From an uncultured Actinomycetota bacterium (GTDB lineage: Bacteria; Actinomycetota; UBA4738; HRBIN12): a DNA stretch of 64,000 nucleotides. Made by a program: the position numbers and the translations under genes. Below the pieces are notes generated by a model. That model ran no database searches. It saw only the letters and a list, made by a program, of their open reading frames with translations, and had not been told where the DNA came from. Below are positions 1 to 64,000 of the stretch, piece after piece. Location of the stretch: contig CAVXJL010000018.1 in assembly GCA_963762015.1 (NCBI GenBank), forward strand, positions 14,996 through 78,995, read 5' to 3'. Every line of letters begins with the position of its first letter. Within the stretch, counting starts at the first letter, position 1.

Positions 1-19
1 TTCGCGTAGCCTTGCTTCC

Positions 20-391
20 GTGGACATCGTCGGGCTCGGCGTGGACATCTGCGAGATCGCGCGCATGGAGCGCGCGATCTCACGGCACGCCACGCTCCGT
101 GACCGTGTCTTCACGCCGGAGGAGATCGCGTATTGCGACTCGAAGTCGAGGCCGGCGGAGTCCTTCGCGGGCCGCTTCGCGGCCCGCGAAGCGACCATCA
201 AGGCGCTCGGCGGCTATCGCGGACGCCGATGGCAGGACATCAGCGTCACCCGCCATCCTTCCGGCGCGCCCACGATCCGGCTCGACGGCAACGCGAAGCG
301 CCGCGCGGATGCGCTCGGCGTCACCGACGTGCTGATCTCGTTCACCCACGAGAGGACGAGCGCGGTGGCGTTCGCGATCGCGGTCCGATGA
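20..391 (+). CDS. acpS: holo-[acyl-carrier-protein] synthase (4'-phosphopantetheinyl transferase)
   Basis: GTG start at 20. Translation MDIVGLGVDICEIARM...FAAREATIKALGG is the typical AcpS N-terminus and core. The stop overlaps the next start (ATGA at 388-391). Confidence 0.85.
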   Translation: MDIVGLGVDICEIARMERAISRHATLRDRVFTPEEIAYCDSKSRPAESFAGRFAAREATIKALGGYRGRRWQDISVTRHPSGAPTIRLDGNAKRRADALGVTDVLISFTHERTSAVAFAIAVR

Positions 392-1920
392 AGCCCGTCC
401 TCACCCCTGCGGAAGCGTCGACGCTCGATCGCGAGACGCAGGAGCGGGGAGTCGAGGCGGAGGTCCTGATGGAGCGAGCCGGCCGCGCCGTGGCGCGGGC
501 GGCGCGCGACCTCGCCGGCGGGTCCTACGGCCGCCGGGCGGTCGTCGTGTGCGGCAAAGGCAACAACGGCGGGGACGGGCTGGTCGCCGCCCGGCACCTG
601 GGCCGAGCGGGTGTGCGAACGACCGTGGTCCTCCTGGAGGACCCGGGAGAGCTCCGAGAGCCTGCGGCCACGAACGCGCGCCGTCTCGAGGAGGTGCCCG
701 GCATCCGCCTGCGGACCTTCCACCAGGGACGCCTCCAGGGCGAGCTCGCTCGTGCGGACGTCGCCGTGGACGCGATCTTCGGCACGGGGTTCCGCGGCAT
801 GCCCGAAGACGACTGGGCGGCGGCGATCGCGAGTCTCAACGAGTCGGGCGTGCCGACCGTGGCCGTCGACATCCCCTCCGGCGTGAACGGGACGACCGGC
901 GTCGTCGAGGGCGAAGCGGTTCGCGCGCGGCTGACGGTGACGTTCGGCGCGGTGAAGCTCGGTGCGGTCCTGATGCCGGGTGCCGAGCACGCCGGCATCG
1001 TCCGGGTGGTCGACATCGGTTTCCCCGACGATCTTGTGCGTGCCCGCGCGTGGCTGACCGAGCCTTCGGACGTGGCCGCCTGGCTGCCGTCACGCGACCC
1101 GGATACGCACAAACGCGCTTCGGGCGTCCTCGTCGTGGTGGCGGCATCACGTGCGATGACCGGCGCGGCTCGGTTGATCGCGATGGCGGCCGGCCGGGTC
1201 GGCACCGGCCTGGTCACGGTGGCGGCTCCCGAGGGGGCGATGCCCCAGATCCAGGCCGGCCTCACCGAGCCCACGTTCCTACCCTTGCCGGAGACGGCCG
1301 AGGGCACCGTGTCGGCGGACGCGATCGAGCCGCTCCTCGAACGGCTGGAAGCCACCGATGCCCTCGCGATGGGCCCGGGTCTCACGACGAACGAGCAGAC
1401 GGTGGCATTCGTGCGAGAGACGGTGCGGCGCTCGCCCGTCCCGCTGATCCTCGATGCGGACGGCCTCAACGCCTTCACCGGCGACGGGGCGGCGTTGCAG
1501 GATCGTCAGGCCGATGCCGTCCTCACTCCCCATGTCGGTGAGTTCGCGCGCCTCACGGGCGTGAAGCCCCGCGACCTCGACGCCGACCGTCCCACGCACG
1601 TTCGGGCCCTGGCGGAGCAGACCGGCGCCGTCACCTTGCTGAAAGGGAGTCGAACCGTGATCGCCCAGCCGGGCGGGCGGCTCTTCGTCAACGCGACCGG
1701 CTCGCCCGCCCTCGCGACCGCGGGGACCGGCGACGTTCTCACGGGGATGATCGGCGGGCTACTCGCGCGTGGCCTCCCTCCGCTCGAGTCGGCCGCCGCC
1801 GCCGCCTACCTCCACGGGCTGGCGGGAGTGTTCGCGGGGAGGGACCTGGCCGAAGGGGCGCTCGCAGGCGACGTGCTGGAGCGGATCCCCGAAGCGATCG
1901 CGCAGGTGGAGGGCGGGTGA
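388..1920 (+). CDS. nnr: bifunctional NAD(P)H-hydrate repair enzyme (epimerase / ADP-dependent dehydratase)
   Basis: Track ORF 133..1920 trimmed to ATG 388 (MKPVLTPAEAS). N-terminal YjeF_N motif CGKGNNGGDG and C-terminal carbohydrate-kinase motif GTGDVLTGMIGG. Confidence 0.85.
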   Translation: MKPVLTPAEASTLDRETQERGVEAEVLMERAGRAVARAARDLAGGSYGRRAVVVCGKGNNGGDGLVAARHLGRAGVRTTVVLLEDPGELREPAATNARRLEEVPGIRLRTFHQGRLQGELARADVAVDAIFGTGFRGMPEDDWAAAIASLNESGVPTVAVDIPSGVNGTTGVVEGEAVRARLTVTFGAVKLGAVLMPGAEHAGIVRVVDIGFPDDLVRARAWLTEPSDVAAWLPSRDPDTHKRASGVLVVVAASRAMTGAARLIAMAAGRVGTGLVTVAAPEGAMPQIQAGLTEPTFLPLPETAEGTVSADAIEPLLERLEATDALAMGPGLTTNEQTVAFVRETVRRSPVPLILDADGLNAFTGDGAALQDRQADAVLTPHVGEFARLTGVKPRDLDADRPTHVRALAEQTGAVTLLKGSRTVIAQPGGRLFVNATGSPALATAGTGDVLTGMIGGLLARGLPPLESAAAAAYLHGLAGVFAGRDLAEGALAGDVLERIPEAIAQVEGG

Positions 1921-3014
1921 ACGAGGCGTATCGACCCACCTGGGTCGAGGTGGACCTGGAGGCGATCCGCGACAACGCCCGGATCCTGAAGCCCGAGAAC
2001 GCCGAGCTGATGGCGATCGTGAAGGCGAACGGCTACGGCCACGGCGCCGTCGAGGTAGCCCGAGCCGCGATCGAAGCGGGCGCCACGTGGATGGGCGTGG
2101 CCCTGGTCGAGGAAGGACTGGAGCTCCGCGCCGCGGGGATCGAGGCGCCGATCCTCGTGCTGTCGGAGCTCCCCGCCGGTTCCGAGGCGGTCGCGCTGGC
2201 TCATCGACTCACGCCCACGCTGTATTCCGGGGCGGGTCTCGAACGTCTCTCGGCGGCAGTGCGGGGCTCCGTGCCCGTCCACGTGAAGATCGACACGGGA
2301 ATGCATCGCGTCGGGGTCTGGCCGCCCGAGGAGGCGCCCGCGTTCGCCGGCCGTGTGCAGGAGGCGGGGCTCGAGGTCGAGGGAGTCTTCACACACTTCG
2401 CGCGTTCCGAGGAGGACGAGGTGACGACGAAGGAGCAGCTCGGCCTCTTCCTCGAGTCGGCCGAGGCGATCAGGTCCGAGGGCGTCACGCCGCGGCTCCT
2501 GCACGCGGCCAACTCGGGCGCGACGATCCTGCACCCCGAGTCCCACCTCGACCTCGTCCGACCGGGGATCGCGTTGTACGGGATCGAGCCCGCGCCCGGC
2601 ATCGGCTCCCATCTAGGTCTGCGGCCGGCGCTCACCTGGCGGAGCCAGGCGAGCGCCGTGAAACGGTTGGCCGCCGGTGAAGCGATCTCCTACGGACACC
2701 GGTACCGGCTCGAGCGAGACGCATGGGTGGCCACCGTGCCGGTCGGCTACGCGGACGGCTACCCTCGGCAGCTGACGAACGTGGGAGAGGTCCTGATCGG
2801 CGGGCGCCGCTGCAGGGTGGCGGGAACGGTCACGATGGATCAGCTCGTCGTGGACTGCGGAGACGGGGAGGTTCGGATCGGCGATGACGTCGTGCTGATC
2901 GGGAGCCAGGGGAGTGAGACGATCGGCGCGGATGCACTCGGCCGACTGTTCGGGACGATCGGATACGAGATCGTGAGCAGGATCGGCGAACGCGTCCCGA
3001 GGCGATACGCATGA
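1917..3014 (+). CDS. alr: alanine racemase
   Basis: 365 aa. N-terminus WVEVDLEAIRDNARILK...AIVKANGYGHGA contains the PLP-lysine motif of Alr. GTGA overlap with nnr. Confidence 0.9.
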   Translation: MNEAYRPTWVEVDLEAIRDNARILKPENAELMAIVKANGYGHGAVEVARAAIEAGATWMGVALVEEGLELRAAGIEAPILVLSELPAGSEAVALAHRLTPTLYSGAGLERLSAAVRGSVPVHVKIDTGMHRVGVWPPEEAPAFAGRVQEAGLEVEGVFTHFARSEEDEVTTKEQLGLFLESAEAIRSEGVTPRLLHAANSGATILHPESHLDLVRPGIALYGIEPAPGIGSHLGLRPALTWRSQASAVKRLAAGEAISYGHRYRLERDAWVATVPVGYADGYPRQLTNVGEVLIGGRRCRVAGTVTMDQLVVDCGDGEVRIGDDVVLIGSQGSETIGADALGRLFGTIGYEIVSRIGERVPRRYA

Positions 3015-4069
3015 CCAAGCGGATGGCGACCACGCCTACGAAAGTCGCGGTGGGCGCCATCGCCGCAGCCGGAGCCGTCGCCGCCGGCGTCGCGGGGCGA
3101 GCGCTCTGGCGCCGCCGTCGTCCGGCCGACGGCAGTGGCACGTGGGCTCCGCCGCCGGAGGACCTCGGGCCGGTCGAGGCGTTCGACGGGACCGAGCTCG
3201 CCGTGCGCGCGGCCGGACCACCCGATGCTCCGCTCCTGCTGTTCTCACACGGGTTCAGCCTCGACATGACGACGTGGCGGGAGCAGTGGTCCGACCTCGG
3301 GGACGAGTTCCGCTGCGTTGCGCTCGATCACCGCGCGCATGGCCGGACCGAGGTGCCTGCGAGCGGCGACGTGACGCTACGGTCGATGGGCCGCGATCTG
3401 GCGACGGTGCTGGACACGGTCGCACAGGATCGACGCGCCGTCCTCGTGGGTCACTCGATGGGCGCGATGGCCATCCTCGCGCTCGCCGAGCAGCGCCCGG
3501 ATCTCTTCGGTGACCGGATCGCCGGGGTGGTGCTCCTCGGCGCGTCGGCGTCGGACCTGCTGCGAGGCGCGCTGGGCGGGGTGACCGACATCCTGCGGCC
3601 GCGGCTCGGGTCCCTCGCCACCGCCGCCCGCCGCGTGGATCGCCTCCGCAAGGCGATCCTCGCGGGCCCCGGGGACGTGTCTGCGATCGTCGCCCGCGTG
3701 ACGCAGTTCGCCCCCGAGGCGCCCGACGACGTCGTGCATCACGTGCTGCACCTGGCGGAACGCGCGTCATCCGTCGTCTGGACGGACGGCCTCTCGGAGC
3801 TGATCGGGATGGATTTCCGACACGCACTGCCGCGGATCACGGTGCCCGCACTCGTCGCAGTGGGAGATCAAGACCGCGTCACGCCCCCTGCCGCCGCCGT
3901 CGAGCTCGCCGCGGCGCTCCCGGAGGGGAGGCTGTTCATCGTCGAAGGAGCGGGCCACATCGCGATGCTGGAGAGGCCCGAACGGCTCAACCCGGAGCTC
4001 CGGTCCTTCGCCCGGGGGGCGTTGGCCCTCGAGAAGCCGCAGGTCCGCAAGAAGAAGGGGGCTGCGTGA
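3011..4069 (+). CDS. alpha/beta-fold hydrolase
   Basis: 352 aa. HGFSLD oxyanion region and nucleophile elbow GHSMGAM; C-terminal His region [16 protein letters not shown] overlap with alr. Confidence 0.7.
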
Positions 4070-4749
4070 CCCGAACGCTGGCCGCCGTCGCCCTCGAGGC
4101 GGCCGACTGCACCAAGTGCCGACTGGCGAACGGTCGAACACAGGTGGTCTTCGGCGTGGGGAACGCGGACGCAGACCTGATGTTCATCGGGGAGGCGCCG
4201 GGCTTCCACGAGGACAAACAGGGCGAACCGTTCGTCGGGGCCGCCGGCCAGCTGCTCACACGGATGCTGGATGAGGTGCTTGCCCTCGACCGCGGGGATG
4301 TCTATATCTGCAACGTCCTGAAATGCCGGCCACCGGGGAACCGCGACCCGCAAGAGGACGAGATCGAGTCCTGCACGCCGTGGCTCGTCGAGCAGGTGTC
4401 CCTGATCCAGCCCAAGGTCCTCGTCACGCTCGGCAACTTCGCGACGAAGTTCGTCCTCCAGACCGCGCAGGGGATCACGCGGATGCGCGGGAGTACCTAC
4501 CCGTGGCATGGCCGGACCGTGATCCCGACGTTCCATCCGGCCGCGATCCTGCGGAGCGGCGGAGAGTCCTCACGCCAGTTCCTCGAGCTCAGGGATGACT
4601 TCGAACTCGTCCGGGGGACGCTCGCCACCCTCGATCGCCCGCATGAGCCCGACCCCGGGGCGACGGCGGAAGCGGCTGCCCCTCAGCCCGAACCCGTGAT
4701 CGTGCCGGAGGCGGAACCGGTTCCCGAGGAGCAGCTCGAGCTGTTCTGA
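4066..4749 (+). CDS. uracil-DNA glycosylase, family 4 (Fe-S type)
   Basis: 227 aa. CTKCRL...[38 protein letters not shown] is the family-4 UDG signature (GEAPG, Cys cluster). Confidence 0.8.
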
Positions 4750-4751
4750 CC

Positions 4752-5273
4752 ATGGACATCGAGATCGAGACGGAGAACGCCGAGCGGACACGCGAGGTCG
4801 GTCAGGCACTCGCATCGCTGCTTCAGCCGCGGGACACGGTGGTGCTGACGGGGGACCTCGGCGCCGGCAAGACCACACTCGTCCAGGGGATCGGACGCGG
4901 CCTCGGCGTGGAGGATCACGTCGCCTCCCCGACGTTCACGCTCGTTCGCGAATACTCGGGTCGCCTCGACGTGGCGCACGTCGACGTCTACCGCCTGGAG
5001 CGGGTCCAAGACGTCGTCGATCTGGCTTTGGACGAGCTAGGCGGCCCCGACCGGGTGCTCCTGGTCGAGTGGGGGGATGCCGTGTCCGACCTCCTCCCCG
5101 AGGACAGGCTCCGCGTGGAGCTCACGACGGCGCGGGCCGACGCCGACACCCGCCGGATCGTGATGGCGCCGCAGGGAGGGTCCTGGGCAGGTCGATGGGA
5201 GCGCCTGGAACACGCGCTCGAGCCGTTCCGACGCGGCAACGGTGATCGCGCGCCCGGCGGAGCAGGCCGATGA
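4752..5273 (+). CDS. tsaE: tRNA t6A37 biosynthesis ATPase TsaE
   Basis: 173 aa with Walker A GDLGAGKTTLVQGI and SPTFTLVREY, typical of TsaE/YjeE. Lies in a tsaE-tsaB-rimI-tsaD operon context. Confidence 0.85.
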   Translation: MDIEIETENAERTREVGQALASLLQPRDTVVLTGDLGAGKTTLVQGIGRGLGVEDHVASPTFTLVREYSGRLDVAHVDVYRLERVQDVVDLALDELGGPDRVLLVEWGDAVSDLLPEDRLRVELTTARADADTRRIVMAPQGGSWAGRWERLEHALEPFRRGNGDRAPGGAGR

Positions 5274-5977
5274 TCGTCGTCGGGATCGAGACGTCGACGC
5301 CGCAGACCTCCGTCGCGATCGGGACGGAGCGGGAGATGCTCGGGATGGTCTCCGTGGCGGGGAAGGCTCGGCAGGAAGCGGTGACACCTGCCCTCGACCA
5401 GCTGTGTCGCTGGACGGGGATCGAGCTGTCCCAGGTCGGCGGGATCGCGGTCGGGATCGGCCCCGGCCTGTTCACCGGTCTCCGGGTGGGCATCGAGACC
5501 GCGAAGACGCTGGCGCAGGTGCTCGCGGTGCCGATCGTCGGGATCACCAGCCTCGACGCGCTCGCCTTCTCGGTCCGCCATACCCACAAGCTGATCGTCG
5601 CGGTGATCGACGGCCGGCGAGGCGAGGTGTTCTTCGCCATCTATCGTGCGCTCCCGGGCGGCGTGGTGAGGGGGAGCGAGTACTCGGTGGGGACGCCCGA
5701 CCACCTCAGCGCCGAGCTCGAAACCCTGCCGGAGGAGGTGCTTGCGGTCGGAGACGGTGCCATCCTGTACCGGAGCCAGCTCGAGGAGTTGGGGAGCCGG
5801 GTCGAGTTCGCCTCGACGATCCGGGCGCATCCGGAGGCCGCTTCACTGGTGGAGCTCGCGGTCCCGCGGTTCCTCCGTGAGGAGCACGACCGGCTGCACG
5901 ACGTGGTGCCGATGTACCTGAGGAGATCGGATGCGGAGATCGCGTGGGACAACAGGGAGCGAAGCGCCGGCGCTTGA
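5270..5977 (+). CDS. tsaB: tRNA t6A37 biosynthesis protein TsaB
   Basis: 235 aa. MIVVGIETSTPQTSVAI...GIGPGLFTGLRVG is the Kae1/TsaD-like inactive paralogue signature. ATGA overlap with tsaE. Confidence 0.8.
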   Translation: MIVVGIETSTPQTSVAIGTEREMLGMVSVAGKARQEAVTPALDQLCRWTGIELSQVGGIAVGIGPGLFTGLRVGIETAKTLAQVLAVPIVGITSLDALAFSVRHTHKLIVAVIDGRRGEVFFAIYRALPGGVVRGSEYSVGTPDHLSAELETLPEEVLAVGDGAILYRSQLEELGSRVEFASTIRAHPEAASLVELAVPRFLREEHDRLHDVVPMYLRRSDAEIAWDNRERSAGA

Positions 5978-5987
5978 GGTCACGCGC

Positions 5988-6482
5988 ATGCGCCGGCGAC
6001 ACCTGCGCGGCGTCATGGCGATCGAGCGGCAGGTGTACGCACGACCGTGGAGTCCCAACCTCTTCGCCGCGGAGATCACCGACCCGAACAACCGTTGCTA
6101 CCTCGTGGCTCGCGTCCACAAGGAGGTCGTCGGGTACGGCGGCCTGATCTGCTACGGCGACGAGGCCCACATCACCAACGTCGCCGTGGATCCGATGCAC
6201 CAGGGTCACGGGATCGCGACACGCCTGATGGCGGAGCTGATCCCGCAAGCGATCGAGATGGGCGCGCGGGCCGTGTCCCTCGAGGTCCGGGTGACGAACT
6301 GGGGGGCCCAGCGGATCTACGCACGCTTCGGCTTCCGGCCGGTCGGGATCCGGCGGAATTACTACCAAGAGGTGAGCGAGGACGCGCTGATCATGTGGAC
6401 CGACGACGTGAGGACCGCGGCGTACCGGGGACGCCTGGACGAGATCGAGGAGACCCTTCCCCAGGGCGTGCGCCCCGCGTGA
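5988..6482 (+). CDS. rimI: ribosomal-protein-alanine N-acetyltransferase (GNAT)
   Basis: Track ORF 5931..6482 trimmed to ATG 5988, just after the tsaB stop. GNAT acetyl-CoA motif VDPMHQGHGIATRLM. Canonical position between tsaB and tsaD. Confidence 0.75.
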   Translation: MRRRHLRGVMAIERQVYARPWSPNLFAAEITDPNNRCYLVARVHKEVVGYGGLICYGDEAHITNVAVDPMHQGHGIATRLMAELIPQAIEMGARAVSLEVRVTNWGAQRIYARFGFRPVGIRRNYYQEVSEDALIMWTDDVRTAAYRGRLDEIEETLPQGVRPA

Positions 6483-7486
6483 TCACCCTCGGCATCGAGA
6501 CATCGTGCGACGAGACGGCCGTGGCGGTCGTGGAGGACACGTTCCACGTCAGGACGAACCTGATCGCTCGCCAGGAGCACCTGCACGAACGCTACGGGGG
6601 GGTCGTTCCCGAGGTCGCGGCGAGGGCGCACGTGGAGTCGTTGAACCCCCTGCTGGAGCAGGCCCTGCGAGAGGCCGACGTCTCGTTCCGGACCATCGAC
6701 GGGGTCGCCGTCACCGTTGGCCCGGGGCTCGTCGGCGCCCTCCTGGTCGGGATGGCGGCGGCGAAGGCCGTTTCCCTGGCTGCCCGGATCCCCCTGATCG
6801 GCGTGAACCATCTGGAGGGCCACATCTGGGCGAACTTCCTGGAGCACGGGACACCGGATCCTCCTTACGTGGCCCTGGTGGTCTCGGGCGGCCACACGAT
6901 GCTCGTGCACATGCCGGAGGTGCATCGATACGAGCTGCTCGGGCAGACCCTCGACGACGCGGCCGGGGAGGCATTCGACAAGGTCGCGAGACTCCTCGGC
7001 CTCGGATTCCCCGGCGGCCCCGCCCTCGACGCGATGGCGGCAGAGGGCGATCCCACCGCCATCCGGTTCCCGAGGGCGATGGAGAGCTCGGGCGATCTCG
7101 ACTTCTCGATGAGCGGGCTGAAGACGGCGGTCCTTCGATACCTGCGAGCCGAGCAGGCGGCCGGCCACGACGTCTCCCTGCCCGACGTGGCCGCGTCGTT
7201 CCAGGAAGCGATCGTGGACGTGCAGGTTTCGAAGACGATCGCGGCGGCGAAAGGTCGCGGAGTGGACACGGTCCTCCTCGGTGGCGGAGTCGTGGCGAAC
7301 ACACGCCTGCGCGACCGGATGAGCGAGGCGGGAACGTCCGAGGGTCTGCGGGTCCTCTATCCGTCGTTCGAGTTGTGCACGGACAACGCGGCCATGATCG
7401 CGGCGGTCGGAGCGGCCAGGCTCGCTCGGGGAGAACGGTCCTCGCTGGACATCGCCGCAGACCCCAACCTAAGGTTGGCGTCGTGA
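6479..7486 (+). CDS. tsaD: tRNA N6-adenosine threonylcarbamoyltransferase TsaD
   Basis: Track ORF 6047..7486 trimmed to GTG 6479 (GTGA overlap with rimI). VITLGIETSCDETAVAVV...HLEGHI...VSGGHT are TsaD/Kae1 signatures. Confidence 0.9.
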   Translation: MITLGIETSCDETAVAVVEDTFHVRTNLIARQEHLHERYGGVVPEVAARAHVESLNPLLEQALREADVSFRTIDGVAVTVGPGLVGALLVGMAAAKAVSLAARIPLIGVNHLEGHIWANFLEHGTPDPPYVALVVSGGHTMLVHMPEVHRYELLGQTLDDAAGEAFDKVARLLGLGFPGGPALDAMAAEGDPTAIRFPRAMESSGDLDFSMSGLKTAVLRYLRAEQAAGHDVSLPDVAASFQEAIVDVQVSKTIAAAKGRGVDTVLLGGGVVANTRLRDRMSEAGTSEGLRVLYPSFELCTDNAAMIAAVGAARLARGERSSLDIAADPNLRLAS

Positions 7487-8427
7487 CGTCCGTCCTGGTG
7501 ACCGGGGGCGCCGGGTTCATCGGCTCGCAACTCGGAGAACGCTTGCTCGCGGAAGGTCATCGTGTCGTGTCCGTCGACGACCTGACGACCGGGAAGATCG
7601 CGAACCTCGTCGAGGCGCGCGGCTACGGCAAGGAGTTCTCGTTCTTCAACATGGACGTGCGCGCCGACGGTCTGGCGTCGCTGTTCGAACGGCACCGGCC
7701 CGAGGTCGTGTTCCATCTCGCGGCGCAGGCGGGCGTTCGGCCATCGCTGGACGATCCGGTTCACGACGCGAGCGTCAACATCATGGGGCTGCTGAACGTG
7801 CTGGAAGCCGCCGTGCACGTCGGCGCCCGCAAGGTGATCTATGCGGCGAGCGGCGGCACGATGTATGGGGAACCCCGCCGGCTTCCTACCAAAGAGACTG
7901 CCGCGCAGGGCTCCCGGCCCCTATCTCCCTACGGCGTGTCGAAGAAGGTGGCCCTCGACTACCTGGCGTACTTCCAGCGATACCGGGGGCTGGACTACAC
8001 GGCTCTCGGGCTCGCGAACGTGTACGGACCCCGGCAGGATCCGCTCGGCGAAGCGGGTGTGGTCGCCATCTTCACGGCGAAGATGCTGACGGGCGAGGCG
8101 CCCACGATCTTCGGCGACGGCAACCAGACCCGCGACTTCGTCTTCATCGACGACACGGTGCACGCCTTCGTCCAGGCGATCGATCGGGGATCCGGCAAGC
8201 TCGTGAACATCGGCACCGGGCTGGAGACGAGCGTGAATCACATCTACAAGGTGCTCGCCGAGCTCACCGGGTTCGCGGGGGAGCCGGAGCACGCGCCCCA
8301 GTCTCAGGCGGAGCTGCGGAGGATGGCGCTGGACATCTCGGCCGCGACGTCGGCGATCGCCTGGAAACCGTGGACACACCTCGAGGACGGTCTTGCGGAG
8401 ACGGTTGCGTACCTGAAGGGGGTCTGA
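7483..8427 (+). CDS. NAD-dependent nucleotide-sugar epimerase/dehydratase (GalE-like SDR)
   Basis: Track ORF 6505..8427 trimmed to GTG 7483. Rossmann motif VLVTGGAGFIGSQL and catalytic SPYGVSKKV (YxxxK). Confidence 0.8.
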   Translation: MTSVLVTGGAGFIGSQLGERLLAEGHRVVSVDDLTTGKIANLVEARGYGKEFSFFNMDVRADGLASLFERHRPEVVFHLAAQAGVRPSLDDPVHDASVNIMGLLNVLEAAVHVGARKVIYAASGGTMYGEPRRLPTKETAAQGSRPLSPYGVSKKVALDYLAYFQRYRGLDYTALGLANVYGPRQDPLGEAGVVAIFTAKMLTGEAPTIFGDGNQTRDFVFIDDTVHAFVQAIDRGSGKLVNIGTGLETSVNHIYKVLAELTGFAGEPEHAPQSQAELRRMALDISAATSAIAWKPWTHLEDGLAETVAYLKGV

Positions 8428-8475
8428 CTCACGAGAGGAGAATCCGGATACCCCCGGATGGCCTAGGCCGCTTGT

Positions 8476-8505
8476 TTGACGACCATCCCCCGCATGGGCT
8501 ACCGT
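8476..8505 (+). promoter_or_regulatory. candidate sigma-70-type promoter for the lasso precursor
   Basis: TTGACG (8476-8481), 18-nt spacer, TACCGT (8500-8505, fits TANNNT), about 37 nt upstream of the precursor ATG. Pattern match only. Confidence 0.3.
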
Positions 8506-8541
8506 GCCTGTTGAGGGAAGCGAGCGACCTGAGGAGGGTAG

Positions 8542-8703
8542 ATGACGTACGAATCCCCCCGGATCATCGATTTCGGGTCGATCCAGGCCCATACCTTCAC
8601 CAACACGGGACAGGTTCCGGGAGTTGGTCCGAAGGGCAAGGACTGGCGCGATTGCGCGTGGGACAAGTTCAACGAAGAGTCCTGCGGGGAGCACGTCTCC
8701 TGA
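8542..8703 (+). CDS. lasso peptide precursor (53 aa), not in supplied ORF track
   Basis: ATG 8542 preceded by GAGGAGGG (8531-8538); TGA at 8701-8703. Translation: MTYESPRIIDFGSIQAHTFTNTGQVPGVGPKGKDWRDCAWDKFNEESCGEHVS. The leader fits YxxPxLx3Gx5Tx. It lies directly upstream of the cyclase gene. Confidence 0.7.
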   Translation: MTYESPRIIDFGSIQAHTFTNTGQVPGVGPKGKDWRDCAWDKFNEESCGEHVS

Positions 8704-8721
8704 CGGTTCACCTTGAACGGC

Positions 8722-8751
8722 GAAAGGCGCAGCCCTGCGGCTGCGCCTTTC
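8722..8751 (+). terminator. GC-rich hairpin between precursor and cyclase (attenuator/partial terminator)
   Basis: GAAAGGCGCAGC (8722-8733), 6-nt loop, GCTGCGCCTTTC (8740-8751): a perfect 12-bp stem ending in TTTC, 19 nt after the precursor stop. Confidence 0.5.
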
Positions 8752-8785
8752 GTATGAGCTAGGTCACCCACGAGCGTCGATCGCC

Positions 8786-10567
8786 GTGGGCTCCCTCGCG
8801 CTCTTCATCGGTTCATCCGCATCCTCGGATCGGAGCACCGTCACGAGGATGCTCGAGGCCGCACCACACCGAGGGGTTCCCGGCCCTCCTGAGCGGATCG
8901 GCTGCGCCTCCCTCGGCGTGTCCCGCGCGGGGGGCCGCGATCAGGCGAGCGTCGAGAGCCATGACGGTCTCGCCGCCGCGTTCGTCGGTGTCCTCGACAA
9001 CGCCGGATCGCTCGCGGCCGAGCTCGGCCTCTCTGGGGGCCGGTCGGTGCCCTCCGCGGCGCGCATCTACCTCGAGGCCTGGCGCCGCTGGCGGGATCGG
9101 GCCCCTGCCCGACTGCGGGGACCATTCGCTGCGGTCCTGACGGATGGAGAGACCGTCCATGCCACGAGGGATCCGCTGGGGTTCCGATGTCTCTTCTTCC
9201 GCCGGGACCCGAAAGGCGTCTTCGTCGCAACCGAGTTGAAGCAGGTGATGGCGGGTTGCGAGCGACCGATGATGCCCGATCTCGACGTGATCGAGTCGAT
9301 CGTGTTCGGCGAGTACGACGACGACACACCGACCGCGATCGCCGGCTGCGAGCGCGTCCCTCGTGGGATGACGGTGCGCCTGCGGGGCTCCTCGGCCGCT
9401 CGACATCGGTACTGGGATCCGGGAGCGATCCTGGAGACGGGTCGGTACGCCGCATCCGAGCTGCCGGAACGATTCGATGACGTGATGGGTCGCGCTGCTG
9501 CGCGATCGTTGCTCGGCGACGACGTGCTCTCGCTCTCGGGCGGCACCGATTCCTCCGCCGTGGCGGCGTACGCGGCGCCTGCACATCTCGATCGGTTCGA
9601 CCGCCCACTCGCCGCCCTGTCCGTCGTGTACCCACAACTGCCCGCGGTCGATGAGCGCGAGGAGATCGAGCTCATCGCCGGGAGACTCGGGATCGAGCTG
9701 CACACCTACGAAGAGTCGGCCAAGACGCTCGACGAGGTCGACGTGTGGATGGGTGTGCTGGACGAACCGCTGCCACTCTTCTTCGTTGCGGAGTCGGCCG
9801 AGCATCTCCGACGGGCGCACGAGATGGGATATCGGAACATGCTCACCGGAGAGATGGCGGAGTGGGTCGTGGAGCGGAGGAGCTACCTGATCCCGCACTT
9901 GCTCTTGACGGGTCGGTTCGGTCCGGCGCTCGATCACCTCAGGCGCCAGCGCCGCGAGCACCGAACGTCGACACGAGGGATCGCGCGGCAGGTGGGAGCG
10001 GCGTTCGTCACGCCTCGGATGCGCAAGACGTGGGCGCGGATGCGGCCGGCGAGGATCGCGATCCCACCATGGGTGGATGAGACTCGTCTCCGCGAGGTGG
10101 AGGCTCGCTGGGCGACTCGGGCTCGGGACATGTGGCGCGGGTACCAGTCGGCGATCTTCCTCGGGCCGGATCTGCCGGCCGAGGCCGAAGACATCGTCGA
10201 AGCGGTGACCGACGTCACGGTCCGCCGGCCGTTCGCCGACCTCGACCTCGTCGAGTTCTTCCTCTCCCTCCCCGCGGAGCAGAAGTTCCCGGACACGCAT
10301 TTCAAGAGCCTGCTCCGGAGCTTCCTCCGCGGCCGGCTCCCCGATGCGTTGCTCGATCGGCCGCGGAAGGCGGTATTCAACGAAGCGGTGATGGCCCGAG
10401 CCGACCACGAGCGCCTTCGGCAACTCCTCATCGACCCTCCATATCGCTTGCGCGGGATCGACTATGGCATCTTGCGCGCGCGCCTGAACGCGGGGGACCT
10501 GGAGATCGGTGAGTACGAACGCGCGAAGAACCTCGCCGCCGTTCACGCGTACCTCGCCCGCTGGTGA
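8786..10567 (+). CDS. lasso peptide cyclase (asparagine synthetase B-like, LasC/McjC type)
   Basis: 593 aa. PP-loop ATP-pyrophosphatase motif LSLSGGTDSSAVAAYA. Asn-synthase-like architecture lacking the N-terminal Cys nucleophile. Adjacent to the precursor, B1, B2 and an ABC exporter. Confidence 0.85.
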   Translation: MGSLALFIGSSASSDRSTVTRMLEAAPHRGVPGPPERIGCASLGVSRAGGRDQASVESHDGLAAAFVGVLDNAGSLAAELGLSGGRSVPSAARIYLEAWRRWRDRAPARLRGPFAAVLTDGETVHATRDPLGFRCLFFRRDPKGVFVATELKQVMAGCERPMMPDLDVIESIVFGEYDDDTPTAIAGCERVPRGMTVRLRGSSAARHRYWDPGAILETGRYAASELPERFDDVMGRAAARSLLGDDVLSLSGGTDSSAVAAYAAPAHLDRFDRPLAALSVVYPQLPAVDEREEIELIAGRLGIELHTYEESAKTLDEVDVWMGVLDEPLPLFFVAESAEHLRRAHEMGYRNMLTGEMAEWVVERRSYLIPHLLLTGRFGPALDHLRRQRREHRTSTRGIARQVGAAFVTPRMRKTWARMRPARIAIPPWVDETRLREVEARWATRARDMWRGYQSAIFLGPDLPAEAEDIVEAVTDVTVRRPFADLDLVEFFLSLPAEQKFPDTHFKSLLRSFLRGRLPDALLDRPRKAVFNEAVMARADHERLRQLLIDPPYRLRGIDYGILRARLNAGDLEIGEYERAKNLAAVHAYLARW

Positions 10568-10604
10568 GCGGTCTCGAGACTCCCGCCGATATCGTGGGAC
10601 ACCG

Positions 10605-11588
10605 ATGGAACCGGTGATGACCGAGCGCAGGGACGAGGTTCCCATGGAGAGCTTTCCCGCGCTCGACGTCGTCGACGTCCACCGTCGCTTCCGTGACGTC
10701 GAGGCGCTCAAGGGCGTGACCCTCGAGGTGTGGCCCGGCGAGGTCCATGCGCTCCTCGGACCGAACGGCGCCGGGAAGACCACGTTGCTCCGGGTCCTCG
10801 TCGGTCTCCTGATCCCAGACACCGGCGACGTGGACGTCCTCGGCCAGCCGCTCGAGGTGATGACCTCCAGACGTTTCCGACGTTCCTTCGGCTTCGTCCC
10901 GTCGGGAGATCGCAGCTTCTACCTCCGGGTGAGCGGCTTGGAGAACCTCCTGTTCTTCGCGCGCCTCCACGGCCTGCCCAAGCGCACAGCGGTCACGCGA
11001 TCCCGCGAGCTCCTCTCGTTGGTCGGTCTGGAGGAGGCGGCGGGTCGCCGGGTGGGCCTGTACTCGCACGGGATGCAGAAGCGCTTGTCCGTTGCGCGGG
11101 CGCTCCTGACCGAGCCGCGGATCCTGTTCGTGGACGAGGCGACCCACGATCTCGATCCGCAAGGCGCCGAACGGATCCGAGAGCTGGTCCGTGAACAGGT
11201 TCGAGGCGGAGTGGCGGTCGTCTGGACGACGCAGCGGGTGGAGGAGATCCGCGGCTTCGCCGATCACGTCACCCTCCTACAGGCGGGAACGGTCAGGTTC
11301 CAGGGGACGGTCCCGCAGCTCCTCGCTTCGGTCCCCCGACGACGCTTCCTCGTGCGCGTGGGGCCAGGGAAGGATCCCGCGGTGATGAGGCGCGCGGTGG
11401 CCGGACTCGCCGAGCTCCGCGAGGGAAGCGATCCCGAACACGTCCTTCTCGGGATCACCGAAGGGGAGACCCTCGGGCGGGCGATCGCGGCGCTCGAGCG
11501 TGCGGATGTTCCGATCCTCGCCTGCACCGAGGAGGGCTCCGGCGTCGAGGAGGCCTTCCTCTTCCTGACGCGGGAGGATCCGCCCTGA
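10605..11588 (+). CDS. ABC transporter ATP-binding protein (lasso exporter/immunity candidate)
   Basis: Track ORF 10509..11588 trimmed to ATG 10605, downstream of the cyclase stop. Walker A GPNGAGKTT, signature-like YSHGMQKRLSVA, Walker B ILFVDEATHDLD. Confidence 0.85.
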   Translation: MEPVMTERRDEVPMESFPALDVVDVHRRFRDVEALKGVTLEVWPGEVHALLGPNGAGKTTLLRVLVGLLIPDTGDVDVLGQPLEVMTSRRFRRSFGFVPSGDRSFYLRVSGLENLLFFARLHGLPKRTAVTRSRELLSLVGLEEAAGRRVGLYSHGMQKRLSVARALLTEPRILFVDEATHDLDPQGAERIRELVREQVRGGVAVVWTTQRVEEIRGFADHVTLLQAGTVRFQGTVPQLLASVPRRRFLVRVGPGKDPAVMRRAVAGLAELREGSDPEHVLLGITEGETLGRAIAALERADVPILACTEEGSGVEEAFLFLTREDPP

Positions 11589-11704
11589 CCAGACCGCTCG
11601 ACACCGCCGCGCCGTCGTCCAGCGCACTCCGGGAAGAGGGTAGGAAGCTCTTCGCGTTCCTCCGCCGTGACGTCCTCGTCGCCTGGAGCTATCGCCTCCC
11701 GTTC

Positions 11705-12442
11705 GTGACGGACTGGGTCGCGATGGTGTTGCAGGCGGTCGTCTTCGGGTTCGTGGGAAAGCTGATCCCTCCCTCCTCCCTGCCGCGCTTCGGCGGTGAG
11801 GCGATCGACTATCTGGAGTTCGTTGCCGTAGGGATCGCGATCTCCTCGTTCCTCGCAGTAGGGCTCTCGCGACTCATGACCGTGATCCGGCAGGAGCAGG
11901 TGCAGGGGACCCTTGAGGCCCTCCTGCTCACGCCGACCGCCTGGTCCACGATCGAGATCGGCTCCGCGTTCTACGACATCCTCTACGTGCCGGTGCGAAC
12001 GGCGGTCTTCCTGGGTCTCACGGCGCTCCTCTTCGATGCGAACTATCGCCTCGGGGGCGTGGCACCCGCAGCTGCGGTACTCGTCGCATTCATCCCGTTC
12101 GTATGGGGACTCGGGGTGATCTCGGCCGCTGCGACCCTTACGTTTCGCCGTGGAGCGGGAGGTGTGGGGTTCCTCGTCTCGATCGCGACGGTCGGATCGG
12201 GTGCGTACTTCCCGCTTTCGGTGCTCCCGGGCTGGGTGCAGGCGGCCGCGGCGTACAACCCCGTCGCGATCGCGGTGACCGCGATGCGCGAAGCCCTCCT
12301 CGGGGGTTCGACGTGGGTCGACGTCTGGCCTTCCATCGTGCGGCTGATCCCGATGTCGGTACTGGCCATGCTCCTTGGGGCCGTCGCCTTCCGGGCCGCC
12401 ATCGCCCGGGAGCGTCGGCGCGGCACGCTTGGGCTCTACTGA
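11705..12442 (+). CDS. ABC-2 type transporter permease
   Basis: 245 aa with multiple TM segments. The in-frame upstream sequence (from about 11585) reads ...KLFAFLRRDVLVAWSYRLPF, which looks like the true N-terminus but has no ATG/GTG/TTG, so the start is uncertain. Confidence 0.7.
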   Translation: MTDWVAMVLQAVVFGFVGKLIPPSSLPRFGGEAIDYLEFVAVGIAISSFLAVGLSRLMTVIRQEQVQGTLEALLLTPTAWSTIEIGSAFYDILYVPVRTAVFLGLTALLFDANYRLGGVAPAAAVLVAFIPFVWGLGVISAAATLTFRRGAGGVGFLVSIATVGSGAYFPLSVLPGWVQAAAAYNPVAIAVTAMREALLGGSTWVDVWPSIVRLIPMSVLAMLLGAVAFRAAIARERRRGTLGLY

Positions 12443-13614
12443 GCGTCCCGTCTTGTCGTTGGCGATCGCCTCTCCTCGCGAGCCACCCGTCGAAGGAACG
12501 TTCGCTCATCCTCCCTCGTTCCCGAAGAGGTGAAGATCGCACCCGGCGTGGATCCCCGGTGGGTCATCGACCGCAACCGTCGGGAGGCGCGGTTGAGCAT
12601 CGCGCGCGCGGTCGCGACTCCCGAGTCGCGCGTGAGCTGCGCCCAGAACACCGATGGGCTCTCGCCGCCGACGGACCGTTCGGTCGGAAACCGCCGATCG
12701 AGCTCGTCGCTGAGCCGATGCCACACACGCGAGGCGAAGAGCGCGTCGAGTACGCCCTCCGGGACCGGCGCTCCGAGCGATCGACGGGCTCGATCGAGCG
12801 TGATGGCGATGCTCCGTCCCGCCTTCCAAGCTCGGGCGCGGCGTATCACCTCTTCCCATGGTGGCTGATCGACGACGACCGCGCGCTCGATGTCCTTGAG
12901 CCAGATCAGGCGGTCGCCGCCGGAAAGGGCGGCGTGTAGGGCCACGTGGAGCAGCGTGTCCACCGGGTCGAGGGTCGGGAGCGAGCGGCCCCCGACGTCC
13001 ACCTCCCGCGACCGCTCGAACAGGTCGTCCGTCGTGATCGCGAAGCCATCGCGGACGTTCTCGCGGTTCAGGAGATGCCAGTGGAGATCGGCGAGCGTGC
13101 CCATCGGCAGCTGGAGATGGAGCTGGCCACGTGTGTCCGCCCGGGTGAGCGCCCAGTTCCGGTCTAAGAGGAGGGAGCCTCCTTCCTTGAGGGCGTCGAC
13201 GGCACGCTCGAACGAGCCGGGCGGGACCAGGAGGTCGAGATCTTCGTACGTGCGCAGATCCGGCGAGGGATAGAGGTGTTCGGAGAGCACCGGCCCCTTC
13301 ACGACGAGGAACGGGATGGCGTCCGCGGACAAGCACTCACGCACGCCATCGAGGTCGGCCAGTACCCGCAGGTGGGCGGCCGTTCTCGTCGCGTGCGTGC
13401 GCTCGAGCGACGCGACGGCCTCATCGCTCACGGACACCCGGGACGTCCGCACGGCCGCCGCGAGGAAGGGGACCACCCGATGCCGTGCCGCGTGCTGAGC
13501 GAGCTGCGCCAGTTCGTCGTCGTCGAACTGGTCGAGCACACGTCGTCGGATCTCCTGCGGACGGTCCGCGGTACAGACCACCAGCGCCGCCCCAAGCGCC
13601 TGCCGGCTCTTCAT
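12436..13614 (-). CDS. nucleotidyltransferase family protein (NTP_transf_5 / PF14907-like)
   Basis: 392 aa. FLVVKGPVL...YEDLDLLVPP...DLHWHL pattern typical of the uncharacterised nucleotidyltransferase family found in kinase-type lasso clusters. ATGA overlap with B2. Confidence 0.7.
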   Translation of the reverse strand: MKSRQALGAALVVCTADRPQEIRRRVLDQFDDDELAQLAQHAARHRVVPFLAAAVRTSRVSVSDEAVASLERTHATRTAAHLRVLADLDGVRECLSADAIPFLVVKGPVLSEHLYPSPDLRTYEDLDLLVPPGSFERAVDALKEGGSLLLDRNWALTRADTRGQLHLQLPMGTLADLHWHLLNRENVRDGFAITTDDLFERSREVDVGGRSLPTLDPVDTLLHVALHAALSGGDRLIWLKDIERAVVVDQPPWEEVIRRARAWKAGRSIAITLDRARRSLGAPVPEGVLDALFASRVWHRLSDELDRRFPTERSVGGESPSVFWAQLTRDSGVATARAMLNRASRRLRSMTHRGSTPGAIFTSSGTREDERTFLRRVAREERRSPTTRRDAQ

Positions 13615-14018
13615 CCGAACCTCGCCAGCTCCTCATGCGACCCTTTGCCCGGCGGCGGCCCGACGTCGACCCGGTCGATCTCGATCCACGCATGCGCCTC
13701 GTGGTCGCGAGGATCGTGAGGCAGCCCGAGCACGAGCTCCGCCGAGTCTCCCTGCGCCCGAAGGAGTCGGAAGAGCACGAGTGCGTTGACGAGACACCTC
13801 GGTCGGAACGGGCCGAGGTGCAAGGTTCCGTGGACGATCCGAGACAACCGTCGGGGCTCGACCCTTCCCGATCGATGGCCGTCCTCACCCCCGAAGCTCT
13901 CCACGACCGTCGGCAACGGGGCTCGTCGGAGCCGCCAGTGAACGAGGAGGAACGTGCCGCCGATCCGTGCTGCGAGGCGTGCTTTCTTCGCGAGCGGCAG
14001 CGCGCCTCCGGGACTCAC
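13611..14018 (-). CDS. lasso peptide leader peptidase B2 (transglutaminase-like Cys protease)
   Basis: Track ORF 13611..14180 trimmed to GTG 14018 (GTGA overlap with the kinase stop). Catalytic-type motifs RPRCLVNALVLFRLL and HEAHAWIEID. Confidence 0.8.
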   Translation of the reverse strand: MSPGGALPLAKKARLAARIGGTFLLVHWRLRRAPLPTVVESFGGEDGHRSGRVEPRRLSRIVHGTLHLGPFRPRCLVNALVLFRLLRAQGDSAELVLGLPHDPRDHEAHAWIEIDRVDVGPPPGKGSHEELARFG

Positions 14019-14941
14019 CGGGCCTGCACCCGCTCGAGCTCGTAGATGACCGCGTCGAGGGCGTCGTAGCGCATGGGCCGATGTAGGTTCCAGATCGGCA
14101 CGCGCGCTGCGAGCTGGGTGACCCCCTCGAAACATCTCCTCCGATCCTCGTCGGTCGGGGTGCTGAAGGACAAGGCCCACAGGTCGGGGATGGCCTCCTC
14201 GGGAGAGACCCGTTCGAGGCGAGGATCCCCCGAGTTCGCCTCCCGGAGCAGCACGATCGCGTCGGCAGGGACCGGATCCCCGGTCCCCCGGAGCGTCGGT
14301 TCGATAGCGAGATGGACCCGCTCATCGACATGCAGAACGCGCCCGCCGGGAACTTCCGGCGATCGATCGGGGTCGCGTCGGATCCGGAGCATCGCTGGTC
14401 CCGGAACCACGTCGATCCCTTCATCGGAACGGCGAAGGCATGTGGAGTCCTCGCTCAACAGGCGATATCCCGCGCTCACGAGCGCGGCCGCGAGGGTCGT
14501 CTTGCCGAAGCGGCCGGGTGCTCCGAACACGACCGCGCGCCCACCGCTCTCGACGCTCGCGGCATGGAGCGAATGATCTCCTCGCGAGAGGAAACACAGG
14601 ACCGTCGGGATCCCCCAGAGCCGTTCCTCTCTCAGCAAGGGAGGCGCGTCACGAGGAACCTCGATGGAACCGGCGACTGGATCGATGTGGAAGGAGCCGA
14701 TATCGGTCACCCACAGACGCCATCGGTGATCCTCTCGGAACAGGCGCGAGGTGAAGGGGCGGTCGGGCCGGGGGAGCCACTCCCGGACCGGTTCGCCGCT
14801 CTCGCCGGCATCGGTGCGCCGGGTCTCGGCAACCTCGAGCACGCCGGTCGCTCCCCCTTCGCGAAGGTATTCGAAGGCGAGGTCGGACCGCAGCTCGTAG
14901 CCGAAGCAGACGTCGTATGCCATCCCGGTTCCGGGCGCCAT
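14015..14941 (-). CDS. HPr kinase/phosphorylase-related kinase (lasso precursor Ser kinase candidate)
   Basis: Track ORF 14015..15124 trimmed to ATG 14941 (alternative ATG 14923). P-loop region RAVVFGAPGRFGKTTLAAALVSAGYRLLSEDS resembles the HprK C-terminal domain. Confidence 0.7.
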   Translation of the reverse strand: MAPGTGMAYDVCFGYELRSDLAFEYLREGGATGVLEVAETRRTDAGESGEPVREWLPRPDRPFTSRLFREDHRWRLWVTDIGSFHIDPVAGSIEVPRDAPPLLREERLWGIPTVLCFLSRGDHSLHAASVESGGRAVVFGAPGRFGKTTLAAALVSAGYRLLSEDSTCLRRSDEGIDVVPGPAMLRIRRDPDRSPEVPGGRVLHVDERVHLAIEPTLRGTGDPVPADAIVLLREANSGDPRLERVSPEEAIPDLWALSFSTPTDEDRRRCFEGVTQLAARVPIWNLHRPMRYDALDAVIYELERVQAR

Positions 14942-15110
14942 CTGCCCGGACGCACACCCTACGCGACGCCCAGATGGGTGGCGGCGTAGATCGGTGGGCT
15001 GGGCGCGGCGGGAGGTCCTTCCGCGGAGGCCGCCCTCGTCGATAGCATGGGCGGCTGGTTGCCCGGTCGTCGGGCGACGGGTGGTCGGGCGAGCGGAGAA
15101 GCTGAGGCCG

Positions 15111-15449
15111 ATGATCGAGAGCACGGAGCTGATCGTCCGGAACCCTCGGGTGGAGTACCGGAAGCTCGCCGATGGGGGCGGCGCCGTCCTCCTGAATCTC
15201 GATACGGCCGCCTACCATGGGCTGAACCAGACCGGGTCGGTGATCTGGGAGACGGTGGGGGACGGCAAACCGATGGGCGAGGTCGTTCCTCAGGTCGCCG
15301 CGATGTTCGAGGATGCGCCCCCCGCGCTGGCGCTGGAAGTGACCGGGTTCATCGAAGATCTCGTCGAGCGAGATCTCCTCCGCGTCCACCACGTCGATCC
15401 GCAGGCGTCGACCATGCCCGGGAGCGTCGAGCGAGGTTCCTCGCGATGA
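15111..15449 (+). CDS. PqqD-family RiPP recognition element (lasso B1)
   Basis: Track ORF 14994..15449 trimmed to ATG 15111. VEYRKLADGGGAVLLNLDTAAYHGLNQTGSVIWETV...FIEDLVERDLL is the PqqD/RRE pattern. Transcribed divergently from the K-B2-NTase operon. Confidence 0.8.
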   Translation: MIESTELIVRNPRVEYRKLADGGGAVLLNLDTAAYHGLNQTGSVIWETVGDGKPMGEVVPQVAAMFEDAPPALALEVTGFIEDLVERDLLRVHHVDPQASTMPGSVERGSSR

Positions 15450-15452
15450 CGC

Positions 15453-17075
15453 GTGGCAGGTGGTGTTCGGATCACCCTCGGTCCCGGACGTCGGGGGCAC
15501 ACGACGGGATCCACTGACCCACCGGCCGAGAAGGGCCCCGCAGGCAGACGACATGGCCTCGCGCGCACCTCCAGCGGGATCGCGGCGCTCGCAGCAGCCG
15601 GCGTCCTCACCGGCTTCGCCGTCGACGCGACGATCGCCGCTCTCTTCGGTGCGAGCGGGCGGACCGACGCGTTCTTCATCGCGGCCACGATCCCGTTCGC
15701 ACTCGCCTCCGTTCTCCTCGCATCCGCGAACCAGGCACTCGTGCCATTGATCGATACGTGGTTCCGCGAGCACGGATCCGATGGGGCGCGGGATCGTGTC
15801 GAGGGATTGCTCGGGACGTCGTTGGTCATCGCGACCGCCGTCGCCACCCTCGGCGTCCTCCTCTCGTCGGTCCTCCCGTCGATCCTGGCCCCGGGCGCCT
15901 CGTCCGCGACGAAGGCGTCCGCCTCTCTGATCACGGCTCTGCTGTTCTTCACCGTGATCACCCGTGTCGGCGCCGAGGTGATCCGCGCGCTCCTGAACGC
16001 GCGATCCTCCTTCGCGGCTCCTGCCTCGATGCCGATCGTCGAGAACCTCGCGGTCCTCGCGACGACGCTGCTCCTGGCGGGCCGTCTCGGCGTGCCTGCC
16101 GTGGCGATCGGCTACGTCGTCGGAGGGATCCTCCAGTTGGGATACATGTACGGGGTCGCGCGAACCCGAGGGCTTCGCCTCCGGCCGCGGGTTCGCTTCC
16201 GCGATCCGGAGATCCGGGTCGCGTTCCGACTCCTCCGGCTCCCGCTCGCGGGGACGGGGCTCAACATGTTCGCCCGTGCCGTCGAGCGATTCCTTGCGTC
16301 GTTCCTGCCTCCCGGCTCCATCACGATCCTGAACTACGCCTGGGTCGTGGTGAACAGCCTCGGCGGGGCGATCTTCTTCCGGAGCATCGTGGTCGCACTC
16401 CTGCCACGCCTGTCGGAAGCTCGTCACGATGACGATGTCAGCCGTCGGATCGTCGGAGACGGGGTCAGGTTGATGGCGCTGATCTCGATCCCGCTCACCG
16501 GGATCGTCATCGTGCTCGCGGAACCGCTGGTGAGTCTCTTCTTCCAGCGCGGAGCTTTCAACGCTCCGTCGGCGGCTCTGCTCGGGTCGGTCCTGGCGAT
16601 CTACGCGCTCCAGTTCCCACTCGACGCGATCACGCGTGTCTTCCAATCGTTCTGGTACTCACGACTCAACACCGTCGTCCCGTTCCACAACGTTGCCCTC
16701 GGTGTGGGGCTGGATATCGCGCTCGCGGCAGCCCTCGTCTGGTCCTTCGGGATCCGGGGCCTTGCGCTGGCCTACGTGCTCTCGAGCATCGGCAACCTCC
16801 TTCACGGCTCCCTCACGGTGGATCGGCGGATCCATCTCCCCATCGCTCCGCTCCTTCGCATCCTCGGAAAGATCGTCATCGCCTCTGGGCTCGCGGCCGC
16901 GGCCGCGGCGGTGACCCTCGCGACGCTTCCCGCATCCAGGGGGTTGATCCAGCGATCGGTCGCTGTGGCGCTTCCTGGGGCGGTGGCGTGCGCGGTTCTG
17001 GTGCTCGCCCTGCTGGCACTCCGCGTTCGGATCTGGAGATCGATGCTGAGTCAGGATGAGGCGCCGCCGCACTGA
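15453..17075 (+). CDS. MOP-superfamily flippase (MurJ/MviN-like)
   Basis: 540 aa, polytopic. N-terminal FGASGRTDAFFIAATIPFAL is the MurJ signature. Starts 3 nt after the B1 stop; the true start may be further downstream. Confidence 0.7.
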   Translation: MAGGVRITLGPGRRGHTTGSTDPPAEKGPAGRRHGLARTSSGIAALAAAGVLTGFAVDATIAALFGASGRTDAFFIAATIPFALASVLLASANQALVPLIDTWFREHGSDGARDRVEGLLGTSLVIATAVATLGVLLSSVLPSILAPGASSATKASASLITALLFFTVITRVGAEVIRALLNARSSFAAPASMPIVENLAVLATTLLLAGRLGVPAVAIGYVVGGILQLGYMYGVARTRGLRLRPRVRFRDPEIRVAFRLLRLPLAGTGLNMFARAVERFLASFLPPGSITILNYAWVVVNSLGGAIFFRSIVVALLPRLSEARHDDDVSRRIVGDGVRLMALISIPLTGIVIVLAEPLVSLFFQRGAFNAPSAALLGSVLAIYALQFPLDAITRVFQSFWYSRLNTVVPFHNVALGVGLDIALAAALVWSFGIRGLALAYVLSSIGNLLHGSLTVDRRIHLPIAPLLRILGKIVIASGLAAAAAAVTLATLPASRGLIQRSVAVALPGAVACAVLVLALLALRVRIWRSMLSQDEAPPH

Positions 17076-17126
17076 CGATCCAGGACGACTCCGATCGGCC
17101 GATGGCTCGCGCTTACACTCGGTTCG

Positions 17127-18089
17127 ATGGCCGATCACCGCGATCATGAGACCGAGCCGGACCCGGCATCCACCCCCGAATTGCGCTGGCAACTCTTCCG
17201 GGTGCGTCGTCACGTCGGATGGGTAAGGACCCAAGGCCTGCGACGGCTCATCGAGGAGGATCAGCTCGACCCCTTCGCACGGATCCCCGTCGCGATCCGG
17301 CGAGCACGGTGGCGGCTGGCGCACGATCATCGGCCGAACGCGGTGCCGGTCTTCCTCGTGGGGCTCCAGAGATCCGGTACGAACATGCTGACGAGGGGGC
17401 TGGAACGCGCACCGGAGTTCGAGGTCCACAACGAGAACGACCGCAGCGCGTTCACGCGGTTCCGCCTGCGGGAAGAGCCGGTGATCCGCACGATCGTCGA
17501 GGGAAGCAAGCACGCGTTCGTGCTCTTCAAGCCTCTCTGCGATTCCCACCGCACCGCTGAGCTCCTCGACGCGCTCACGACTCCGAGCCGGGGTCTCGCG
17601 ATCTGGGCATACCGCGGCTATCGAGGCCGCGTTCGGTCGAGCGTCGCCAAGTTCGGTGACTCGAACCGGCGGGCGCTCCGGCGGATCGCTGCGGGGAACG
17701 GGTCTCACCTCTGGCAGGCCGGGGGCCTCAGCGAGAAGAGTCTCGCGTTGATCCGGACCTTCGACTACGACAGGATGACGCCGGAGTCGGCCGCGGCGCT
17801 GTTCTGGTTCGTGAGGAATTCGTTGTTTTTCGAGCTGGCCCTCGACGGTCGCTCGGACGTGGCGCTGGCGTCGTACGAGGCGACGATCGAAGCGCCCGAG
17901 GCCTCGATGCGTTCCCTCTGCGCCTTCGTCGGGCTGCCCTATAGGGACGTGCTGATCGAAGGGATCGAGCGCCGTGATCCCGGTGACCCGGGCGTCGTCA
18001 TCGACGGGCGGATCAGAGAGCGGTGCGAGGGCCTCCAATCCGCCCTCGACGCGGCGATGGCTCGCCGCACGATCCATCCCGACGGGTAG
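17127..18089 (+). CDS. sulfotransferase family protein
   Basis: 320 aa. PAPS 5'-phosphosulfate-binding-loop-like VFLVGLQRSGTNMLTRGL near the N-terminus. Size and layout match PF13469-type sulfotransferases. Confidence 0.6.
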   Translation: MADHRDHETEPDPASTPELRWQLFRVRRHVGWVRTQGLRRLIEEDQLDPFARIPVAIRRARWRLAHDHRPNAVPVFLVGLQRSGTNMLTRGLERAPEFEVHNENDRSAFTRFRLREEPVIRTIVEGSKHAFVLFKPLCDSHRTAELLDALTTPSRGLAIWAYRGYRGRVRSSVAKFGDSNRRALRRIAAGNGSHLWQAGGLSEKSLALIRTFDYDRMTPESAAALFWFVRNSLFFELALDGRSDVALASYEATIEAPEASMRSLCAFVGLPYRDVLIEGIERRDPGDPGVVIDGRIRERCEGLQSALDAAMARRTIHPDG

Positions 18090-18149
18090 AGTGACCACGC
18101 GCGCCCGAGGGGGCGCGCATCCCGTTTCCGTCATCGACGGGAGGGCGGC

Positions 18150-20438
18150 GTGGAGATCGCAGAATACGTACGATTCGTCCTCCGGCGCTCGAGGGTCGTC
18201 GTGGTGATCGTGGTCGTCGCGGCGGCGCTCGCCACCATCCTGTTCCTCGCCCGGCCGCCGTTGTACACGGCGACCGCCACGGTGGTCGTCCCGACATCGA
18301 CCGGTTCTTCATCTTTGATCGCCGCGGTGTCGCAGTCGATCAGTGATTTCCAGGCGGCCTTGACCACGGATCGCGTCGCCGTGCGCACCGCGGATGCCGT
18401 GGGGGTCTCTCCCGGCGACGTCAAGGCGGGGCTCGAGCCGACCCGCGTCTCGAACAGCGGTGTCGTGGAGGTCCGATTCACGCACGGCGATCCGGATGTC
18501 GCAGAGGACGCAGTCGTCTCCGCAGCGCGGGAAGCGCTGATGCTGCTCCTGGGATCGCGACTCGAACCGTTCGACGCCCAACTCGCGTTCGCCCGCGACC
18601 GCGCCGAGTCCGCGGGAACGGACATGCTCGCGTTCCAGCAGGAGACCGGGTACCTCGATCCCGCGCAGGTCTTCCAACGGCAGTCCAGCAGGATGGAGGA
18701 CCTGCGCGACGAGATCGGTGTGGCTCTCGCCGACGGGGACGACGCGCTCGCTGACGAGCTCCAGGCGCGGCTCGACGAGAAGGAAGCGAAGCTGATCCCG
18801 GAGCGATCCGAGTACGAGGACATCGCGGCCGAACAACGTCGGGCACAGAGGGCACTGACGGCTGCGGAGATCGCCCGAGATGGGGCCGCTTCATCCCTCG
18901 CCAGCATCGAGGAAGCCTCCTCGTCCGATGGAAGCGTGATCTCTTCCACGGATGCATCGAAGGTCTCGAGGACGCAGACTTTCATCAGGATCGTCGTTCC
19001 CACCGTGGTGATCGCCACGATCCTCGCCGTCGCGTTCGTCGTGCTCCTTGAGGTGATCCCCGGAGGGCCCGCGTCCCCCTGGGCCCGGCTCCGGAGACGA
19101 CTGCCGGTCGAGGATCGATCCCCGGCCTCTCGGCTCCAGGCGATGGTAGCCCGACGGCACGGCGACGAGACCCAGGGCGAGCCGGGACCCGTCCACCGAC
19201 TCGACCATCCCGACGACCACGATCTCGCTCCCGTTCCGGATCCGATCGACCCCGCGGCGCCTCTCGAGGCCGGGCTGGCGACTCTGCGCGGTGCACCAAG
19301 CGCTCCGGACCGAACCTCCGGCGGTCGATCGACCGAACGGCCGATGAAGCCGAGGCAGCGGGTCGACCCAGCGGATGGCTCGATGGCGGCCCAGGAGGCC
19401 AAAGCGGCCGCGCCAGAGGCCAGGCCGGCGAAGGCGGCCCAGGAGGCGAAGGCAGCCCAACAGGCGCACGAGGCCAGGGTGACGATCGCGACTGCTGAGG
19501 CCGCCAAGAGGGCCGAGGAAGCCAAGAGGGCCGAGGCCGCTCAGAGAGCGGAGGTCGCAAGGAGGGCCGAGGAAGCCAAGAGGGCCGAGGAAGCCAAGAG
19601 GGCCGAGGAAGCCAAGAGGGCAGAGGCCGCTCAGAGAGCGGAGGTCGCAAGGATGGCCGAGGCCGCTGAGAGAGCGGAGGTCGCAAGGAGGGCCGAAGCC
19701 GCCAGGAAGGCCGAGGAAGCGAAGAAGGCCGAGGAAGCGAAGAAGGCCGAGGAAGCGAGAAGAAGGCCGAGGAAGCGCCGAGGGCCGAGCGAAGCGAAGA
19801 AGGCCGAGGAAGCGAAGAAGGCCGAGGAAGCGAAGAAGGCCGAGGAAGCGAAGAAGGCCGAGGAAGCGAAGAAGGCCGAGGAAGCGAAGAAGGCCGAGGA
19901 AGCGAAGAAGAAGGCCGAGGAAGCGAAGAAGGCCGAGGAAGCGAAGAAGGCCGAGGAAGCGAAGAAGGCCGAGGAAGCGAAGAAGAAGGCCGAGGAAGCG
20001 AAGAAGGCCGAGGAAGCGAAGAAGAAGGCCGAGGAAGCGAAGAAGCAAGCCGCCGACTCAGTGCCGGCCAAAGAGATGAAGGGTTCCACAGAGAAGAGGT
20101 CTATATCGACGGCCGACGAAAGAGTTTCGACCGTCGAACGGGTAGGCGGACGCCAGCGATCGGTGGATGAGGGATCCTCCAGTCCCGCTCGGGAGCATGA
20201 GAGCGAGCCGGTATCCAAGGGTGGCGGCAAGCAACCTTCCGGATCCAGGGGCACCAGCTCTAAGGGTGGCGGCAAGCAACCTTCCGGATCCAGGCGCACC
20301 AGGCGAGCAGCGCCCCCTGGGCCGGCTGCCGGGCCTTCTGAAGATCGCCAGTCGTCTGTCGAGTCCCAGGTCCCGCCGCCGAGCGTCGCCGGATCTGACG
20401 AGGATCCGTCATCGGCTCCCACCAGCGCTCGCCGCTGA
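18150..20438 (+). CDS. Wzz/polysaccharide co-polymerase-like protein with long E/K/A-repeat C-terminal tail
   Basis: 762 aa. N-terminal Wzz-like segment with TM1 (VVVVIVVVAAALATILFLA, then PLYTATATVVVP), a coiled periplasmic-type region, and TM2 (FIRIVVPTVVIATILAVAFVVLL). This is followed by about 430 aa of low-complexity sequence including AEEAKK repeats. Confidence 0.6.
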   Translation: MEIAEYVRFVLRRSRVVVVIVVVAAALATILFLARPPLYTATATVVVPTSTGSSSLIAAVSQSISDFQAALTTDRVAVRTADAVGVSPGDVKAGLEPTRVSNSGVVEVRFTHGDPDVAEDAVVSAAREALMLLLGSRLEPFDAQLAFARDRAESAGTDMLAFQQETGYLDPAQVFQRQSSRMEDLRDEIGVALADGDDALADELQARLDEKEAKLIPERSEYEDIAAEQRRAQRALTAAEIARDGAASSLASIEEASSSDGSVISSTDASKVSRTQTFIRIVVPTVVIATILAVAFVVLLEVIPGGPASPWARLRRRLPVEDRSPASRLQAMVARRHGDETQGEPGPVHRLDHPDDHDLAPVPDPIDPAAPLEAGLATLRGAPSAPDRTSGGRSTERPMKPRQRVDPADGSMAAQEAKAAAPEARPAKAAQEAKAAQQAHEARVTIATAEAAKRAEEAKRAEAAQRAEVARRAEEAKRAEEAKRAEEAKRAEAAQRAEVARMAEAAERAEVARRAEAARKAEEAKKAEEAKKAEEARRRPRKRRGPSEAKKAEEAKKAEEAKKAEEAKKAEEAKKAEEAKKAEEAKKKAEEAKKAEEAKKAEEAKKAEEAKKKAEEAKKAEEAKKKAEEAKKQAADSVPAKEMKGSTEKRSISTADERVSTVERVGGRQRSVDEGSSSPAREHESEPVSKGGGKQPSGSRGTSSKGGGKQPSGSRRTRRAAPPGPAAGPSEDRQSSVESQVPPPSVAGSDEDPSSAPTSARR
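19497..20046 (+). repeat. in-frame coding tandem repeats (18-nt unit GCCGAGGAAGCGAAGAAG = AEEAKK, with AKRAEE and 21-nt variants)
   Basis: Directly visible periodic repeats. They are read in frame by the 18150..20438 CDS. The antisense ORFs here (LLRFLGLL..., FFASSAFF...) are artefacts of the same repeat. Confidence 0.9.
20217..20303 (+). repeat. 45-nt tandem duplication inside the Wzz-like CDS
   Basis: AAGGGTGGCGGCAAGCAACCTTCCGGATCCAGG(G/C)GCACCAG occurs twice with a period of 45 nt. It encodes KGGGKQPSGSRGTSS / KGGGKQPSGSRRTRR. Confidence 0.85.
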
Positions 20439-20631
20439 TCGACCATTTCGTCATCCGGCCTAAGCCGAACGGGGGGTGGATGTGTAGGATGGGGCCCTCA
20501 CCCAGATGGAGGACAGACGTTGATCCCCCCTCTCTCAGGATCCATCGAGTCCCTGTCTTGCGTGGAGGGGTGTCTACTCGTGCCGCAATGGGCAAGAGCC
20601 GTCGGTCCAGGTCAACTCGGATCATCGGAGC

Positions 20632-21537
20632 ATGCAAAGGAGGGTGCGTTCCTTGGCGTCGGTCCCCCCCGCCTCCGCTCCGGCAGAGGAACCTGAGCAG
20701 CCAACAGACGATGCTCCCGCCCCTTCACCGGATCCCGAAGAGGTGCATCAAAGCGATATCCGCCTAGCGGACGAAGGCGAGAGCGCCCGAGGACCGGTCC
20801 TCGACCTCACGGACGCCACCCGCCCGATGGTCATCGACCTCGTTCGCCCGGAGGTCGCACCACCGGATGTGCCAGTTGACCTGGAGCGGAGGGTTGAGCG
20901 ACTCGACGCTGTCGGTCTGCTCGCCGCGCGGCCTTGGCAATTAGCTGTGAAGCGCCTCCTCGACATCGTGGGGAGCCTCACGCTGCTGATCGTGTTATCG
21001 CCGTTGATGCTCGTGATCGCGATCGCGATCGCACTCACGTCTCCCGGGCCGGTGATCTACGCGCAACGCAGGATCGGGGAGGGGGGACATCCGTTCACCA
21101 TGTACAAGTTCCGCTCGATGGTCCGCGACGCACACGATCTCCGGCACCTTCACGCGCATCGCAATCGACACACGATCGGCCCCGTCTTCAAGGTTCCGGA
21201 CGACCCCAGGATCACTCCTGTCGGGAAGGTCATCCGACGCTTGAGCCTCGACGAGCTGCCACAACTGATGAACGTCCTTCGCGGAGACATGAGCCTCGTA
21301 GGCCCCCGCCCCGCGCTCCCGGAGGAGTTCGCACTGTGCAGCTCAGATGCTCGCCAGCGCACGCTCGTGGCGCCCGGGCTCACGTGCATCTGGCAGGTGA
21401 GCGGTCGGTCGGATGTGGATTTCCTCCGATGGGTCGACATGGACCTCGAGTACATCCGGACATGGACGCTCCGCCTCGATCTGCTCCTCCTGATCCGCAC
21501 CATCCCGGCCGTCATCCGCGGTGACGGTGCGTACTGA
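20632..21537 (+). CDS. undecaprenyl-phosphate sugar phosphotransferase (bacterial sugar transferase, WbaP/ExoY family)
   Basis: 301 aa. LKRLLDIVGSLTLLIVLSP...GPVIYAQRRIG...FTMYKFRSM...DELPQLMNVLRGDMSLVGPRP are the PF02397 signatures. An alternative in-frame TTG start at 20653 follows AAGGAGG. Confidence 0.85.
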   Translation: MQRRVRSLASVPPASAPAEEPEQPTDDAPAPSPDPEEVHQSDIRLADEGESARGPVLDLTDATRPMVIDLVRPEVAPPDVPVDLERRVERLDAVGLLAARPWQLAVKRLLDIVGSLTLLIVLSPLMLVIAIAIALTSPGPVIYAQRRIGEGGHPFTMYKFRSMVRDAHDLRHLHAHRNRHTIGPVFKVPDDPRITPVGKVIRRLSLDELPQLMNVLRGDMSLVGPRPALPEEFALCSSDARQRTLVAPGLTCIWQVSGRSDVDFLRWVDMDLEYIRTWTLRLDLLLLIRTIPAVIRGDGAY

Positions 21538-21545
21538 GGGATGAC

Positions 21546-22481
21546 ATGGCACAGGTGATCGATCGAGGGCAAACAAGCGCGGCACGAGCCGAGACCGGTA
21601 CGGTCTTCATCCTCGGTCCCGCGCGGTCCGGAACGACGCTGCTCTACAAGGGCCTCTGCCTCCATCCGGAGGTCGCATTCATCTCGAACTGGAGCGCCAG
21701 GTTCCCCCGTCTCCCTGTGGTGGCGGCGTTGAACCGGGTGCCCCGTCGACTCCCTTCTGGAGCGCGTCAGATCTGGTTCGGTCGTGACTCCAACGCCTAC
21801 GTGTACGGAACGCCGCGGCGGCTCATCGATCGGATGTTCCCCACGCCGGTCGAGGGCGAGCCCGTCTACACGCGAGCCGGTGTGGAACGTCCAGGAGGTC
21901 CACCTCCGGCCCCGGTCGACCCTCGAAACGCTCTCCCCGCAGCGTTCGACTCGATCCGGTCGCTTGGCAGCGGATCGTGCTTCGTGTCGAAACGCATCGC
22001 GAACAACCTCCGGATCCCGATGCTCCACGAGGTCTTCCCGAAGGCGCGGTTCGTCGTGTTGGTTCGAGACGGACGCGCGGTCGCGGACTCGCTCTCCCGC
22101 GTGGACTGGTGGGGGAGCAGCATGGTCTGGTGGTACGGGGGAGCGCCCGAACGCTGGCGCGCCGAGGGCAAGGATCCCTGGGAGATGTGCGCCAGGAACT
22201 GGGTTGAGGAGCTGGCTGCGATCGACGAGGGACTCCGGGTCGTTCCCGACGAGCAGGTGACGCGGATCCGGTATGAGGATCTTGTCGTTGACCCGCTGAA
22301 CGGCTTCCGGCGCATCGCCGAGTACGTGGGTCTTCGCGACGACGCCGGCTGGCGCGGGTCGCTCTCCGCACTTCCGATCACCGACAAGAACGACTGGAGG
22401 GGCCGGCTCGAGCCATCCGTGGTGGAGCGGATCACGACGATCCAACGGGTCGGTCTGGACAGGTACGGCTATGACGACTGA
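21546..22481 (+). CDS. sulfotransferase family protein
   Basis: 311 aa. N-terminal VFILGPARSGTTLLYKGLCLHPEV (PAPS-binding P-loop-like). Paralogous layout to the next gene. Confidence 0.7.
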   Translation: MAQVIDRGQTSAARAETGTVFILGPARSGTTLLYKGLCLHPEVAFISNWSARFPRLPVVAALNRVPRRLPSGARQIWFGRDSNAYVYGTPRRLIDRMFPTPVEGEPVYTRAGVERPGGPPPAPVDPRNALPAAFDSIRSLGSGSCFVSKRIANNLRIPMLHEVFPKARFVVLVRDGRAVADSLSRVDWWGSSMVWWYGGAPERWRAEGKDPWEMCARNWVEELAAIDEGLRVVPDEQVTRIRYEDLVVDPLNGFRRIAEYVGLRDDAGWRGSLSALPITDKNDWRGRLEPSVVERITTIQRVGLDRYGYDD

Positions 22482-23385
22482 ATCGACCTTCGTCTTCGTG
22501 CTCGGCACCGGTCGATGCGGATCCAGCCTCGTCCATGAGGTGCTGGCCCGTCACCCCGACGTGGGATTCGTCTCCAACATCGATGACCGGCTCCGCGTCC
22601 AGCTCCCGGTGGGGGTGGCGGCGTCCCTGTACCGCCGGATGCCGACGCGATTCACGCAGAAGGGTCGCTTCCGGCTCGCACCTTCGGAGGGCTACCGGAT
22701 CCTCGATGCAGCGGTCTCGCCGGTGATCTCCACTCCGGCGCGCGATCTTGTCGCGGGAGACGCGACCCCGTGGCTCGCCGATCGGTTCGGTGCGTTCTTC
22801 CGCGGTCAAGCTCGCGCGCAGGGCAAAGTCACCTTCGTGCACAAGTTCACCGGCTGGCCGCGGGCGCGGTTCATCGATGCGATCCTCCCGTCGGTTCGGT
22901 TCGTACACGTGGTACGAGATGGCAGAGCGGTCGCGAATTCCTTGCTGCAGATGCCGTGGTGGCGCGGGTATCGGGGCCTCGATTCCTGGGGATGGGGACC
23001 GCTTCCGGAGCGATACGAGAAGGAGTGGGACGCCGCGGGTCGATCGTTCCCGGTCCTGGCCGCGATCCAGTGGAAGCTGTTGATGGATGCATTCGACGAG
23101 GCTCAGCAGGCGATCCCCGCTGACCGCTGGCTCGAGGTGCGCTTCGAGGACTTCCTCGACGATCCCGAGGGGCGAACGCGAGAGCTGCTCTCGTTCATCG
23201 GCCTCACCTGGACAGATGCCTTCGCAAGGAACTTCCGCCATCATGGGTTCGACGCGACGCGGACGGATGCGTTCCGTCGTGATCTGCATCTCGCGGACGT
23301 CGAGCAGATCGAAGAGGTCCTCGGCGAGCATCTCGAGCGCCTGGGCTATCGCAACGCCCTCGGAGGGGAGGGGATCGCACGTTGA
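22471..23385 (+). CDS. sulfotransferase family protein
   Basis: 304 aa. FVFVLGTGRCGSSLVHEVLARHPDVGFVSN plus a conserved RDGRAVANS region shared with 21546..22481 (RDGRAVADS). Confidence 0.7.
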   Translation: MTTESTFVFVLGTGRCGSSLVHEVLARHPDVGFVSNIDDRLRVQLPVGVAASLYRRMPTRFTQKGRFRLAPSEGYRILDAAVSPVISTPARDLVAGDATPWLADRFGAFFRGQARAQGKVTFVHKFTGWPRARFIDAILPSVRFVHVVRDGRAVANSLLQMPWWRGYRGLDSWGWGPLPERYEKEWDAAGRSFPVLAAIQWKLLMDAFDEAQQAIPADRWLEVRFEDFLDDPEGRTRELLSFIGLTWTDAFARNFRHHGFDATRTDAFRRDLHLADVEQIEEVLGEHLERLGYRNALGGEGIAR

Positions 23386-25460
23386 CTGCGGCACGCTTGG
23401 CTCGATCGCGGCGCATCTCCGCGCTCCTCCTCAGCGCGGGGCTCATGCTCTTCGTGGCCGCTCCCGCGGTGACGGCGGCGACGTTCTCGTTCTCCGGGAC
23501 CGTGAACGCCGGCGGGACGGCGTTCCGCTCGCACCTGTTCTCGGTGACCGAGGCGAGCACGATCACGGCGACGCTCGATTGGGACAATGCGAGCGCCGAC
23601 CTGAACCTTTTCCTCTACAACCCGGGCGGCGCGTTCGTCGCGGGCACGGGGGGAAGCTCGGCCAAGCCGGAGGTGGTCGTCCACGAGTCGGGGATCACCG
23701 GTACGTGGAAGGTGGGCGTCAAAGCACAATCGGGGTCGGCCACGTACACCGTCGTCGTCGACGTGGCTCCGGCGGGCGGAGGAGGTCCGGTCCCCCCTTC
23801 GTACGTGAGGACGATCGGCGGGTCGGGGCATGCCGCGGTCTATCCCTCCGGGCTCGACGTGGCGCCGAGCGGCACCGTCTACGTCGCCGACACCGGCAAC
23901 AGCCAGGTCGCCGCGTATACGCCGGCAGGAACGCAACTGTGGCGAGTCGGGACACGGGGATCCGGCTCGACGGCGAAGTATCTCTACCCGCGTGATGTCG
24001 CGTTCCTCGATGGCACCGTCTACGTGGGCGACACCGGGAACGGCCGCGTGGTTCCCATCGACGCCGGGAACGGCGCCCCCGGCGCCGCCTGGACGGGGTT
24101 CACAGGTCTCATGGGGATCTCCTCCGGCGTGGACGGCTCAGGAGGCGACATCATCCTCGTCACCGAGGATCAAAGGAATCGCGTCCAGGTTCGCTCCCCG
24201 TCGGGGACGCTGATCAGGATCGTGGGGAGCGGTCCGGGATCGGGGAACGGTCAGCTGAGGCAGCCGAGGGACGCCGCGACGGACGCAGCCGGCAACATCT
24301 ACGTTGCCGACTTCGCGAACAACCGCATCGTGAAATTCGGGCCGGCAGGCGCGTTCATCGCGAACTGGACGGCTGCGGGCGGCGGATCCTCGTTCAACCG
24401 TCCCTACGGCGTGGACGTCGACGACTCGGGGTTCGTCTACGTCGCCGATTCCAACAACAACCGGATCGAGAAGCTCACGTCCACGGGGACGTTCGTCCAG
24501 GCGTACGGATCCCCCGGGGCCGGCGTCGGAGAGTTCACCCACCTCCGGCGGGTCGCTGTCGGCCCCGGAGTCGCTCCGTCCGTGTACGGGGCCGACCTCT
24601 GGGACTACCGGATCCTCCGTTTCGATCAGGACGGGCAGCAGCTGAACACGGTCCCCGGCGCCGTCACCCAACCGCCGGCCGGTCAGTTCAACGAGCCATC
24701 AGGGATCGCCGTCGACTCGGATCTGTTCGTGGTCGACGGCCTCAACCAACGGATCCATCGGTTCTCGCTGACGGGGTCCCTGGAGACGACGTGGGGACAT
24801 CGTGGGTGGAACCTCGATCTCTCGGGCGTCAACTGGCCGAGGGACATCACGATCGACTCCGTCGCAGGGACCGTCTGGGTCGCCGATTCGCGGAACCATC
24901 GCCTGCTCGAGTTCAGTCGTGACGGCGCACCGACGGGGCGCTCGATCGGCACCGGGAATCCCGGAACCGGTTCCCTCCAGTTCCACTGGCCGGAAGGGCT
25001 CGCCGCGGTCGGTGGGGACCTGATCGTCGCGGACACCGTCAACGACCGCGTCCAGCGGATCGATCCCTCGGGTCCCTCCGTGGTCTGGACGGCCACGGGC
25101 TTGAACAACCCAGAGGACGTCGCCGTCTCTGGATCCGCGGTCTTCGTCGCCGACGGCGCGAACCATCGGATCGTGAAACTGGACGTCGCCTCGGGGGCCA
25201 CGCTGTCGTCGTTCGGTGCCTCGAACCTCCACTACGCCGGCGGTGTTGGAGTGGATGCGCTCGGGCGTGTCTGGGCGTCAGATTCCACATGGAATCGCTT
25301 GATCGAGTTCAGTGCGGCAGGCGTCGTGCGACAGGTGTTCGGATCCATCGGGACCGGGCACGGACGATTCACCTATCCGACCAAGGTTGCGATCGCCGGT
25401 GGGCTGCTCTACGTGGCGGACCAATGGGGCGACCGGGTGGAGGTGTTCCAACTTGGCTAG
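23382..25460 (+). CDS. secreted PPC-like beta-sandwich + NHL-repeat beta-propeller protein (paralogue 1)
   Basis: 692 aa. Signal peptide (RRISALLLSAGLMLFVAAPAVTAA). N-terminal domain TFSFSGTVNAGG...STITATLDWDNASADLNLFLYNPGG...YTVVVDV. Many NHL motifs (VYVADTGNSQV, IYVADFANNRIVKF, VFVADGANHRIVKL). Confidence 0.75.
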   Translation: MTAARLARSRRISALLLSAGLMLFVAAPAVTAATFSFSGTVNAGGTAFRSHLFSVTEASTITATLDWDNASADLNLFLYNPGGAFVAGTGGSSAKPEVVVHESGITGTWKVGVKAQSGSATYTVVVDVAPAGGGGPVPPSYVRTIGGSGHAAVYPSGLDVAPSGTVYVADTGNSQVAAYTPAGTQLWRVGTRGSGSTAKYLYPRDVAFLDGTVYVGDTGNGRVVPIDAGNGAPGAAWTGFTGLMGISSGVDGSGGDIILVTEDQRNRVQVRSPSGTLIRIVGSGPGSGNGQLRQPRDAATDAAGNIYVADFANNRIVKFGPAGAFIANWTAAGGGSSFNRPYGVDVDDSGFVYVADSNNNRIEKLTSTGTFVQAYGSPGAGVGEFTHLRRVAVGPGVAPSVYGADLWDYRILRFDQDGQQLNTVPGAVTQPPAGQFNEPSGIAVDSDLFVVDGLNQRIHRFSLTGSLETTWGHRGWNLDLSGVNWPRDITIDSVAGTVWVADSRNHRLLEFSRDGAPTGRSIGTGNPGTGSLQFHWPEGLAAVGGDLIVADTVNDRVQRIDPSGPSVVWTATGLNNPEDVAVSGSAVFVADGANHRIVKLDVASGATLSSFGASNLHYAGGVGVDALGRVWASDSTWNRLIEFSAAGVVRQVFGSIGTGHGRFTYPTKVAIAGGLLYVADQWGDRVEVFQLG

Positions 25461-27627
25461 CTCATCCGCACGTCCATCGAACGCGTCGCCTCGGCAACGG
25501 CCCACGCGCCGGGCTCTCGGGATCGCGACGGTCTGGGTCGCGACGCTCGCGACGCTGACCGCCCTCGCTCCCCAGGCCGTCGCGGCCGAGACGTTCACGG
25601 GCACCGTGAACGCGAGTGGGCCGAACTGGCGGGCGCACTTCGTCACCGTGTCGCAGCCAAGCACGATCACGGCGACGCTGGACTGGTCCGACCCGGCCGC
25701 GAACATCGATCTCTTGCTCTTCAATCCTTCCGGTGGGTTCGTGAAGGGGACTGGGGGGAGTGTCGCCAAGCCCGAGACCATCGTGCAGTCGGTGTCCGCG
25801 ACGGGCTCCTGGAAGCTCGGTGTGAGGGCGATCTCAGGATCGACGAGCTACACGTTGACGGTCGACGTGGTTCCCGATCCCGCAGGGACGGTCACGCACG
25901 CCGGCACCTTCGGCTATTCGGGGCCCGCCGGTCTCTACGCGTACGGGATGACCTGGGATCCCACGAACAACACGGTGATCGTCGGCGACTACTGGAACAA
26001 CCGCGTCCGCCGCTACTCGGCGACCGGAGCCTTCCTCGGGCAGGTCTCGAGGACGGCCCCCCGCGATGCGCCGGGTGGCATCTGCGTCCCCTACGGCGTG
26101 GAGGTCGATCCGGACGGGAACGTCTGGGTCGCCGACCAGAACTGCTCTCGCGTCGTGGCGTTCGATGGAAACGGGAACTGGGTGCAGACGATCGGGCGGG
26201 GTGGCTCTCCGAACTACGGGTTCGGGTGCGGAGGCGGCAGGCTCAACGTCCCCACGCATGTTCTCGTCGACCCTGTGACCCGTCGGATCTACGTCTCGGA
26301 CCCGAAGTGCGGGACCGTCTACGTCTACGCGCCCAGTGGCTCGTTCCTGTTCGAGTTCAACTGGACCGGCTCCGGGATCACGAACCATCTCACGCAGGGG
26401 ATGGACTTCGGCCCCGATGGCAACATCTACGTGTACGAGCACTCCACCCGCCGGATCGTGGTCTTCAACAAGAGCGGGAACTGGGTCCGGAACTTCCCCA
26501 CCAAGGGTGACTTCAATGACGTCCGCGGCGTGGCGATCGATCCGACGAACGGGTTCCTGTACGCCGTGGGCGCGTATCACAACCTCGTCTACCAGTACCG
26601 GCTCGACGGGACGTTCGTGCGGCAGTACGGCTCGTCGTCGACGACCGAGTTCGACTCGGTCCGATACGTCGCGGCCGACGACGCTGGGCACCTCTGGGTG
26701 GGGGACACCTGGGGCTATCGGGTGTGGAAGTTCGACACGAACGCCACCCCTCTCCCGTGGTCGACCGGTCCGCAGCCGCCGCCGGACGGGGGGTACAACC
26801 TCGACAACGGGGTGACCGTGTCGCCGGACGGGCGGTTGTTCGTCGTGGATACGTACGAACAGCGGATGCAGGCGTTCGACACGTCGTCCCAATGTCTCTC
26901 GCAGACGAACTGCCCGGGATTCCTCTACGACTTCGGGTATCGCGGGGAGAACTACGTCACCGATCCTGAAGCGTTCAATTATCCGCGCACCGTCGAGTAC
27001 GGCGGTGGGTACCTCTGGATGGGGGACAACGGCAACGCCGTGATCCAGTACGAGCTCGACGGCACGTTCGTGAACCGGATCGGCAGCAAGGGCTCGGCCC
27101 CCGGAAGGTTCCTCGGCGGCGTCATGGGTGTGGACTTCGAGAACGGGCAGCTCTACACGACCGATGTCACGAACTGCCGCCTCCAGATCTTCGACACCTC
27201 CGGCGTCCTGCTGTCGCACATGGGGACGTGCGGAACCGGGGCGAACCAGATGCTGGTGCCGCGCGGGATGAGCGTGAACGGCGCCACGGCGTACGTCGCG
27301 CTGCCCACGAGGAACGAGATCGTCGTGTGGAACACGACGTCGAGGACGCTGACCGCGCGACTGAGGCCCACCTGCGGCGGCGTGGCGCTCAGGGGTCCGA
27401 CCGATGTCGAGGTCTCACCGGCGGGAACGCAGCTCTGGGTGGCCGATACGGAGAACCAGCGCGTCGTGCGGATGAACCTCGACGGGACCGGATGTCAGGT
27501 CGCCGTCACCGGCGCCACGGTGCCGGGGGGAACTCTGGGGAACACGAGGTACCTGACGTTCGGCCCCGACGGCCGCCTGTACGTCAGCACATCGACCCGC
27601 CGGGTCTACGCCCTCAACGTCGGGTAA
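25453..27627 (+). CDS. secreted PPC-like + NHL-repeat protein (paralogue 2)
   Basis: Track ORF 25312..27627. Start placed at TTG 25453, ahead of the signal peptide RRALGIATVWVATLATLTALAPQAVAA (start uncertain). Same N-terminal domain (TFTGTVNASG...STITATLDWSDPAANIDLLLFNPSG...YTLTVDV) plus NHL-like repeats. Confidence 0.7.
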   Translation: MASSSARPSNASPRQRPTRRALGIATVWVATLATLTALAPQAVAAETFTGTVNASGPNWRAHFVTVSQPSTITATLDWSDPAANIDLLLFNPSGGFVKGTGGSVAKPETIVQSVSATGSWKLGVRAISGSTSYTLTVDVVPDPAGTVTHAGTFGYSGPAGLYAYGMTWDPTNNTVIVGDYWNNRVRRYSATGAFLGQVSRTAPRDAPGGICVPYGVEVDPDGNVWVADQNCSRVVAFDGNGNWVQTIGRGGSPNYGFGCGGGRLNVPTHVLVDPVTRRIYVSDPKCGTVYVYAPSGSFLFEFNWTGSGITNHLTQGMDFGPDGNIYVYEHSTRRIVVFNKSGNWVRNFPTKGDFNDVRGVAIDPTNGFLYAVGAYHNLVYQYRLDGTFVRQYGSSSTTEFDSVRYVAADDAGHLWVGDTWGYRVWKFDTNATPLPWSTGPQPPPDGGYNLDNGVTVSPDGRLFVVDTYEQRMQAFDTSSQCLSQTNCPGFLYDFGYRGENYVTDPEAFNYPRTVEYGGGYLWMGDNGNAVIQYELDGTFVNRIGSKGSAPGRFLGGVMGVDFENGQLYTTDVTNCRLQIFDTSGVLLSHMGTCGTGANQMLVPRGMSVNGATAYVALPTRNEIVVWNTTSRTLTARLRPTCGGVALRGPTDVEVSPAGTQLWVADTENQRVVRMNLDGTGCQVAVTGATVPGGTLGNTRYLTFGPDGRLYVSTSTRRVYALNVG

Positions 27628-27629
27628 TC

Positions 27630-29720
27630 ATGAGGATCGCCCACCGACCATCGACACGTTCCGGACTGGTGCTGCTCGTGGCGACGTTGGTGCTCGTCCC
27701 CGCGACAGCGGCGATGGCCGTCGACTTCACCGGGTCCGTCAGCGCCTCGGGGACGTCGTTCCAGTCACACACCTTCGCCGTGACCGCTCCCGCGACGATC
27801 ACGGCGACGTTGGACTGGGACACGTCGGCCGACCTCACGCTGTCCCTCTACGACCAGAACGGGACCTGGGTGAGGGGGACCGGCAACAGCACGGCGAGGC
27901 CGGAGGTGGTCACGTTCGACGCGCAGGTGTCGGGAACCTGGAAGGTCGGGGTCAAGGCGAAGACGGGGAGCGCCGGCTACACGGTGACGGTCGATGTCTC
28001 CGCGGCGGCACCTGTGCCCATGTACGACCGAGACATCGGCCGCTTCGCGACCGCGGAGATCAGTCCGGTGGACATGGCTCGCGACGACGAAGGCAACTGG
28101 TACGTGATCGACGAGGGACTCGCCTGTCTCAAGAAGTATGCGCCCGATCGCAGCACGATCCTCCGGACGTACTTCACGTGCGGCGAGATCGGCAATGACG
28201 CGTCGCACATCAGCAGGGCGCGGGGCCTCGGGCGAGACGCAACCTCGGGTGCCCTCTGGATCGCGGACACGAGTGCTCACCGCCTGCTGAAGCTTGACGT
28301 CGACACCGGTGCTCTGCTTGTGACCACCACCCTCGCCAACTCGCCGGGCGGAGCGCTCAGCAATCCGGGGGACGTGACCGTCGATGCGAACGGGAACGCC
28401 TACGTGATCGACCTGAAGGACCGGATCGTCAAGGTCTCTCCGACGGGCCAGTACCTGGCCCAGTTCGGAGGGGAGGGATCCGGAACCGGGCAGCTCAACA
28501 CGCCGATGTCGATCGAGTTCTCGACCGTCGGCCAGAACGCGCTCTACGTCACGGATGCGCGGAACTTCCGCGTCGCCAAGTTCAGCGTGACCGGGGCCTG
28601 GCTGGGCTCGTTCGGGAGCCAGGGCACGGGCAACGGGCAGATGACGAAGGACGCGCGGGGGATCGCGGTGGACGGGGCCGGGATCGTGTACGTGGCGGAC
28701 GTCGGCGGCAACCGCGTCATCCGCTTCTCGGCGACCGGTTCGCCGATGTCGAGCCTCGGCAACGGGCTGCCGTATCACCGCAGCGGACCGCTCGACATCT
28801 TCTACGGGGCACGCGGCCTCCTCGTCGATGGCTCGACACTCGCTGTTGCCGACATGTGGAACTACCGCATCCTGCTGTGGAACTTGAACGGGACGTCCAC
28901 GGGGCAGCAGATCGGGAACCAACCGCCGCCGTGGGACGGCCACCTGCAGCCGCACGGCGTTGCGCTCGACGCGCAGGGGAACGTCTACGTCTCGGACTAT
29001 TGGCACCAGTGGATCCAGAAGTTCTCCCCGAACGGCGCGCTGCTGGCCCACTGGGGCATCGGGCGCGGGTCCTCGCCGGGCACGCTCAACCTACCGGGCG
29101 GCATCGAGGTGGACGATGCCCGTGGGTTCCTCTACATCGCGAACCGGGAGGAGCGGGTCATCGACCGGTGGGTACTTTCGGACGGCTCCTTCGACCGGCG
29201 CTTCCCAATGCCCGGAGGTCCCGCGTTCGCGAAGGGATGGGCTCGCGACGTCGGGGTCGACACGTCCACCGGGCGTGTCTACGGGGCCGATGAGTTCGAC
29301 AACCAGCTGGCGATCTTCTCCTCGACGGGGTCCCTGATCGGCATCGTCACCCGATGGGGAGCCGGCTCGGGTCAGCCGTTGGGTTCTCTCCGATCCGTCG
29401 ATGTCGCCGATGGGGCGGTCTACGTCGCCGATGCCACCAACCGGCGGATCCACGTGTACGACACCGGCGGCAGCTGGATCCGGAGCTTCTCGACCCTCGA
29501 CGTGCCCAACGGGGTCGAGGTGTCGGGTGGGAAGGTCTACGTCCTCACGTGGCGCGTCCGCGAGTACACACCCACGGGCACGTTGGTACGGTCGTGGAGC
29601 TCGACCGGCACGGCGGACGGGCAACTTCGATCGCCCTACGTCGGGATCGCCGTCGATGGATCGGGCGATGTCTACGTGGGTGACTCTCGCAATCACCGCG
29701 TGAAGGTCTTCTCTCCCTGA
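27630..29720 (+). CDS. secreted PPC-like + NHL-repeat protein (paralogue 3)
   Basis: Track ORF 27228..29720 trimmed to ATG 27630 (MRIAHRPSTRSGLVLLVATLVLVPATAAMA). Same N-terminal domain (DFTGSVSASG...ATITATLDWDTSADLTLSLYDQNG...YTVTVDV). NHL motifs (VYVADVGGNRVIRF, VYVADATNRRIHVY, VYVGDSRNHRVKVF). Confidence 0.75.
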   Translation: MRIAHRPSTRSGLVLLVATLVLVPATAAMAVDFTGSVSASGTSFQSHTFAVTAPATITATLDWDTSADLTLSLYDQNGTWVRGTGNSTARPEVVTFDAQVSGTWKVGVKAKTGSAGYTVTVDVSAAAPVPMYDRDIGRFATAEISPVDMARDDEGNWYVIDEGLACLKKYAPDRSTILRTYFTCGEIGNDASHISRARGLGRDATSGALWIADTSAHRLLKLDVDTGALLVTTTLANSPGGALSNPGDVTVDANGNAYVIDLKDRIVKVSPTGQYLAQFGGEGSGTGQLNTPMSIEFSTVGQNALYVTDARNFRVAKFSVTGAWLGSFGSQGTGNGQMTKDARGIAVDGAGIVYVADVGGNRVIRFSATGSPMSSLGNGLPYHRSGPLDIFYGARGLLVDGSTLAVADMWNYRILLWNLNGTSTGQQIGNQPPPWDGHLQPHGVALDAQGNVYVSDYWHQWIQKFSPNGALLAHWGIGRGSSPGTLNLPGGIEVDDARGFLYIANREERVIDRWVLSDGSFDRRFPMPGGPAFAKGWARDVGVDTSTGRVYGADEFDNQLAIFSSTGSLIGIVTRWGAGSGQPLGSLRSVDVADGAVYVADATNRRIHVYDTGGSWIRSFSTLDVPNGVEVSGGKVYVLTWRVREYTPTGTLVRSWSSTGTADGQLRSPYVGIAVDGSGDVYVGDSRNHRVKVFSP

Positions 29721-29735
29721 GCCGGGACTGAGAGG

Positions 29736-31013
29736 GTGCGCATCCGCCGCCCGACCGTTTCCTTGGCGCTCCTTTCCGTCGCAGCGGTCGCGGCCGTGGC
29801 GGTGGTCGCCGCTCTCTTGAGTCAGCGCGGTCCCGACCGTTCCGCTCGCTCGGATCGGCCCTCTGCGACCCCGCCGCTGCCGGTCCCGGAGAACCTCCCG
29901 GGACCCATCCTGAAGGTGTGGGCCGCGGAGAACGAGTCCAGGACACACGATCCGACGCGACCGCATGCGCTGGCTGACGCGCGGAGGTTGCACGCGATCT
30001 CCGCGCTGCGGGTCACGTATCCGAACGTGATCGGTTCGATGCGCGCGGTCAATCCCGACCTCCGTGTGTACGCCTACGTCATGGGGACCTTCGCGTGGAA
30101 GTCGCAATCCCCAGGCACGTTCCCGGAGTCCTGGTATCTCAAGGACGCGGACGGGTCCTACGTCCGGAGCATCGGGGAGTGGTCGGGCCAGTACCTCATG
30201 GATCCGAGCCAACCGGGCTGGGTCCGTGATCGCGTGCGGACCTGCCGGCGATTCCTGCGGGAGAGCGGGTACGACGGGTGCATGATCGATGTCCTCGGTC
30301 TCGCTCCGCTGAGCGGATCCTTCACCTCCGCGGTGCCGGTGGACGCGCGCACGGGCAGGCCGTGGGAGCCGGAGGACTGGATCGAGGCCACCGCCGGACT
30401 CGCCACGTCGGTCAAGCTGGCCGTGGATCCCGCGGTCGTCATCGGCAACGGTTTGAGCTCGGGACCGTCGTACTTCTCCGACGTTTCGCCTACGGCCCGG
30501 CTGCTGGACGGGATCGATGGCGGGATCGCCGAAGCGTGGCTGCGAGGCGCGCGGAGCGACCCTGGTCAGTACCCGCCGGTCGCAGCGTGGCGTGCGAACG
30601 TCGACATGTTGGTGGATGCCGCGTTGCGAGGGAGGATCGTGATGACGCTCACCAAGGTGTGGGTCCAGGCGGATCCCTCCACGATGCGCACCTGGTACCG
30701 GTTCGCACTGGCCTCGTTCCTGCTCGGGACGAACGGCGGTTCGTATTTCGGTTTCTCTGCAGGCCGCGAGGAGCCACCGACGAGACCCCTTCGAAGCGAG
30801 CTCGATCTTGGTGCCCCCTTGGATCGGTACCGCCGATCGGGGCCGGCGTTCGTGCGCCGCTTCGAACGAGGGGTCGTGGTCGTGAATCCGACCGACGCAT
30901 CGGTGCAGGTGACGCTGTCCGGCACCTTCATCACGCTCGACGGTGGCCGTGTCGAGGATCTCGTCGTGATGCCGCCGCACACTGGCGAGATCCTCCAGGC
31001 GACGAGCCCTTGA
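29736..31013 (+). CDS. membrane-anchored hypothetical protein, possibly glycoside-hydrolase-like (GHL15/GH114-type TIM barrel)
   Basis: 425 aa with an N-terminal TM/signal anchor (VSLALLSVAAVAAVAVVAALL). The segment WYLKDADGSYV...YLMDPSQPGWVRDRV...GYDGCMIDVLG resembles hypothetical glycosyl-hydrolase-like families. The function call is weak. Confidence 0.45.
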   Translation: MRIRRPTVSLALLSVAAVAAVAVVAALLSQRGPDRSARSDRPSATPPLPVPENLPGPILKVWAAENESRTHDPTRPHALADARRLHAISALRVTYPNVIGSMRAVNPDLRVYAYVMGTFAWKSQSPGTFPESWYLKDADGSYVRSIGEWSGQYLMDPSQPGWVRDRVRTCRRFLRESGYDGCMIDVLGLAPLSGSFTSAVPVDARTGRPWEPEDWIEATAGLATSVKLAVDPAVVIGNGLSSGPSYFSDVSPTARLLDGIDGGIAEAWLRGARSDPGQYPPVAAWRANVDMLVDAALRGRIVMTLTKVWVQADPSTMRTWYRFALASFLLGTNGGSYFGFSAGREEPPTRPLRSELDLGAPLDRYRRSGPAFVRRFERGVVVVNPTDASVQVTLSGTFITLDGGRVEDLVVMPPHTGEILQATSP

Positions 31014-31019
31014 CCTCGG

Positions 31020-32174
31020 TCAGACCGCCGACGATCGTGGTGACCGTCCGGCGCCCGAAGAGACTGCGCGGTAGACCGCTTCAGTCGTATCGACGACCTC
31101 GTCCCAACGATAGCTCGAGAGCACCGCTCGCCGGAAGACGCTCGCGCCGGCGCGCTCCTCTTCCTGTGATCCGAGCACGCTCGCGATGGCGCGTGCAAGA
31201 TCCGCGGTGTCCCCGACTCCGACGAGGCGCCGCCCGGGCCCATCGGCGCCGATGATCTCGACGTGCGGCGCGATGTCGCTCGCCACCACGGGGATCCCAT
31301 AGGAAGCGGCTTCCAGCAGTGTCAGCGGAAGCCCCTCGAGGAGCGACGGGAGCACGAAGACGGCGGCATTGGTGTACAGCTCCTCCAGGAGATCGCCGTA
31401 CACGTACCCGGGGAGGATGACCCGTGGGTCCGTGGCCGCCTCAGCCCGGAGATCTCGAACGAAGGTGTCCGTGAAGCTCGATCCACCGGCGATCACGAGC
31501 CTCGTCTCGCCCTCGATCGAGGAGAATGCTCGGAGCAACAGGTCCGGCGCCTTCTCGGGGACGAGCCGGCCGACGAACAAGATGTAGTCACCCCCGTGCA
31601 CGCCGAAGCGGGTCAGGATCTGGCCCGGGGGTCGACGTGTCGGCTCGCCCACGCCGTTCGGGATGTACGTCGTCGTACGGCCGTACCGCTCTCGGAAATG
31701 ATCCGCGAGGTCGCGGGACACGACGATCGTCGCATCGGGGACGCGAGCGCTCATCCATTGCGCCGTGCGGAGTACCGACCGAGCCGATCTGCTCCACTTG
31801 GCTCGCTCCGCATCGAGCCCGTGCACCGTCAACACGACCTTCGCGCGGGAGAGGTACCGAGGTAGCACGGCTGGGAGCCCCGGTCCCACGGCGTGGTAGT
31901 GGACGATGTCGGCCTTCGCCAGCATCGCATCCATCGTCGACACGGTGCTGTGTACGATCGCATCGAGGTGCTTGGAGTCGACGGTCGGCAGGTACCGGGG
32001 TCGCATCCCACGGTACGTGCCGAATCGTTCGGTGGTGTAGTTCGTCCGGCTGTACACGGTGACGTGGTGGCCTCGATCGGCGAGGCGCGAACCGAGCTCC
32101 TCGACGTGGTGCTCGACGCCGCCGAACGTCGCGGGGATGCCACGTTGACCGATCATGGCGATGCGCATCGTCAC
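31020..32174 (-). CDS. glycosyltransferase family 4
   Basis: 384 aa. MRIAMIGQRGIPATFGGVEHHVEELGSRLADRGHHVTVY is a GT4 N-terminus, and the C-terminal LPSLLEGLPLTLLEAASYGIPVVASD is the E-x7-E region. Confidence 0.85.
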   Translation of the reverse strand: MTMRIAMIGQRGIPATFGGVEHHVEELGSRLADRGHHVTVYSRTNYTTERFGTYRGMRPRYLPTVDSKHLDAIVHSTVSTMDAMLAKADIVHYHAVGPGLPAVLPRYLSRAKVVLTVHGLDAERAKWSRSARSVLRTAQWMSARVPDATIVVSRDLADHFRERYGRTTTYIPNGVGEPTRRPPGQILTRFGVHGGDYILFVGRLVPEKAPDLLLRAFSSIEGETRLVIAGGSSFTDTFVRDLRAEAATDPRVILPGYVYGDLLEELYTNAAVFVLPSLLEGLPLTLLEAASYGIPVVASDIAPHVEIIGADGPGRRLVGVGDTADLARAIASVLGSQEEERAGASVFRRAVLSSYRWDEVVDTTEAVYRAVSSGAGRSPRSSAV

Positions 32175-33403
32175 GACCGCCTGGCGATGGCTGTTGCCTC
32201 CCGATAGACGCCTTCGAGACGCTCGAGGTGCTCATCGGGAGAGAACGCCACTTCCGCCCTCCGGCGGGCGGCCACCCCTTGCTCGAAGGCCGCCTCGGGA
32301 TCTGCCGTGAACCGGCTCAGCGACCTCGCGAGCGCTCCCTCGTCGCCCGGCGGGACGAGGTCCCCGTTGACACCCGCCTCGATCAGCTCGGGGATCCCGC
32401 CGTGGGCGGTTCCGACGACCGGGACCCCGCACGCGAACGCTTCGAGGATCCCCATCGGCGCGTTCTCGTAGCCACGCGACGGCATCACGCCGACGGCGGC
32501 TCCACGAACGAGCTCGTGCACGGCCTCCTGACCGACGTGGCCGTGGAATGAGATGTTCCGAGCGGCAAGGCGCTCCGCCAGACGCTCGAGCTCAACGCGG
32601 TCGGGTCCGTCGCCCACGACGTCGATCGGCGCAGCGATCGATGGTGCGGCTCGAACGAGCGTCTCCACGCCTTTCTCCTCCGACAGCCTCCCCGCGTACA
32701 CGACGCCGCCCCCGGGGGCATCCTTCGACGCGATCGCCGATGCATCCACGAAATTCGGGATCCATCGGAGGCGGGTCGGGAACACGTTCGCGACGGTCAT
32801 CTTCTCGAGCATGAACCGGCTCGGACAGACGAGGAGGTTGATGGGGTCGTACATGCCGAAGAGCGTGTGCGTGGCGAGCTCGAGGCCGTTGAGCGTGCTC
32901 ATCGAGAACGAGCCGTCGTGGCATCGCTTCAAGCTCGCCATGTAGAAGCGGCGGGGGACACAGGCCTCGCACACGCGCCCTCCGGCCATGAACCGATGCG
33001 TCGGGCACGCGAGCTTGAAGTCGTGCAGCGTCATCACCGCGGGGATCGCTCGCGGGCGGAGGGGCCGCAGCACCGAAGGAGAGAGGTGGTGGTAGATATT
33101 GTGGAGGTGGACCACGTCCGGCCGATAGCGGTCGAGCACCCGTGCGAAGCCGACCTCCGCCGACCTCGAGTACAGGACCCGCGCCGCCGCGCGCCCTCGT
33201 TCCGGCCACGATGCGGGAGGAGGGTTGAGCTCGATGTAGTCGGGGAAGAACGCCTCGAAGGTACTCGGCGTGTTCTGCGGATGCTTCGTGGAGAAGAACT
33301 CGACCTCGTCCCCGGCGGCGACCTGCCTCGATGCGAGATCCAGCATGTAGCTCTCTGCCCCGCCGCGTCGGTACAGGAACTTGTTGACGTGCAGGATCCT
33401 CAT
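32171..33403 (-). CDS. glycosyltransferase family 4
   Basis: Track ORF 32171..34948 trimmed to ATG 33403 (MRILHVNKFLYRRGGAESY). C-terminal MPSRGYENAPMGILEAFACGVPVVGT (E-x7-E). ATGA overlap with the upstream gene stop at 33400. Confidence 0.85.
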   Translation of the reverse strand: MRILHVNKFLYRRGGAESYMLDLASRQVAAGDEVEFFSTKHPQNTPSTFEAFFPDYIELNPPPASWPERGRAAARVLYSRSAEVGFARVLDRYRPDVVHLHNIYHHLSPSVLRPLRPRAIPAVMTLHDFKLACPTHRFMAGGRVCEACVPRRFYMASLKRCHDGSFSMSTLNGLELATHTLFGMYDPINLLVCPSRFMLEKMTVANVFPTRLRWIPNFVDASAIASKDAPGGGVVYAGRLSEEKGVETLVRAAPSIAAPIDVVGDGPDRVELERLAERLAARNISFHGHVGQEAVHELVRGAAVGVMPSRGYENAPMGILEAFACGVPVVGTAHGGIPELIEAGVNGDLVPPGDEGALARSLSRFTADPEAAFEQGVAARRRAEVAFSPDEHLERLEGVYREATAIARRS

Positions 33404-34707
33404 GCGCGAGCGACTTCCGGCCTCCGCGCCGCCGCCGGCGCCCACACCATCGCGAGAGCGACGATCGTGACGAAATACCAGAGGATCACGAGCTGCGTGA
33501 TCACGTTCGCGGCCAGGCTCAGGAGCAGCATGCCGGTGAACGAGGCCGCGAATGCCACGGCGAGGCCTCGGGGGAGGCCCGGTGGCGCGCGCCGCAGGGT
33601 GGATCTGGCCTGCATCCCCAACGTGATCAGCAGCCACACGTATGCGGCGAATCCCAGGAGCCCGGTTTCGACGAAGATCCGGATCGGGTCGTTGTGGGGA
33701 GCCTTCTCTCCCTCGAGGCTGCGCTCCACCTCTTTGAAGCCGATCCCGAGCACCGGATTGTCCTGGAGCGCGAGGACCTCTCGCCAGTAATCGAATCGCC
33801 AGATGAGCGAGTTCCCGGGCGCCCCAGTCTCCTTCTGCGTCTGTGAGAGGTCGGACAGCCGAACCGCCACGGAGGGGACGGCGAGGGCGATGACGACGAT
33901 GGCGCCGCCGACCATCCAGAGGATCCGCCGGTCCTGCAGGAGCCCGATCACGATGAGCGCCACCAGGGTGGCCACCCAAGCGCCGCGTGAATAGGTGGCG
34001 ATCAAGCAGGCGCCGCATGCGAGCGTAACGGGCGCGAGCGCAAGTCTCCAGCGCCGCTCCACGTGAGGGTAGATGGCGACCATCAACGTGATCATCAAGA
34101 ACAGGTAGGTCGCGAAGGGGTTCGAGTGCAAGAACGTGCCCCTGATCCGGTCGAGCCCCGACGCCGTGAACACGCCGCCCTGGCCGGCCATCTGGCCGAT
34201 CGCGACCATGACCGGCACGATCGACGACCCGATCGCAGCGACGAGGATCAACCGCAGGTCCCGACCGTCCCTGACCAACCTGCCGAGGACCGACACGATC
34301 ACGATGAGTGTGCCGAACCGCACGACCTCGAACAGGCTGTCGAGCGGATGGGACGAGAAGGTCACGCTCAGGAGCGCACAGGCGAAGAGTGCCGTCACCG
34401 GCGGGATCAGGGGGGCGGTCGGAGATGGCGTCGCCACCTCGGACCGCTGCGCGAGCAACCAGACGGCCGAGGCTGCCACGAACACGACGGAGAGGGCTCC
34501 GGCAGCGTCCAGCGCGGCCGAACCGAGGTCGGCGGTGTCCAAGCTGGCTCGAACGACGAGGATCAATGCCACGAAGAGCTCGAACCGGGTGACGGCGAGC
34601 GCCACGCCCGCGAGACCCAGCGCGATCGCGATCGGGATGAGCGCGATCGCGCGTGGCGCGGTGGGTGCGGCGAGCCCGGCGGCGACGGCGGCCGCGACCA
34701 CGACCAC
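33400..34707 (-). CDS. O-antigen ligase / Wzy-like polymerase family membrane protein
   Basis: 435 aa, about 10-12 TM segments, with a central loop ...THLHSNPFATYL-like (GTFLHSNPFATYLFLMI) typical of the Wzy_C/O-antigen ligase family. Start codon uncertain. Confidence 0.65.
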   Translation of the reverse strand: MVVVAAAVAAGLAAPTAPRAIALIPIAIALGLAGVALAVTRFELFVALILVVRASLDTADLGSAALDAAGALSVVFVAASAVWLLAQRSEVATPSPTAPLIPPVTALFACALLSVTFSSHPLDSLFEVVRFGTLIVIVSVLGRLVRDGRDLRLILVAAIGSSIVPVMVAIGQMAGQGGVFTASGLDRIRGTFLHSNPFATYLFLMITLMVAIYPHVERRWRLALAPVTLACGACLIATYSRGAWVATLVALIVIGLLQDRRILWMVGGAIVVIALAVPSVAVRLSDLSQTQKETGAPGNSLIWRFDYWREVLALQDNPVLGIGFKEVERSLEGEKAPHNDPIRIFVETGLLGFAAYVWLLITLGMQARSTLRRAPPGLPRGLAVAFAASFTGMLLLSLAANVITQLVILWYFVTIVALAMVWAPAAARRPEVARA

Positions 34708-35009
34708 CCCCCCGGCCAGGAGTGTCCATCGAGGAAGCGTCGCATCCGGTCGGATCGTGGTCTTCAGGGGTTCCCCGATCGATCGATGTGCCCGATCTCG
34801 AGCACGGATCGGGTCGGATGGAATGATAGGCGGGGGATCCGGGGGACGGCTCGGATCGGCCTTCGCGTTTGAAGGGCCAGGGTCTCGCGTAGCCTGCCGT
34901 GGATACTGCCCCCCGGCATCCAGGAGGGCATCTGCGCACCCCGCTCACCCGAAGTCTGGTCGCGTCACACGGACTGATCCTGCGCGTGGCCGGCGGTCGC
35001 GCGGCCGGA

Positions 35010-35039
35010 TTGACCCTTCGGCGCTCCCGCGGCTATCCT
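35010..35039 (+). promoter_or_regulatory. candidate groES-groEL promoter
   Basis: TTGACC (35010-35015), 18-nt spacer, TATCCT (35034-35039), immediately abutting the CIRCE operator. Confidence 0.45.
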
Positions 35040-35040
35040 G

Positions 35041-35067
35041 CTAGCACTCAGGGGGGGCGAGTGCTAA
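35041..35067 (+). promoter_or_regulatory. CIRCE operator (HrcA binding site)
   Basis: CTAGCACTC-AGGGGGGGC-GAGTGCTAA matches the consensus TTAGCACTC-N9-GAGTGCTAA at 17 of 18 arm positions. It lies about 100 nt upstream of groES. Confidence 0.85.
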
Positions 35068-35169
35068 CCGCACTGCCGCTCCCAAGGAGAGGCCGAAGGA
35101 ACCGGCCAAGAACCGGCCCAAGAACCGGGCGGGAGATGGCCAAGAAAGAACCAGGGAGGAGATCCAGGG

Positions 35170-35478
35170 ATGGCGAAGGACTTCAAGCTCAAGCCGCTCG
35201 AGGACCGCATCATCGTGCAGCCGGCCGAGGCCGAGGAGACGACGGCCTCCGGGCTCGTGATCCCCGACACGGCGAAGGAGAAGCCCGTCATGGGCACCGT
35301 CGTCGCGGTGGGACCCGGGAAGTTCAACGAGGGCGGGGACGCACGCGTCCCGGTCGATGTATCCGTCGGCGACACCGTCATCTATTCGAAGTACGGCGGC
35401 ACGGAGTGGAAGGGCAACGACGGGATCGAGTATCAGATCCTCTCGGCTCGCGACGTCCTCGCCGTCGTCGGGAAGTAG
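35170..35478 (+). CDS. groES: co-chaperonin GroES
   Basis: 102 aa. [52 protein letters not shown] upstream. Confidence 0.95.
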
Positions 35479-35492
35479 CACTCACCTTGTAG

Positions 35493-37166
<1,674 letters not shown>

Positions 37167-37191
37167 CCGTCATCCGAAAGCGGAACCATCC

Positions 37192-37219
37192 GAGAGGCGG
37201 GCCGTGCGGCCCGCCTCTC
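37192..37219 (+). terminator. GC-rich hairpin after groEL
   Basis: GAGAGGCGGGCC-GTGC-GGCCCGCCTCTC, a perfect 12-bp stem, 26 nt after the groEL stop. No clear U-tract (common in high-GC genomes). Confidence 0.6.
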
Positions 37220-37303
37220 CGCTTGCGCGGCCGGTTGCGCGATGGCAGGATGCCCCCTCAGGGACCCGTGAGGTCCGAAGGATGGGTCTGGGGGAGGAAC
37301 CGG

Positions 37304-37882
37304 ATGAAGAAGAAGCTGTTGCTCGTGCTCGGGGTAGGAGCGCTCGCGATCACCATGAGCTCCTGCTGGGTCCTGCAGGGCTTCACGGTCCTCGACTACA
37401 CCCTCAACATCGGCCAGGGCACTAAGGCGCAGTTCACCCTTCGGCCGATGGCGGACCTGAACGACCGGCAGTTCGTGTTCGTGATCGTCGGCGTCAGCAA
37501 CACCAGCGCGATCGGTGTCGGAGCCGGTACCTGGGGCACGAACGGTCAGTTCAACGGGCCGTTGCCCATGGTCGTGAGCGCCCCGCTTCCCGCCGCGATG
37601 GGCAGCCAGTGCGAGTCGAACGGATTGAACTTCAACACGGTCACCGGGGTCACCTGGAAGGCGTACCTCACGCCGCAGAAGATCCGGGACTTCGCGCGGG
37701 TCGAGAAGAGGGCCATCGTTCAGGTCAACATCAGGGCCAAGGCTGGCGCGACCACGAACGTGAATTATCAGCTCGTCGGTGTCTCTGGGATCTGGGTCGA
37801 CGATGGTGACACGACCGTTGACTCCGATGACACGTTCGTCTGTAACGGGATCGCCACCTCGAGCGTAGCGGTCAACCCCTGA
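37304..37882 (+). CDS. putative lipoprotein (hypothetical)
   Basis: Track ORF 36998..37882 trimmed to ATG 37304. MKKKLLLVLGVGALAITMSSC has a signal peptide with a lipobox-like Cys. No recognisable domain. Confidence 0.6.
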   Translation: MKKKLLLVLGVGALAITMSSCWVLQGFTVLDYTLNIGQGTKAQFTLRPMADLNDRQFVFVIVGVSNTSAIGVGAGTWGTNGQFNGPLPMVVSAPLPAAMGSQCESNGLNFNTVTGVTWKAYLTPQKIRDFARVEKRAIVQVNIRAKAGATTNVNYQLVGVSGIWVDDGDTTVDSDDTFVCNGIATSSVAVNP

Positions 37883-37896
37883 GTGAACGGGTCGAC

Positions 37897-37927
37897 GGTG
37901 GCGGGCGCGCGGAGCGCGCCCGCCACC
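37897..37927 (+). terminator. GC-rich hairpin after lipoprotein gene
   Basis: GGTGGCGGGCGCGC-GGA-GCGCGCCCGCCACC, a near-perfect inverted repeat, 15 nt after the stop. Confidence 0.5.
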
Positions 37928-37982
37928 GCTGCACCACAGCCCGTCCGGGGATGACATCTCGGGGGCCGTCTAGACTCCCGTC

Positions 37983-39044
37983 GTGGCGATGGAGGACCTG
38001 GTCCGCGGCTGGGACGGCGAAGAAGTCGTCGTCCACCACGACGATCCGACCTCTTCCTGGATGTTCATCGGCGTGCACAGCACGGTCCTCGGCCCGGCGA
38101 TGGGCGGGACGCGGTTGACGTCGTACGTCACCCCCGGCGACGCCCTCGACGATGTCCTGCGGCTCTCCGGGGCGATGACCCTGAAGCACGCGGCGGCCGG
38201 CACCCCCTTCGGGGGTGGGAAGGCCGTGATCGCGGTCCCCGAGGTCCCGCCGCGCGAGAGCCCTGCGCGTCGCACCCTCCTCCTGCGCTACGCGGATCTG
38301 GTGGAGTCGCTCCACGGGACCTACGAGACGGCGGCCGACATGAACACCGGCGAGGCCGACATGGACACGATCGGCGAGCGGACGTCCCACGTCCTCGGTC
38401 GCTCCAAGGCCAACGGAGGGTCCGGCGACCCCGGTGCGGCGACCGCGCTCGGCGTCTTCCACGGGATCCGGGCGAGCGTGCGGCAGGCGTTCAGGACCGA
38501 CGACCTCGAAGGACGGTCCGTGCTCATCCAGGGGATGGGTTCGGTGGGGAGCCGGCTCGCCGAGCACCTCCACGAGGCGGGGGCCGTGCTCCTGCTCGCC
38601 GACCTCGACGCCGCGCGGGCATCCACCCTCGCGGACGAGCTCGGCGCCAAGGTGGTCGCCGCCGACGACGTGGTCGGGACGGAATGCGACGTGTTCTCGC
38701 CGTGCGCGTCCGGCAAGGTGCTCACGGAGGCGACGATCCGTCACCTACGGTGCCGGATCGTCGCCGGTGCCGCCAACAACCAGCTCGGCGTCGCGGAAGA
38801 CGGCGAGCGTCTCCGCGACGCCGGCATCCTGTTCGCGCCCGACTTCGTGATCAACGGGGGAGGGGTGATCCATCTCGCAGGTTCCGAGAGGCTCGGGTGG
38901 GACGACGCCACGACGGCCAAGCGTCTCGAGGCGATCGGTGACACGTTGCTCGAGATCTTCCGGACGGCCGAGCGGGACGGCTTCTCGACCGCCGCCGCCG
39001 CCGACCGCCTCGCCCGGTCGCGTCTCGCCGCCGCCAGGGCATGA
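37983..39044 (+). CDS. Glu/Leu/Phe/Val dehydrogenase family protein (leucine/valine dehydrogenase-like)
   Basis: 353 aa. GPAMGGTRL...AGTPFGGGKAVI (catalytic Lys region) and Rossmann motif IQGMGSVGSRLAEHL. Confidence 0.8.
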   Translation: MAMEDLVRGWDGEEVVVHHDDPTSSWMFIGVHSTVLGPAMGGTRLTSYVTPGDALDDVLRLSGAMTLKHAAAGTPFGGGKAVIAVPEVPPRESPARRTLLLRYADLVESLHGTYETAADMNTGEADMDTIGERTSHVLGRSKANGGSGDPGAATALGVFHGIRASVRQAFRTDDLEGRSVLIQGMGSVGSRLAEHLHEAGAVLLLADLDAARASTLADELGAKVVAADDVVGTECDVFSPCASGKVLTEATIRHLRCRIVAGAANNQLGVAEDGERLRDAGILFAPDFVINGGGVIHLAGSERLGWDDATTAKRLEAIGDTLLEIFRTAERDGFSTAAAADRLARSRLAAARA

Positions 39045-39520
39045 CCGAGGTCCGTATCGATGCCCTCCGCCCGGAGCACGCGACCGCGTGCGACCTGATC
39101 GTCCTCGGTCTCCCGTATCACTTCGCGATCGAGGAGGGTAGGCGCGACTGCGCGGCGGCGGTGCGCCGCGACGATGGCCTCGTGGCCGTGGAGGACGGCG
39201 AGGTGGTGGGTTTCCTCACCTACGTCCCGCGATTCGATGAGGCGGCGGAGATCACGTGGATGGCGGTTCGCGCTGACCGGCGGCGTTGTGGGATCGGCCA
39301 CGCGATGATCGACCATCTCGTCGAGCAGTTGATCGCCGATGGCCGGCGCATCCTGCTGGTCCTCACGGTCTCACCGAGTGACCCGGGCCCCGAACCCGAC
39401 GACGGCTACGGATCGACCCGAGCGTTCTACCGATCGGTGGGCTTCGTTCTGGGCCGCGATCTACGCGGCGAGTGGGACGCGGACACGGCTGTCGTGATGG
39501 TGCGAACGCTCGCGACGTAG
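39041..39520 (+). CDS. GNAT family N-acetyltransferase
   Basis: 159 aa. WMAVRADRRRCGIGHAMIDHL is the acetyl-CoA binding motif (R/Q-x-x-G-x-G/A). ATGA overlap with the upstream gene. Confidence 0.75.
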   Translation: MTEVRIDALRPEHATACDLIVLGLPYHFAIEEGRRDCAAAVRRDDGLVAVEDGEVVGFLTYVPRFDEAAEITWMAVRADRRRCGIGHAMIDHLVEQLIADGRRILLVLTVSPSDPGPEPDDGYGSTRAFYRSVGFVLGRDLRGEWDADTAVVMVRTLAT

Positions 39521-39533
39521 CGACCGGGACGGG

Positions 39534-39932
39534 TCACGCGAGCGGCTTCTCCTGTCCGGCCTTCGCCAGACCGACGACGTACAGCGCCGTGGAGACGGCG
39601 GTGCTCGCTCCGAAGGTCCACCATGGCCACGCCGCGGATCCCTCGGGCAAACCCGTGGAGACGTGCAGGATCACGATCAGGGACGTCAGGCCGTCGAAGA
39701 TGACGAAGGCCCAACACCACCACCACAGATCCTCGAGCTTCCTGAGGATCAGCACGTGGAACAGGGCGAGCGCCACCCCTCCCGCGCCGCAGAGCCTGAC
39801 CCAGACGACGTCGGGCATCTGCCCCTGGCCCATGATCGTCTCGACAACCGTTCGGGGGAGCACGGCGAGCGGCACGGACAGTGCGAGCAACAAGACGGCG
39901 CCCACACCGAGCGCACGGCGCAGCAGGCTCAT
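39534..39932 (-). CDS. small integral membrane protein (hypothetical)
   Basis: Only the 3' 399 nt of track ORF 39534..41333 is kept (ATG 39932, MSLLRRALGVGAVLLLALSV...). Four hydrophobic segments. The rest of that ORF is antisense to the 40074..41480 gene. Confidence 0.5.
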   Translation of the reverse strand: MSLLRRALGVGAVLLLALSVPLAVLPRTVVETIMGQGQMPDVVWVRLCGAGGVALALFHVLILRKLEDLWWWCWAFVIFDGLTSLIVILHVSTGLPEGSAAWPWWTFGASTAVSTALYVVGLAKAGQEKPLA

Positions 39933-40073
39933 CGAAGCGGCATCTCCGGAGGGTCTTGGTCGGCGTTCCGAGCGGGTTGGTAGCATACGAGAACCGTTGA
40001 GCCGCCTCGCCTTCGGCGCGCCCGGCACCGGCTCGACTTCGATCTCCGGCGAAGCAAGGCCAAGCAAGGAAAG

Positions 40074-42109
<2,036 letters not shown>

Positions 42110-42133
42110 GCCCGGGCGGTAGAGTGCCTGCCC

Positions 42134-42673
42134 GTGGACGCGCCGACCTCGCCGGATCCGGTCTCCGAGCCGAAGGCCTACCAGGATCACATCCTCTCCT
42201 TCCTGGGCGACGATGACCCGGCGGAGGCACAGTCCGGCAGCATCGAGGCGTGGCGCGCGATCGTGGCCGAGGCGGGCGATCTCGCTGCGGTCCGCCCGGT
42301 GTCCGAGGAATGGTCGGTCGTCGAATGTCTCGCACATGCGCTCGACGCCGAGATCGTTGCGACGGCGCGCTACCGCTGGATCCTCGCGCATGACGAGCCG
42401 GAGCTGATGGGCTACGACCAGGATCTGTGGGTCGATGCGCTGCACGCCGGACGGAACGAGGACCCGGAGGTCCTGTCCGGACTCTACGAAGCGCTGCGGA
42501 GGGCGAACCTGGCGCTGTGGGCGCGCTCCTCGGAAGAGGATCGCGCCCGTGTCGGCATCCACGCCGAGCGTGGCCGCGAGAGCTACGACCTCCTCTTCCG
42601 GATCATCGCCGGGCACGACCGTTTCCATCTGGCACAGGCCCGCCGGGCACTCGAGGCGGTTCCCGGAGGCTGA
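42134..42673 (+). CDS. DinB-family (DinB_2) metal-dependent protein
   Basis: 179 aa. WSVVECLAHALDAEIV...GHDRFHLAQ shows the His triad spacing typical of the DinB/YfiT-like fold. Confidence 0.65.
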   Translation: MDAPTSPDPVSEPKAYQDHILSFLGDDDPAEAQSGSIEAWRAIVAEAGDLAAVRPVSEEWSVVECLAHALDAEIVATARYRWILAHDEPELMGYDQDLWVDALHAGRNEDPEVLSGLYEALRRANLALWARSSEEDRARVGIHAERGRESYDLLFRIIAGHDRFHLAQARRALEAVPGG

Positions 42674-42772
42674 GCGGGCGCGTCGGAGTCGGCTGGTACG
42701 CTGAGCCTATGCATCGGTCAGACGCCCGTCCGGGGTTCCGGATGGGCGTCTCGCGCGTCGGGGGGTAACTCG

Positions 42773-43933
42773 GTGGAGTTCGAGATCGGCATCGGCAAAT
42801 CTGCCCGTCGGGCATATGGCTTCGACGAGGTCGCGATCGTGCCCTCGCGGAGGACGCGCGATCCCGACGACGTCGACATCAGCTGGGAGGTCGATGCCTA
42901 CCGCTTCAAGCTCCCGATGATGGCGTCGGCGATGGACGCGAGCGTCTCGCCCCAGACCGCCGTGCTTATCGGACAGCTGGGGGGACTCGCCTGTCTCAAT
43001 CTCGAGGGTCTGTGGACCCGGTACGAGGATCCCGAGGGTATCTACGAAGAGATCGCCGACCTCTCCGATGACAAGGCGACCCGCCGGATGCAGGAGCTCT
43101 ACAAGGAGCGGGTGAAGCCGGAGCTGCTCGGGACCCGCATCGAGGAGATCAAGGCTGAGGGCGTCATCTCGTGCGCATCGCTCACCCCTCAGCGAGTCGA
43201 ACAGTTCGCGCCGATCGTCCTTGAGGCGGGGCTCGACGTCCTGGTGATCCAGGGAACCGTGGTCTCGGCCGAGCACGTCTCCACGCATACGGAGCCCCTC
43301 AACCTGAAGGAGTTCATCGCCGGGTTCGACCTGCCGGTGATCGTCGGAGGGTGTGCCTCCTACTCGACGGCACTGCATCTCATGCGGACCGGCGCCGTCG
43401 GCGTGTTGGTCGGCGTTGGTCCCGGGAACGCCTGCACCACAAGGGGTGTGTTGGGTGTCGGCGTACCGCAGGCGACCGCGATCGCGGATGCGGCCGCCGC
43501 GCGACGCGAGCACCTCCACGAGACCGGCCGCTATTGCCATGTGATCGCCGATGGGGGGATGCGTACCGGAGGCGACATCGCCAAGGCGATCGCCTGCGGG
43601 GCGGACGCCGTCATGATCGGATCGCCGCTCACCCGCGCCTACGAGGCGCCCGGCCGCGGCTACCACTGGGGGATGGCGACGTTCCACCCCACGCTCCCGC
43701 GCGGAGCCCGGGTGAAGACGCAGCAGGTGGCGTCCATGGAGGAGATCCTGGTGGGGCCCGCGCACGAGAACGACGGCACCTTCAACCTCTTCGGAGCGTT
43801 GGCGACCTCGATGGCCACCACGGGCTACGCGACGATCAAGGAGTTCCAGAAGGCCGAGCTGGTGATCGCCCCTTCGATCAAGACCGAGGGGAAGACCTAC
43901 CAGGCAGCGCAGCGGGTGGGGATGGGCCACTAG
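42773..43933 (+). CDS. guaB3: GuaB3-family IMP dehydrogenase-related protein
   Basis: 386 aa. [21 protein letters not shown]...MMASAMD...[11 protein letters not shown]...[23 protein letters not shown] barrel without CBS domains. Confidence 0.85.
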
Positions 43934-43934
43934 G

Positions 43935-45509
43935 GTGCCCCCGTCCGGGACGCCTCGCACACGCGAAGAGGATCCCTCCCGGCCGGTCCTGGTCGTCGAC
44001 CTCGGTGCGCAATACGCGCAGCTCATCGCACGACGCGTCCGAGAGGCGCATGTGTACTCGGAGATCGTGCCCCACGACACCAGTGCCGTGGATCTGGCGA
44101 AACGGCGCCCCGCCGGCCTGATCCTCTCGGGGGGACCGGCGTCGGTCTACGAGGAAGGAGCGCCCACCCTCGATACCGGTCTGTTCGAGATGGGCGTCCC
44201 GGTTCTGGGCATCTGCTACGGGCACCAGCTCATGGCGCAGGCGCTCGGGGGCGAGGTCGCGGCCACGGGTCAGCGTGAGTACGGCGGGACGACGCTGTCG
44301 GTCGACCAGCCCGGCGGGATGCTGCTCGCCGACTTCGGTCCCGAGGAGCAGGTCTGGATGAGCCACGGCGACGCGGTCACGCGTGCGCCCGAAGGCTTCC
44401 GCGTGACCGCCCGCACCGACCAGATCCCGATCGCCGCGATGGAGGACCCGGAGCGGGCGTTGTTCGCGGTCCAGTTCCACCCCGAGGTCTCGCATACCCC
44501 CCGAGGCCAAGATGTCTTGAAGCGGTTCCTCTACGAGGGCTGCGGACTGCTTCCCGACTGGACCCCGATCAACATCGTCGAGGACGCGGTGGCTCGGATC
44601 CGCGCGCAGGTCGGCGATGCGGAGGTCCTGTGCGCGCTCTCCGGAGGAGTCGATTCCTCGGTGGCCGCGCTCCTCGTGCATCGCGCCGTCGGCGACCAGC
44701 TCACCTGCGTCTTCGTCGACCACGGATTGAACCGGGAGGGGGAACCGCAGCAGGTCGAGGAGACCTTCGGTCGTCACTTCGGCGTGCCGCTCGTGCACGT
44801 CAAGGCCGAGGACCGATTCCTCGCGAAGCTCGCGGGCGTCACCGATCCCGAGCAGAAGCGACGCGCGATCGGGGAGGAGTTCATCCGCGTCTTCGAGGAG
44901 GTCGCGCGTGAGCACCGAGGCGCTCATTTCCTCGTCCAGGGGACCCTCTACCCCGACGTGATCGAGAGCGGCTCTCGCACCGCCGCGAACATCAAGAGCC
45001 ATCACAACGTGGGCGGCCTTCCCGAAGAGATGGAGCTCGAGCTCGTGGAGCCGCTCCGCGATCTGTTCAAGGACGAGGTCCGACAGGTGGGCGCCGAGCT
45101 GGGACTTCCCGAGGAGGTCGTGCAACGCCAGCCGTTCCCGGGTCCCGGCCTCGCCGTCCGGATCGTGGGCGAGGTGACGGCCGAGAACCTCGACAAGGTT
45201 CGCGGAGCCGACGGGGTGGTGCGCGAAGAGATCCGCCGAGCCGGGCTCGAACGGGAGACCTGGCAGGCGTTCTGCGTCCTGCTCGCCGACACGAAGACCG
45301 TCGGCGTCATGGGGGACGGACGGACCTACGAGAGTCCGGTGATCGTCCGCGTCGTGACGTCCGAGGACGCGATGACGGCGGATTGGGCCAGGCTCCCGTA
45401 CGACGTGCTCGACCGGATCGCGGCGCGGATCGTCCGGGAGGTGCCGGGGGTCAACCGGGTCGCCTACGACATCACGTCGAAGCCGCCCGGCACCATCGAG
45501 TGGGAGTGA
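43935..45509 (+). CDS. guaA: GMP synthase (glutamine-hydrolysing)
   Basis: 524 aa. GATase domain (ICYGHQLM, catalytic Cys), PP-loop [13 protein letters not shown]-terminal KPPGTIEWE. Confidence 0.9.
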
Positions 45510-45589
45510 GCTCGCGGGGGCTACCAGCGTGCCCCTGAGATCGGCCCTTAGGGCTCTCTTGGGAGTGGCTCCCGTAGCCTGGAGAACCT

Positions 45590-47040
45590 ATGACGATCGA
45601 GGGCAGCGTGTTCGCCGACCGCTACGCGGTCGGCGAACTCCTCGGGCGCGGCGGCATGGCCGAGGTGTATCTGGCGACCGACCGGGTCCTGGACCGGCCG
45701 GTCGCCTTCAAGGTCCTGGGGGGCTGGCTGGCGAACGACGCCACCTTCGTCGAGCGGTTCCGGCGAGAGGCGCTCGCGGCCGCGCGGATCTCCCACCCCA
45801 ACCTGGTGGCCGTCTTCGACGCCGGATCGGAAGGCGATAGGCACTACATCGTGATGGAGTACGTGGCGGGCGAGACGCTCGCCGACGTGCTTCGGACCGA
45901 AGGTCCGGCTCGATCCCGCCCGAGCGACCAGGATCGCCTCCGATCTGGCCGACGCGCTCGGAGTGGCGCACGCCGCTCGCATGGTGCACCGCGACGTCAA
46001 ACCGGCCAACGTGATGTTGACGCCCGAAGGCCGGACCAAGCTGATGGACCTCGGCATCGCTCGCAGCCTGGACGGGGAGAGCATCACGCACGCCTCGTCG
46101 ATCCTCGGGACGGCGGGCTACGTCTCGCCCGAGCAGGCTCGAGGCGATCCGGTCGACCATCGCTCGGACATCTACTCCCTCGGCTGCGTCCTGTACGAGA
46201 TGCTGACCGGCCGACCGCCCTTCGAGGCGGCCGACCCGCTCGCGGTGGCCTACAAGCACGTCCACGAGGCGCCGGCGCTCCCGACTTCCCTGGATCCGTC
46301 GATCCCGCCCGCTCTCGAGGCGGTGACGTTGCGCGCCATGGACGAAGGACCCGGAGGCGAGGTTCCAGAGCGCCGCGGACATGGCCGCGGCCCTCGATGA
46401 CCGGACGGCCCCCGTGGCCCCCGTCGCGGCCACCACGCCTCTTGTCTCCCGTCGGAGCCACCACGCCTCTGCCCGCCGCGCGTCGCGACGGACACCCTCC
46501 CGAGGCGGGCCGGACAGGCCGCCTCGCGGTCGGCGGCTCATGCCGCTCCTGCTCGCGCTCGCCGCGCTGGCGTTGCTGGGCGGCCTGGCGTTCGCCATCT
46601 TCGGTGGCGATCCCCCTCCGGCGGTCGGTGATCCGAGCGGATCGCGGAGCCCGTCGGTCGCCACGCCATCGCCGTCACCATCGCCCTCGCCGTCGCCATC
46701 GCCCTCGCCGTCCCCGAGCCGGCCACGGTGGATCGTCGACTCCGTCGAGGGGGCGATGGCGGCCCTTCAGCCGTGGTCGACGGAGGGAGTGAGCGATGGA
46801 CATCACCTCCGAGAAGGCCGCCGAGAGATCCGCGAGCGGGCGGACGAGGCGTTCGAGAAGTTCCGGACGGCGACACCGAGAAGGCGATCGAGGAGCTCGA
46901 GGACCTCGCGGAGAGGTGGACGAGATGGTGGACGACGACCAGATCGCGAACTCGCAGGAACAGAAGCTGGACAAGGCGATCGAGGATCTCGCCGAGCAGA
47001 TGTTCTTCGCCGCATCCTCCGCGACGGCGACGACGACTGA
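45590..47040 (+). pseudogene. transmembrane Ser/Thr protein kinase, reading frame broken at least twice
   Basis: Frame A (45590 onward): GRGGMAEVYLA...AFKVL...HPNLV. Frame B (from about 45909): LDPARATRIASDLADALGVAHAARMVHRDVKPANVML...DLGIA...GTAGYVSPEQ. Frame C (from about 46351): PEARFQSAADMAAAL, a TM segment, and a (SP)n linker. Frame switches occur near 45905-45908 and 46347-46352. Confidence 0.75.
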
Positions 47041-47044
47041 GTCG

Positions 47045-47685
47045 CTACGCGGCCGCGGGGGCCTCGACGAGCGTGGCCGTCACGATCAGCCGCTCTCGAC
47101 TCGAGTACTTCGGATGGCACGTGGTCAACACGAGGGTCGGCCGGCGGGTCTGTTCCAGCGCCCTGCCCGACCCGGCTTCCGGCAGGATGAAGTTCCGATC
47201 GACCTCGTACGTGTAGGTCCCGTGCTTGGTGATGAGCTCGATCGTGTCGCCGGCGCGGACCTGCTCGAGGTCGAGGAACGGATGCTGGTAGGTCGTCCGG
47301 TGGCCGGCGATCCCGACGCGGCCGGTGCCGTCCCACGGATCGGCCGAGTCCGGATAGTGAGCGGGCCCCTTCTTGAGCGTGTCCGTCCACTCGTACGATC
47401 GATAGTCGGCAACCGGTCCCTCGACGACGATGAAGTCGATCTCGATGGAGGGGATGACCAGCGCGGCGTACGCCTCTCCCGGGAGGTATCGCTCTTGTCC
47501 AGGGTGGTGTCGGGTGCTCGAAGATCGCGCGTGATCTCGGTCCTGAGCTGATCTTGGGCGCGTGCCGTCTCCAGCCCGGTTCCCCACAGGAGCCAGGCGA
47601 CGTATCCGGCGAGACCAGCCGCGGCCATGAGGCAGCCGAAGCCGAAGGCTCGGATCACGGCGCGGACCGGCGATCGTTCCTGCAT
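47045..47685 (-). pseudogene. class E-type sortase, N- and C-terminal parts in different frames
   Basis: N-terminal TM anchor (MQERSPVRAVIRAFGFGCLMAAAGLAGYVAWLLWG) is in the frame of ORF 47125..47721. The catalytic part (IAGHRTTY...LVLTTCHP...RLIVTATLVE) is in the frame of ORF 47045..47713. The switch is near 47480-47500. Confidence 0.7.
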
Positions 47686-47788
47686 GCCGTTCACCGTAAC
47701 CCGGGAACACCACCCCGACATCTACCGAAGGTCCAGGTCAGGGCACTCCTTGGCCGGTGTGGTCGCGGGCCCGCGCTAGCATCGTCAT

Positions 47789-50064
47789 GTGAGCGTCACA
47801 TCCCCCCTGCTCGACGGCCTCAACGACATCCAGCGAGAAGCCGTCCTTCAGACCGAGGGTCCCGTGCTGATCGTGGCCGGGGCCGGTTCCGGCAAGACCC
47901 GCGCCCTCACCCACCGGATCGCCTACCTGATCCGGGAATGCGGTGTGTCCCCAGGGGAGATCCTGGCGATCACCTTCACCAACAAGGCATCCCGAGAGAT
48001 GGCGGAACGGGTCGGGGAGCTCCTCGGTGGTCCGATCTCCCGGGGCATGTGGGTCCTCACGTTCCATTCGACGTGCGCGCGGATCCTGCGGCGGGAGCAC
48101 GAGCATCTCGGGTGTCCCCTCGAACTTCACGATCTACGACGACGGGGATACGGAACGGCTGATCTCGCGGGATCTCACGGGACATGGACGTCGATCCGAA
48201 GCGCTACCCACCCAAGGCCATCGCTTCCGCGATCGGCAAGGCGAAGGATCGTGTGCTGGGCGCGAAGGAGTTCGCGGAGATGGCTTCGAATCTGTACGAG
48301 GAGACGGTCGCGCGGATCTACATCGAGTACGAGCGCCGGAAGCGCGACGCGGGCGCGCTCGACTTCGACGACCTGATCAGCGAGACGGTCCGACTGTTCC
48401 GCGACCACCCGGAGGTCCTGCAGCACTACCAGGAGCGGTTCCGGTACATCTTGATCGACGAGTACCAGGACACGAACCGTGCGCAATACGAGCTGGTGAA
48501 CATGCTCGCGGCGAAGCACCACAACATCTGCGTCGTCGGAGATGCCGACCAGGGTGTCTACTCCTGGCGAGGCGCGACGATCCAGAACATCCTCGACTTC
48601 GAGCGCGACTACCCCGATGCGGCCGTGTTCCTGATGGAACAGAACTACCGCTCGACGCAGAACATCCTGACCGTCGCCAACGCGCTCATCGAGAACAACA
48701 TCCAGCGCAAGCCGAAGAACCTCTGGACCGAGGCGGGATCCGGGGACAAAGTCGTCCGTGTGCGCGCCAACGACGAGCACAGCGAGGCGTACTTCGTCGC
48801 GCAGGAGGTCGAACGGCTGCGGAGCGAGGAAGCGTTCCGCTACCGGGACGTCGCGATCTTCTATCGAACGAACGCGCAGTCGAGAGTGATCGAGGACGTC
48901 CTGATGCGCGTCGGGATGCCCTACCGCGTCTTCGGAGGGGTGCGCTTCTACCAGCGCAAGGAGATCAAGGACATCCTCGCGTACCTCAGGCTCCTCACCA
49001 ATCCGCAGGACGTGATCTCGTTCCGGCGCGCCGTCAACACGCCGAAGCGAGGGATCGGGGACGCCACCGTGGCCGCGGTGGAGGCGTTCGCGCGCGCGGA
49101 GGACATCGACGTGATGGAGGCGTGCAGTCGGGTGGACGAGATCGCGTCGCTCGCCGCTCGCGCGAAAGGCGCGGTCGCCGGGTTCACCTCGGTGATGACG
49201 GCGATCGCGAGCCATCTCGCCGACGGTGCGGGGCCGGCTCGGATGGTGGAGTTCGCGGCACAGGAGTCGGGCTACCTCGCGGAGCTCGAGGAGCTGCGCA
49301 CGGTCGAGGCGCAGGGTCGGATCGAGAACATCCAGGAGCTGTCGGGCGTGGCGGCCGAGCTGATCGCCCGGGACGAGGATGCCGACCTGGATCAGTTCCT
49401 CGAACAGGTGTCCCTCATCGGCGAGCAGGACGACTACGACGAAGAGGAGTCCTCGGTCACGCTGATGACGCTCCACATCGCCAAGGGTCTCGAGTTCCCC
49501 GCGGTGTTCATCGTGGGGCTCGAGGACGGCATCTTCCCGCACTACCGATCGATGACCGATTCCGCCGAGCTCGAGGAGGAGCGCCGGCTGCTGTACGTGG
49601 GCATCACCCGGGCGCAGAAGCGGCTGTACCTCTGTCACGCGTGGGGCAGGACGTTGTTCGGACAGACGAACTACAACCCGCCGTCTCGGTTCCTGAACGA
49701 GCTCCCGGCGAGCCTGCTCGATGTCCGCGAGGAGGGTGGTGGAGGCGGCCGGGCCCGTCCGGGTGCTCGCGATCCCTCTCGAGGAGGGAGGGCCCGGAGA
49801 ACCGAAGGCGGGTACTCGGTCGTGGGACTCCCCGGCAAGGGCACGGTGGAGATCCCCTCGACGGGATGGAGTCCCCCGCGGGTGCCGAAACGAGAGGTCC
49901 CCTCCGTGTCGGAAGGGGATACCGTCCTGCACGAACGGTGGGGTGAGGGCGTCGTCATCATGGTGAAGGGACTGGGGGAGGACGCCGAGGCCACCATCGC
50001 CTTCTCGGACGCGGGTGAGAAGCGGCTGCTCCTGTCGTACGCGCCGCTCAAGCGCGTCGGCTAG
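47789..50064 (+). pseudogene. pcrA: ATP-dependent DNA helicase PcrA/UvrD, interrupted by two frameshifts near the 5' end
   Basis: Motifs: [27 protein letters not shown] (frame 1); [19 protein letters not shown] (frame 2); [12 protein letters not shown]...LIDEYQDTN...QNYRST...TLHIAKGLEFP...YVGITRA (frame 3, ORF 48184..50064). Switches are near 48112-48115 and 48161-48170. Confidence 0.8.
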
Positions 50065-50067
50065 ACC

Positions 50068-50550
50068 TCAGCCGGGGAACGGGAGGACCCGTGTTCCTCG
50101 CGACGGATCCCACGAGATCACGGTCTTCGGCTCCGCGAACGAGATGAAGCCCGCCGACTCGACCTCGATCGAGAACGCGTGGAAGTTCGGTTCGTCCGGC
50201 GCCCAGTCGATGCGCTCCTTCACGGCGTCCCGGTAGGTCGTGCGCAGCTCCGGATCCTGCACGTCGACCGCGCGGGCGTAGATCTTCGCGTCCCCCTCGG
50301 TGCCCATCCGGTCCGTGGTGCATGTGTGGACGACGCACCGCGGATCCCGGAGGAGGTCGAGTGCCTTCCGGCTCTGCCACATCATCCCCAAGATCAGGTG
50401 GCCCGCTGCGAAGTCGAGCTCGCACGGGCTGATCCGGGGCGAACCGTTCGCACGGAGCGTGCCCAGCATGCAGAGCTCCTGCGCGCGGAAGCGTTGCGCG
50501 GCCGGGTCGGCGATCTCGGGACACGCGTCGGCGAACTCGTCCCAGCGCAT
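50068..50550 (-). CDS. pyridoxamine 5'-phosphate oxidase family protein
   Basis: 160 aa. LCMLGTLRANGSPRISPCE...W...GDAKIYARAV pattern typical of the PPOX-class split-barrel FMN/F420-binding fold. Confidence 0.6.
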   Translation of the reverse strand: MRWDEFADACPEIADPAAQRFRAQELCMLGTLRANGSPRISPCELDFAAGHLILGMMWQSRKALDLLRDPRCVVHTCTTDRMGTEGDAKIYARAVDVQDPELRTTYRDAVKERIDWAPDEPNFHAFSIEVESAGFISFAEPKTVISWDPSRGTRVLPFPG

Positions 50551-50568
50551 GTGCTCGAGCCTACGGGT

Positions 50569-52020
50569 TCATGTCGACAGACGGTCGAGCACGTTCCTCG
50601 TGATCCGAACGACGTCGGGATCGTTGCCCTCGATCCCGTAGGTCCAGTCGGTGCAGCCGGCGTTGAAGACCGTGCCGCCGCCGGGAACGTTGAAGGAGCC
50701 GACGACCGCGTGATTGTGGGCGATCCGATGGACCTGGAGCTGCCAGTCGTCGCCGAACAGGGCCATCGCCACGTGCTCGAGCTCGCCCGGCTCGTGGGCG
50801 TACCGCGAGGGCTGCTCGTCCTGCGACCAGAGCTTCGCCGGCGCGATGGCGAGCACCTCCAGGGTGTCGGGAACTCCGTCCATGTGCGTGGGAACCGGCA
50901 GTCCATCGGTCATGGCGAGTTCGCACCCGTCGACCTCGTAGCCGACGATCGCATCGGAGAGGCCGAGCGCGTCTCCGTACCGGAGTCCGGTTCCCTCGAA
51001 CGCCCAGTGATCGGGTCGCGAGACGGTGTAGGCGCCGGATGCGCGGGGCACACCGAGTCCGTACCTGGAGTAGCCGCCCCGAGCGAACGACAGCCCGGTC
51101 ATCGCGGCCTCCGGCCTTGCGATCCGGCGGTCGGCCCACGCGCCGGTGAGGAAGCGCTCATCGGGCGTCCCGAGCACGGGGTCCTCGTTCGCTCGGTACT
51201 TGAAGCAGGTCATGGCGTCGCCCTCGAAGCGGACCTGCCACCAGCAGGTGTTGCCGCTGAAGAACGCCGCGTTCCCGCCGCCGGCGAGGAACCCTTCCGC
51301 GGCGTCGCGCATCTCCCACGACCAGTACTCGTCGTGCCCGACCGAGAGGAACAGCCGATGGCCGTTGAGGACCTCGGGATGCTCCGCCAGATCCTGCGAC
51401 ACGGCGACGTCGATCGCCATGCCCTCGCGCTCGGCCCACGCGACGAACGGCCGCTCCCAGGTCCACCAGCCCGAGCCTCCGCTCCAGGGAGACAGGTCGT
51501 GTTCCTCGGCCCACGCGAAGTACCCGAGCGCTTCGCGGTCGGGCAGGGCCTGCGCCTTCCGCACGGCCGGCTCCGGCTTGTCCAGGAAACCCCGAGCCAA
51601 CGGACGTGCGAAGGACACCCGTGTGCCGCCCGTGTAGAGGGACGGCCCGCCCCAGTCGTTGTAGGCGTTGTACGTGGCCGTCGAAAGGACCAGGAGGATG
51701 GGAGCGGGGTCGTGTTGCGGGCGGACGACGAAGAACGCGTCCGCACGCTCCTCTCCGGAGGAGAGCGTGACCGCGTAGTAGCCGGATCGCCAGTTCTCGC
51801 CCACCGGGATCGTGAGCGCGGCCGGCCACCCACAGCCGTCGGCGGACGCGGTCGCCGGGATCGGATGCTCCGATCCGGCGACCGCGTCCGCCCCCCACAC
51901 GACGACGCGGTCGCCGCCTTCGCGGGCGATCTCCACACCGAAGGGACCGGTGGACGAGACGTGGAGGGCGATCTCCTCGCCGGGGAGAGCGCTCTGGGGC
52001 CAGCAGTAGCCTTCGAGCAA
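50569..52020 (-). CDS. N,N-dimethylformamidase large-subunit-like (DUF6605-type) protein
   Basis: 483 aa. [19 protein letters not shown]...SGYYAVTL...[20 protein letters not shown] resembles this family from memory. The long antisense ORF 50179..52320 was rejected. Confidence 0.55.
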
Positions 52021-52027
52021 CGGGTTC

Positions 52028-52192
52028 CTACCGGGTCAGGAGCAGCAGTCCGGCGACGAGGATCCCGATGCCGGCGACCAGTGGGGCGACGACCCAGGCG
52101 AACCCGAGCCGGCCGCGGTAGGGCCCGAGCGTTCCCACCTTCGTCGTGGGCTTCAGGCCGGGAGGACGGAACTGCACGCGCTTGCGAGCCAC
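52028..52192 (-). CDS. possible small membrane protein (54 aa), not in ORF track
   Basis: From GTG 52192: [54 protein letters not shown]. One C-terminal TM helix, with correct codon bias by eye. No homology claim. Confidence 0.3.
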
Positions 52193-52197
52193 GGACG

Positions 52198-52224
52198 GAG
52201 TCTAGCGAGCCGCTCGATAGACTC
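52198..52224. promoter_or_regulatory. 27-bp near-perfect palindrome in divergent intergenic region (candidate operator)
   Basis: GAGTCTAGCGAGC-c-GCTCGATAGACTC: 13-nt arms with one mismatch, ending 8 nt before ATG 52232. Confidence 0.3.
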
Positions 52225-52231
52225 GAGTGCG

Positions 52232-52633
52232 ATGGCAGAGAAGCTCAGGGTGATCGTCGCGAAGCCGGGTCTCGACGGGCACGACCGCGGCGCCAAGGTC
52301 GTGGCCCGCGCCCTGCGTGACGCAGGCTTCGAGGTGATCTACACGGGTCTGTTCCAGACGCCCGAGCAGATCGCCGAGGCGGCGATCCAGGAGGACGCGG
52401 ACGCGGTCGGTCTCTCGTGCCACTCCGGCGCCCATATGACCCTGTTCCCCAAGGTCGTGAAGGAGCTTCGCGCGCGAGGGGCGGACGACGTCGTCGTGGT
52501 CGCGGGTGGCGTGATCCCGGCGGACGACATCCCCAAGCTGAAGGAGGCCGGCATCGAGGCCGTCTTCACCCCGGGAGCGAACACGGGCGACATCGCGTCG
52601 TGGCTTCGCGATCGGCTCGGGGCGAAGGCCTAG
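52232..52633 (+). CDS. cobalamin (B12)-binding domain protein, methylmalonyl-CoA-mutase C-terminal-domain type
   Basis: 133 aa. [34 protein letters not shown] contains the DxHxxG B12-binding motif, followed by ...GGVIPADD. Confidence 0.85.
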
Positions 52634-52659
52634 CAGGGGCCGCGAGGGACCCCCCACGG

Positions 52660-53802
52660 ATGGACCTCTACGAGCACATGGGCAAGGACCTGTTCCGTGC
52701 CCACGGCATGGACACGCCGCGAGGCATCGTCGTGTTCAGCTCGGCGGATGCCGCCTCGGCGACCGACGAGCTGGGCGGACGCTCGGTGGTGAAGATCCAG
52801 GTGCAGGTCGGGGGTCGCGGCAAGGGCGGCGGCGTCGAGCTCTGCGATACGCCGGAGGCTGCTGCCGCGGCCGCCGACCGGATGCTCGGCAGCGACTTCA
52901 AGGGCTTCCCCGTGACGCGCGTCCTCGTCGAAGAGCTCTTGCCGATCGCGCGCGAGTTCTACACCTCGCTTCTGCTGGACCGGGCACGTGGCGACTACCT
53001 CGCGATGATGACGGCGGAGGGCGGGGTGGACATCGAGGAGCTCGCTCGGACCCGGCCGGAGGCGCTTCGGCGCGTGCACATCGACCCGATGCTCGGGCTG
53101 CGCGCATATCACGTCCGCGAGCTGATCGGGACGCTTCCGGTCGAGGCCTGGGAGGGAGCGGCGGATGCGCTTCGGAAGATGTACGAACTCCTCGTGGAGC
53201 GCGACGCGACGCTCGTCGAAGTCAACCCGCTCGTCCTCCTGGAGGATGACCGCGTCGTGGCGCTCGACGCGAAGGTGACGATCGACGACAACGCGCTCTG
53301 GCGACATCCGGACATCGCCGAGCTGGCCGAGCAGTTCCCGATCGACGAGGTGGAGGCCCGCGCCAAGGAGAAGGGCCTGCAGTACGTGAAGCTCGACGGG
53401 GACGTCGGGATCATCGGCAACGGTGCCGGGCTCGTGATGTCGACGCTCGACGTGGTGGCGCAGGCGGGAGCGCGCGCCGCCAACTTCCTCGACGTCGGAG
53501 GCGGTGCCTCCGCCGATCAGATGGCGACCTCGTTGGAGGTCGTTCTCTCCGACCCGGCCGTGAAGGTCGTGCTCGTGAACATCTTCGGAGGGATCACGCG
53601 CTGCGACCTCGTCGCCCAGGGGATCCTGGAAGCGTTGGAGCGGATCGAGGCCCGCGTCCCCATCGTGGTGCGGCTCGACGGGACCAACGCGGAGGACGGT
53701 CGTCGGATCCTTGCGGACGCCGCGCATCCCAAGATCGTCCCCGCCGCCAACATGCTCGAGGCGGCCGAAGAGGCCGCCGACCTCGCGGGAGCGAACCCAT
53801 GA
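52660..53802 (+). CDS. sucC: succinate--CoA ligase (ADP-forming) beta subunit
   Basis: Track ORF 52417..53802 trimmed to ATG 52660 ([16 protein letters not shown]). [27 protein letters not shown]. Confidence 0.9.
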
Positions 53803-54668
53803 GCATCCTCGTCGACGAACGAACGACCCTCGTCGTCCAGGGGATCACGGGGAACGAAGGCACGTTCCACACACTCCGAAACCGTGACTACGGCACGAAC
53901 GTCGTCGCCGGGGTCACTCCGGGGAAGGGCGGGCAGGACGTGGAGGGGATCCCCGTCTTCGACACCGTCGCCCGTGCGGTGGCGGAGACCGGCGCCGACA
54001 CGTCGATGATCTTCGTCCCGCCGCGCTTCGCCGCCGAGGCCATCCTGGAGGCGGCCGACGCCGGTGTTGGGTTGGTGGTGTGCATCACCGAGGGGATCCC
54101 CGTCCGCGACATGGCGAACGTTCGCAGCTACCTCGAGTCGTCGAAGACGAGGCTCGTCGGGCCCAACTGCCCCGGCGTGATCTCACCGGGCGCGGTCAAC
54201 GTGGGGATCATCCCCGGAGAGATCTGCGCCCCGGGCGCCGTCGGGCTCGTGTCCAGGAGCGGCACCCTCGTCTATCAGATCGTGCACGAGCTCACGCAAC
54301 GCGGTATCGGTCAGTCCACCTGCGTGGGCATGGGCGGCGATCCCATCCACGGGATCGGGTTCGTCGAGGCGCTGAAGCTCTTCCAGGCCGACGCGGCGAC
54401 CGAGGTGATCGTGCTGACGGGCGAGATCGGCGGTGACGACGAGGAACGAGCAGCGGCGTTCATCGCCGAGGAGGTGACGAAGCCCGTCGTCGGCTACATC
54501 GCAGGGTTCGAGGCCCCGCCCGGCAAGCGGATGGGTCACGCCGGCGCGATCGTGACCGGGTCCTCCGGCACCGCGGCGGCCAAGGCCGAGGCGCTCGAGG
54601 CCGTCGGCGCCGCGGTCGCGCGGAACCCGTCCGAGGTGGCGGACCTTGTCGCGGAGCGCTTGGGATGA
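53799..54668 (+). CDS. sucD: succinate--CoA ligase alpha subunit
   Basis: 289 aa. [20 protein letters not shown], and the phosphohistidine loop GHAGAIV. ATGA overlap with sucC. Confidence 0.95.
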
Positions 54669-55903
54669 CGACCGAGGCGCTCCCGGTTCGTCCGGGGGCG
54701 CCCGTCGCCGGAAGGGCGCTCGGCGTTGCGGCGTTCGGCGGAGCTGTCTCCTTCGGCGCGCTGGTCGTGCTGTGTCAGGCGCTCGCCCTCGCGCAGTATC
54801 TGCTGGTCGGTGGGTTCGGGCTGTGGTCGTGGGCAAAGATCGGACTGCTCACGACTCTTCTTTCCGTCCGGGCCGACTTGATCGCAACGCTGCAGGGCGC
54901 TCCCAGCTTCCGGATCGCGACGCGATCGGAAACCCTCCAGTTACGGGTGGTACCGATGCTGCTGACGATCGGATTCCTCTGGTTGGCGGCGCGTACCGGT
55001 CGACGCGCCGCGCGAGCGAGACGCGGCGGAAGCCCCCTGGTCGCGACCGGTCTCGCGGCGGTCGGCGCCGCGATCCCGGTCGCGATCCTCGCCGCGGTCT
55101 GTTCGAGCCTGGTCACCCTCGTCTTCCCTTCCCTCGGACTCCGGCTCGAAGTCGACGTGCTCAGCGGCGCGCTCTGGGCGGGGGGTTTGGCCGCGGTCGG
55201 CGCGGGGACGGGCGCGTACCTGGAGGCGACGGGCGCCCGCGCGGCCGCGGCTGTGGTCCGAGGTGGGCTGACCGCGTACGGCCTGGCGATCGGGCTTCTG
55301 GTCATCGGTGTGTTCGTGCTCGCGACCCTCGAGCCCACCGTGACCCGAGCCTACGCCGACGAAGTCAACGGTCTGGGCGCTTCCGGTGGTGCGCTCTTGG
55401 GCCTCCACCTGCTCGCGTTCCCGGCGCAGAGCGCTTTACTGCTCGCGCCGGCTTCGGGCTCCTGCCTGGAGATCGTCGGAGACGGTCCGATGGTCGACCT
55501 CTGCCCGTGGCGCCTGGCCGCATCGGGCCCCGCGGGCGACGCCTTCTTCCCGGCGCCCCTGGCGTTGTCTCCCGCGTTCTGGCTCCTGAGCGCCGTTCCT
55601 GCGATCGCGGCGATGCTCGGCGGCGGTCGAGCCGTGTCCGAAGCGTTGGCCGGCGGCCGGCGCGCCCTCGGCCTCGGGCTCGCCGCGGGGTCGGTATTCG
55701 CGATGCTCGTGGTGATCGGAGCTTGGTTCGCCGCTCCCGTGCTCACCGCGATCGTCGTTCCCGTCCAGATCTCGATCCACCCTGCCTGGTGGTCCACGGC
55801 GATCACTGCGTTGACCTGGGGAGCAGGTGGGGGAGCGGTCGGCGGGTGGCTCGCCGCCCGGCGCTACGCCGAGCCGGAGCTTCCGAGACCGACCTCGGCG
55901 TAG
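54665..55903 (+). CDS. polytopic membrane protein, PerM/DUF6350-like by position
   Basis: 412 aa, about 10 or more TM segments, Ala/Gly/Leu-rich. It sits between sucD and purN, where Mycobacterium carries perM. The call is based on synteny and topology only. Confidence 0.45.
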
Positions 55904-56562
55904 TTCGACTCGATCGTCGTGAAGCGACGCCACGCTTCGGCCCACCCAGCGTCGTCCCTTGGGAACCGCTCCAGGGGTCGGGAGGGATCTGTCCGCAGCC
56001 AGATCCCGAAGAACGTCCGTCCGTACCCGAGCAGGTAGTCCGATCCCGAATGGGTGTACTGGAGGACCTGGTTGTCCGATGGGTCGGGCGCGGGAGCCGA
56101 TTGCGGTGGTGTGCCCATCGGTGCGCTTTCCGGCGCCGCGGGCGACGCGACGGGTTGCTGACCTCCCGATCCGACCTGCTGATGGTTCGGCTCGAGGCTC
56201 ACGAAGCGGATCCAGGCGCTCCGCCAGCCGTCGTCGGTCCGCGGGAACCTCTCGACCGGGGCACCCGGAGCCTGCCGATCCCAGATGCCGAAGCTGTCCG
56301 CCACATAGCCGAGCACGTAACGGAACCCGGAGTGCGTGTACTGCGCTGGATCGGAGGGAGATCCCGCCGGAGGGCTCGTCGCTGCGGGGGCAGCCGAGGA
56401 CGGTGGCTCCGCGAGGGAAGGTGAAGCCGTGGACGCGGCGCCGGGAGTCTCGGGCCGCTGGTGCATCGCAGTTTCGGTGTCGGTCCGGAGGTCGCTGAAG
56501 CAGTATCGGCACTTGATCGCGTCGTCCTGGATCTCCTCGGCGCAGTAGGGGCACTTCTTCAC
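55864..56562 (-). CDS. zinc-ribbon protein with duplicated C-terminal domain (hypothetical)
   Basis: Track ORF 55864..57201 trimmed to GTG 56562 (RBS AAAGGGA). [21 protein letters not shown] zinc ribbon, a Pro/Ser linker, then two copies of a roughly 55-aa module YTHSG..Y.LGY...FGIW.R.....P.ERFPR.D.GW..AW..F. Confidence 0.55.
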
Positions 56563-56634
56563 GATCGATCCCTTTCTCGATTCTTGGCCCGCTATGTGGC
56601 CGGTATCACAAGAGCGAAAGGCTACCCCGAAAAA

Positions 56635-56664
56635 GAAGAGGCGGGCCCGCAGGCCCGCCTCTTC
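56635..56664 (-). terminator. rho-independent terminator for 56685..57305 (minus strand)
   Basis: GAAGAGGCGGGCC-CGCA-GGCCCGCCTCTTC, a perfect 13-bp stem. On the minus strand it is followed by TTTTTC. Confidence 0.7.
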
Positions 56665-56684
56665 GAAGGTGATGTGGTGAGCTG

Positions 56685-57305
56685 CTACATGTCCGACGAG
56701 CCTGACGGCGGCATCCCGCCGCTCGGCGGGGGATCGCTCGGCGGCATGCCGCCGCCGGGCGGAGGCGCGCTCGGCGGTGGGCTGCTCGGCGGCGTTCCGC
56801 CACCCATCGTCCCGCCACCCATCGTTCCGCCACCGGTGTCGCCCATCTGGAAGCCGCCGCTGGATTGCACCTTCTGCCAGGCGCCGTATCCGATCGCGAC
56901 CAGCAGCACGAGGCCGACGAAGGAGGCCCATCCCGGCGAGTTCGTCAGGACGAGGAGGAACTTCAAGAGCCCGAACGCCGCCACGCCGAGGCCCAGGAAG
57001 CCAAGGATCTTGTCCGACGACATCCCGCCCATGTTCAGGCTCGCCGAGCCCGTCATGGAGAGCACGCCGAGGACGATGAGAGCGATGGCGCCGAGACCCA
57101 TGAGGACGCCGAAGATGCTCCCGCTGCCCTGCCATGCGGACACCGAGCCGACGCACACGTTGCCGCCCAACGGTCCCAGATCGGCACAGAACTTCTGCCA
57201 AGGGAGGAAGCTATCGATGAGGAGCAGGATGCTGCCTCCCGCAAGCAGCTTCTCTGCGGTCGACATCTTCGAGATGTCGAAGCCGGACGAGCCTGAACCT
57301 TCCAT
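56685..57305 (-). CDS. membrane protein with Gly/Pro-rich C-terminal tail (hypothetical)
   Basis: 206 aa with four hydrophobic segments and a tail [49 protein letters not shown]. No family recognised. Confidence 0.5.
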
Positions 57306-57383
57306 CTACTGCTCCTTTCAGCTGCCGCGCGCTCGCGCGGCCGGGCGCTTCTCTACGTATCCAAGAGGCGCCCGGTGCCCGAG

Positions 57384-58118
57384 TCAAACACCCTGCCCCG
57401 GACGGGCTCCCATGACGACGTTCGTGATCCCGCCGGCCGCGGCGATCGTTCCGCCCACGACGGCGACCCACGGGCCCCACGAGGCGACCTGGAACGTCGG
57501 CGGGAACGCGATCGCCAGTGCCGAGGCAGCGGCGACCGCCGTGCCGCCCACGATCGCGATCGTCGCCCCCGGACGAGCTTCATGGCGGTGGAACCACCAC
57601 ACCACGGGCAACAGGATGGCCGCCGCCATGGCGGCCCCCATCGACCATCGGAAGCTCGGGACCCACGCGCCGAACATGCGGTCGCCGGCGCCCGTCCTCG
57701 TCCAGGGACCGGCCGTCGCGAGCAGGGCCAGGGCGGCACCGGCGACCCCCAGCCACGAACCCACCAGCGTTCGGTCGGGCTCCGGAGGCGTCGTGATCGC
57801 GGGATCGCCCAGTTCCGCGGCGAGGCACTCGGGACCGAGCACGCGGCCCCGCACGGGTACCGCGCAGGCCATGCAGACGGGCTCCTCACACGCGCTGCAT
57901 CGCGCGACCGCCGGCCTGCCCGGATGATGGATGCACCGCTCGTGCAGCAATTCGTTGCTGACGGCGTCCTCGCCCGCAGGTCGCTCGTCCGGCGGCTCGG
58001 GAGCGGCTATGCCCGCGTCCGGGTGCTGCGGTGATAGCTCTTGGGCCCGTTCCTCGGCTTCCACGCCGATAGCGTACGGCTTGCGTCCACGGCCCCTCTG
58101 GTAGCGTGCCGCGTCCAT
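57384..58118 (-). CDS. B-box-type zinc-finger membrane protein (hypothetical)
   Basis: 244 aa. CIHHPGRPAVARCSACEEPVCMACAV Cys/His cluster followed by 4-5 TM segments. The annotated ATG (58118) overlaps the purN ATG (58117) in CATG, so the true start may be internal. Confidence 0.45.
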   Translation of the reverse strand: MDAARYQRGRGRKPYAIGVEAEERAQELSPQHPDAGIAAPEPPDERPAGEDAVSNELLHERCIHHPGRPAVARCSACEEPVCMACAVPVRGRVLGPECLAAELGDPAITTPPEPDRTLVGSWLGVAGAALALLATAGPWTRTGAGDRMFGAWVPSFRWSMGAAMAAAILLPVVWWFHRHEARPGATIAIVGGTAVAAASALAIAFPPTFQVASWGPWVAVVGGTIAAAGGITNVVMGARPGQGV

Positions 58119-58725
58119 GGGGGAGCGGATCGCGGTGCTCGTTTCCGGTTCCGGGACGAACCTGCAGGCCCTCCTCGATCACCCCGTCTGCGGCTCCCGG
58201 ATCGCGCTCGTGCTCTCCGACCGTCCGAACGTGAAGGCGTTGGAACGGGCGGAATCCCATGGTGTCGAGTCCGCCGTGCTCCGGCCGGAGGACTTCGAGG
58301 GGCGGGAGCCCTTCGACCGGGCGGTGGTGGACCTCCTCCGCGATCGGGGGATCGACGTCGTCCTGACGGCCGGGTACATGCGACTGCTCGGTCTCCCGAT
58401 GCTCGAAGCGTATGGCGGCCGCTGGCTGAACGTGCACCCGTCGCTCCTTCCCGCGTTCCCGGGCATGCACGGCGTAGCCGACGCGCTCGCGTACGGCGTC
58501 AAGGTGACGGGCGTGACCGTCTTCCTCGTCGACGACGGGATGGACACCGGGCCGGTGGTTCTGCAGGAGCCCATCGAGGTTCGTGAGGACGACGACTGGG
58601 ATTCGCTGGAGGCTCGCGTCCACGAGGTCGAGCACCGCCTGCTCCCGGCCGCCGCCGCCGCCCTCGTCGAGGGACGGATCCGCGTCGACGGTCGCAAGGT
58701 GACGATCGACGGGGGACCGTCGTGA
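58117..58725 (+). CDS. purN: phosphoribosylglycinamide formyltransferase
   Basis: 202 aa. IAVLVSGSGTNLQALLD, LNVHPSLLPAFPG, DDGMDTGPVV. Confidence 0.9.
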   Translation: MGERIAVLVSGSGTNLQALLDHPVCGSRIALVLSDRPNVKALERAESHGVESAVLRPEDFEGREPFDRAVVDLLRDRGIDVVLTAGYMRLLGLPMLEAYGGRWLNVHPSLLPAFPGMHGVADALAYGVKVTGVTVFLVDDGMDTGPVVLQEPIEVREDDDWDSLEARVHEVEHRLLPAAAAALVEGRIRVDGRKVTIDGGPS

Positions 58726-60269
58726 CGGACGTCCGCGAGGTACGTCGAGCCCTGCTCGCCGTCTACGACAAGGTCGGGGTGGCCGAGCTTGCTCGTGGAC
58801 TCGCCGAGATGGGTGTCTCGCTCGTGTCCTCGGGCGGGACCGCCGCCACCCTGCGCGAGGCCGGGCTGGAGGTCACTGCGGTCGAGGAAGTCACGGGCTT
58901 CCCCGAGATGCTCGACGGACGCGTGAAGACGCTGCACCCGCGGATCCACGGAGGCTTGCTGGCCGACAAGCGCAAGCCGGAGCACCTGGAGCAACTCGCG
59001 GAGCACGAGATCGAGCCGTTCGACCTCGTGGTCGTCAACCTGTATCCGTTCCGGGAGACGGTCGCGTCCGGCGCCGCGGTGGACGAGGTGATCGAGAAGA
59101 TCGACATCGGCGGACCCGCGATGATCCGCGCCGCGGCGAAGAACTTCGAGTCCGTGGGCGTCGTGGTGGATCCGTCGGGATACGCCGGGGTTCTGGACGA
59201 GGTTCGCAGCCACGGTGGGCTCTCCCGCGCGACGCGCGAGCGTCTCGCCGCGGCCGCCTTCGCCCACACGGCCGCGTACGACGCCGCGATCGCCGGCTGG
59301 TTCGCCGAGCGGGCGGCGACGGAAGCGTTGCCCGCGTTCGTCGCTCTCGCGTTGGAGAAGGTCGGCGACCTCCGCTACGGGGAGAACCCGCACCAGCGCG
59401 GCGCCTTGTACCGAGATGCGGGCAGCGCTTCCACCGGGCCGCTCGGAAGCGCCCGTGTCCTTCAGGGCAAGGACATGTCGTTCAACAACTGGCTCGATGC
59501 GGACGCGGCGTATTCGCTCGTGGCCGCGCTCCCGCCTCGGGCCTGTGTCATCGTGAAGCACAACAACCCGTGCGGCGTGGCCGTCGCCGCCCAGCTGGAC
59601 GAGGCGTACCGGCGAGCGTTCGAGTGCGACTCGGTCTCGGCCTTCGGCGGCATCGTCGCGTTCGACGCGCCGTGCACCGGGGCCGCCGCCGAGGCGATGC
59701 GCGACGTCTTCACGGAGGTCGTGATCGCGCCGGGCTACGAGCCGGAGGCTCTCGCGGCGTTCGGTGAGCGACAGAACCTGCGGGTACTCGAAGCGCCGCT
59801 CCCGGAAGCGGGCGGCCTGGATGTGCGGACGATGCCGGGAGGGGCGCTCGTGCAGGATCGCGATGTCGTGACCGAGCGTCGCGAGGACTTCGAGGTCGTC
59901 TCCTCCCGAGAGCCGACCGAGGACGAATGGCGCGACCTCTTGCTTGCCTGGACCATCGCCTGGCGCGTGAAGTCGAACACCATCGTGCTGGTCCGCGACG
60001 GCGCGACCGTGGGGATCGGCGCCGGGCAGATGTCACGGGTGGACTCCTCCTGGATCGCGACCCGGAAAGCAGGCGACCGCGCGAAAGGGGCGTCGCTCGC
60101 CTCGGACGCCTTCTTCCCGTTCCCCGACGCGCTCGAGGTCGCGGCCGACGCGGGCGCCACCGCGGTGATCCATCCGGGTGGCTCCAAGGGCGACGAGGCG
60201 GTGCTCGGCGCGGCCGAGGAACGTGGCATGGCCGTCGTGCTCACGGGCCGCCGACACTTCCGGCACTGA
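58722..60269 (+). CDS. purH: bifunctional AICAR formyltransferase / IMP cyclohydrolase
   Basis: 515 aa. RALLAVYDKVG...SSGGTA...GRVKTLHPRIHGG...IIVKHNNPCG...AVIHPGGS...RHFRH. Confidence 0.95.
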   Translation: MTDVREVRRALLAVYDKVGVAELARGLAEMGVSLVSSGGTAATLREAGLEVTAVEEVTGFPEMLDGRVKTLHPRIHGGLLADKRKPEHLEQLAEHEIEPFDLVVVNLYPFRETVASGAAVDEVIEKIDIGGPAMIRAAAKNFESVGVVVDPSGYAGVLDEVRSHGGLSRATRERLAAAAFAHTAAYDAAIAGWFAERAATEALPAFVALALEKVGDLRYGENPHQRGALYRDAGSASTGPLGSARVLQGKDMSFNNWLDADAAYSLVAALPPRACVIVKHNNPCGVAVAAQLDEAYRRAFECDSVSAFGGIVAFDAPCTGAAAEAMRDVFTEVVIAPGYEPEALAAFGERQNLRVLEAPLPEAGGLDVRTMPGGALVQDRDVVTERREDFEVVSSREPTEDEWRDLLLAWTIAWRVKSNTIVLVRDGATVGIGAGQMSRVDSSWIATRKAGDRAKGASLASDAFFPFPDALEVAADAGATAVIHPGGSKGDEAVLGAAEERGMAVVLTGRRHFRH

Positions 60270-60311
60270 GCCCCCCGCGAGCACGGGAGGCAGCCGATAG
60301 CATCCCGGGCC

Positions 60312-61178
60312 GTGACCGCCCGCATCCTCGATGGCAGAGCCGTCGCCGCGCAGATCCGCTCGGAGGTGTCCGAACGGGTACGAGCGCTCGCCGACCACGG
60401 GATCACGCCGGGCCTGGCCGCCGTCCTCGTGGGCGACGACCAGGCCTCTCGAATCTATGTCGGCGCCAAGCACAAGGCCTGCGCGGACGTGGGCATCCAC
60501 TCGGAGCAGGTGAACCTGCCCGGCTACGTGAGCCCGGGCGAGATGCTCGCCACGATCCGCCGCCTCAATCGCGATCCGGAGATCCACGGCATCATCGTGC
60601 AGCTCCCCTTACCCGCGCACCTGAACGAGCTGGAGGTGCAGCGCACGATGGCACCCGAGAAAGACGTCGACGGCCTCCATCCCTGGAACGTCGGGATGGT
60701 CGTGCGGGGCGAGGCCACGTTCCAGCCGGCGACCCCGTACGGGATCGTGGAGCTGCTGTTGCGGAGCGATATCTCCCTCGAAGGTGCCGAGGTCGTCGTC
60801 GTGGGCTACGGCGACCTGGTCGGCGCGCCGCTCTCGATCATGCTGGCGCAGGACTCGATCCGAGGGAACGCCACCGTGACGATCACGCACGTGAAGACGG
60901 CGGACCTCGGGACCCACACCCGCCGCGCGGACATCCTGGTCGCGGCGGCCGGGGTCCCGAAGCTCATCACCGGCGACATGATCAAGCCCGGCGGCACGGT
61001 GATCGACGTGGGGGTCCACCGGACCGAGGACGGGCTCGTCGGCGACATCCACTTCGACGAGGCCGTCGAGGTGGCCGGAGCCATCACACCGGTGCCCGGT
61101 GGCGTCGGACCGATGACCGTCGCGATGCTCCTCGTGAACACGGTGACCGCGGCCGAGACACAGGCGTACGGAGGATGA
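60312..61178 (+). CDS. folD: bifunctional methylenetetrahydrofolate dehydrogenase / methenyl-THF cyclohydrolase
   Basis: 288 aa. ILDGRAVAAQIR, PGLAAVLVGDDQASRIYV, GIIVQLPLP, VTPVPGGVGPMTVAML. Confidence 0.9.
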   Translation: MTARILDGRAVAAQIRSEVSERVRALADHGITPGLAAVLVGDDQASRIYVGAKHKACADVGIHSEQVNLPGYVSPGEMLATIRRLNRDPEIHGIIVQLPLPAHLNELEVQRTMAPEKDVDGLHPWNVGMVVRGEATFQPATPYGIVELLLRSDISLEGAEVVVVGYGDLVGAPLSIMLAQDSIRGNATVTITHVKTADLGTHTRRADILVAAAGVPKLITGDMIKPGGTVIDVGVHRTEDGLVGDIHFDEAVEVAGAITPVPGGVGPMTVAMLLVNTVTAAETQAYGG

Positions 61179-62092
61179 GCCTGAAGGGAGGTCGCCTCGC
61201 CGCGCTCCTGGACGCCGGCGAGTTCGTCGTCACCAGCGAGGTCGTGCCTCCGCGCTCGGGTGACGGCTCGAAGATCCGCGACGCGGCTCGAGGTCTCGTC
61301 GGGTACGTGGACGCCGTCAACGTCACCGACAACCCCTCGGCGTCGCCCCACATGTCCCCGCTCGCCGGCGCCCGCTTCGTGCACGAAGCGGGCGCCGAGC
61401 CCACGCTCCAGCTCGTGTGCCGCGATCGCAACCGCCTGGCGATCACCGCGGACCTCTTGGGGGGGTGGGCGCTCGGCGCGCGGAACATCCTGGTGCTGGG
61501 TGGCGACCCGATGGACGTCGGGGACCATCCGGACGCCAAGTCGGTGTTCGACCTGGGACCCAACCAGGTCGTCGAGCTCGCGCGGCGGATCCGCGACGAG
61601 GGCATCACCGGCGCGGGCGCCGAGATCGCGGATCCGCCGCGGTATCTGATCGGCGTCGCCGACGTGCCGCTGTCCGATCCCTACGATCCGGCGAAGCTCG
61701 AAGCGAAGCTCGATGCGGGTGGCGACGTCGTGTGGACGCAGATCGTGTACGACGTCGACCGGCTGGGAGAGTGGGCGGATCTCGTCCGGCCACGGGGGAT
61801 CTTCGAACGCGCGAACGTGCTGGTCGGCCTCGTGCCGCTGCGGAGCCTCAAGAACGCTCGCTTCATGGACGGGCTGTTCGGCGTCCACGTCCCGCACATC
61901 GCCTTCGAGCTGTTGGAGACCGCCGGGACCGAAGCGGAACGAGCCGGTGTCGAGTTCACGATCGACGTGGCGCAACGGATCCGCCGGATCGACGGGATCT
62001 CGGGGCTCCACCTCATGGGCATCGGTCGAGACGATCTCGTCCGAGCGGTCGTGGAGGATGCCGGCCTGTTCCCTCGCCCGACGCCGGTCTGA
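61175..62092 (+). CDS. metF: methylenetetrahydrofolate reductase (MetF family)
   Basis: Track ORF 59927..62092 trimmed to ATG 61175 (ATGA overlap with folD). VTSEVVPP...VDAVNVTDNPSASPHMS...LQLVCRDRNR...NILVLGGD resembles the MTHFR family. Confidence 0.75.
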   Translation: MSLKGGRLAALLDAGEFVVTSEVVPPRSGDGSKIRDAARGLVGYVDAVNVTDNPSASPHMSPLAGARFVHEAGAEPTLQLVCRDRNRLAITADLLGGWALGARNILVLGGDPMDVGDHPDAKSVFDLGPNQVVELARRIRDEGITGAGAEIADPPRYLIGVADVPLSDPYDPAKLEAKLDAGGDVVWTQIVYDVDRLGEWADLVRPRGIFERANVLVGLVPLRSLKNARFMDGLFGVHVPHIAFELLETAGTEAERAGVEFTIDVAQRIRRIDGISGLHLMGIGRDDLVRAVVEDAGLFPRPTPV

Positions 62093-62097
62093 CCGCG

Positions 62098-63216
62098 CTA
62101 GGAGCGCGCTTCGAGGGGCACCCACTTCTGATGCTTCGGGCCGACGTACCGCGACCCGGGCCGGATCACTTTGTTGTCCGCGTACTGCTCGCGCACGTGC
62201 GCCGTCCAGCCGGCCATGCGGGCAGCGGCGAACACCGGCGTCATCAGATCGGTCGGGATGCCGAGCACGTGGAACACGGCCGCGGCGTAGAAGTCCACGT
62301 TCGGGTACAGACCCTTCTGCTCGAACGTCGCCTTCTCGATGGCCTCCGCGATCTCGTGAAGATGGGTCTTGCCCGCGCGCTCGCATGCTTCCTTCGACAG
62401 GCGTTTCAGCACAGTGGCGCGAGGGTCGTAGGTCTTGTACACGGCATGTCCGAACCCGAAGATCTTCTCGTGCCGCTCGAGGCGGTCGCGCACGTACGCC
62501 TCCGCGTTCTCCGGCTTGCCGACCTCCTCGAAGCTCTTCATCGCCTCCTCGTTCGCCCCGCCGTGCAGTGGACCTTTGAGCGTGCCGATCGCTCCGGTGA
62601 TCGCAGAGAACATGTCGGCGAGCGTCGAGGCGACGATCCTCGCCGTGAAGGTGGAGGCGTTCATCGTGTGGTCGGCATACAGGACGAACATGATGTCGAG
62701 CACCCGAGCGTCTTCCGGATCCGGCTCGGTGCCGTGCAGCATCCACAGGAAGTCGGCGGCATGGGGAAGCGCCGGGTTCGGTGTCACCGCATCCATGCCG
62801 GTCCGCAGTCGGTGATACGTCGTGATGAGGGACGCCGTCTTCGCGACCAGGCGGAGCGCCTTCCGCGCTTGCGCTTCGGCCGACTCGTCCCACCCGTCGG
62901 GGTCGAACGCCGAGGCGGCCGAAACCGAGGTGCGGAGCATGGACATCGGGGAGGTCTGCTCGGCCAGGGTCCTCATCAGTTGCACCTGGAACGGATGGAG
63001 ATCCCGTTCGTTCGCGAGGAACGCGGCCACCCCCTCGAGCTCCGGTGCGGTGGGGAGCTCCAGGTGATGGAGGAGGTAGACGACCTCCTCGAACGTGGAG
63101 TGTTCGGCCAGGTCCTGGATCTCGTAGCCGACGTAGGAGAGCGTGCCCTTCTCGCCGTCGATGTCGGAGAGCTTGGTGTCGGCTGCGATGACCTCTCGGA
63201 GCCCCTTGTCGGCCAC
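62098..63216 (-). CDS. gltA: citrate synthase (type I, about 370 aa)
   Basis: 372 aa. LSYVGYEIQDLA, LYADHTMNASTF, GPLHGGANE, FGFGHAVYK (catalytic His residues). Confidence 0.9.
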   Translation of the reverse strand: MADKGLREVIAADTKLSDIDGEKGTLSYVGYEIQDLAEHSTFEEVVYLLHHLELPTAPELEGVAAFLANERDLHPFQVQLMRTLAEQTSPMSMLRTSVSAASAFDPDGWDESAEAQARKALRLVAKTASLITTYHRLRTGMDAVTPNPALPHAADFLWMLHGTEPDPEDARVLDIMFVLYADHTMNASTFTARIVASTLADMFSAITGAIGTLKGPLHGGANEEAMKSFEEVGKPENAEAYVRDRLERHEKIFGFGHAVYKTYDPRATVLKRLSKEACERAGKTHLHEIAEAIEKATFEQKGLYPNVDFYAAAVFHVLGIPTDLMTPVFAAARMAGWTAHVREQYADNKVIRPGSRYVGPKHQKWVPLEARS

Positions 63217-63342
63217 GATCCTCCGTTCTCCGCAGACCCCTTCGGACGGGCCCCTGCGAGACTGCCAGGATAGTCGGCGCCCCGTTCCGCTGACCCCGAC
63301 GCCCGGTCACACGCCGAGGCGAGACGACGAAAGAGGCATCTG

Positions 63343-64000
63343 TTGACCCATCACGTCACGTTGATCCCGGGAGACGGGATCGGACCGGAGGTCGTGGAAG
63401 CCGCGCGCAGGGTCGTCGACGCCACCGGGGTCGAGGTGCGATGGGACGTCGAGGAGATCGGCCTCCGGGCGTTCGAGCGGACGGGCGAGGTGCTGCCCGA
63501 TCGGGCCGTCTCCTCCATCCGGGAGAACGGCGTCGGATTGAAGGGACCGATCGAGACTCCCGAGGGAGCCGGGATCCGCAGCGCGAACCTCGTGTTGAGG
63601 AAGGAGCTGGACCTGTACGCGAACGTGCGCCCGTGCACGTGGTATCCGGGCGTCCCCTCGTTGTACGAGAACGTCAACCTCCTGGTGGTTCGGGAGAACA
63701 CCGAGGACGTCTATACGGGGATCGAGTTCGAGGTGGGGACCGTCGAGGTGAAGGAGCTGATCGCCTTCATCCACGAGACGACCGGCATCCGCATCCGGCA
63801 GGACAGTGGGATATCGGTCAAAGCAATCTCCTGGGCGGGGAGCGAACGGATCGTGCGGTACGCGTTCGACGAGACCAGACGCCGCGGTCGGGCGAAGGTC
63901 ACGGCCGTACACAAGGCGAACATCATGAAGTTCTCCGACGGGCTCTTCCTCGACGTCGCGAGGCGGGTCGCTGCGCAGTATCCGGACGTCGTCTTCGACG
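63343..64000 (+). CDS. icd: isocitrate/isopropylmalate dehydrogenase family protein, likely isocitrate dehydrogenase (3' end outside window)
   Basis: Not in the track because there is no stop in the window. TTG 63343 after GAAAGAGG. TLIPGDGIGPEV, LKGPIETP, LRKELDLYANVRP, VVRENTEDVYTGIE. Divergent from citrate synthase. Confidence 0.75.
   Translation, partial: MTHHVTLIPGDGIGPEVVEAARRVVDATGVEVRWDVEEIGLRAFERTGEVLPDRAVSSIRENGVGLKGPIETPEGAGIRSANLVLRKELDLYANVRPCTWYPGVPSLYENVNLLVVRENTEDVYTGIEFEVGTVEVKELIAFIHETTGIRIRQDSGISVKAISWAGSERIVRYAFDETRRRGRAKVTAVHKANIMKFSDGLFLDVARRVAAQYPDVVFD

Follow-up and report, generated by a model that had tools for sequence, protein, structure and literature searches.

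The defining feature of a lasso peptide is a ring of 7-9 residues, in which an Asp or Glu at position 7-9 is joined to the N-terminal amine; residue 1 of the core is most often Gly, Ala, Ser or Cys. The locus analysed here, within a 64,000-nucleotide stretch of DNA from an uncultured Actinomycetota bacterium (the window), raises the question of what a lasso toolkit makes of a precursor whose core breaks this rule. A first-pass annotation had named it a lasso-peptide cluster; the machinery and the leader support that name, but the core fails the 7-9 Asp/Glu rule and the label exceeds the evidence. We consider it likely that the locus is a functional paeninodin-like RiPP cluster, in which lasso machinery, an HprK-like kinase and an NTP_transf_5 protein would serve a non-canonical core substrate.

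Gene content and enzyme assignments

Each open reading frame listed in the first-pass annotation (A, C, the ABC ATPase and permease, N, B2, K and B1) was recovered at its coordinates (Table 1), and Pfam searches bore out the assignments to Asn_synthase, Transglut_core3, PqqD and NTP_transf_5. As had been proposed, the A/B1/B2/C/D/K/N complement is complete; it belongs to the lasso type that has both a kinase and a nucleotidyltransferase. The 4-nt overlaps reported between K and B2 (GTGA, 14015-14018) and between B2 and N (ATGA, from 13611) are real in the sequence. The first canonical start of D2 is a GTG at 11705, and a conserved N-terminus extends upstream of it in comparison with related loci L001, L010 and L011; the probable start is a CTG at 11585, within a CTGA that also contains the stop of D1.

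Table 1. Features of the cluster and of the adjoining operon (positions in the window).
Feature	Position	Strand	Basis or remark
Ribosome-binding site GAGGAGG	8531..8537	+	Read from sequence; 4 nt 5' of precursor ATG
Precursor peptide A, 53 aa	8542..8703	+	Homologues, profile, conservation
15-bp GC-rich hairpin	8720..8753	+	Between A and C
C, Asn-synthetase-like ATP-dependent enzyme, predicted macrolactam synthetase	8786..10567	+	Asn_synthase 3.8e-28 and GATase_7; NCBIfam
D1, ABC transporter ATPase (DrrA-like)	10605..11588	+	ABC_tran 3.6e-29; TIGR01188 drrA 2.4e-57
D2, ABC-2 permease	11585..12442	+	ABC2_membrane 4.3e-13
N, NTP_transf_5 nucleotidyltransferase-like tailoring enzyme (PsmN / LppN type)	12436..13614	-	PF14907 1.8e-40
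B2, transglutaminase-like leader peptidase, GTG start	13611..14018	-	PF13471 Transglut_core3 1.4e-14; NF033537
K, HprK-like peptide kinase, P-loop APGRFGKTT	14015..14941	-	TIGR04352, BsfK, PDB profile matches
B1, PqqD-type RiPP recognition element	15111..15449	+	PF05402 2.5e-10
MurJ/MOP-family flippase	15453..17075	+	MurJ 1.1e-66; begins 3 nt past B1 stop
Sulfotransferase, possible tailoring enzyme	17127..18089	+	Sulfotransfer_3 8.4e-9

C carries the PP-loop SGGTDS (LSLSGGTDSS) and has full-length orthologues, 34-48% identical, in all related loci, nearly all of which keep SGGxDS. Against the PDB, its family profile matches the hydroxyamidotransferase 7ylz, along with beta-lactam synthetase and AsnB. 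The score of C on the lasso-cyclase model NF033535 is 108 bits, where the cutoff is 525, and is no better than its score on the generic AsnB model. No N-terminal glutaminase Cys was found in C, which starts MGSLAL in the window and follows the family consensus MGxxAxV. An identity as an EPS-locus AsnB-type amidotransferase (TIGR03108, E 6.9e-26) was considered and rejected on the grounds of this missing nucleophile and of a score of 91 bits, below the model cutoff of 816.9.

B2 scores 46.8 bits on the lasso B2 model NF033537, above its cutoff of 33, and the alignment shows no variation at the Cys (RPRCLVNAL), the His (AHAWIE) or the Asp. The best PDB match of B1 is the lasso recognition element TbiB1 (E 1.3e-6), with which a Tyr is aligned; B1 is also 29% identical to BsfB1 (E 4e-7) and retains the Tyr (AAYHGLN) that in characterised systems engages Thr(-2). 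For K a match to PF07475 had been expected, and the Pfam search gave no match, PF07475 included. Its HprK-like character is indicated instead by TIGR04352 HprK_rel_A (E 1.6e-14, below the model cutoff), by a match to BsfK, a lasso kinase that has been studied experimentally (28% identity over 216 aa, E 2e-6), and by a family profile whose best PDB matches are HPr kinases (E about 0.01). K keeps the His (LHAASV) and Lys (GKT) of the catalytic His-Lys-Asp-Asp motif; in place of the Asp-Asp pair of characterised lasso kinases (PMC9266682) it has Glu-Asp (SED), which is the same in all five family members compared. In the great majority of loci with both genes, K lies directly upstream of B2. Orthologues of N are present in many related loci; the role of such enzymes is unproven even in characterised systems (PMC13381572).

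The cluster probably extends through a B1-MurJ-sulfotransferase operon to 18089. The sulfotransferase has a 387-bit orthologue within the L030 cluster, between B1 and N. The MurJ gene occupies the same position in L010, L012 and L001, and its product is possibly an accessory protein or exporter, its membership of the cluster being uncertain.

Precursor family, leader and predicted cut site

The precursor consists of a 19-aa leader, MTYESPRIIDFGSIQAHTF (8542-8598), and a predicted core, TNTGQVPGVGPKGKDWRDCAWDKFNEESCGEHVS (8599-8700). It has 24 close peptide homologues, and an exhaustive search extended the family to 288 clusters at 50% identity, none of them named and all from metagenomes or MAGs. 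A profile of the precursor finds matches in nearly every related locus, and the same eight-gene module accompanies the peptide in about 50 loci of Actinomycetota and Gemmatimonadota, in differing gene orders and genomic contexts, which links precursor and module. A spurious small ORF in a conserved non-RiPP neighbourhood, such a neighbourhood being one of the outcomes that the first-pass annotation had named as overturning its reading, might be suspected from the searches of Pfam and NCBIfam, which found no family for the peptide. This explanation has a negligible probability and is refuted by the comparative data: the breadth of the family and its persistence beside the module, the strong ribosome-binding site, the conserved downstream hairpin, and codon substitutions that show purifying selection.

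The hairpin stretch (8698-8790, 93 nt) has a minimum free energy of -51.5 kcal/mol (z = -5.35), and none of 200 shuffled sequences folds as well. Nearly all related loci have a strong hairpin, differing in sequence, 3' of the precursor stop. Between A and C it is probably a partial terminator or mRNA stabiliser, and it probably keeps precursor transcripts well in excess of those for the enzymes.

The leader reads as a canonical, textbook lasso leader. For a cut after F19, its residues Y3, P6, I8 and T18, invariant or near-invariant across the family, fall at -17, -14, -12 and -2, the positions recognised in characterised systems (PMC10368454). D10, G12, I14, T18 and F19 are invariant, and the leader ends in an invariant His-Thr-Phe (HTF), directly past which conservation breaks sharply. 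Because the cores diverge right there, we place the cut between F19 and T20, and the comparative evidence for B2 cleavage at this predicted site is strong. The related locus L033, whose C is 42% identical to that of the window, encodes two canonical G1-D8 cores immediately after HTF. The segment that follows is itself retained and constrained, as pairwise codon differences in core residues 1-15 are 269 synonymous against 39 non-synonymous (169 against 331 in the leader) and the Cys places are fixed in the xRC subfamily.

The core and its possible topologies

From the predicted N-terminus the defining lasso ring cannot form, since the window core begins with Thr (T20), its first acidic residue is an Asp at position 15, and positions 7-9 hold no Asp or Glu. 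The family is similar in this respect: an acid at 7-9 occurs in 7/50, 29/117 and 35/141 cores of three sets, and only 7 of the last 141 combine it with Gly, Ala, Ser or Cys at residue 1. What relatives have in common is a C-terminal module, K-D-W-x-x-C-x-x-D-K-F-x-E-x-S-C, ending E-x-S-[CHSA] in 150 of 157 distinct cores; its Glu (E45 in the window) is the sole acidic residue kept across nearly all of them. The two Cys of the xRC subfamily have fixed places, the first at core position 3 and the second immediately past the invariant Glu. The window precursor ends in HVS, and 26 of the 29 cores of its subfamily end in Ser; other subfamilies have a C-terminal Ser-Pro.

In the paeninodin-like scheme that we favour, B1 would bind the leader motif YESPRI, as its homology to TbiB1 and BsfB1 suggests, and K, probably aided by B1, would phosphorylate a core Ser, either the family-invariant S47 of E-x-S or the C-terminal S53. 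After removal of the leader by B2, C would adenylate a core carboxylate by way of its PP-loop and close an isopeptide bond. The acceptor could not lie at 7-9 from T20, the candidates being E45 and then D41 or D34. N, perhaps together with the neighbouring sulfotransferase, would decorate the phospho-Ser or the peptide, C38 and C48 would pair, and the ABC-2 transporter would export the product, which may or may not be threaded.

A canonical threaded lasso would follow if B2 cut after Val25-Pro26 and C joined Gly27 to Asp34, giving an 8-residue ring (GVGPKGKD); the 19-residue tail would have a disulfide between C38 and C48 and, at its C-terminus, a phosphorylated Ser. All 24 closest homologues keep G27 and D34, and no indels fall between the two in that subfamily. 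Kinase-type lasso precursors with Val or Ile at -2 are already known (PMC10368454), and a C-terminal Ser is found in paeninodin-type precursors (PMC9266682). We nevertheless regard this as unlikely: the leader Tyr would be moved from its conserved -17 to -24 and a Pro placed at -1, the family-wide break in conservation follows HTF and not VP, and the Tyr with which Thr(-2) is read is still present in B1. Moreover, P0039 and P0092, of the same subfamily, have Asn in place of D34, and other subfamilies are without an equivalent Gly-x6-Asp at a conserved place.

With the HTF cut retained, the alpha-amine of residue 1 or the side chain of the conserved Lys33 might be joined to the invariant Glu45 or to Asp41. 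The outcome would be either a large head-to-side-chain macrolactam, whose size would range over the family from 17 to 32 residues, or a ring between Lys and Asp inside the peptide, with the Cys pair as a staple. This is a tentative proposal, which draws on the near-universal Glu of E-x-S, on the strong purifying selection after HTF, on a K-x7-[D/E] spacing in 107 of 150 cores, and on the xRC group, where the invariant Cys3 and the Cys after Glu would bring residue 1 beside that Glu. Core Cys pairs like the window's, suggestive of a disulfide staple, occur in class I and III lasso peptides (siamycin, BI-32169), but these have a 9-residue ring from residue 1 and no equivalent ring can be drawn in the window core. 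Against a large ring, lasso cyclases are not known to make rings other than 7-9, and in known systems a ring larger or smaller by one residue is crippling (PMC13352647). Even within a subfamily, residue 1 and the Glu lie at varying distances (17 to 26 in the MPTPP group), and the Lys-to-acid spacing is not fixed (8, 9 or 10).

The peptide could also stay linear, phosphorylated and possibly glycosylated, as in the LPP clusters of Bacillota, with C non-cyclising or acting on the polysaccharide of the locus. K, N and a recognition element are also found in LPP clusters, whose products are linear and polyphosphorylated and which also occur in capsule loci (PMC13381572); genes for an epimerase, MurJ, two sulfotransferases, Wzz, a GT4 and Wzy_C lie around the present cluster, and C has the TIGR03108 match described above. 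This reading is quite improbable. LPP clusters have neither C nor B2, their leader peptidase being a signal peptidase of the SpI type (PMC13381572), whereas the window has both C and B2, and no SpI-type peptidase was found among its ORFs from 8476 to 18089, all of them otherwise assigned. Nearly all loci with the precursor also have C and B2, among them L006, which does not lie in a polysaccharide locus, and C is without the Cys for glutamine hydrolysis and far short of the 817-bit model cutoff.

Genomic setting and relation to known systems

The host had been taken for a high-GC actinobacterium, and the closest locus is indeed from an uncultured Actinomycetota MAG (91% identity for K). The split, bidirectional gene order had been called unusual, which does not hold within this family. 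The closest of them, L008 and L010-L013, have exactly the window's order, Gaiellaceae loci have the order A>C>B2<K<B1<D2<D1<, and in other related loci all genes are co-directional. Gene order varies freely in the family and convergent layouts are common, so the bidirectional architecture is not the point of interest; what departs from the lasso pattern is the predicted core.

The flanking genes place the cluster in a surface-polysaccharide locus, and some kinase-type clusters of Bacillota are embedded in capsule loci (PMC8498205, PMC9266682, PMC13381572). Nor are characterised kinase-type clusters confined to Firmicutes, as had been supposed: SyanK (Sphingobium) and BsfK (Bradymonas) are proteobacterial (PMC8498205, PMC10368454). 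The paeninodin/pseudomycoidin-type systems of Bacillota (PadeK, ThcoK, PsmK, PsmN) resemble the window in their split B1/B2, C, ABC export, HprK-like kinase and NTP_transf_5, and also in the C-terminal Ser of the precursor and a nearby sulfotransferase (PMC8498205, PMC9266682, PMC13381572). They differ in host phylum, in gene order, with respect to the C-terminal E-x-S module shared by the window's relatives, and in their canonical cores with Ala1 and Asp9, where the window core has Thr first and its first acid at position 15. The bsf cluster of Bradymonas sediminis (BsfA, BsfB1, BsfB2, BsfK), to which the identities of K and B1 are given above, shares the YxxPxL motif at -17 to -12 with the window leader, and its kinase acts on the precursor with the help of B1 (PMC10368454). 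BsfA has Ile(-2), a canonical Gly1-Asp8 ring and a phosphorylated Ser3 (PMC10368454), in contrast to the Thr(-2), the missing 7-9 acceptor and the Thr at core position 3 of the window peptide.

Across at least 288 precursor clusters of uncultured Actinomycetota and Gemmatimonadota, a complete lasso toolkit of B1, B2 and C with a kinase could, at a cautious and rather low estimate, be acting on cores unable to close the 7-9-residue ring and be building an undescribed topology, one possibility being a Cys-stapled macrolactam onto the Glu of D-K-F-x-E-x-S. The product may be phospho-glycosylated or sulfated through the surrounding surface-polysaccharide machinery. Genome-mining tools look for the 7-9-residue ring pattern, and because these cores break the ring rule, tools that score precursors probably miss a family that otherwise has lasso leaders and enzymes. 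Establishing what the cyclase does in this family would put the rigidity of the ring-size limit to the test and could reveal a new peptide topology. Finally, RiPP clusters with a kinase and nucleotidyltransferase in surface-polysaccharide loci are now seen outside Bacillota, which hints that such peptides are functionally linked to the cell envelope.

Lasso-type machinery and the precursor family

The open reading frames that the first-pass annotation had combined into a complete lasso-peptide cluster are all present in the window, which has a GC content of 65-72%. Pfam and NCBIfam scans assign the predicted macrolactam synthetase C, the ABC ATPase D1, the ABC-2 permease D2, the nucleotidyltransferase-like enzyme N, the transglutaminase-like leader peptidase B2 and the PqqD-type RRE B1 to the expected families. 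The kinase K, for which PF07475 had been anticipated, has no match in the Pfam scan; it can still be classed as HprK-like on its match to the NCBIfam model TIGR04352 (HprK_rel_A; E 1.6e-14, under the model cutoff), on 28% identity over 216 aa (E 2e-6) with the experimentally characterized lasso kinase BsfK, whose sequence we took from PMC10368454 and with which the LHxxxV and GxxGKT segments align, and on three HPr kinases as the top PDB matches of the K family profile. B1 has the lasso RRE TbiB1 as its top PDB match (E 1.3e-6) and conserves the Tyr with which characterized systems read Thr(-2) (PMC10368454); in B2, the family alignment shows no variation in the Cys, His and Asp columns. In C, the PP-loop is intact in nearly all scored loci and the glutaminase Cys is absent. 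Its family profile retrieved beta-lactam synthetase, AsnB and hydroxyamidotransferase structures from the PDB, where the single-sequence search with C and the profile search with B2 gave no useful match, and where neither the single sequence nor the profile of C matched a lasso cyclase structure. Overall, the machinery groups with the kinase/nucleotidyltransferase lasso clusters of Bacillota and Proteobacteria (PMC8498205, PMC10368454). Our literature search, of incomplete coverage, found no report of the precursor family described below, nor of any kinase-type cluster from Actinomycetota or Gemmatimonadota; when lasso peptides were sought for Thermoleophilia, Gaiellales, Gemmatimonadota and Acidimicrobiia, none of the literature matches listed contained the term 'lasso peptide'.

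Features of the cluster and the adjoining locus (window coordinates)
Feature	Position	Strand	Evidence or description
A	8542-8703		53-aa ORF; GAGGAGG ribosome-binding site
C	8786-10567	+	Asn_synthase 3.8e-28 + GATase_7; PP-loop SGGTDS
D1	10605-11588	+	ABC_tran
D2	11705-12442	+	ABC2_membrane
N	12436-13614	-	NTP_transf_5 1.8e-40
B2	13611-14018	-	Transglut_core3; NF033537 lasso B2 46.8 bits, cutoff 33
K	14015-14941	-	HprK-like, without Pfam match
B1	15111-15449	+	PqqD
Wzz-like gene	18150-20438
Second sulfotransferase	21525-22478
NHL-repeat proteins	23283-29717		three in tandem; beta-propeller
GHL15	29721-31010
GT4	31023-32231	-
Wzy_C	33403-34944	-	O-antigen-ligase-like

Upstream of GTG 11705, the first ATG/GTG/TTG of D2, lies a conserved N-terminus, LREEGRKLFAFLRRDVLVAWSYRLPF. 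No canonical start occurs in frame between the D1 stop and this GTG; a CTG at 11585 overlaps the D1 stop (CTGA) and is likely the D2 start.

A is a real precursor gene. It has 24 close homologues, and searches with the precursor gave 148 clusters at 90% identity (profile search) and 288 at 50% identity (exhaustive HMM search), all unnamed and all from metagenomes or MAGs. In the fetched contigs the peptide gene always occurs with C, the ABC ATPase, the ABC-2 permease, PqqD, the HprK-like kinase and B2, and usually, not always, with NTP_transf_5. Searching species-representative genomes with the kinase alignment yielded 48 loci, all MAGs. They belong to uncultured Actinomycetota, which include the nearest locus (91% identity), and to Gaiellaceae, Gaiellales, other Thermoleophilia, Acidimicrobiia, Nitriliruptoraceae and Gemmatimonadota. 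The first-pass annotation had allowed for a common non-RiPP neighbourhood whose relatives lack a precursor; the precursor profile finds a homologue in nearly all 48. A perfect 15-bp hairpin (z = -5.35) lies 3' of the stop codon of A, and nearly all related loci have a hairpin, differing in sequence, behind the precursor stop. Terminator-like matches did not exceed the shuffled expectation in the terminator scan, and the sigma-70 promoter scan found nothing. Several distant precursors (P0147, P0158, P0203, P0223, P0235 and others) continue past the E-x-S module described below into a long, Cys-rich C-terminal extension (6-10 Cys), a sign that there may be additional subfamilies whose cross-linking is more elaborate.

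A lasso leader joined to a predicted non-canonical core

The predicted leader, residues 1-19 of the precursor (MTYESPRIIDFGSIQAHTF), reads as a textbook lasso leader. The family alignment has no variation at D10, G12, I14, T18 and F19 and almost none at P6, S13 and H17. A cut after F19 gives Tyr(-17), Pro(-14), Ile(-12) and Thr(-2), positions recognized by B1 and B2 in characterized systems (PMC10368454). The following points place the cut here. Across about 300 sequences, conservation ends abruptly past His-Thr-Phe (HTF), beyond which the cores split into many unrelated-looking subfamilies. One related locus, L033, encodes two tandem precursors (about 13440-13723, minus strand) with the family leader and short canonical cores, GQPGHRYDHGIFPASA and GKPGHRYDHGVFPASVP; both directly follow HTF and have Gly1 and Asp8, as in GQPGHRYD-HGIFPASA. 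C of L033 is 42% identical to that of the window, as near as the C enzymes of other subfamilies. The L033 precursors do without the E-x-S module, and no other family member seen is clearly canonical.

The window's predicted core, TNTGQVPGVGPKGKDWRDCAWDKFNEESCGEHVS, begins with Thr (T20) and has its first acidic residue at position 15, so that the defining lasso feature, Asp/Glu at core position 7-9, is absent, which sets the cluster apart from plain lasso members. Such a residue occurs in 7/50 cores from the loci, 29/117 from the word-indexed protein search and 35/141 from the exhaustive search, and where present is not conserved inside subfamilies; core residue 1 is most commonly Met, Thr or Asp. 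The cores have in common a module at the C-terminus, K-[D/G]-[W/F]-x-x-C-x-x-[D/E]-x-x-x-E-x-S-[H/C], with E-x-S-[CHSA] in 150 of 157 distinct cores, preceded by a stretch from HTF whose length varies even inside one subfamily. In the window subfamily, pairwise codon differences number 269 synonymous versus 39 non-synonymous over core residues 1-15, and 169 versus 331 over the leader. The Cys count is even in 155/157 cores, and the xRC-type cores (n=25) without exception have Cys as core residue 3 and their other Cys immediately behind the invariant Glu. Together these patterns argue that the post-HTF segment is no disposable spacer and appears to be kept in the mature product.

Gene order and genomic setting

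Gene order is fluid in the family. The first-pass annotation had regarded the split bidirectional layout as unusual, but the window order, A>C>D1>D2>N<B2<K<B1>, recurs in its closest relatives (L008 and L010-L013) and is one of several common arrangements, so it does not distinguish the cluster. B1 follows D2 in L001, Gaiellaceae loci have A>C>B2<K<B1<D2<D1<, and in L004, L006 and many more loci all genes are co-directional; the most constant feature is K followed directly by B2. The MAG contigs of L008, L009 and L013 have C, D1 and N in several fragments, probably long-read assembly frameshift errors rather than true pseudogenes. In L001 and L002, two genes missing from the window (L001 6560-9788) separate the epimerase from the precursor, one for a Peptidase_S8/Calx-beta protein and one for a response regulator of the LuxR type.

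By its annotated neighbours, the cluster lies in a surface-polysaccharide locus: tsaD and a sugar epimerase form one flank, and the opposite flank carries MurJ, a sulfotransferase and the remaining genes of the table. Such embedding, in capsule loci, is reported for paeninodin-like lasso and linear polyphosphorylated peptide clusters of Bacilli, where the polysaccharide genes have been suggested to add modifications (PMC13381572). Since only 3 nt separate the B1 stop from the start of the MurJ-family flippase and the sulfotransferase comes next (15447-18089), the three look like one operon. The L030 cluster itself encodes a sulfotransferase orthologous to this one (387 bits) between B1 and N, and with the B1/MurJ spacing this indicates that the functional cluster may extend to 18089. 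The L006 module lies outside any surface-polysaccharide locus, which argues that the module is self-contained. Within the Wzz-like gene, an 18-nt unit repeated 29.3 times (19506-20045) encodes a long (KKAEEA)n tract rich in Lys, Glu and Ala, at the site of a strong peak in AT skew.

Proposed pathway and ring chemistry

In the most economical reading, B1 would dock the leader and K would phosphorylate a Ser of the linear precursor, as PadeK, ThcoK, BsfK and LppK do (PMC9266682, PMC10368454, PMC13381572). B2 would then cleave past HTF and C would close an isopeptide bond, the sequence not telling which carboxylate or amine is joined; N, and possibly the sulfotransferase, would add further groups, the Cys pair would form a disulfide, and the ABC-2 pump would export the product.

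We also considered a second cut exposing a canonical ring, before G27, after K33 or before C38, and found none consistent across subfamilies: the G27-D34 ring fails, with Asn replacing D34 in two members of the window subfamily, as do the ring obtained by cutting after K33 and that from C38 to E45. A second cut is further disfavoured because the conserved Cys past HTF argue that the segment stays in the product. Class V Lys isopeptide chemistry was weighed as a precedent for a Lys33 link; there the bond is formed by a transpeptidase of the clostripain-like kind, an enzyme missing here. With a single cut after HTF, residue 1 could be joined to a Glu far along the core. As known lasso cyclases cope poorly when the ring is altered by as little as one residue (PMC13352647), such a macrolactam would be new chemistry.

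Follow-up and report, generated by a model that had tools for sequence, protein, structure and literature searches.

Characterised kinase-type lasso peptide clusters come from Bacillota and Proteobacteria (PMC9266682, PMC6993621, PMC8498205, PMC10368454). In the Bacillota systems for paeninodin (pade) and pseudomycoidin (psm), the C-terminal Ser of the peptide is phosphorylated by an HprK homologue, and the psm lasso peptide is further hexosylated via the NTP-transferase PsmN (PMC9266682, PMC6993621, PMC8498205; for the role of PsmN see PMC6993621). Sulfotransferase genes have also been reported in clusters of this type (PMC8498205). Isoleucine or valine at position -2 relative to the cleavage site, in place of the canonical Thr, is documented specifically in kinase-type precursors (PMC10368454). 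Natural lasso rings have been reported with seven to nine residues only, and a one-residue change in ring size strongly lowers production (PMC10368454; PMC13352647). No kinase-type lasso cluster described from Actinomycetota was found in the literature searched.

The stretch of DNA analysed here (hereafter the window; 64,000 nucleotides) derives from an uncultured Actinomycetota lineage, and its relevant features are collected in Table 1. We consider it highly likely that the small gene A encodes the precursor peptide on which a lasso pathway of the kinase type (paeninodin/pseudomycoidin/Bsf-like) acts. That A also belongs to a full RiPP cluster of the kinase/nucleotidyltransferase lasso type, extending over ~8.5–15.5 kb and possibly to 18 kb, is likely. 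The ORF opens with ATG 8542, closes with TGA 8701–8703 and encodes MTYESPRIIDFGSIQAHTFTNTGQVPGVGPKGKDWRDCAWDKFNEESCGEHVS. Re-translation reproduced the coordinates and product given in a preliminary description of this DNA, which had further proposed a ribosome-binding site close to the start, an 82-nt gap to an Asn-synthetase-like cyclase and a kinase about 5 kb away. All three are present: the GGAGG core (8533–8537) of GAGGAGGG is spaced 4 nt from the start codon, 82 nt separate the stop of A from GTG 8786 of the Asn-synthase-like ORF, and, 5.3 kb downstream, the minus strand carries the HprK-like ORF. GC content by codon position is coding-like in A (0.53/0.47/0.81; window GC 68%). Among near relatives the gene is under purifying selection, with eight synonymous and no non-synonymous codon changes relative to locus L008 and nine and none, respectively, between L008 and L009. 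A chance ORF at 8542–8703 is ruled out by the evidence from selection, homology and synteny.

Table 1 Features of the precursor gene and its neighbourhood (positions in the window; residue numbers refer to the product of A)
Feature	Position	Strand	Basis or remark
Shine-Dalgarno-like GAGGAGGG	8531..8538	+	read from sequence
Precursor peptide gene (A)	8542..8703	+	53 codons plus stop; translation, homologues, synteny, codon changes
Leader, residues 1–19	8542..8598	+	YxxPxLx3Gx5Tx; position statistics (167 members), sub-threshold NF033521 matches in relatives
Residues 20–26 (TNTGQVP)	8599..8619	+	leader extension or mature N-terminus; close-subfamily alignment
Gly27–Asp34 (GVGPKGKD), candidate 8-residue macrolactam ring, Val25 at -2	8620..8643	+	
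C-terminal motif C38-x2-D41-K-F-x-E45-x-S47-C48	8653..8685	+	C38/C48 = putative disulfide
C-terminal Ser53, candidate phosphorylation site	8698..8700	+	analogy with paeninodin, pseudomycoidin (PMC9266682, PMC6993621, PMC8498205)
15-bp GC-rich hairpin between A and C	8720..8753	+	RNA fold; without T tract
C, Asn-synthase-like putative macrolactam cyclase	8786..10567	+	PF00733 at 3.8e-28
D1, ABC transporter ATPase	10509..11588	+	PF00005 at 4.5e-29, DrrA-like match
D2, ABC-2 permease	11585..12442	+	PF01061
N, NTP_transf_5 nucleotidyltransferase-family protein	12436..13614	-	PF14907 at 1.8e-40
B2, transglutaminase-like Cys protease (putative leader peptidase)	13611..14018	-	GTG 14018; NF033537, PF13471
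K, HprK-related kinase	14015..14923	-	TIGR04352 at 1.6e-14
B1, PqqD-type RiPP recognition element	15111..15449	+	PF05402 at 2.5e-10; divergent from K
Sulfotransferase-family gene	17127..18089	+	domain matches PF13469, PF03023, PF02706 in sulfotransferase/flippase/Wzz-like stretch

Between A and C, the region 8700–8790 folds at -51.5 kcal/mol (z = -5.6). The hairpin in this interval is kept in relatives, with one compensatory change in L015 and a wholly different sequence in L001 and L007. A scan of 8300–8900 for promoters and terminators found nothing, nor was the hairpin called as a terminator; its role may be transcript stabilisation or attenuation. Upstream of A, a 640-codon ORF at 6505–8427 was rejected as a single gene, as the genuine epimerase gene within it starts only at GTG 7483 and the part before that is open frame. 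The gene tsaD (from 6479) occupies another frame than this ORF.

The window holds B1, B2 and a C without the glutaminase nucleophile, the gene set that marks a lasso cluster, and also the marks of the kinase type, i.e., an HprK-family kinase, a precursor ending in Ser and an N-type gene adjoining B2. In the putative cyclase the SGGTDS PP-loop is retained and residue 2 is not Cys; the same holds for its homologues, among which Cys2 occurs in 0 of 112 and which are named merely 'asparagine synthase(-related)'. Its score against the lasso cyclase model NF033535 (108.4 bits) lies below the cut-off of 525 and is similar to that against the generic AsnB model TIGR01536 (127 bits). B2 scores 46.8 against NF033537, above the cut-off of 33, and its Cys and His align with those of BsfB2 from the Bsf cluster of Bradymonas sediminis. 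The lasso PqqD models NF033530 and NF033536 match B1 below their cut-offs, and B1 is 29% identical to BsfB1 over 65 residues. The kinase, which probably starts at ATG 14923, reaches 53.6 bits against TIGR04352, below the cut-off of 200, and shares 28% identity with BsfK over 216 residues; the catalytic His (LHA/LHG) and the P-loop (GKT/GKS) are aligned, whereas the acidic pair is ED in K and DD in BsfK. By its PF14907 family, N, which overlaps the B2 stop by 4 nt, is the same gene kind as PsmN and BsfN. Comparison with L001 suggests that the true start of D1 is probably near 10570–10600; the first canonical start of D2 is 11705, but in the same comparison the conserved N-terminus reaches further upstream. 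The sulfotransferase-family gene is a possible tailoring gene. It is preceded by a MurJ-like flippase gene (15453–17075) and followed by a Wzz-like gene (18150–20438). Searches of PDB sequences with C, K and N returned no matches at the thresholds used.

The locus shares with pade and psm the gene kinds A, split B1/B2, C, transporter, HprK-like K and NTP_transf_5-type N, as well as a precursor that ends in Ser and carries a leader of the YxxPxL...T type. It differs from them in its host, an uncultured Actinomycetota lineage rather than Bacillota, in its two-component ABC-2 (DrrAB-like) exporter, in the two conserved Cys and the DKFxExSC motif of the core, in the lack of a Thr(-2)/acid(7–9) solution in the peptide and in the distribution of its genes over three transcription directions. 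In the Bsf cluster, too, K and N genes accompany A, B1, B2, C and D (PMC10368454), and K, B1 and B2 of the window align with their Bsf counterparts. BsfA and the Ile/Val(-2) precursors of Acidobacteriaceae and Sphingomonadales show that an aliphatic residue at -2 is accepted, and the Bsf ring (G1–D8) has eight residues, both as in the reading that we favour below, with Val25 at -2 and a Gly27–Asp34 ring (PMC10368454). In contrast to the window peptide, which would need its Tyr at -24, BsfA keeps the canonical Y(-17) with Ile at -2; it also lacks the Cys pair. BsfK phosphorylates Ser3 of a core that ends in Asp, whereas the window peptide ends in Ser and its putative ring contains no Ser (PMC10368454).

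The family around the window peptide is unannotated and comprises at least 270 small proteins. It has 24 close homologues (E down to 4e-30), and a profile search yielded 274 homologues at E≤0.01, nearly all of 45–65 residues; the database copies are all named 'hypothetical protein'. Family members share a leader ending in HTF, a hypervariable segment of 9–25 residues and then K-D-x3-C-x2-D-K-F-x-E-x-S-C. The leader motif claimed in the preliminary description (Y3, P6, I8, G12, T18) proved exact: the window peptide carries YxxPxLx3Gx5Tx at canonical spacing, and so does the family, with Tyr in 148 of 167 members, Phe directly after the Thr in 163 of 167 and P, G and T in all 167, these last three being fixed by the selection pattern. 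The proposed search against lasso leader models gave a divided result. Relatives matched NF033521 below threshold (26 of 52, always on the Y-x2-P stretch, at 12–17 bits vs a cut-off of 19), and one bridging member reached 31.9 bits against the lasso model NF033528 (cut-off 33); no Pfam or NCBIfam model matched the window peptide, even at E≤10. A literature search for family motif strings (e.g., DKFGEYSC, GSIADHTF) found no publications.

The conserved small ORF that was expected near related cyclases was recovered in six genomic contexts, where family ORFs adjoin C, B1 and K genes in several gene orders, and in Gaiellales relatives, where the ORF lies directly upstream of the cyclase on the opposite strand. 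Five of the six contexts also contain B2, four contain N, and all except L018 have a two-component ABC/ABC-2 exporter. A rival reading, in which the small protein has a conserved regulatory, immunity or accessory role and another locus encodes the true precursor, would be compatible with the absence of a matching curated peptide model and the uniform 'hypothetical protein' naming. We regard this as very improbable. The peptide bears the full RRE-binding leader motif, A is the sole ORF with that motif in the window, as is one such ORF in each related locus, several rearrangements have left the ORF together with the enzyme set, and a hypervariable-plus-conserved layout is typical of RiPP precursors.

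The earlier claim of a lasso precursor is supported in part. The enzyme set and synteny support a conserved precursor of a lasso-type cluster, but the core does not follow the canonical rule of Thr at -2 and an acidic residue at core position 7–9. With T18 as the -2 residue, a cut after T18–F19 makes the core begin at T20, leaves no acid at core 7–9 and places the first acidic residue at core position 15. No other position in the peptide provides a Thr(-2)/acid(7–9) solution, and among relatives the rule is satisfied at the conserved Thr in only 40 of 162. When the search was widened to T/I/V at -2, G/A/S/C at +1 and D/E at 7–9, the sole solution was Val25/Gly27/Asp34 (Asp at +8). We tentatively favour an eight-residue ring Gly27–Asp34 in a 27-residue core, with Val at -2 and Pro at -1. 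Under this reading the leader is seven residues longer than canonical. In the close-subfamily alignment TNTGQVP is nearly invariant (N21, V25 and P26 fully so), as are, without exception, G27, G29, P30, G32, K33 and D34. Two members (P0009 and P0010) have a one-residue insertion between F19 and V25 and an unchanged G27–D34 spacing. Across the wider family, the region equivalent to residues 20–26 is hypervariable in length. Some members that retain PGxGPxGK have Asn or Gly in place of Asp34, so this residue cannot be the universal acceptor. Glycine at D34-7 was rejected as a family-wide mark of the ring start, since enrichment is equal at D34-5 (0.41 and 0.43 at D34-5 and D34-7) and reflects a GxG[P/T]PxKD motif rather than a unique signal.

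Alternatively, the same precursor could be cut after T18–F19 to give T20–S53 (34 residues) with a macrolactam outside the 7–9 rule, with Asp34 as acceptor (a 15-residue ring) or with the invariant Asp41 or Glu45 in that role, in which case the Cys38–Cys48 disulfide and not steric threading would hold the product. This cut appears rather unlikely, yet several observations speak for it. The leader spacing is exact (Y3 at -17, P6 at -14, I8, or Val in relatives, at -12, G12 at -8, T18 at -2 and F19 at -1), with the Phe after Thr nearly universal; conservation of D41, E45 and S47 exceeds that of D34; and short family members carry Asp exactly at position 9 after HTF, as in the canonical arrangement, so that the window subfamily looks like the short-member scaffold with ring-region insertions. 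In these short members, a Gly/Thr/Pro-rich 9-residue segment ends in Asp and resembles the paeninodin ring, AGPGTSTPD. Furthermore, a Cys located three residues after the leader always co-occurs with a Cys in the DKFxExS motif, and this co-variation suggests that at least some family members keep the residues directly following F19, which speaks against a long leader extension. Taking that Cys as residue 1 fits ~18 of ~32 xRC members vs ~10 of 32 for the canonical start (hand count), but it does not help with the window peptide, where Thr22 to Asp34 spans 13 residues. Against the cut after F19 stand the reported 7–9-residue range of natural rings (PMC10368454; PMC13352647), the great variability of the residue following HTF (T in 69, then I, V, A, G, Q, D and others) and the near-invariance of TNTGQVP in the close subfamily, as expected of a recognition segment.

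In a third arrangement the hypervariable segment would be a spacer, with cleavage after Lys33 and an eight-residue ring Asp34–Asp41 in a 20-residue product bearing a ring-to-tail disulfide Cys38–Cys48. D41 is invariant and K33 ~90% conserved in the family alignment, subfamilies, also those in which 34 is Asn or Gly, keep position 34 and D41 8–10 residues apart, and a 20-residue core is of typical lasso size. We nevertheless hold this arrangement to be improbable: it ignores the perfectly canonical T18 position and drops the segment with the co-varying Cys, which would leave odd Cys counts in many members, and we know of no precedent for Asp or Asn as residue 1 with Lys at -1. The three products would differ in mass. 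The computed monoisotopic values after loss of water are 3017.32 Da for the favoured G27–S53 (3015.30 Da with a disulfide), 3714.66 Da for T20–S53 and 2393.94 Da for D34–S53, with shifts of -2.016 per disulfide, +79.966 per phosphate and +162.053 per hexose.

Downstream of the ring region, nearly every family member keeps D41, E45 and S47. An even Cys count in 162 of 162 members indicates that the two Cys act as a pair, in line with the disulfide previously suggested. Among disulfide-containing lasso peptides, classes I and III have ring-to-tail disulfides (e.g., siamycin, BI-32169) and class IV an intra-tail disulfide (LP2006); these classes obey the Thr(-2)/7–9 rule, and to our knowledge none has K or N genes. 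The likeness of the window locus to them is by feature alone, namely a conserved Cys pair beside lasso-type machinery. With a Gly27–Asp34 ring, Cys38–Cys48 would lie wholly in the tail, as in class IV. The terminal Ser noted in the preliminary description is indeed the last residue, and Ser also ends 107 of 167 relatives, with a further [S/T]P end in 31 of 167. Conservation is higher at the internal Ser47 (S in 157 and T in 5 of 162 motif carriers, the motif having been matched on [S/T] there) than at the terminal Ser, and an internal Ser is also the target of BsfK, a characterised lasso kinase (PMC10368454). We infer that phosphorylation would fall on Ser53, by analogy with the Bacillota systems, or on the near-invariant Ser47. 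An AlphaFold2 model of the precursor (108-sequence alignment; mean pLDDT 66, pTM 0.23) contains only a short helix at 15–18 and a two-residue bridge 39–40/46–47, and was too weak for a fold search or for placing the N-terminus.

The ring, the threaded topology and every biochemical step of the pathway are put forward by inference from these comparisons. The PqqD protein B1 would bind leader residues 1–19 (YxxPxIx3Gx5TF), and the HprK-like kinase would phosphorylate a Ser of the linear precursor (Ser53 by analogy, or Ser47); the NTP_transf_5 protein may build on this phosphate in the way that PsmN attaches hexose. The B2 cysteine protease would then cut off the leader, and the glutaminase-less C would adenylate an Asp/Glu side chain and close the macrolactam with the new N-terminus. 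Export of the product would be carried out by the ABC-2 transporter, and the Cys38–Cys48 disulfide would form.

Overall, the pathway is of a known kind, while the peptide departs from the usual ring-closure rule. The locus adds an uncultured Actinomycetota lineage to the kinase-type lasso clusters, and reveals a precursor family, so far without a name in any database, that comprises at least 270 sequence clusters. Lasso mining tools probably miss or mis-split this family because most of its precursors fail their Thr(-2)/acid(7–9) rule. If the product is an ordinary lasso peptide with an eight-residue ring and an extended leader, the locus is a useful but routine genome-mining lead. It is less probable, though conceivable, that the canonical cut applies family-wide and is followed by cyclisation beyond the 7–9 rule, through rings of 10–25 residues or closure on Asp41/Glu45; the products would then be lariat peptides, disulfide-locked and phospho-/glyco-modified, with an as yet undescribed topology derived from the lasso. 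In that case, in view of the recurrent flanking glycan-assembly genes, they might also be tied to cell-envelope or exopolysaccharide assembly. Because the ring region of this one conserved scaffold, with its co-varying Cys pairs, varies naturally by insertion from 9 to ~25 residues, the tolerance of the protease/cyclase pair for displaced cleavage sites and for larger rings can be tested directly.

The 53-codon ORF that opens at ATG 8542 encodes MTYESPRIIDFGSIQAHTFTNTGQVPGVGPKGKDWRDCAWDKFNEESCGEHVS in translation, is preceded by GAGGAGGG and ends 82 nt before the GTG of an asparagine-synthase homologue. The preliminary description, which had taken it for a lasso-peptide precursor, was correct in its factual statements when coordinates, product, upstream GAGGAGGG and gap were re-read. 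GC content per codon position (0.53/0.47/0.81) is coding-like for this genome, the window having 68% GC overall. Among close relatives from uncultured Actinomycetota genomes (cyclases 89–93% identical), codon differences between the window ORF and that of L008 number 8 synonymous and 0 non-synonymous; for the precursor ORFs of L008 and L009 the counts are 9 and 0. The peptide matched 24 small proteins (E = 4e-30 to 8e-12), mostly of 52–59 and up to 77 residues. Scanning 1.84 billion representatives with a profile yielded 77 matches and a second profile search 274 proteins at E ≤ 0.01, for which the matches listed include no Pfam domain and the source names read 'hypothetical protein'.

Homologues of the small ORF adjoin one and the same set of enzymes across six contexts and several gene orders, and the window holds a single ORF that the family HMM recognizes. 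Because of this synteny and this uniqueness, we consider the conserved ORF very probably a RiPP precursor. The order is A-C-D1-D2-B1 followed by N-B2-K on the opposite strand in L001/L002, and a single operon A-D1-D2-B1-C-K-B2(-N) in L003/L004 and L005/L006; L017, L018 and L019 are arranged differently again. One fused-size ABC protein replaces the ATPase/ABC-2 pair in L018, and no B2 or NTP_transf_5 gene was seen within 8 kb in L017, which recalls pseudomycoidin, reportedly makeable without B1/B2 (PMC6993621). In the L017 cluster, which carries the short, rule-conforming member P0162, a GT4 glycosyltransferase adjoins the kinase-like gene. Gaiellales genomes (cyclase 42% identical) carry a divergent homologue, MKYAAPVVVDFGSISDHTFVHTNSQGHVVHKDHITCETDKFGEFSCGGHGGSMDS, on the opposite strand directly upstream of the cyclase; its variable segment is His-rich and group-conserved (xH[T/V]NxxGHxVHKDH), which suggests metal binding.

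Positions of features in the window and, where named, in related loci
Feature	Position	Strand	Remarks
GAGGAGGG	8531–8538		upstream of ATG
Precursor gene A	8542–8703	+	ATG to TGA
C38 codon	8653–8655		
C48 codon	8683–8685		
Hairpin, 15 bp	8720–8753		3′ of precursor stop
Asn-synthase-like cyclase (C)	8786–10567	+	GTG start, 593 codons; PF00733; no Cys at residue 2; SGGTDS PP-loop
ABC ATPase and ABC-2 permease (D1/D2)	10509–12442	+	
NTP_transf_5 (N)	12436–13614	−	PF14907, 1.8e-40
Protease (B2)	13611–14018	−	NF033537, above its cut-off
HprK-related kinase (K)	14015–14923	−	TIGR04352
Divergent intergenic region	14924–15110		187 bp
PqqD/B1	15111–15449	+	
MurJ-like flippase	15453–17075	+	
Sulfotransferase	17127–18089	+	
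Wzz-like gene	18150–20438	+	
Glycan genes, window	15453–20438		
Glycan genes, L003	2783–9839		
Glycan genes, L017	1628–5770, 10101–11321		
Glycan genes, L018	11802–12482		
Glycan genes, L019	646–1449, 8286–9029		
S8 peptidase and LuxR-type regulator, L001	6560–9788		
S8 peptidase and LuxR-type regulator, L002	3590–6818		
Gaiellales subfamily with His-rich segment, L012–L014	about 7640–7863		

None of 112 cyclase homologues, named only asparagine synthase in their sources, has Cys2, and 110 keep the PP-loop; the window cyclase and kinase score far under the curated model cut-offs. Compared with proteins of the studied Bsf cluster (sequences from PMC10368454), the kinase is 28% identical to BsfK over 216 residues with His and P-loop aligned, and B1 and B2 align with BsfB1 and BsfB2. 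About 40 conserved N-terminal residues of the ABC-2 permease (…LREEGRKLFAFLRRDVLVAWSY, as in L001) lie upstream of its first in-frame ATG/GTG/TTG (11705), which may reflect a non-canonical start, e.g., CTG 11585 overlapping the ATPase stop, or a sequence error. The intergenic region between the K-B2-N operon and the divergent B1-MurJ-sulfotransferase genes is likely a shared regulatory region. Upstream of the cluster lie the housekeeping genes tsaE, tsaB, rimI, tsaD and a sugar epimerase. A 640-codon ORF at 6505–8427 was rejected as one gene: the true epimerase/dehydratase gene begins at GTG 7483, and tsaD (N-terminus VITLGIETSCDET), in a different frame, begins at 6479, an arrangement shared by the relatives L001 and L007. 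In one related lineage (L001 and L002), the precursor gene is directly preceded by genes for a subtilisin-like S8 peptidase, which has a Calx-beta domain, and for a LuxR-type response regulator; both are absent from the window. Glycan or envelope-polysaccharide genes (MurJ-like flippase, Wzz, Wzy_C, GT2, GT4, PMT_2, Bac_transf, polysaccharide deacetylase) are found beside the peptide cluster in five of the six independent contexts, L005 being the only exception; they may link a phospho- or glyco-modified peptide to glycan assembly, or merely share a genomic island.

Residues 1–17/19 of 167 non-redundant members follow Y-E-x-P-x-[VI]-x-D-[FYHL]-G-S-I-x-x-H-T-F. P, G and T occur in all 167, but are fixed by the family-selection pattern; the informative counts are Tyr 148, Asp 163, His 158 and Phe 163. 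Read from its residues, this is the lasso leader YxxPxLx3Gx5Tx (rule from PMC10368454) at exactly canonical spacing, a cut after H-T-F placing Y at −17, P at −14 and an aliphatic residue at −12. The lasso-leader model NF033521 gave sub-threshold matches in 26 of 52 members (12–17 bits, cut-off 19), always on the leader stretch, and the bridging member P0097 reached 31.9 bits on lasso model NF033528 (cut-off 33); the window peptide itself matched no curated lasso-leader or lasso model.

The leader is followed by a length-hypervariable segment that counts 9 to about 25 residues through to a conserved K-D, then by K-D-x3-C-x2-D-K-F-x-E-x-S-C and a short tail with S (107/167) or [S/T]P (31/167) at its end. 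In the shortest members (e.g., HTF|GGLGPPRKD, TAGGTPGKD, AAGSTPAKD) the K-D Asp stands exactly at position 9 after HTF, which makes them canonical; these ring segments resemble that of paeninodin. The window subfamily seems to share this scaffold, lengthened by six residues. A cut after T18-F19 leaves the core TNTGQVPGVGPKGKDWRDC..., in which position 15 is the first to hold an acidic residue; nowhere in the window peptide does a Thr have an acid at +7 to +9, and of 162 relatives just 40 carry one at 7–9 after the conserved Thr.

For the window peptide, a cut at P26|G27 with a ring G27–D34 is quite possible, if short of probable. No other cut combines T/I/V at −2 with a small residue at +1 and an acid at +7 to +9, and kinase-type lasso precursors are precisely where Val/Ile at −2 has been documented (PMC10368454). 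Within the close subfamily V25, P26, G27, G29, P30, G32, K33 and D34 never change but ring positions 28 and 31 do, and P0009/P0010 gain one residue before V25 with the G-D spacing unchanged. Asp34 is, however, no universal acceptor, as several members keep PGxGPxGK with Asn or Gly in its place and have only D41 and E45 as acids. Enrichment of Gly seven residues before Asp34 (0.43) was rejected as a ring-start mark, being matched five residues before (0.41) and thus a motif.

Cysteines bear on a second, rather unlikely solution, the canonical cut with non-canonical ring closure, which the leader spacing favors. Their number is even in 162/162 members (2 in 117, 4 in 30, 0 in 12, 6–10 in 3). C38 and C48 are lost together, and a variable-segment Cys, often three residues after HTF, pairs with one at position 42, 44 or 46, always accompanied by this extra Cys inside DKFxExS; this implies that, in those subfamilies at least, the mature product retains the residues directly following the leader. 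A cut after K33 with a ring D34–D41 would use the invariant D41 but discard the co-varying Cys and have a residue 1 without known precedent, and we consider it very improbable. The remaining probability falls to other or mixed outcomes.

By analogy with paeninodin and pseudomycoidin (PMC9266682, PMC6993621, PMC8498205), the kinase would act on the still linear precursor, phosphorylating its C-terminal Ser, and the phosphate would then be extended by the NTP_transf_5 protein. Ser47 surpasses the terminal Ser in conservation (S in 157, T in 5 of 162 motif-carrying members, the motif being matched on [S/T] here), and the characterized BsfK modifies an internal Ser (PMC10368454), so that Ser47 is also a candidate site.

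Between A and C, the RNA fold of 8700–8790 has −51.5 kcal/mol (z = −5.6). A hairpin recurs at this place in relatives, in one case carrying a compensatory A-U to G-C change and in two cases formed by unrelated sequence; a terminator scan made no call on the window hairpin, where a T tract is absent. We infer a transcript-stabilizing or attenuating element.

Kinase-type lasso clusters are already described from Bacillota and Proteobacteria (PMC8498205), and the window shares their A, B1, B2, C, D, K, N and sulfotransferase gene kinds. It differs in host phylum, in its two-component ABC-2 exporter, in the conserved Cys pair and DKFxExSC motif, and in a core outside the canonical rule; the family motif strings were not found in the searchable literature. 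The lasso-precursor reading is thus partly supported: a conserved, very probable RiPP precursor with a canonical leader lies in a lasso-type enzyme set, whereas the core departs from the Thr(−2)/acid(7–9) rule. Judged from its genes, the peptide would work like a lasso precursor; canonical membership is not established, since that feature was tested and found lacking. The precursor family is a good genome-mining lead, as current rules would mis-handle such peptides, and its value would rise sharply if expression showed a ring outside 7–9 residues.

Follow-up and report, generated by a model that had tools for sequence, protein, structure and literature searches.

Lasso peptides are defined in the literature by a ring of 7-9 residues (PMC9266682), closed on an Asp or Glu at core position 7, 8 or 9. 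No natural lasso ring larger than 9 residues is known, and changing ring size by one residue usually cripples production (PMC9266682; PMC13352647). Among the described systems closest to the locus reported here is the psm cluster of the Firmicutes member Bacillus pseudomycoides (Zyubko et al. 2019, PMC6993621), which encodes a precursor (A), a cyclase (C), an HprK-like kinase (K), split B1 and B2 proteins, an NTP-transferase (N) and an ABC transporter. The pseudomycoidin precursor ends in Ser, its ring is placed by similarity to paeninodin between the N-terminal Ala and an internal Asp, and bulky Ser modifications were proposed to help keep the tail threaded. In the related paeninodin-type systems, reported from Firmicutes and Proteobacteria, a kinase acts on the precursor, the C-terminal Ser is conserved, and NTP-transferase and sulfotransferase genes were noted in the clusters (PMC9266682; PMC8498205); those peptides obey the 7-9 rule and have no disulfides. 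BsfA of Bradymonas sediminis (Duan et al. 2023, PMC10368454) is a kinase-associated precursor whose core was defined from the Y-17/P-14/L-12 register and which is phosphorylated on an internal Ser; it changes only the -2 residue (to Ile) and keeps Gly1-Asp8. Metanodin, from a soil metagenome, has an unusual ring-forming residue (Asn) at position 1, with no unusual ring size reported (Negri et al. 2025, PMC12670498). Finally, disulfides reinforce the fold of lasso peptides of classes I, III and IV (PMC9266682), among which siamycin/aborycin, BI-32169 and LP2006 appear to have rings of 8-9 residues and about 17-21 residues in total.

We analysed a 64,000-nucleotide stretch of DNA (hereafter the window; contig CAVXJL010000018.1 of assembly GCA_963762015.1, positions 14,996 to 78,995) from an uncultured Actinomycetota bacterium. 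It contains a psm/pade-type split-B lasso cluster whose 53-residue precursor, MTYESPRIIDFGSIQAHTFTNTGQVPGVGPKGKDWRDCAWDKFNEESCGEHVS, keeps Thr at -2 but has its first acidic residue at core position 15. In contrast to pseudomycoidin, its 34-residue core begins with Thr and contains two Cys and an internal conserved Ser.

A split-B lasso cluster and its precursor

To define the gene set surrounding the precursor, we compared the predicted proteins with Pfam, NCBIfam and PDB sequences (Table 1). The assignment of the kinase is inconclusive: its NCBIfam score is far below the cut-off, it has no Pfam hit, its best PDB hits, to HPr kinases, are weak, and a homologue at L011 (one of the related loci, numbered here with the prefix L) carries a weak ScmC hit. 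A PDB sequence search found no hit for the cyclase. Homologues of the sulfotransferase, at 52-65% identity, lie inside or next to the distant clusters L005-7, L038, L048, L061 and L125, and we consider this gene a probable ninth cluster member, although a MurJ-like gene separates it from B1 in the window.

Table 1. Features of the lasso cluster, in window coordinates
Feature	Position	Strand	Remarks
Shine-Dalgarno-like stretch (GAGGAGGG)	8531-8538		Precedes the ATG of A
Precursor gene (A)	8542-8703	+	53 aa; 24 homologues at 62-98% identity; 77 hits in a profile search; exact sequence on 38 public contigs, always annotated 'hypothetical protein'
Leader, residues 1-19 (MTYESPRIIDFGSIQAHTF)	8542-8598	+	Predicted B1-binding and B2-recognition element; predicted scissile bond F19|T20
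Gly/Pro-rich N-region, T20-D34 (TNTGQVPGVGPKGKD)	8599-8643	+	Proposed expanded ring; spacer (T20-P26) plus 8-mer ring (G27-D34) on a rival reading
D34 codon	8641-8643	+	Most likely isopeptide acceptor
C38 to C48	8653-8685	+	Predicted disulfide pair enclosing C-x-x-D41-K-F-x-E45-x-S47-C
D41 codon	8662-8664	+	The 'anchor'; alternative acceptor (T20-D41 22-mer or D34-D41 8-mer)
S47 codon	8680-8682	+	Candidate phosphorylation site, E-x-S motif
S53 codon	8698-8700		C-terminal Ser, candidate phosphorylation site
Stop codon of A	8701-8703
RNA hairpin between A and C	8718-8756	+	Likely partial terminator or stabiliser (inferred)
Asparagine-synthetase-like macrolactam cyclase (C)	8786-10567	+	Pfam Asn_synthase 3.8e-28 and GATase_7; NCBIfam lasso cyclase NF033535 at 3.6e-31, below its cut-off; homologue in 33 of 35 long family loci
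ABC exporter	10605-12442	+	ATPase about 10605-11588 (ORF opens at 10509); ABC-2 permease 11705-12442
NTP_transf_5 nucleotidyltransferase (N), PsmN-like	12436-13614	-	Pfam PF14907 at 1.8e-40; abuts B2; role of PsmN from PMC6993621 and PMC9266682
Transglutaminase-like leader peptidase (B2)	13611-14180	-	NF033537 lasso_biosyn_B2 at 46.8 bits, cut-off 33; maximal ORF, true start probably downstream
Candidate HprK-related kinase (K)	14015-14941	-	TIGR04352 HprK_rel_A at 1.6e-14, below its cut-off; best PDB hits HPr kinases, E = 0.2; ORF extends to 15124, likely start M62; homologue in 25 of 35 long loci
PqqD-family RRE (B1)	15111-15449	+	Pfam PqqD 2.5e-10; lasso PqqD chaperone models at 6e-8 and 3e-7, below their cut-offs; ORF opens at 14994
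Sulfotransferase	17127-18089	+	Pfam Sulfotransfer_3; such genes reported in paeninodin-type clusters (PMC8498205)

To determine if this ORF is the substrate of the cluster, we examined its conservation and genomic context. It sits directly upstream of the cyclase here and in 131 of 133 related loci scanned (120 of which were retrieved with the leader pattern itself), 15 residues are invariant among the 25 closest sequences, and no other leader-bearing ORF exists in the window. These observations refute the possibility that this is a chance ORF or not the substrate, for which we found no support beyond the mismatch between leader and core.

A canonical leader register and a displaced first acid

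If cleavage follows F19, residues Y3, P6, I8, G12 and T18 fall at -17, -14, -12, -8 and -2, in the register used to define cores in the literature (PMC10368454). To test if this match is fortuitous, we aligned 57 profile-search hits, in which no residue was forced, and observed that G12, T18 and D41 are invariant. We collected further loci from metagenomes with a degenerate DNA pattern for the leader, and obtained 191 distinct homologous precursors in all. As this pattern forces P, I/V, D, F/Y, G, S, I, H, T and F, conservation of those residues in the 120 loci L014-L133 follows from the search itself; however, Y-17 (85%, plus F 10%), E-16 (73%) and Met at -19 (65%), which the searches did not constrain, are conserved in 109 non-redundant sequences. 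In this set, information content is above 4 bits at -3 to -1 (the HTF motif, ending at F19) and falls to about 1 bit from +1. Loci with unrelated cores (L020, L023, L032, L043 and L128) share the same leader, and no other conserved T-x-G pair exists. Thus, cleavage at F19|T20 is the expected event.

The original prediction held that this register and an acceptor at position 7-9 cannot both apply, and that an unusual spacer, additional N-terminal trimming or a non-canonical ring would be required. Our data confirm the mismatch: the sequence following F19, TNTGQVPGVGPKGKD, contains no D/E before D34, and only 49 of 191 family cores (31 of 109 non-redundant) have any D/E at positions 7-9. Position 1 is also atypical, being Thr here and T in 32%, D in 10% and G in 7% of the family, rather than the usual Gly, Ala, Ser or Cys, but this is a soft criterion given exceptions such as Asn1 of metanodin and, apparently, Trp1 of fusilassin. 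The original prediction further proposed that a canonical ring is possible only from G27 (GVGPKGKD, 8 residues) or G29 (GPKGKDWRD, 9 residues). The second is rejected because D37 is not conserved even among the 24 closest homologues, and the restriction holds only for Gly starts, as D34-D41 is also an 8-residue span between two conserved positions.

Evidence for the ring and its rivals across the family

To identify the likely acceptor, we compared cores across the family relative to D41, the only acidic residue invariant across the superfamily (hereafter the anchor). D34 lies 7 residues before the anchor, and an acid occurs at anchor-7 or -8 in 118 of 178 family cores (147 if -6 and -9 are also allowed). 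In 25 short members the same Asp is at core position 7 ('DNPGKGD') or 9 ('VTGGTPxKD'), which makes them canonical lasso precursors. The HTF-to-Asp distance takes values of 7, 9, 10, 11, 12, 13, 14, 15, 16 and on to 25, and is never below 7, the smallest known ring size. The acceptor is not uniform, however, as 44 of 191 cores have no Asp at that position and the relatives P0032 and P0038 have Asn in place of D34.

We next asked if the segment following HTF is retained in the mature peptide. The basic Cys pair of the family sits at anchor -3/+7, and the number of Cys after HTF is even in 190 of 191 cores. The parity of N-region Cys matches that of the remaining Cys in 95 of 96 non-redundant cores (Fisher p = 6e-25), and a Cys at +1 to +3 after HTF co-occurs with a Cys at anchor+5 in 20 of 21 cores, against 2 of 75 without it (p = 2e-17). 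These statistics are inflated by shared ancestry even after 70% filtering, and the subfamily of the window has no Cys in the N-region, so that the argument for retention reaches it only by homology. The partner positions +1, +3 and +5 suggest one face of an extended, ring-contacting strand, as in class I/III ring-tail disulfides. Furthermore, clusters with a 7-residue segment (L048, L125) and with 13-16-residue segments (L005, L061, the window) have the same gene set with no added peptidase; a second protease such as a prolyl oligopeptidase was not found within about 15 kb, nor in L005, L048 or L061. Cys129 and His163 of B2 are invariant across subfamilies with N-regions of 7, 11, 13, 15 and 16 residues.

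An unlikely but not negligible alternative is that TNTGQVP is a discarded linker, removed either because B2 cuts 7 residues downstream of the T-x motif or because a housekeeping peptidase trims the peptide after F19|T20 cleavage, leaving a canonical G27-D34 ring. In the 25 closest sequences F19, N21, V25, P26, G27, G29, P30, G32, K33 and D34 are invariant, indels occur only in residues 20-25, and GxGPxGKD never changes length, which is exactly how a fixed 8-mer ring preceded by a spacer would look; the variable positions 28 and 31 would fall at ring positions 2 and 5. Gly occurs 6-8 residues before the Asp in 39 of 52 non-redundant long members (75%), against about 48% expected by chance, and V25, at -2 in this reading, is isosteric with Thr, with Ile/Val(-2) occurring in kinase-associated precursors (PMC10368454). 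However, this model ignores the conserved T(-2) register and requires cleavage after the invariant P26 or trimming through a Val-Pro bond, and Pro at P1 and X-Pro bonds would generally be expected to be poor substrates for most endopeptidases and aminopeptidases. The analogous cut in sister subfamilies would discard a Cys that covaries with a tail Cys in 24 of 52 non-redundant long members, and the TRC...PPKD and ARAQIP...NKQGD subfamilies often lack a small residue at the required position. In P0038, which keeps VPGVGPKGK, the upstream Cys8 has a tail partner at anchor+1, so there the segment upstream of VPG is retained. Cleavage before the semi-conserved Gly at +4 (HTFxxx|G) was rejected, as D/E is not enriched at +10 to +12 and the covarying Cys at +3 would be lost, and a double-glycine, PCAT-type cut was rejected because the transporter is DrrA/B-type with no peptidase domain hit.

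An option missed by the original prediction, which we consider doubtful, is a core of D34-S53 with a D34-D41 ring (DWRDCAWD) and a C38(ring)-C48(tail) disulfide as in class III, preceded by an unusually long leader cut after the conserved Lys. This model uses the only invariant acid, yields a normal lasso size of 20 aa, and also explains subfamilies lacking D(-7), such as K|GCxxxCHxD and HK|GFxNCRxE. The spacing from position -7/-8 to D41 is nearly constant at 8-9 residues, giving a D, G, S, A or C start in 169 of 178 cores, most often preceded by Lys, and Lys lies at -10 to -6 in 175 of 178 cores. Against this, it discards the covarying N-region cysteines, gives no reason why the HTF-to-Asp distance is never below 7, leaves the invariant T(-2) without its known role, and needs a second, Lys/Gly-specific cleavage with no Thr/Ile/Val at -2 and no protease to perform it; Asp at ring position 1 does not appear to have been reported.

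Equally doubtful is the absence of a lasso-type N-terminal macrolactam, with the cyclase either linking a Lys side chain (K33 or K31) to D41 and leaving T20-G32 as a free N-terminal arm, or the product being a linear or disulfide-only, phospho/glyco/sulfo-decorated peptide. The Lys is more conserved than the Asp at anchor-7 (175 against 118 of 178), no single alpha-amine-to-acid rule fits all subfamilies, the cyclase scores below the curated cut-off, and in the psm system the product made without K and N is not a threaded lasso (PMC6993621). However, the conserved B2 Cys/His imply that a new alpha-amine is needed, the Lys position floats between -8, -9 and -10, short members fit the ordinary lasso rule exactly, and no lasso-type cyclase seems to be known to use a Lys side chain.

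Proposed pathway and implications

From these data we tentatively propose that B1 binds the YxxPxI leader; that the candidate kinase, and then the NTP-transferase and sulfotransferase, decorate a tail Ser (S47 or S53); that B2 cuts at F19|T20; and that the cyclase adenylates a distal Asp, most likely D34, and joins it to the alpha-amine of T20, giving a 15-residue macrolactam. After export, C38-C48 would close a second loop on the tail that, together with the bulky Ser modification, would hold any threaded fold that a Phe-sized plug could not hold in so wide a ring. Spacer removal and trimming are disfavoured and a non-canonical ring is favoured among the options of the original prediction, although this reading remains less than an even proposition. 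The kinase target is inferred by analogy with PadeK, PsmK and BsfK; S47 is nearly invariant in the unforced alignment, the C-terminal residue is Ser in 104 of 191 cores, and the C-terminus is SP or TP in 43 of 191. An AlphaFold2 model of the precursor built with the 57-sequence alignment (mean pLDDT 67.5, about 54 over residues 21-30) shows only a small beta-bridge between 39-40 and 46-47, at low confidence, and cannot place the ring.

It is possible, though not the likelier outcome, that this peptide belongs to a large, unannotated superfamily of lasso-like RiPPs whose cyclases close macrolactams of 7 to about 25 residues on a canonical leader, held on the tail by ring-tail and tail-tail disulfides and by a phospho/glyco/sulfo-Ser plug and not by steric fit alone. 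The cores are found mostly in soil metagenomes, with a median length of 35 aa, and all nine genome-collection loci come from Actinomycetota MAGs. As the 7-9 rule also appears to be built into precursor-scoring heuristics, such peptides would be scored poorly or missed; full-text searches for strings from the core and leader found no papers, and a search for natural expanded rings found nothing relevant. If these cyclases do close 10-25-residue rings, they would be natural catalysts for the ring and loop expansion that engineering has failed to achieve (PMC13352647), and the family would show how disulfides and bulky Ser modifications can replace steric plugs. If instead a spacer is removed or the ring is D34-D41, the family would reveal a lasso protease whose cut site is uncoupled from the Thr(-2) register. 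N-region lengths of 7, 9, 10, 11, 12, 13, 15 and 16 occur on one conserved leader with one conserved enzyme set.

A general link of these clusters to polysaccharide loci is not supported, as only 3-5 of 35 long loci share those genes. A consensus terminator and promoter scan found nothing, but folding revealed a strong hairpin between A and C (minimum free energy -37.4 kcal/mol, z = -5.8, with 0 of 200 shuffles folding as well), which the terminator scan did not list because there is no T-run, and which we infer likely raises the precursor:enzyme transcript ratio.

The precursor gene and its neighborhood

To determine what is encoded at this locus, we translated the open reading frame and examined its flanks. 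The ORF encodes MTYESPRIIDFGSIQAHTFTNTGQVPGVGPKGKDWRDCAWDKFNEESCGEHVS, and a GAGGAGGG Shine-Dalgarno-like stretch precedes its ATG. The original prediction, which concerned the region from codon T20 to the stop, held that the leader register and the position of the first acidic residue disagree, and we found its arithmetic to be correct. If cleavage follows F19, residues Y3/P6/I8/G12/T18 sit at -17/-14/-12/-8/-2, the next 14 residues contain no D/E, and D34 is core position 15. A very stable hairpin (-37.4 kcal/mol, z = -5.8), which has no T-run, lies between the precursor and cyclase genes and is probably an attenuator or stabilizer that sets the A:C transcript ratio.

Features of the precursor locus (window coordinates)
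Feature	Position	Strand	Remarks
tsaE, tsaB, a GNAT gene (rimI-like) and tsaD, followed by an NAD-dependent sugar epimerase	4752-8427		Directly upstream of the precursor gene; left border of the cluster
Precursor gene (A)	8542-8703	+	
Codon T20 to stop	8599-8703	+	Region of the original prediction
Precursor residues K31/K33	8632-8640		
Precursor residue S47	8680-8682		
Hairpin	8718-8756	+	Follows the precursor stop codon
Asn-synthetase-like cyclase (C)	8786-10567	+	
ABC exporter	about 10605-12442	+	DrrA/B-type
NTP_transf_5 protein (N)	12436-13614	-	
B2 peptidase	13611-14180	-	Passes the curated lasso_biosyn_B2 cut-off
HprK-related kinase (K)	14015-14941	-	Weak match
B1	15111-15449		PqqD-type; divergent from the minus-strand genes
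MurJ-like flippase gene	15453-17075		Inserted between B1 and the sulfotransferase
Sulfotransferase	17127-18089	+	Likely ninth cluster gene
Polysaccharide-type locus	18150-31013		Wzz, Bac_transf, two more sulfotransferases, three NHL-repeat proteins and GHL15

The genes that surround the precursor form a complete, tailoring-rich lasso cluster. Although the kinase match is weak, this is the gene set of the pseudomycoidin psm cluster and of paeninodin-type clusters (C, A, K, B1, B2, N, D, sometimes with a sulfotransferase) (PMC6993621; PMC8498205; PMC9266682), which were described from Firmicutes and Proteobacteria. The nearest genome records to this window are instead uncultured Actinomycetota MAGs, with cyclase identity of 79-93%, while more distant ones are Gaiellales (41-42%). 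The sulfotransferase is likely also a member of the cluster, as homologs at 52-65% identity are embedded in or adjacent to distant clusters of the same precursor family (loci L005-7, L038, L048, L061 and L125), and this implies possible sulfation of the peptide or of its sugar. A polysaccharide-type locus lies downstream of our cluster, and loci L134 and L005 also have glycosyltransferase, Wzy, PMT or GHL15 neighbors. However, only 3-5 of 35 long loci share these genes by tblastn, so a general link is not supported.

Conservation of the leader and variation in the segment that follows

To ask if the ORF belongs to a family, we performed a word-indexed search, which returned 24 homologs at 62-98% identity. 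A profile of these sequences, run against 1.84 billion representatives, returned 77 hits, most of which are peptides of 45-75 aa. Six of the hits (P0028, P0029, P0049, P0061, P0095 and P0098) are long proteins (269-1435 aa) that match the profile in many short stretches, and these are probably Gly/Pro-rich repeat proteins that hit the VPGxGPxGK segment rather than true relatives. In total, we obtained 191 distinct cores. Wherever enough contig is present, the peptide gene lies next to the cyclase; among 35 loci of at least 9 kb, the cyclase is found in 33, the kinase in 25 and B1 in 22. Every named public copy is annotated as a hypothetical protein, and no paper in the literature collection searched contains these sequences.

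We next tested whether the match to the lasso leader motif could be fortuitous. In a 57-sequence alignment of unforced hits, G12, T18 and D41 are invariant, and P6, D10, I14, H17, F19 and S47 are nearly so. In 109 non-redundant sequences, Y-17 (85%, plus 10% F), E-16 (73%) and the initiator Met at -19 (65%) are conserved although no search constrained them, and information content falls from above 4 bits at -3 to -1 to about 1 bit at +1 and beyond. Several loci (L020, L023, L032, L043 and L128) carry the same leader on unrelated cores, which is the usual signature of a leader-core junction. One of these, the short contig L032, carries two precursor genes on the minus strand (around 845 and 347) with the family leader but unrelated short acidic cores (FDVLAFAGSSGVQVPPDDGGVAF and GDLLSLFQGSSADGGDNDAAG), neither of which has an acid at positions 7-9. 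The same Y-17/P-14/L-12 register has been used to define cores in the literature (PMC10368454), and no second conserved T-x-G pair exists. We conclude that the leader register is not fortuitous, so the grounds on which the original prediction would have failed do not apply.

The mismatch between leader register and acceptor position is family-wide, as only 49 of 191 cores (31 of 109 non-redundant) have any D/E at positions 7-9. When we aligned the cores on the invariant Asp of the D-K-F-x-E-x-S motif (D41 in our peptide), we observed an Asp 7 residues upstream (D34) in about two thirds of cores, a basic Cys pair at -3 and +7 (C38 and C48), and a Gly/Pro-rich segment of variable length between HTF and the upstream Asp. 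A Lys lies at -10 to -6 in 175 of 178 cores and is thus more conserved than the putative acceptor Asp (118 of 178); its role is unexplained, but it could be a cyclase or kinase recognition element, a cleavage site or a nucleophile. The segment from HTF to the upstream Asp is 7 (15 cores, DNPGKGD), 9 (10 cores, VTGGTPxKD), 10, 11, 12, 13 (Gaiellales type), 14, 15 (27 cores, the type of our peptide), 16 (TRC...PPKD) and up to 25 residues long, and is never below 7. The core in locus L085 reads VTGGTPHKDT and then diverges into unrelated sequence, probably through a frameshift that reflects either a pseudogene or an assembly error. The 7- and 9-residue members are perfectly canonical lasso precursors whose acceptor Asp is the homolog of D34, and our peptide therefore looks like a canonical precursor whose putative ring segment has been lengthened. 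In contrast, 44 of 191 cores (in loci L012, L014, L069 and others) lack the Asp at -7 altogether. Examples are TTPGGxxKGCxxxCHxDKF with a CxxxC pair, MPTPP...HKGFxNCRxE..., and QTPGxGTKS..., in which both D1 and D7 of the 7-mer type are replaced. The acceptor in these subfamilies, if any, must be the invariant anchor acid.

Fate of the variable segment and candidate rings

To assess if the additional residues are discarded or kept, we analyzed the distribution of cysteines, which answers this question for several sister subfamilies. The Cys count after HTF is even in 190 of 191 cores, and a Cys in the variable segment always comes with an extra Cys at +1, +3 or +5 of the tail motif. In two-Cys TRC members, the -3/+7 pair is replaced by a pair between the third residue after HTF and +5. 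In the 70%-filtered set, parity of N-region Cys matches parity of the rest in 95 of 96 cores (p = 6e-25), and a Cys at +1 to +3 goes with a Cys at +5 in 20 of 21 cores, against 2 of 75 otherwise (p = 2e-17). These p-values overstate independence because the sequences are related, but the pattern recurs in several distinct subfamilies. As disulfides matter only in the exported product, residues as close as three positions after HTF are part of the mature peptide in these subfamilies. This argues against a discarded spacer and against a core that begins at D34, although our peptide's own subfamily has no N-region Cys, so the argument reaches it only by homology. The pattern fits ring-tail bridges as in class I/III lasso peptides, and the +1/+3/+5 periodicity suggests one face of an extended strand lying against the N-region.

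We then examined the two canonical rings that had been put forward in the original prediction. The G29-D37 ring fails, because residue 37 is D, T, V, G, N or P among the closest homologs. The G27-D34 ring remains possible and has real support: G27 and D34 are invariant, the variable positions fall at ring positions 2 and 5, all indels among close relatives lie in residues 20-25 (profile hits P0009, P0010 and P0026 and loci L061 and L088), and Gly is enriched 6-8 residues before the Asp in long members (75% against about 48% by chance). However, for this ring the scissile bond would follow an invariant Pro, or trimming would have to pass a Val-Pro bond. In addition, the outgroup P0038 (a profile hit encoded at locus L134) keeps VPGVGPKGK but has Asn for D34, an upstream Cys8 paired with the tail, and a canonical D9, and the analogous cut would discard a covarying Cys in 24 of 52 long non-redundant members. 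No additional peptidase is encoded near the cluster here or in L005, L048 or L061, clusters with 7-residue and 13-16-residue segments have the same gene set, and B2 keeps its Cys/His in all subfamilies.

The original prediction did not list a further option, a ring from D34 to D41 (DWRDCAWD), which is an 8-residue span between a conserved Asp and the only invariant Asp. The analogous span is 8-9 residues, with a D, G, S, A or C start, in 169 of 178 cores, and is usually preceded by Lys. Such a ring would give a normal 20-aa lasso with a class-III-like disulfide, and would also cover subfamilies that lack the Asp at -7. Nevertheless, it conflicts with the Cys covariation, with the lower bound of 7 on the N-region, with the conserved T(-2) register and with the absence of a suitable protease, and we consider it unlikely. 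A side-chain (Lys) isopeptide, or the lack of any macrolactam, is similarly improbable but cannot be excluded.

Proposed maturation of the peptide

In gene content and leader logic, this system works like the psm and pade systems. It differs in that the peptide lacks the acceptor at positions 7-9 that defines lasso peptides and does not satisfy the softer criterion of Gly1, so we do not classify it as an ordinary lasso peptide. The T20-D34, G27-D34 and D34-D41 models are separated by predicted product masses of 3712.64, 3015.30 and 2391.93 Da.

From the gene set, the leader register, the missing acid, the family-wide length series and the Cys covariation, we tentatively propose the following pathway, in which the cleavage site, acceptor, topology and modification sites are inferred. 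B1 would bind the leader; the kinase, and then the NTP-transferase and sulfotransferase, would modify a tail Ser; and B2 would cut at F19|T20. The cyclase would then join T20 to D34 to give a 15-residue Gly/Pro-rich macrolactam, with T20-D41 as a less likely variant, and C38-C48 would close after export. The strongest objection to this proposal is that no natural ring above 9 residues is known and that lasso cyclases tolerate ring-size changes poorly (PMC9266682; PMC13352647). Candidates for the modified Ser are S47 and S53, the C-terminal Ser as in paeninodin and pseudomycoidin. As S47, within the D-K-F-x-E-x-S motif, is near-invariant across the superfamily, whereas the C-terminal residue is Ser in only 54% of cores, the kinase target may be internal, as for BsfK Ser3, rather than C-terminal.
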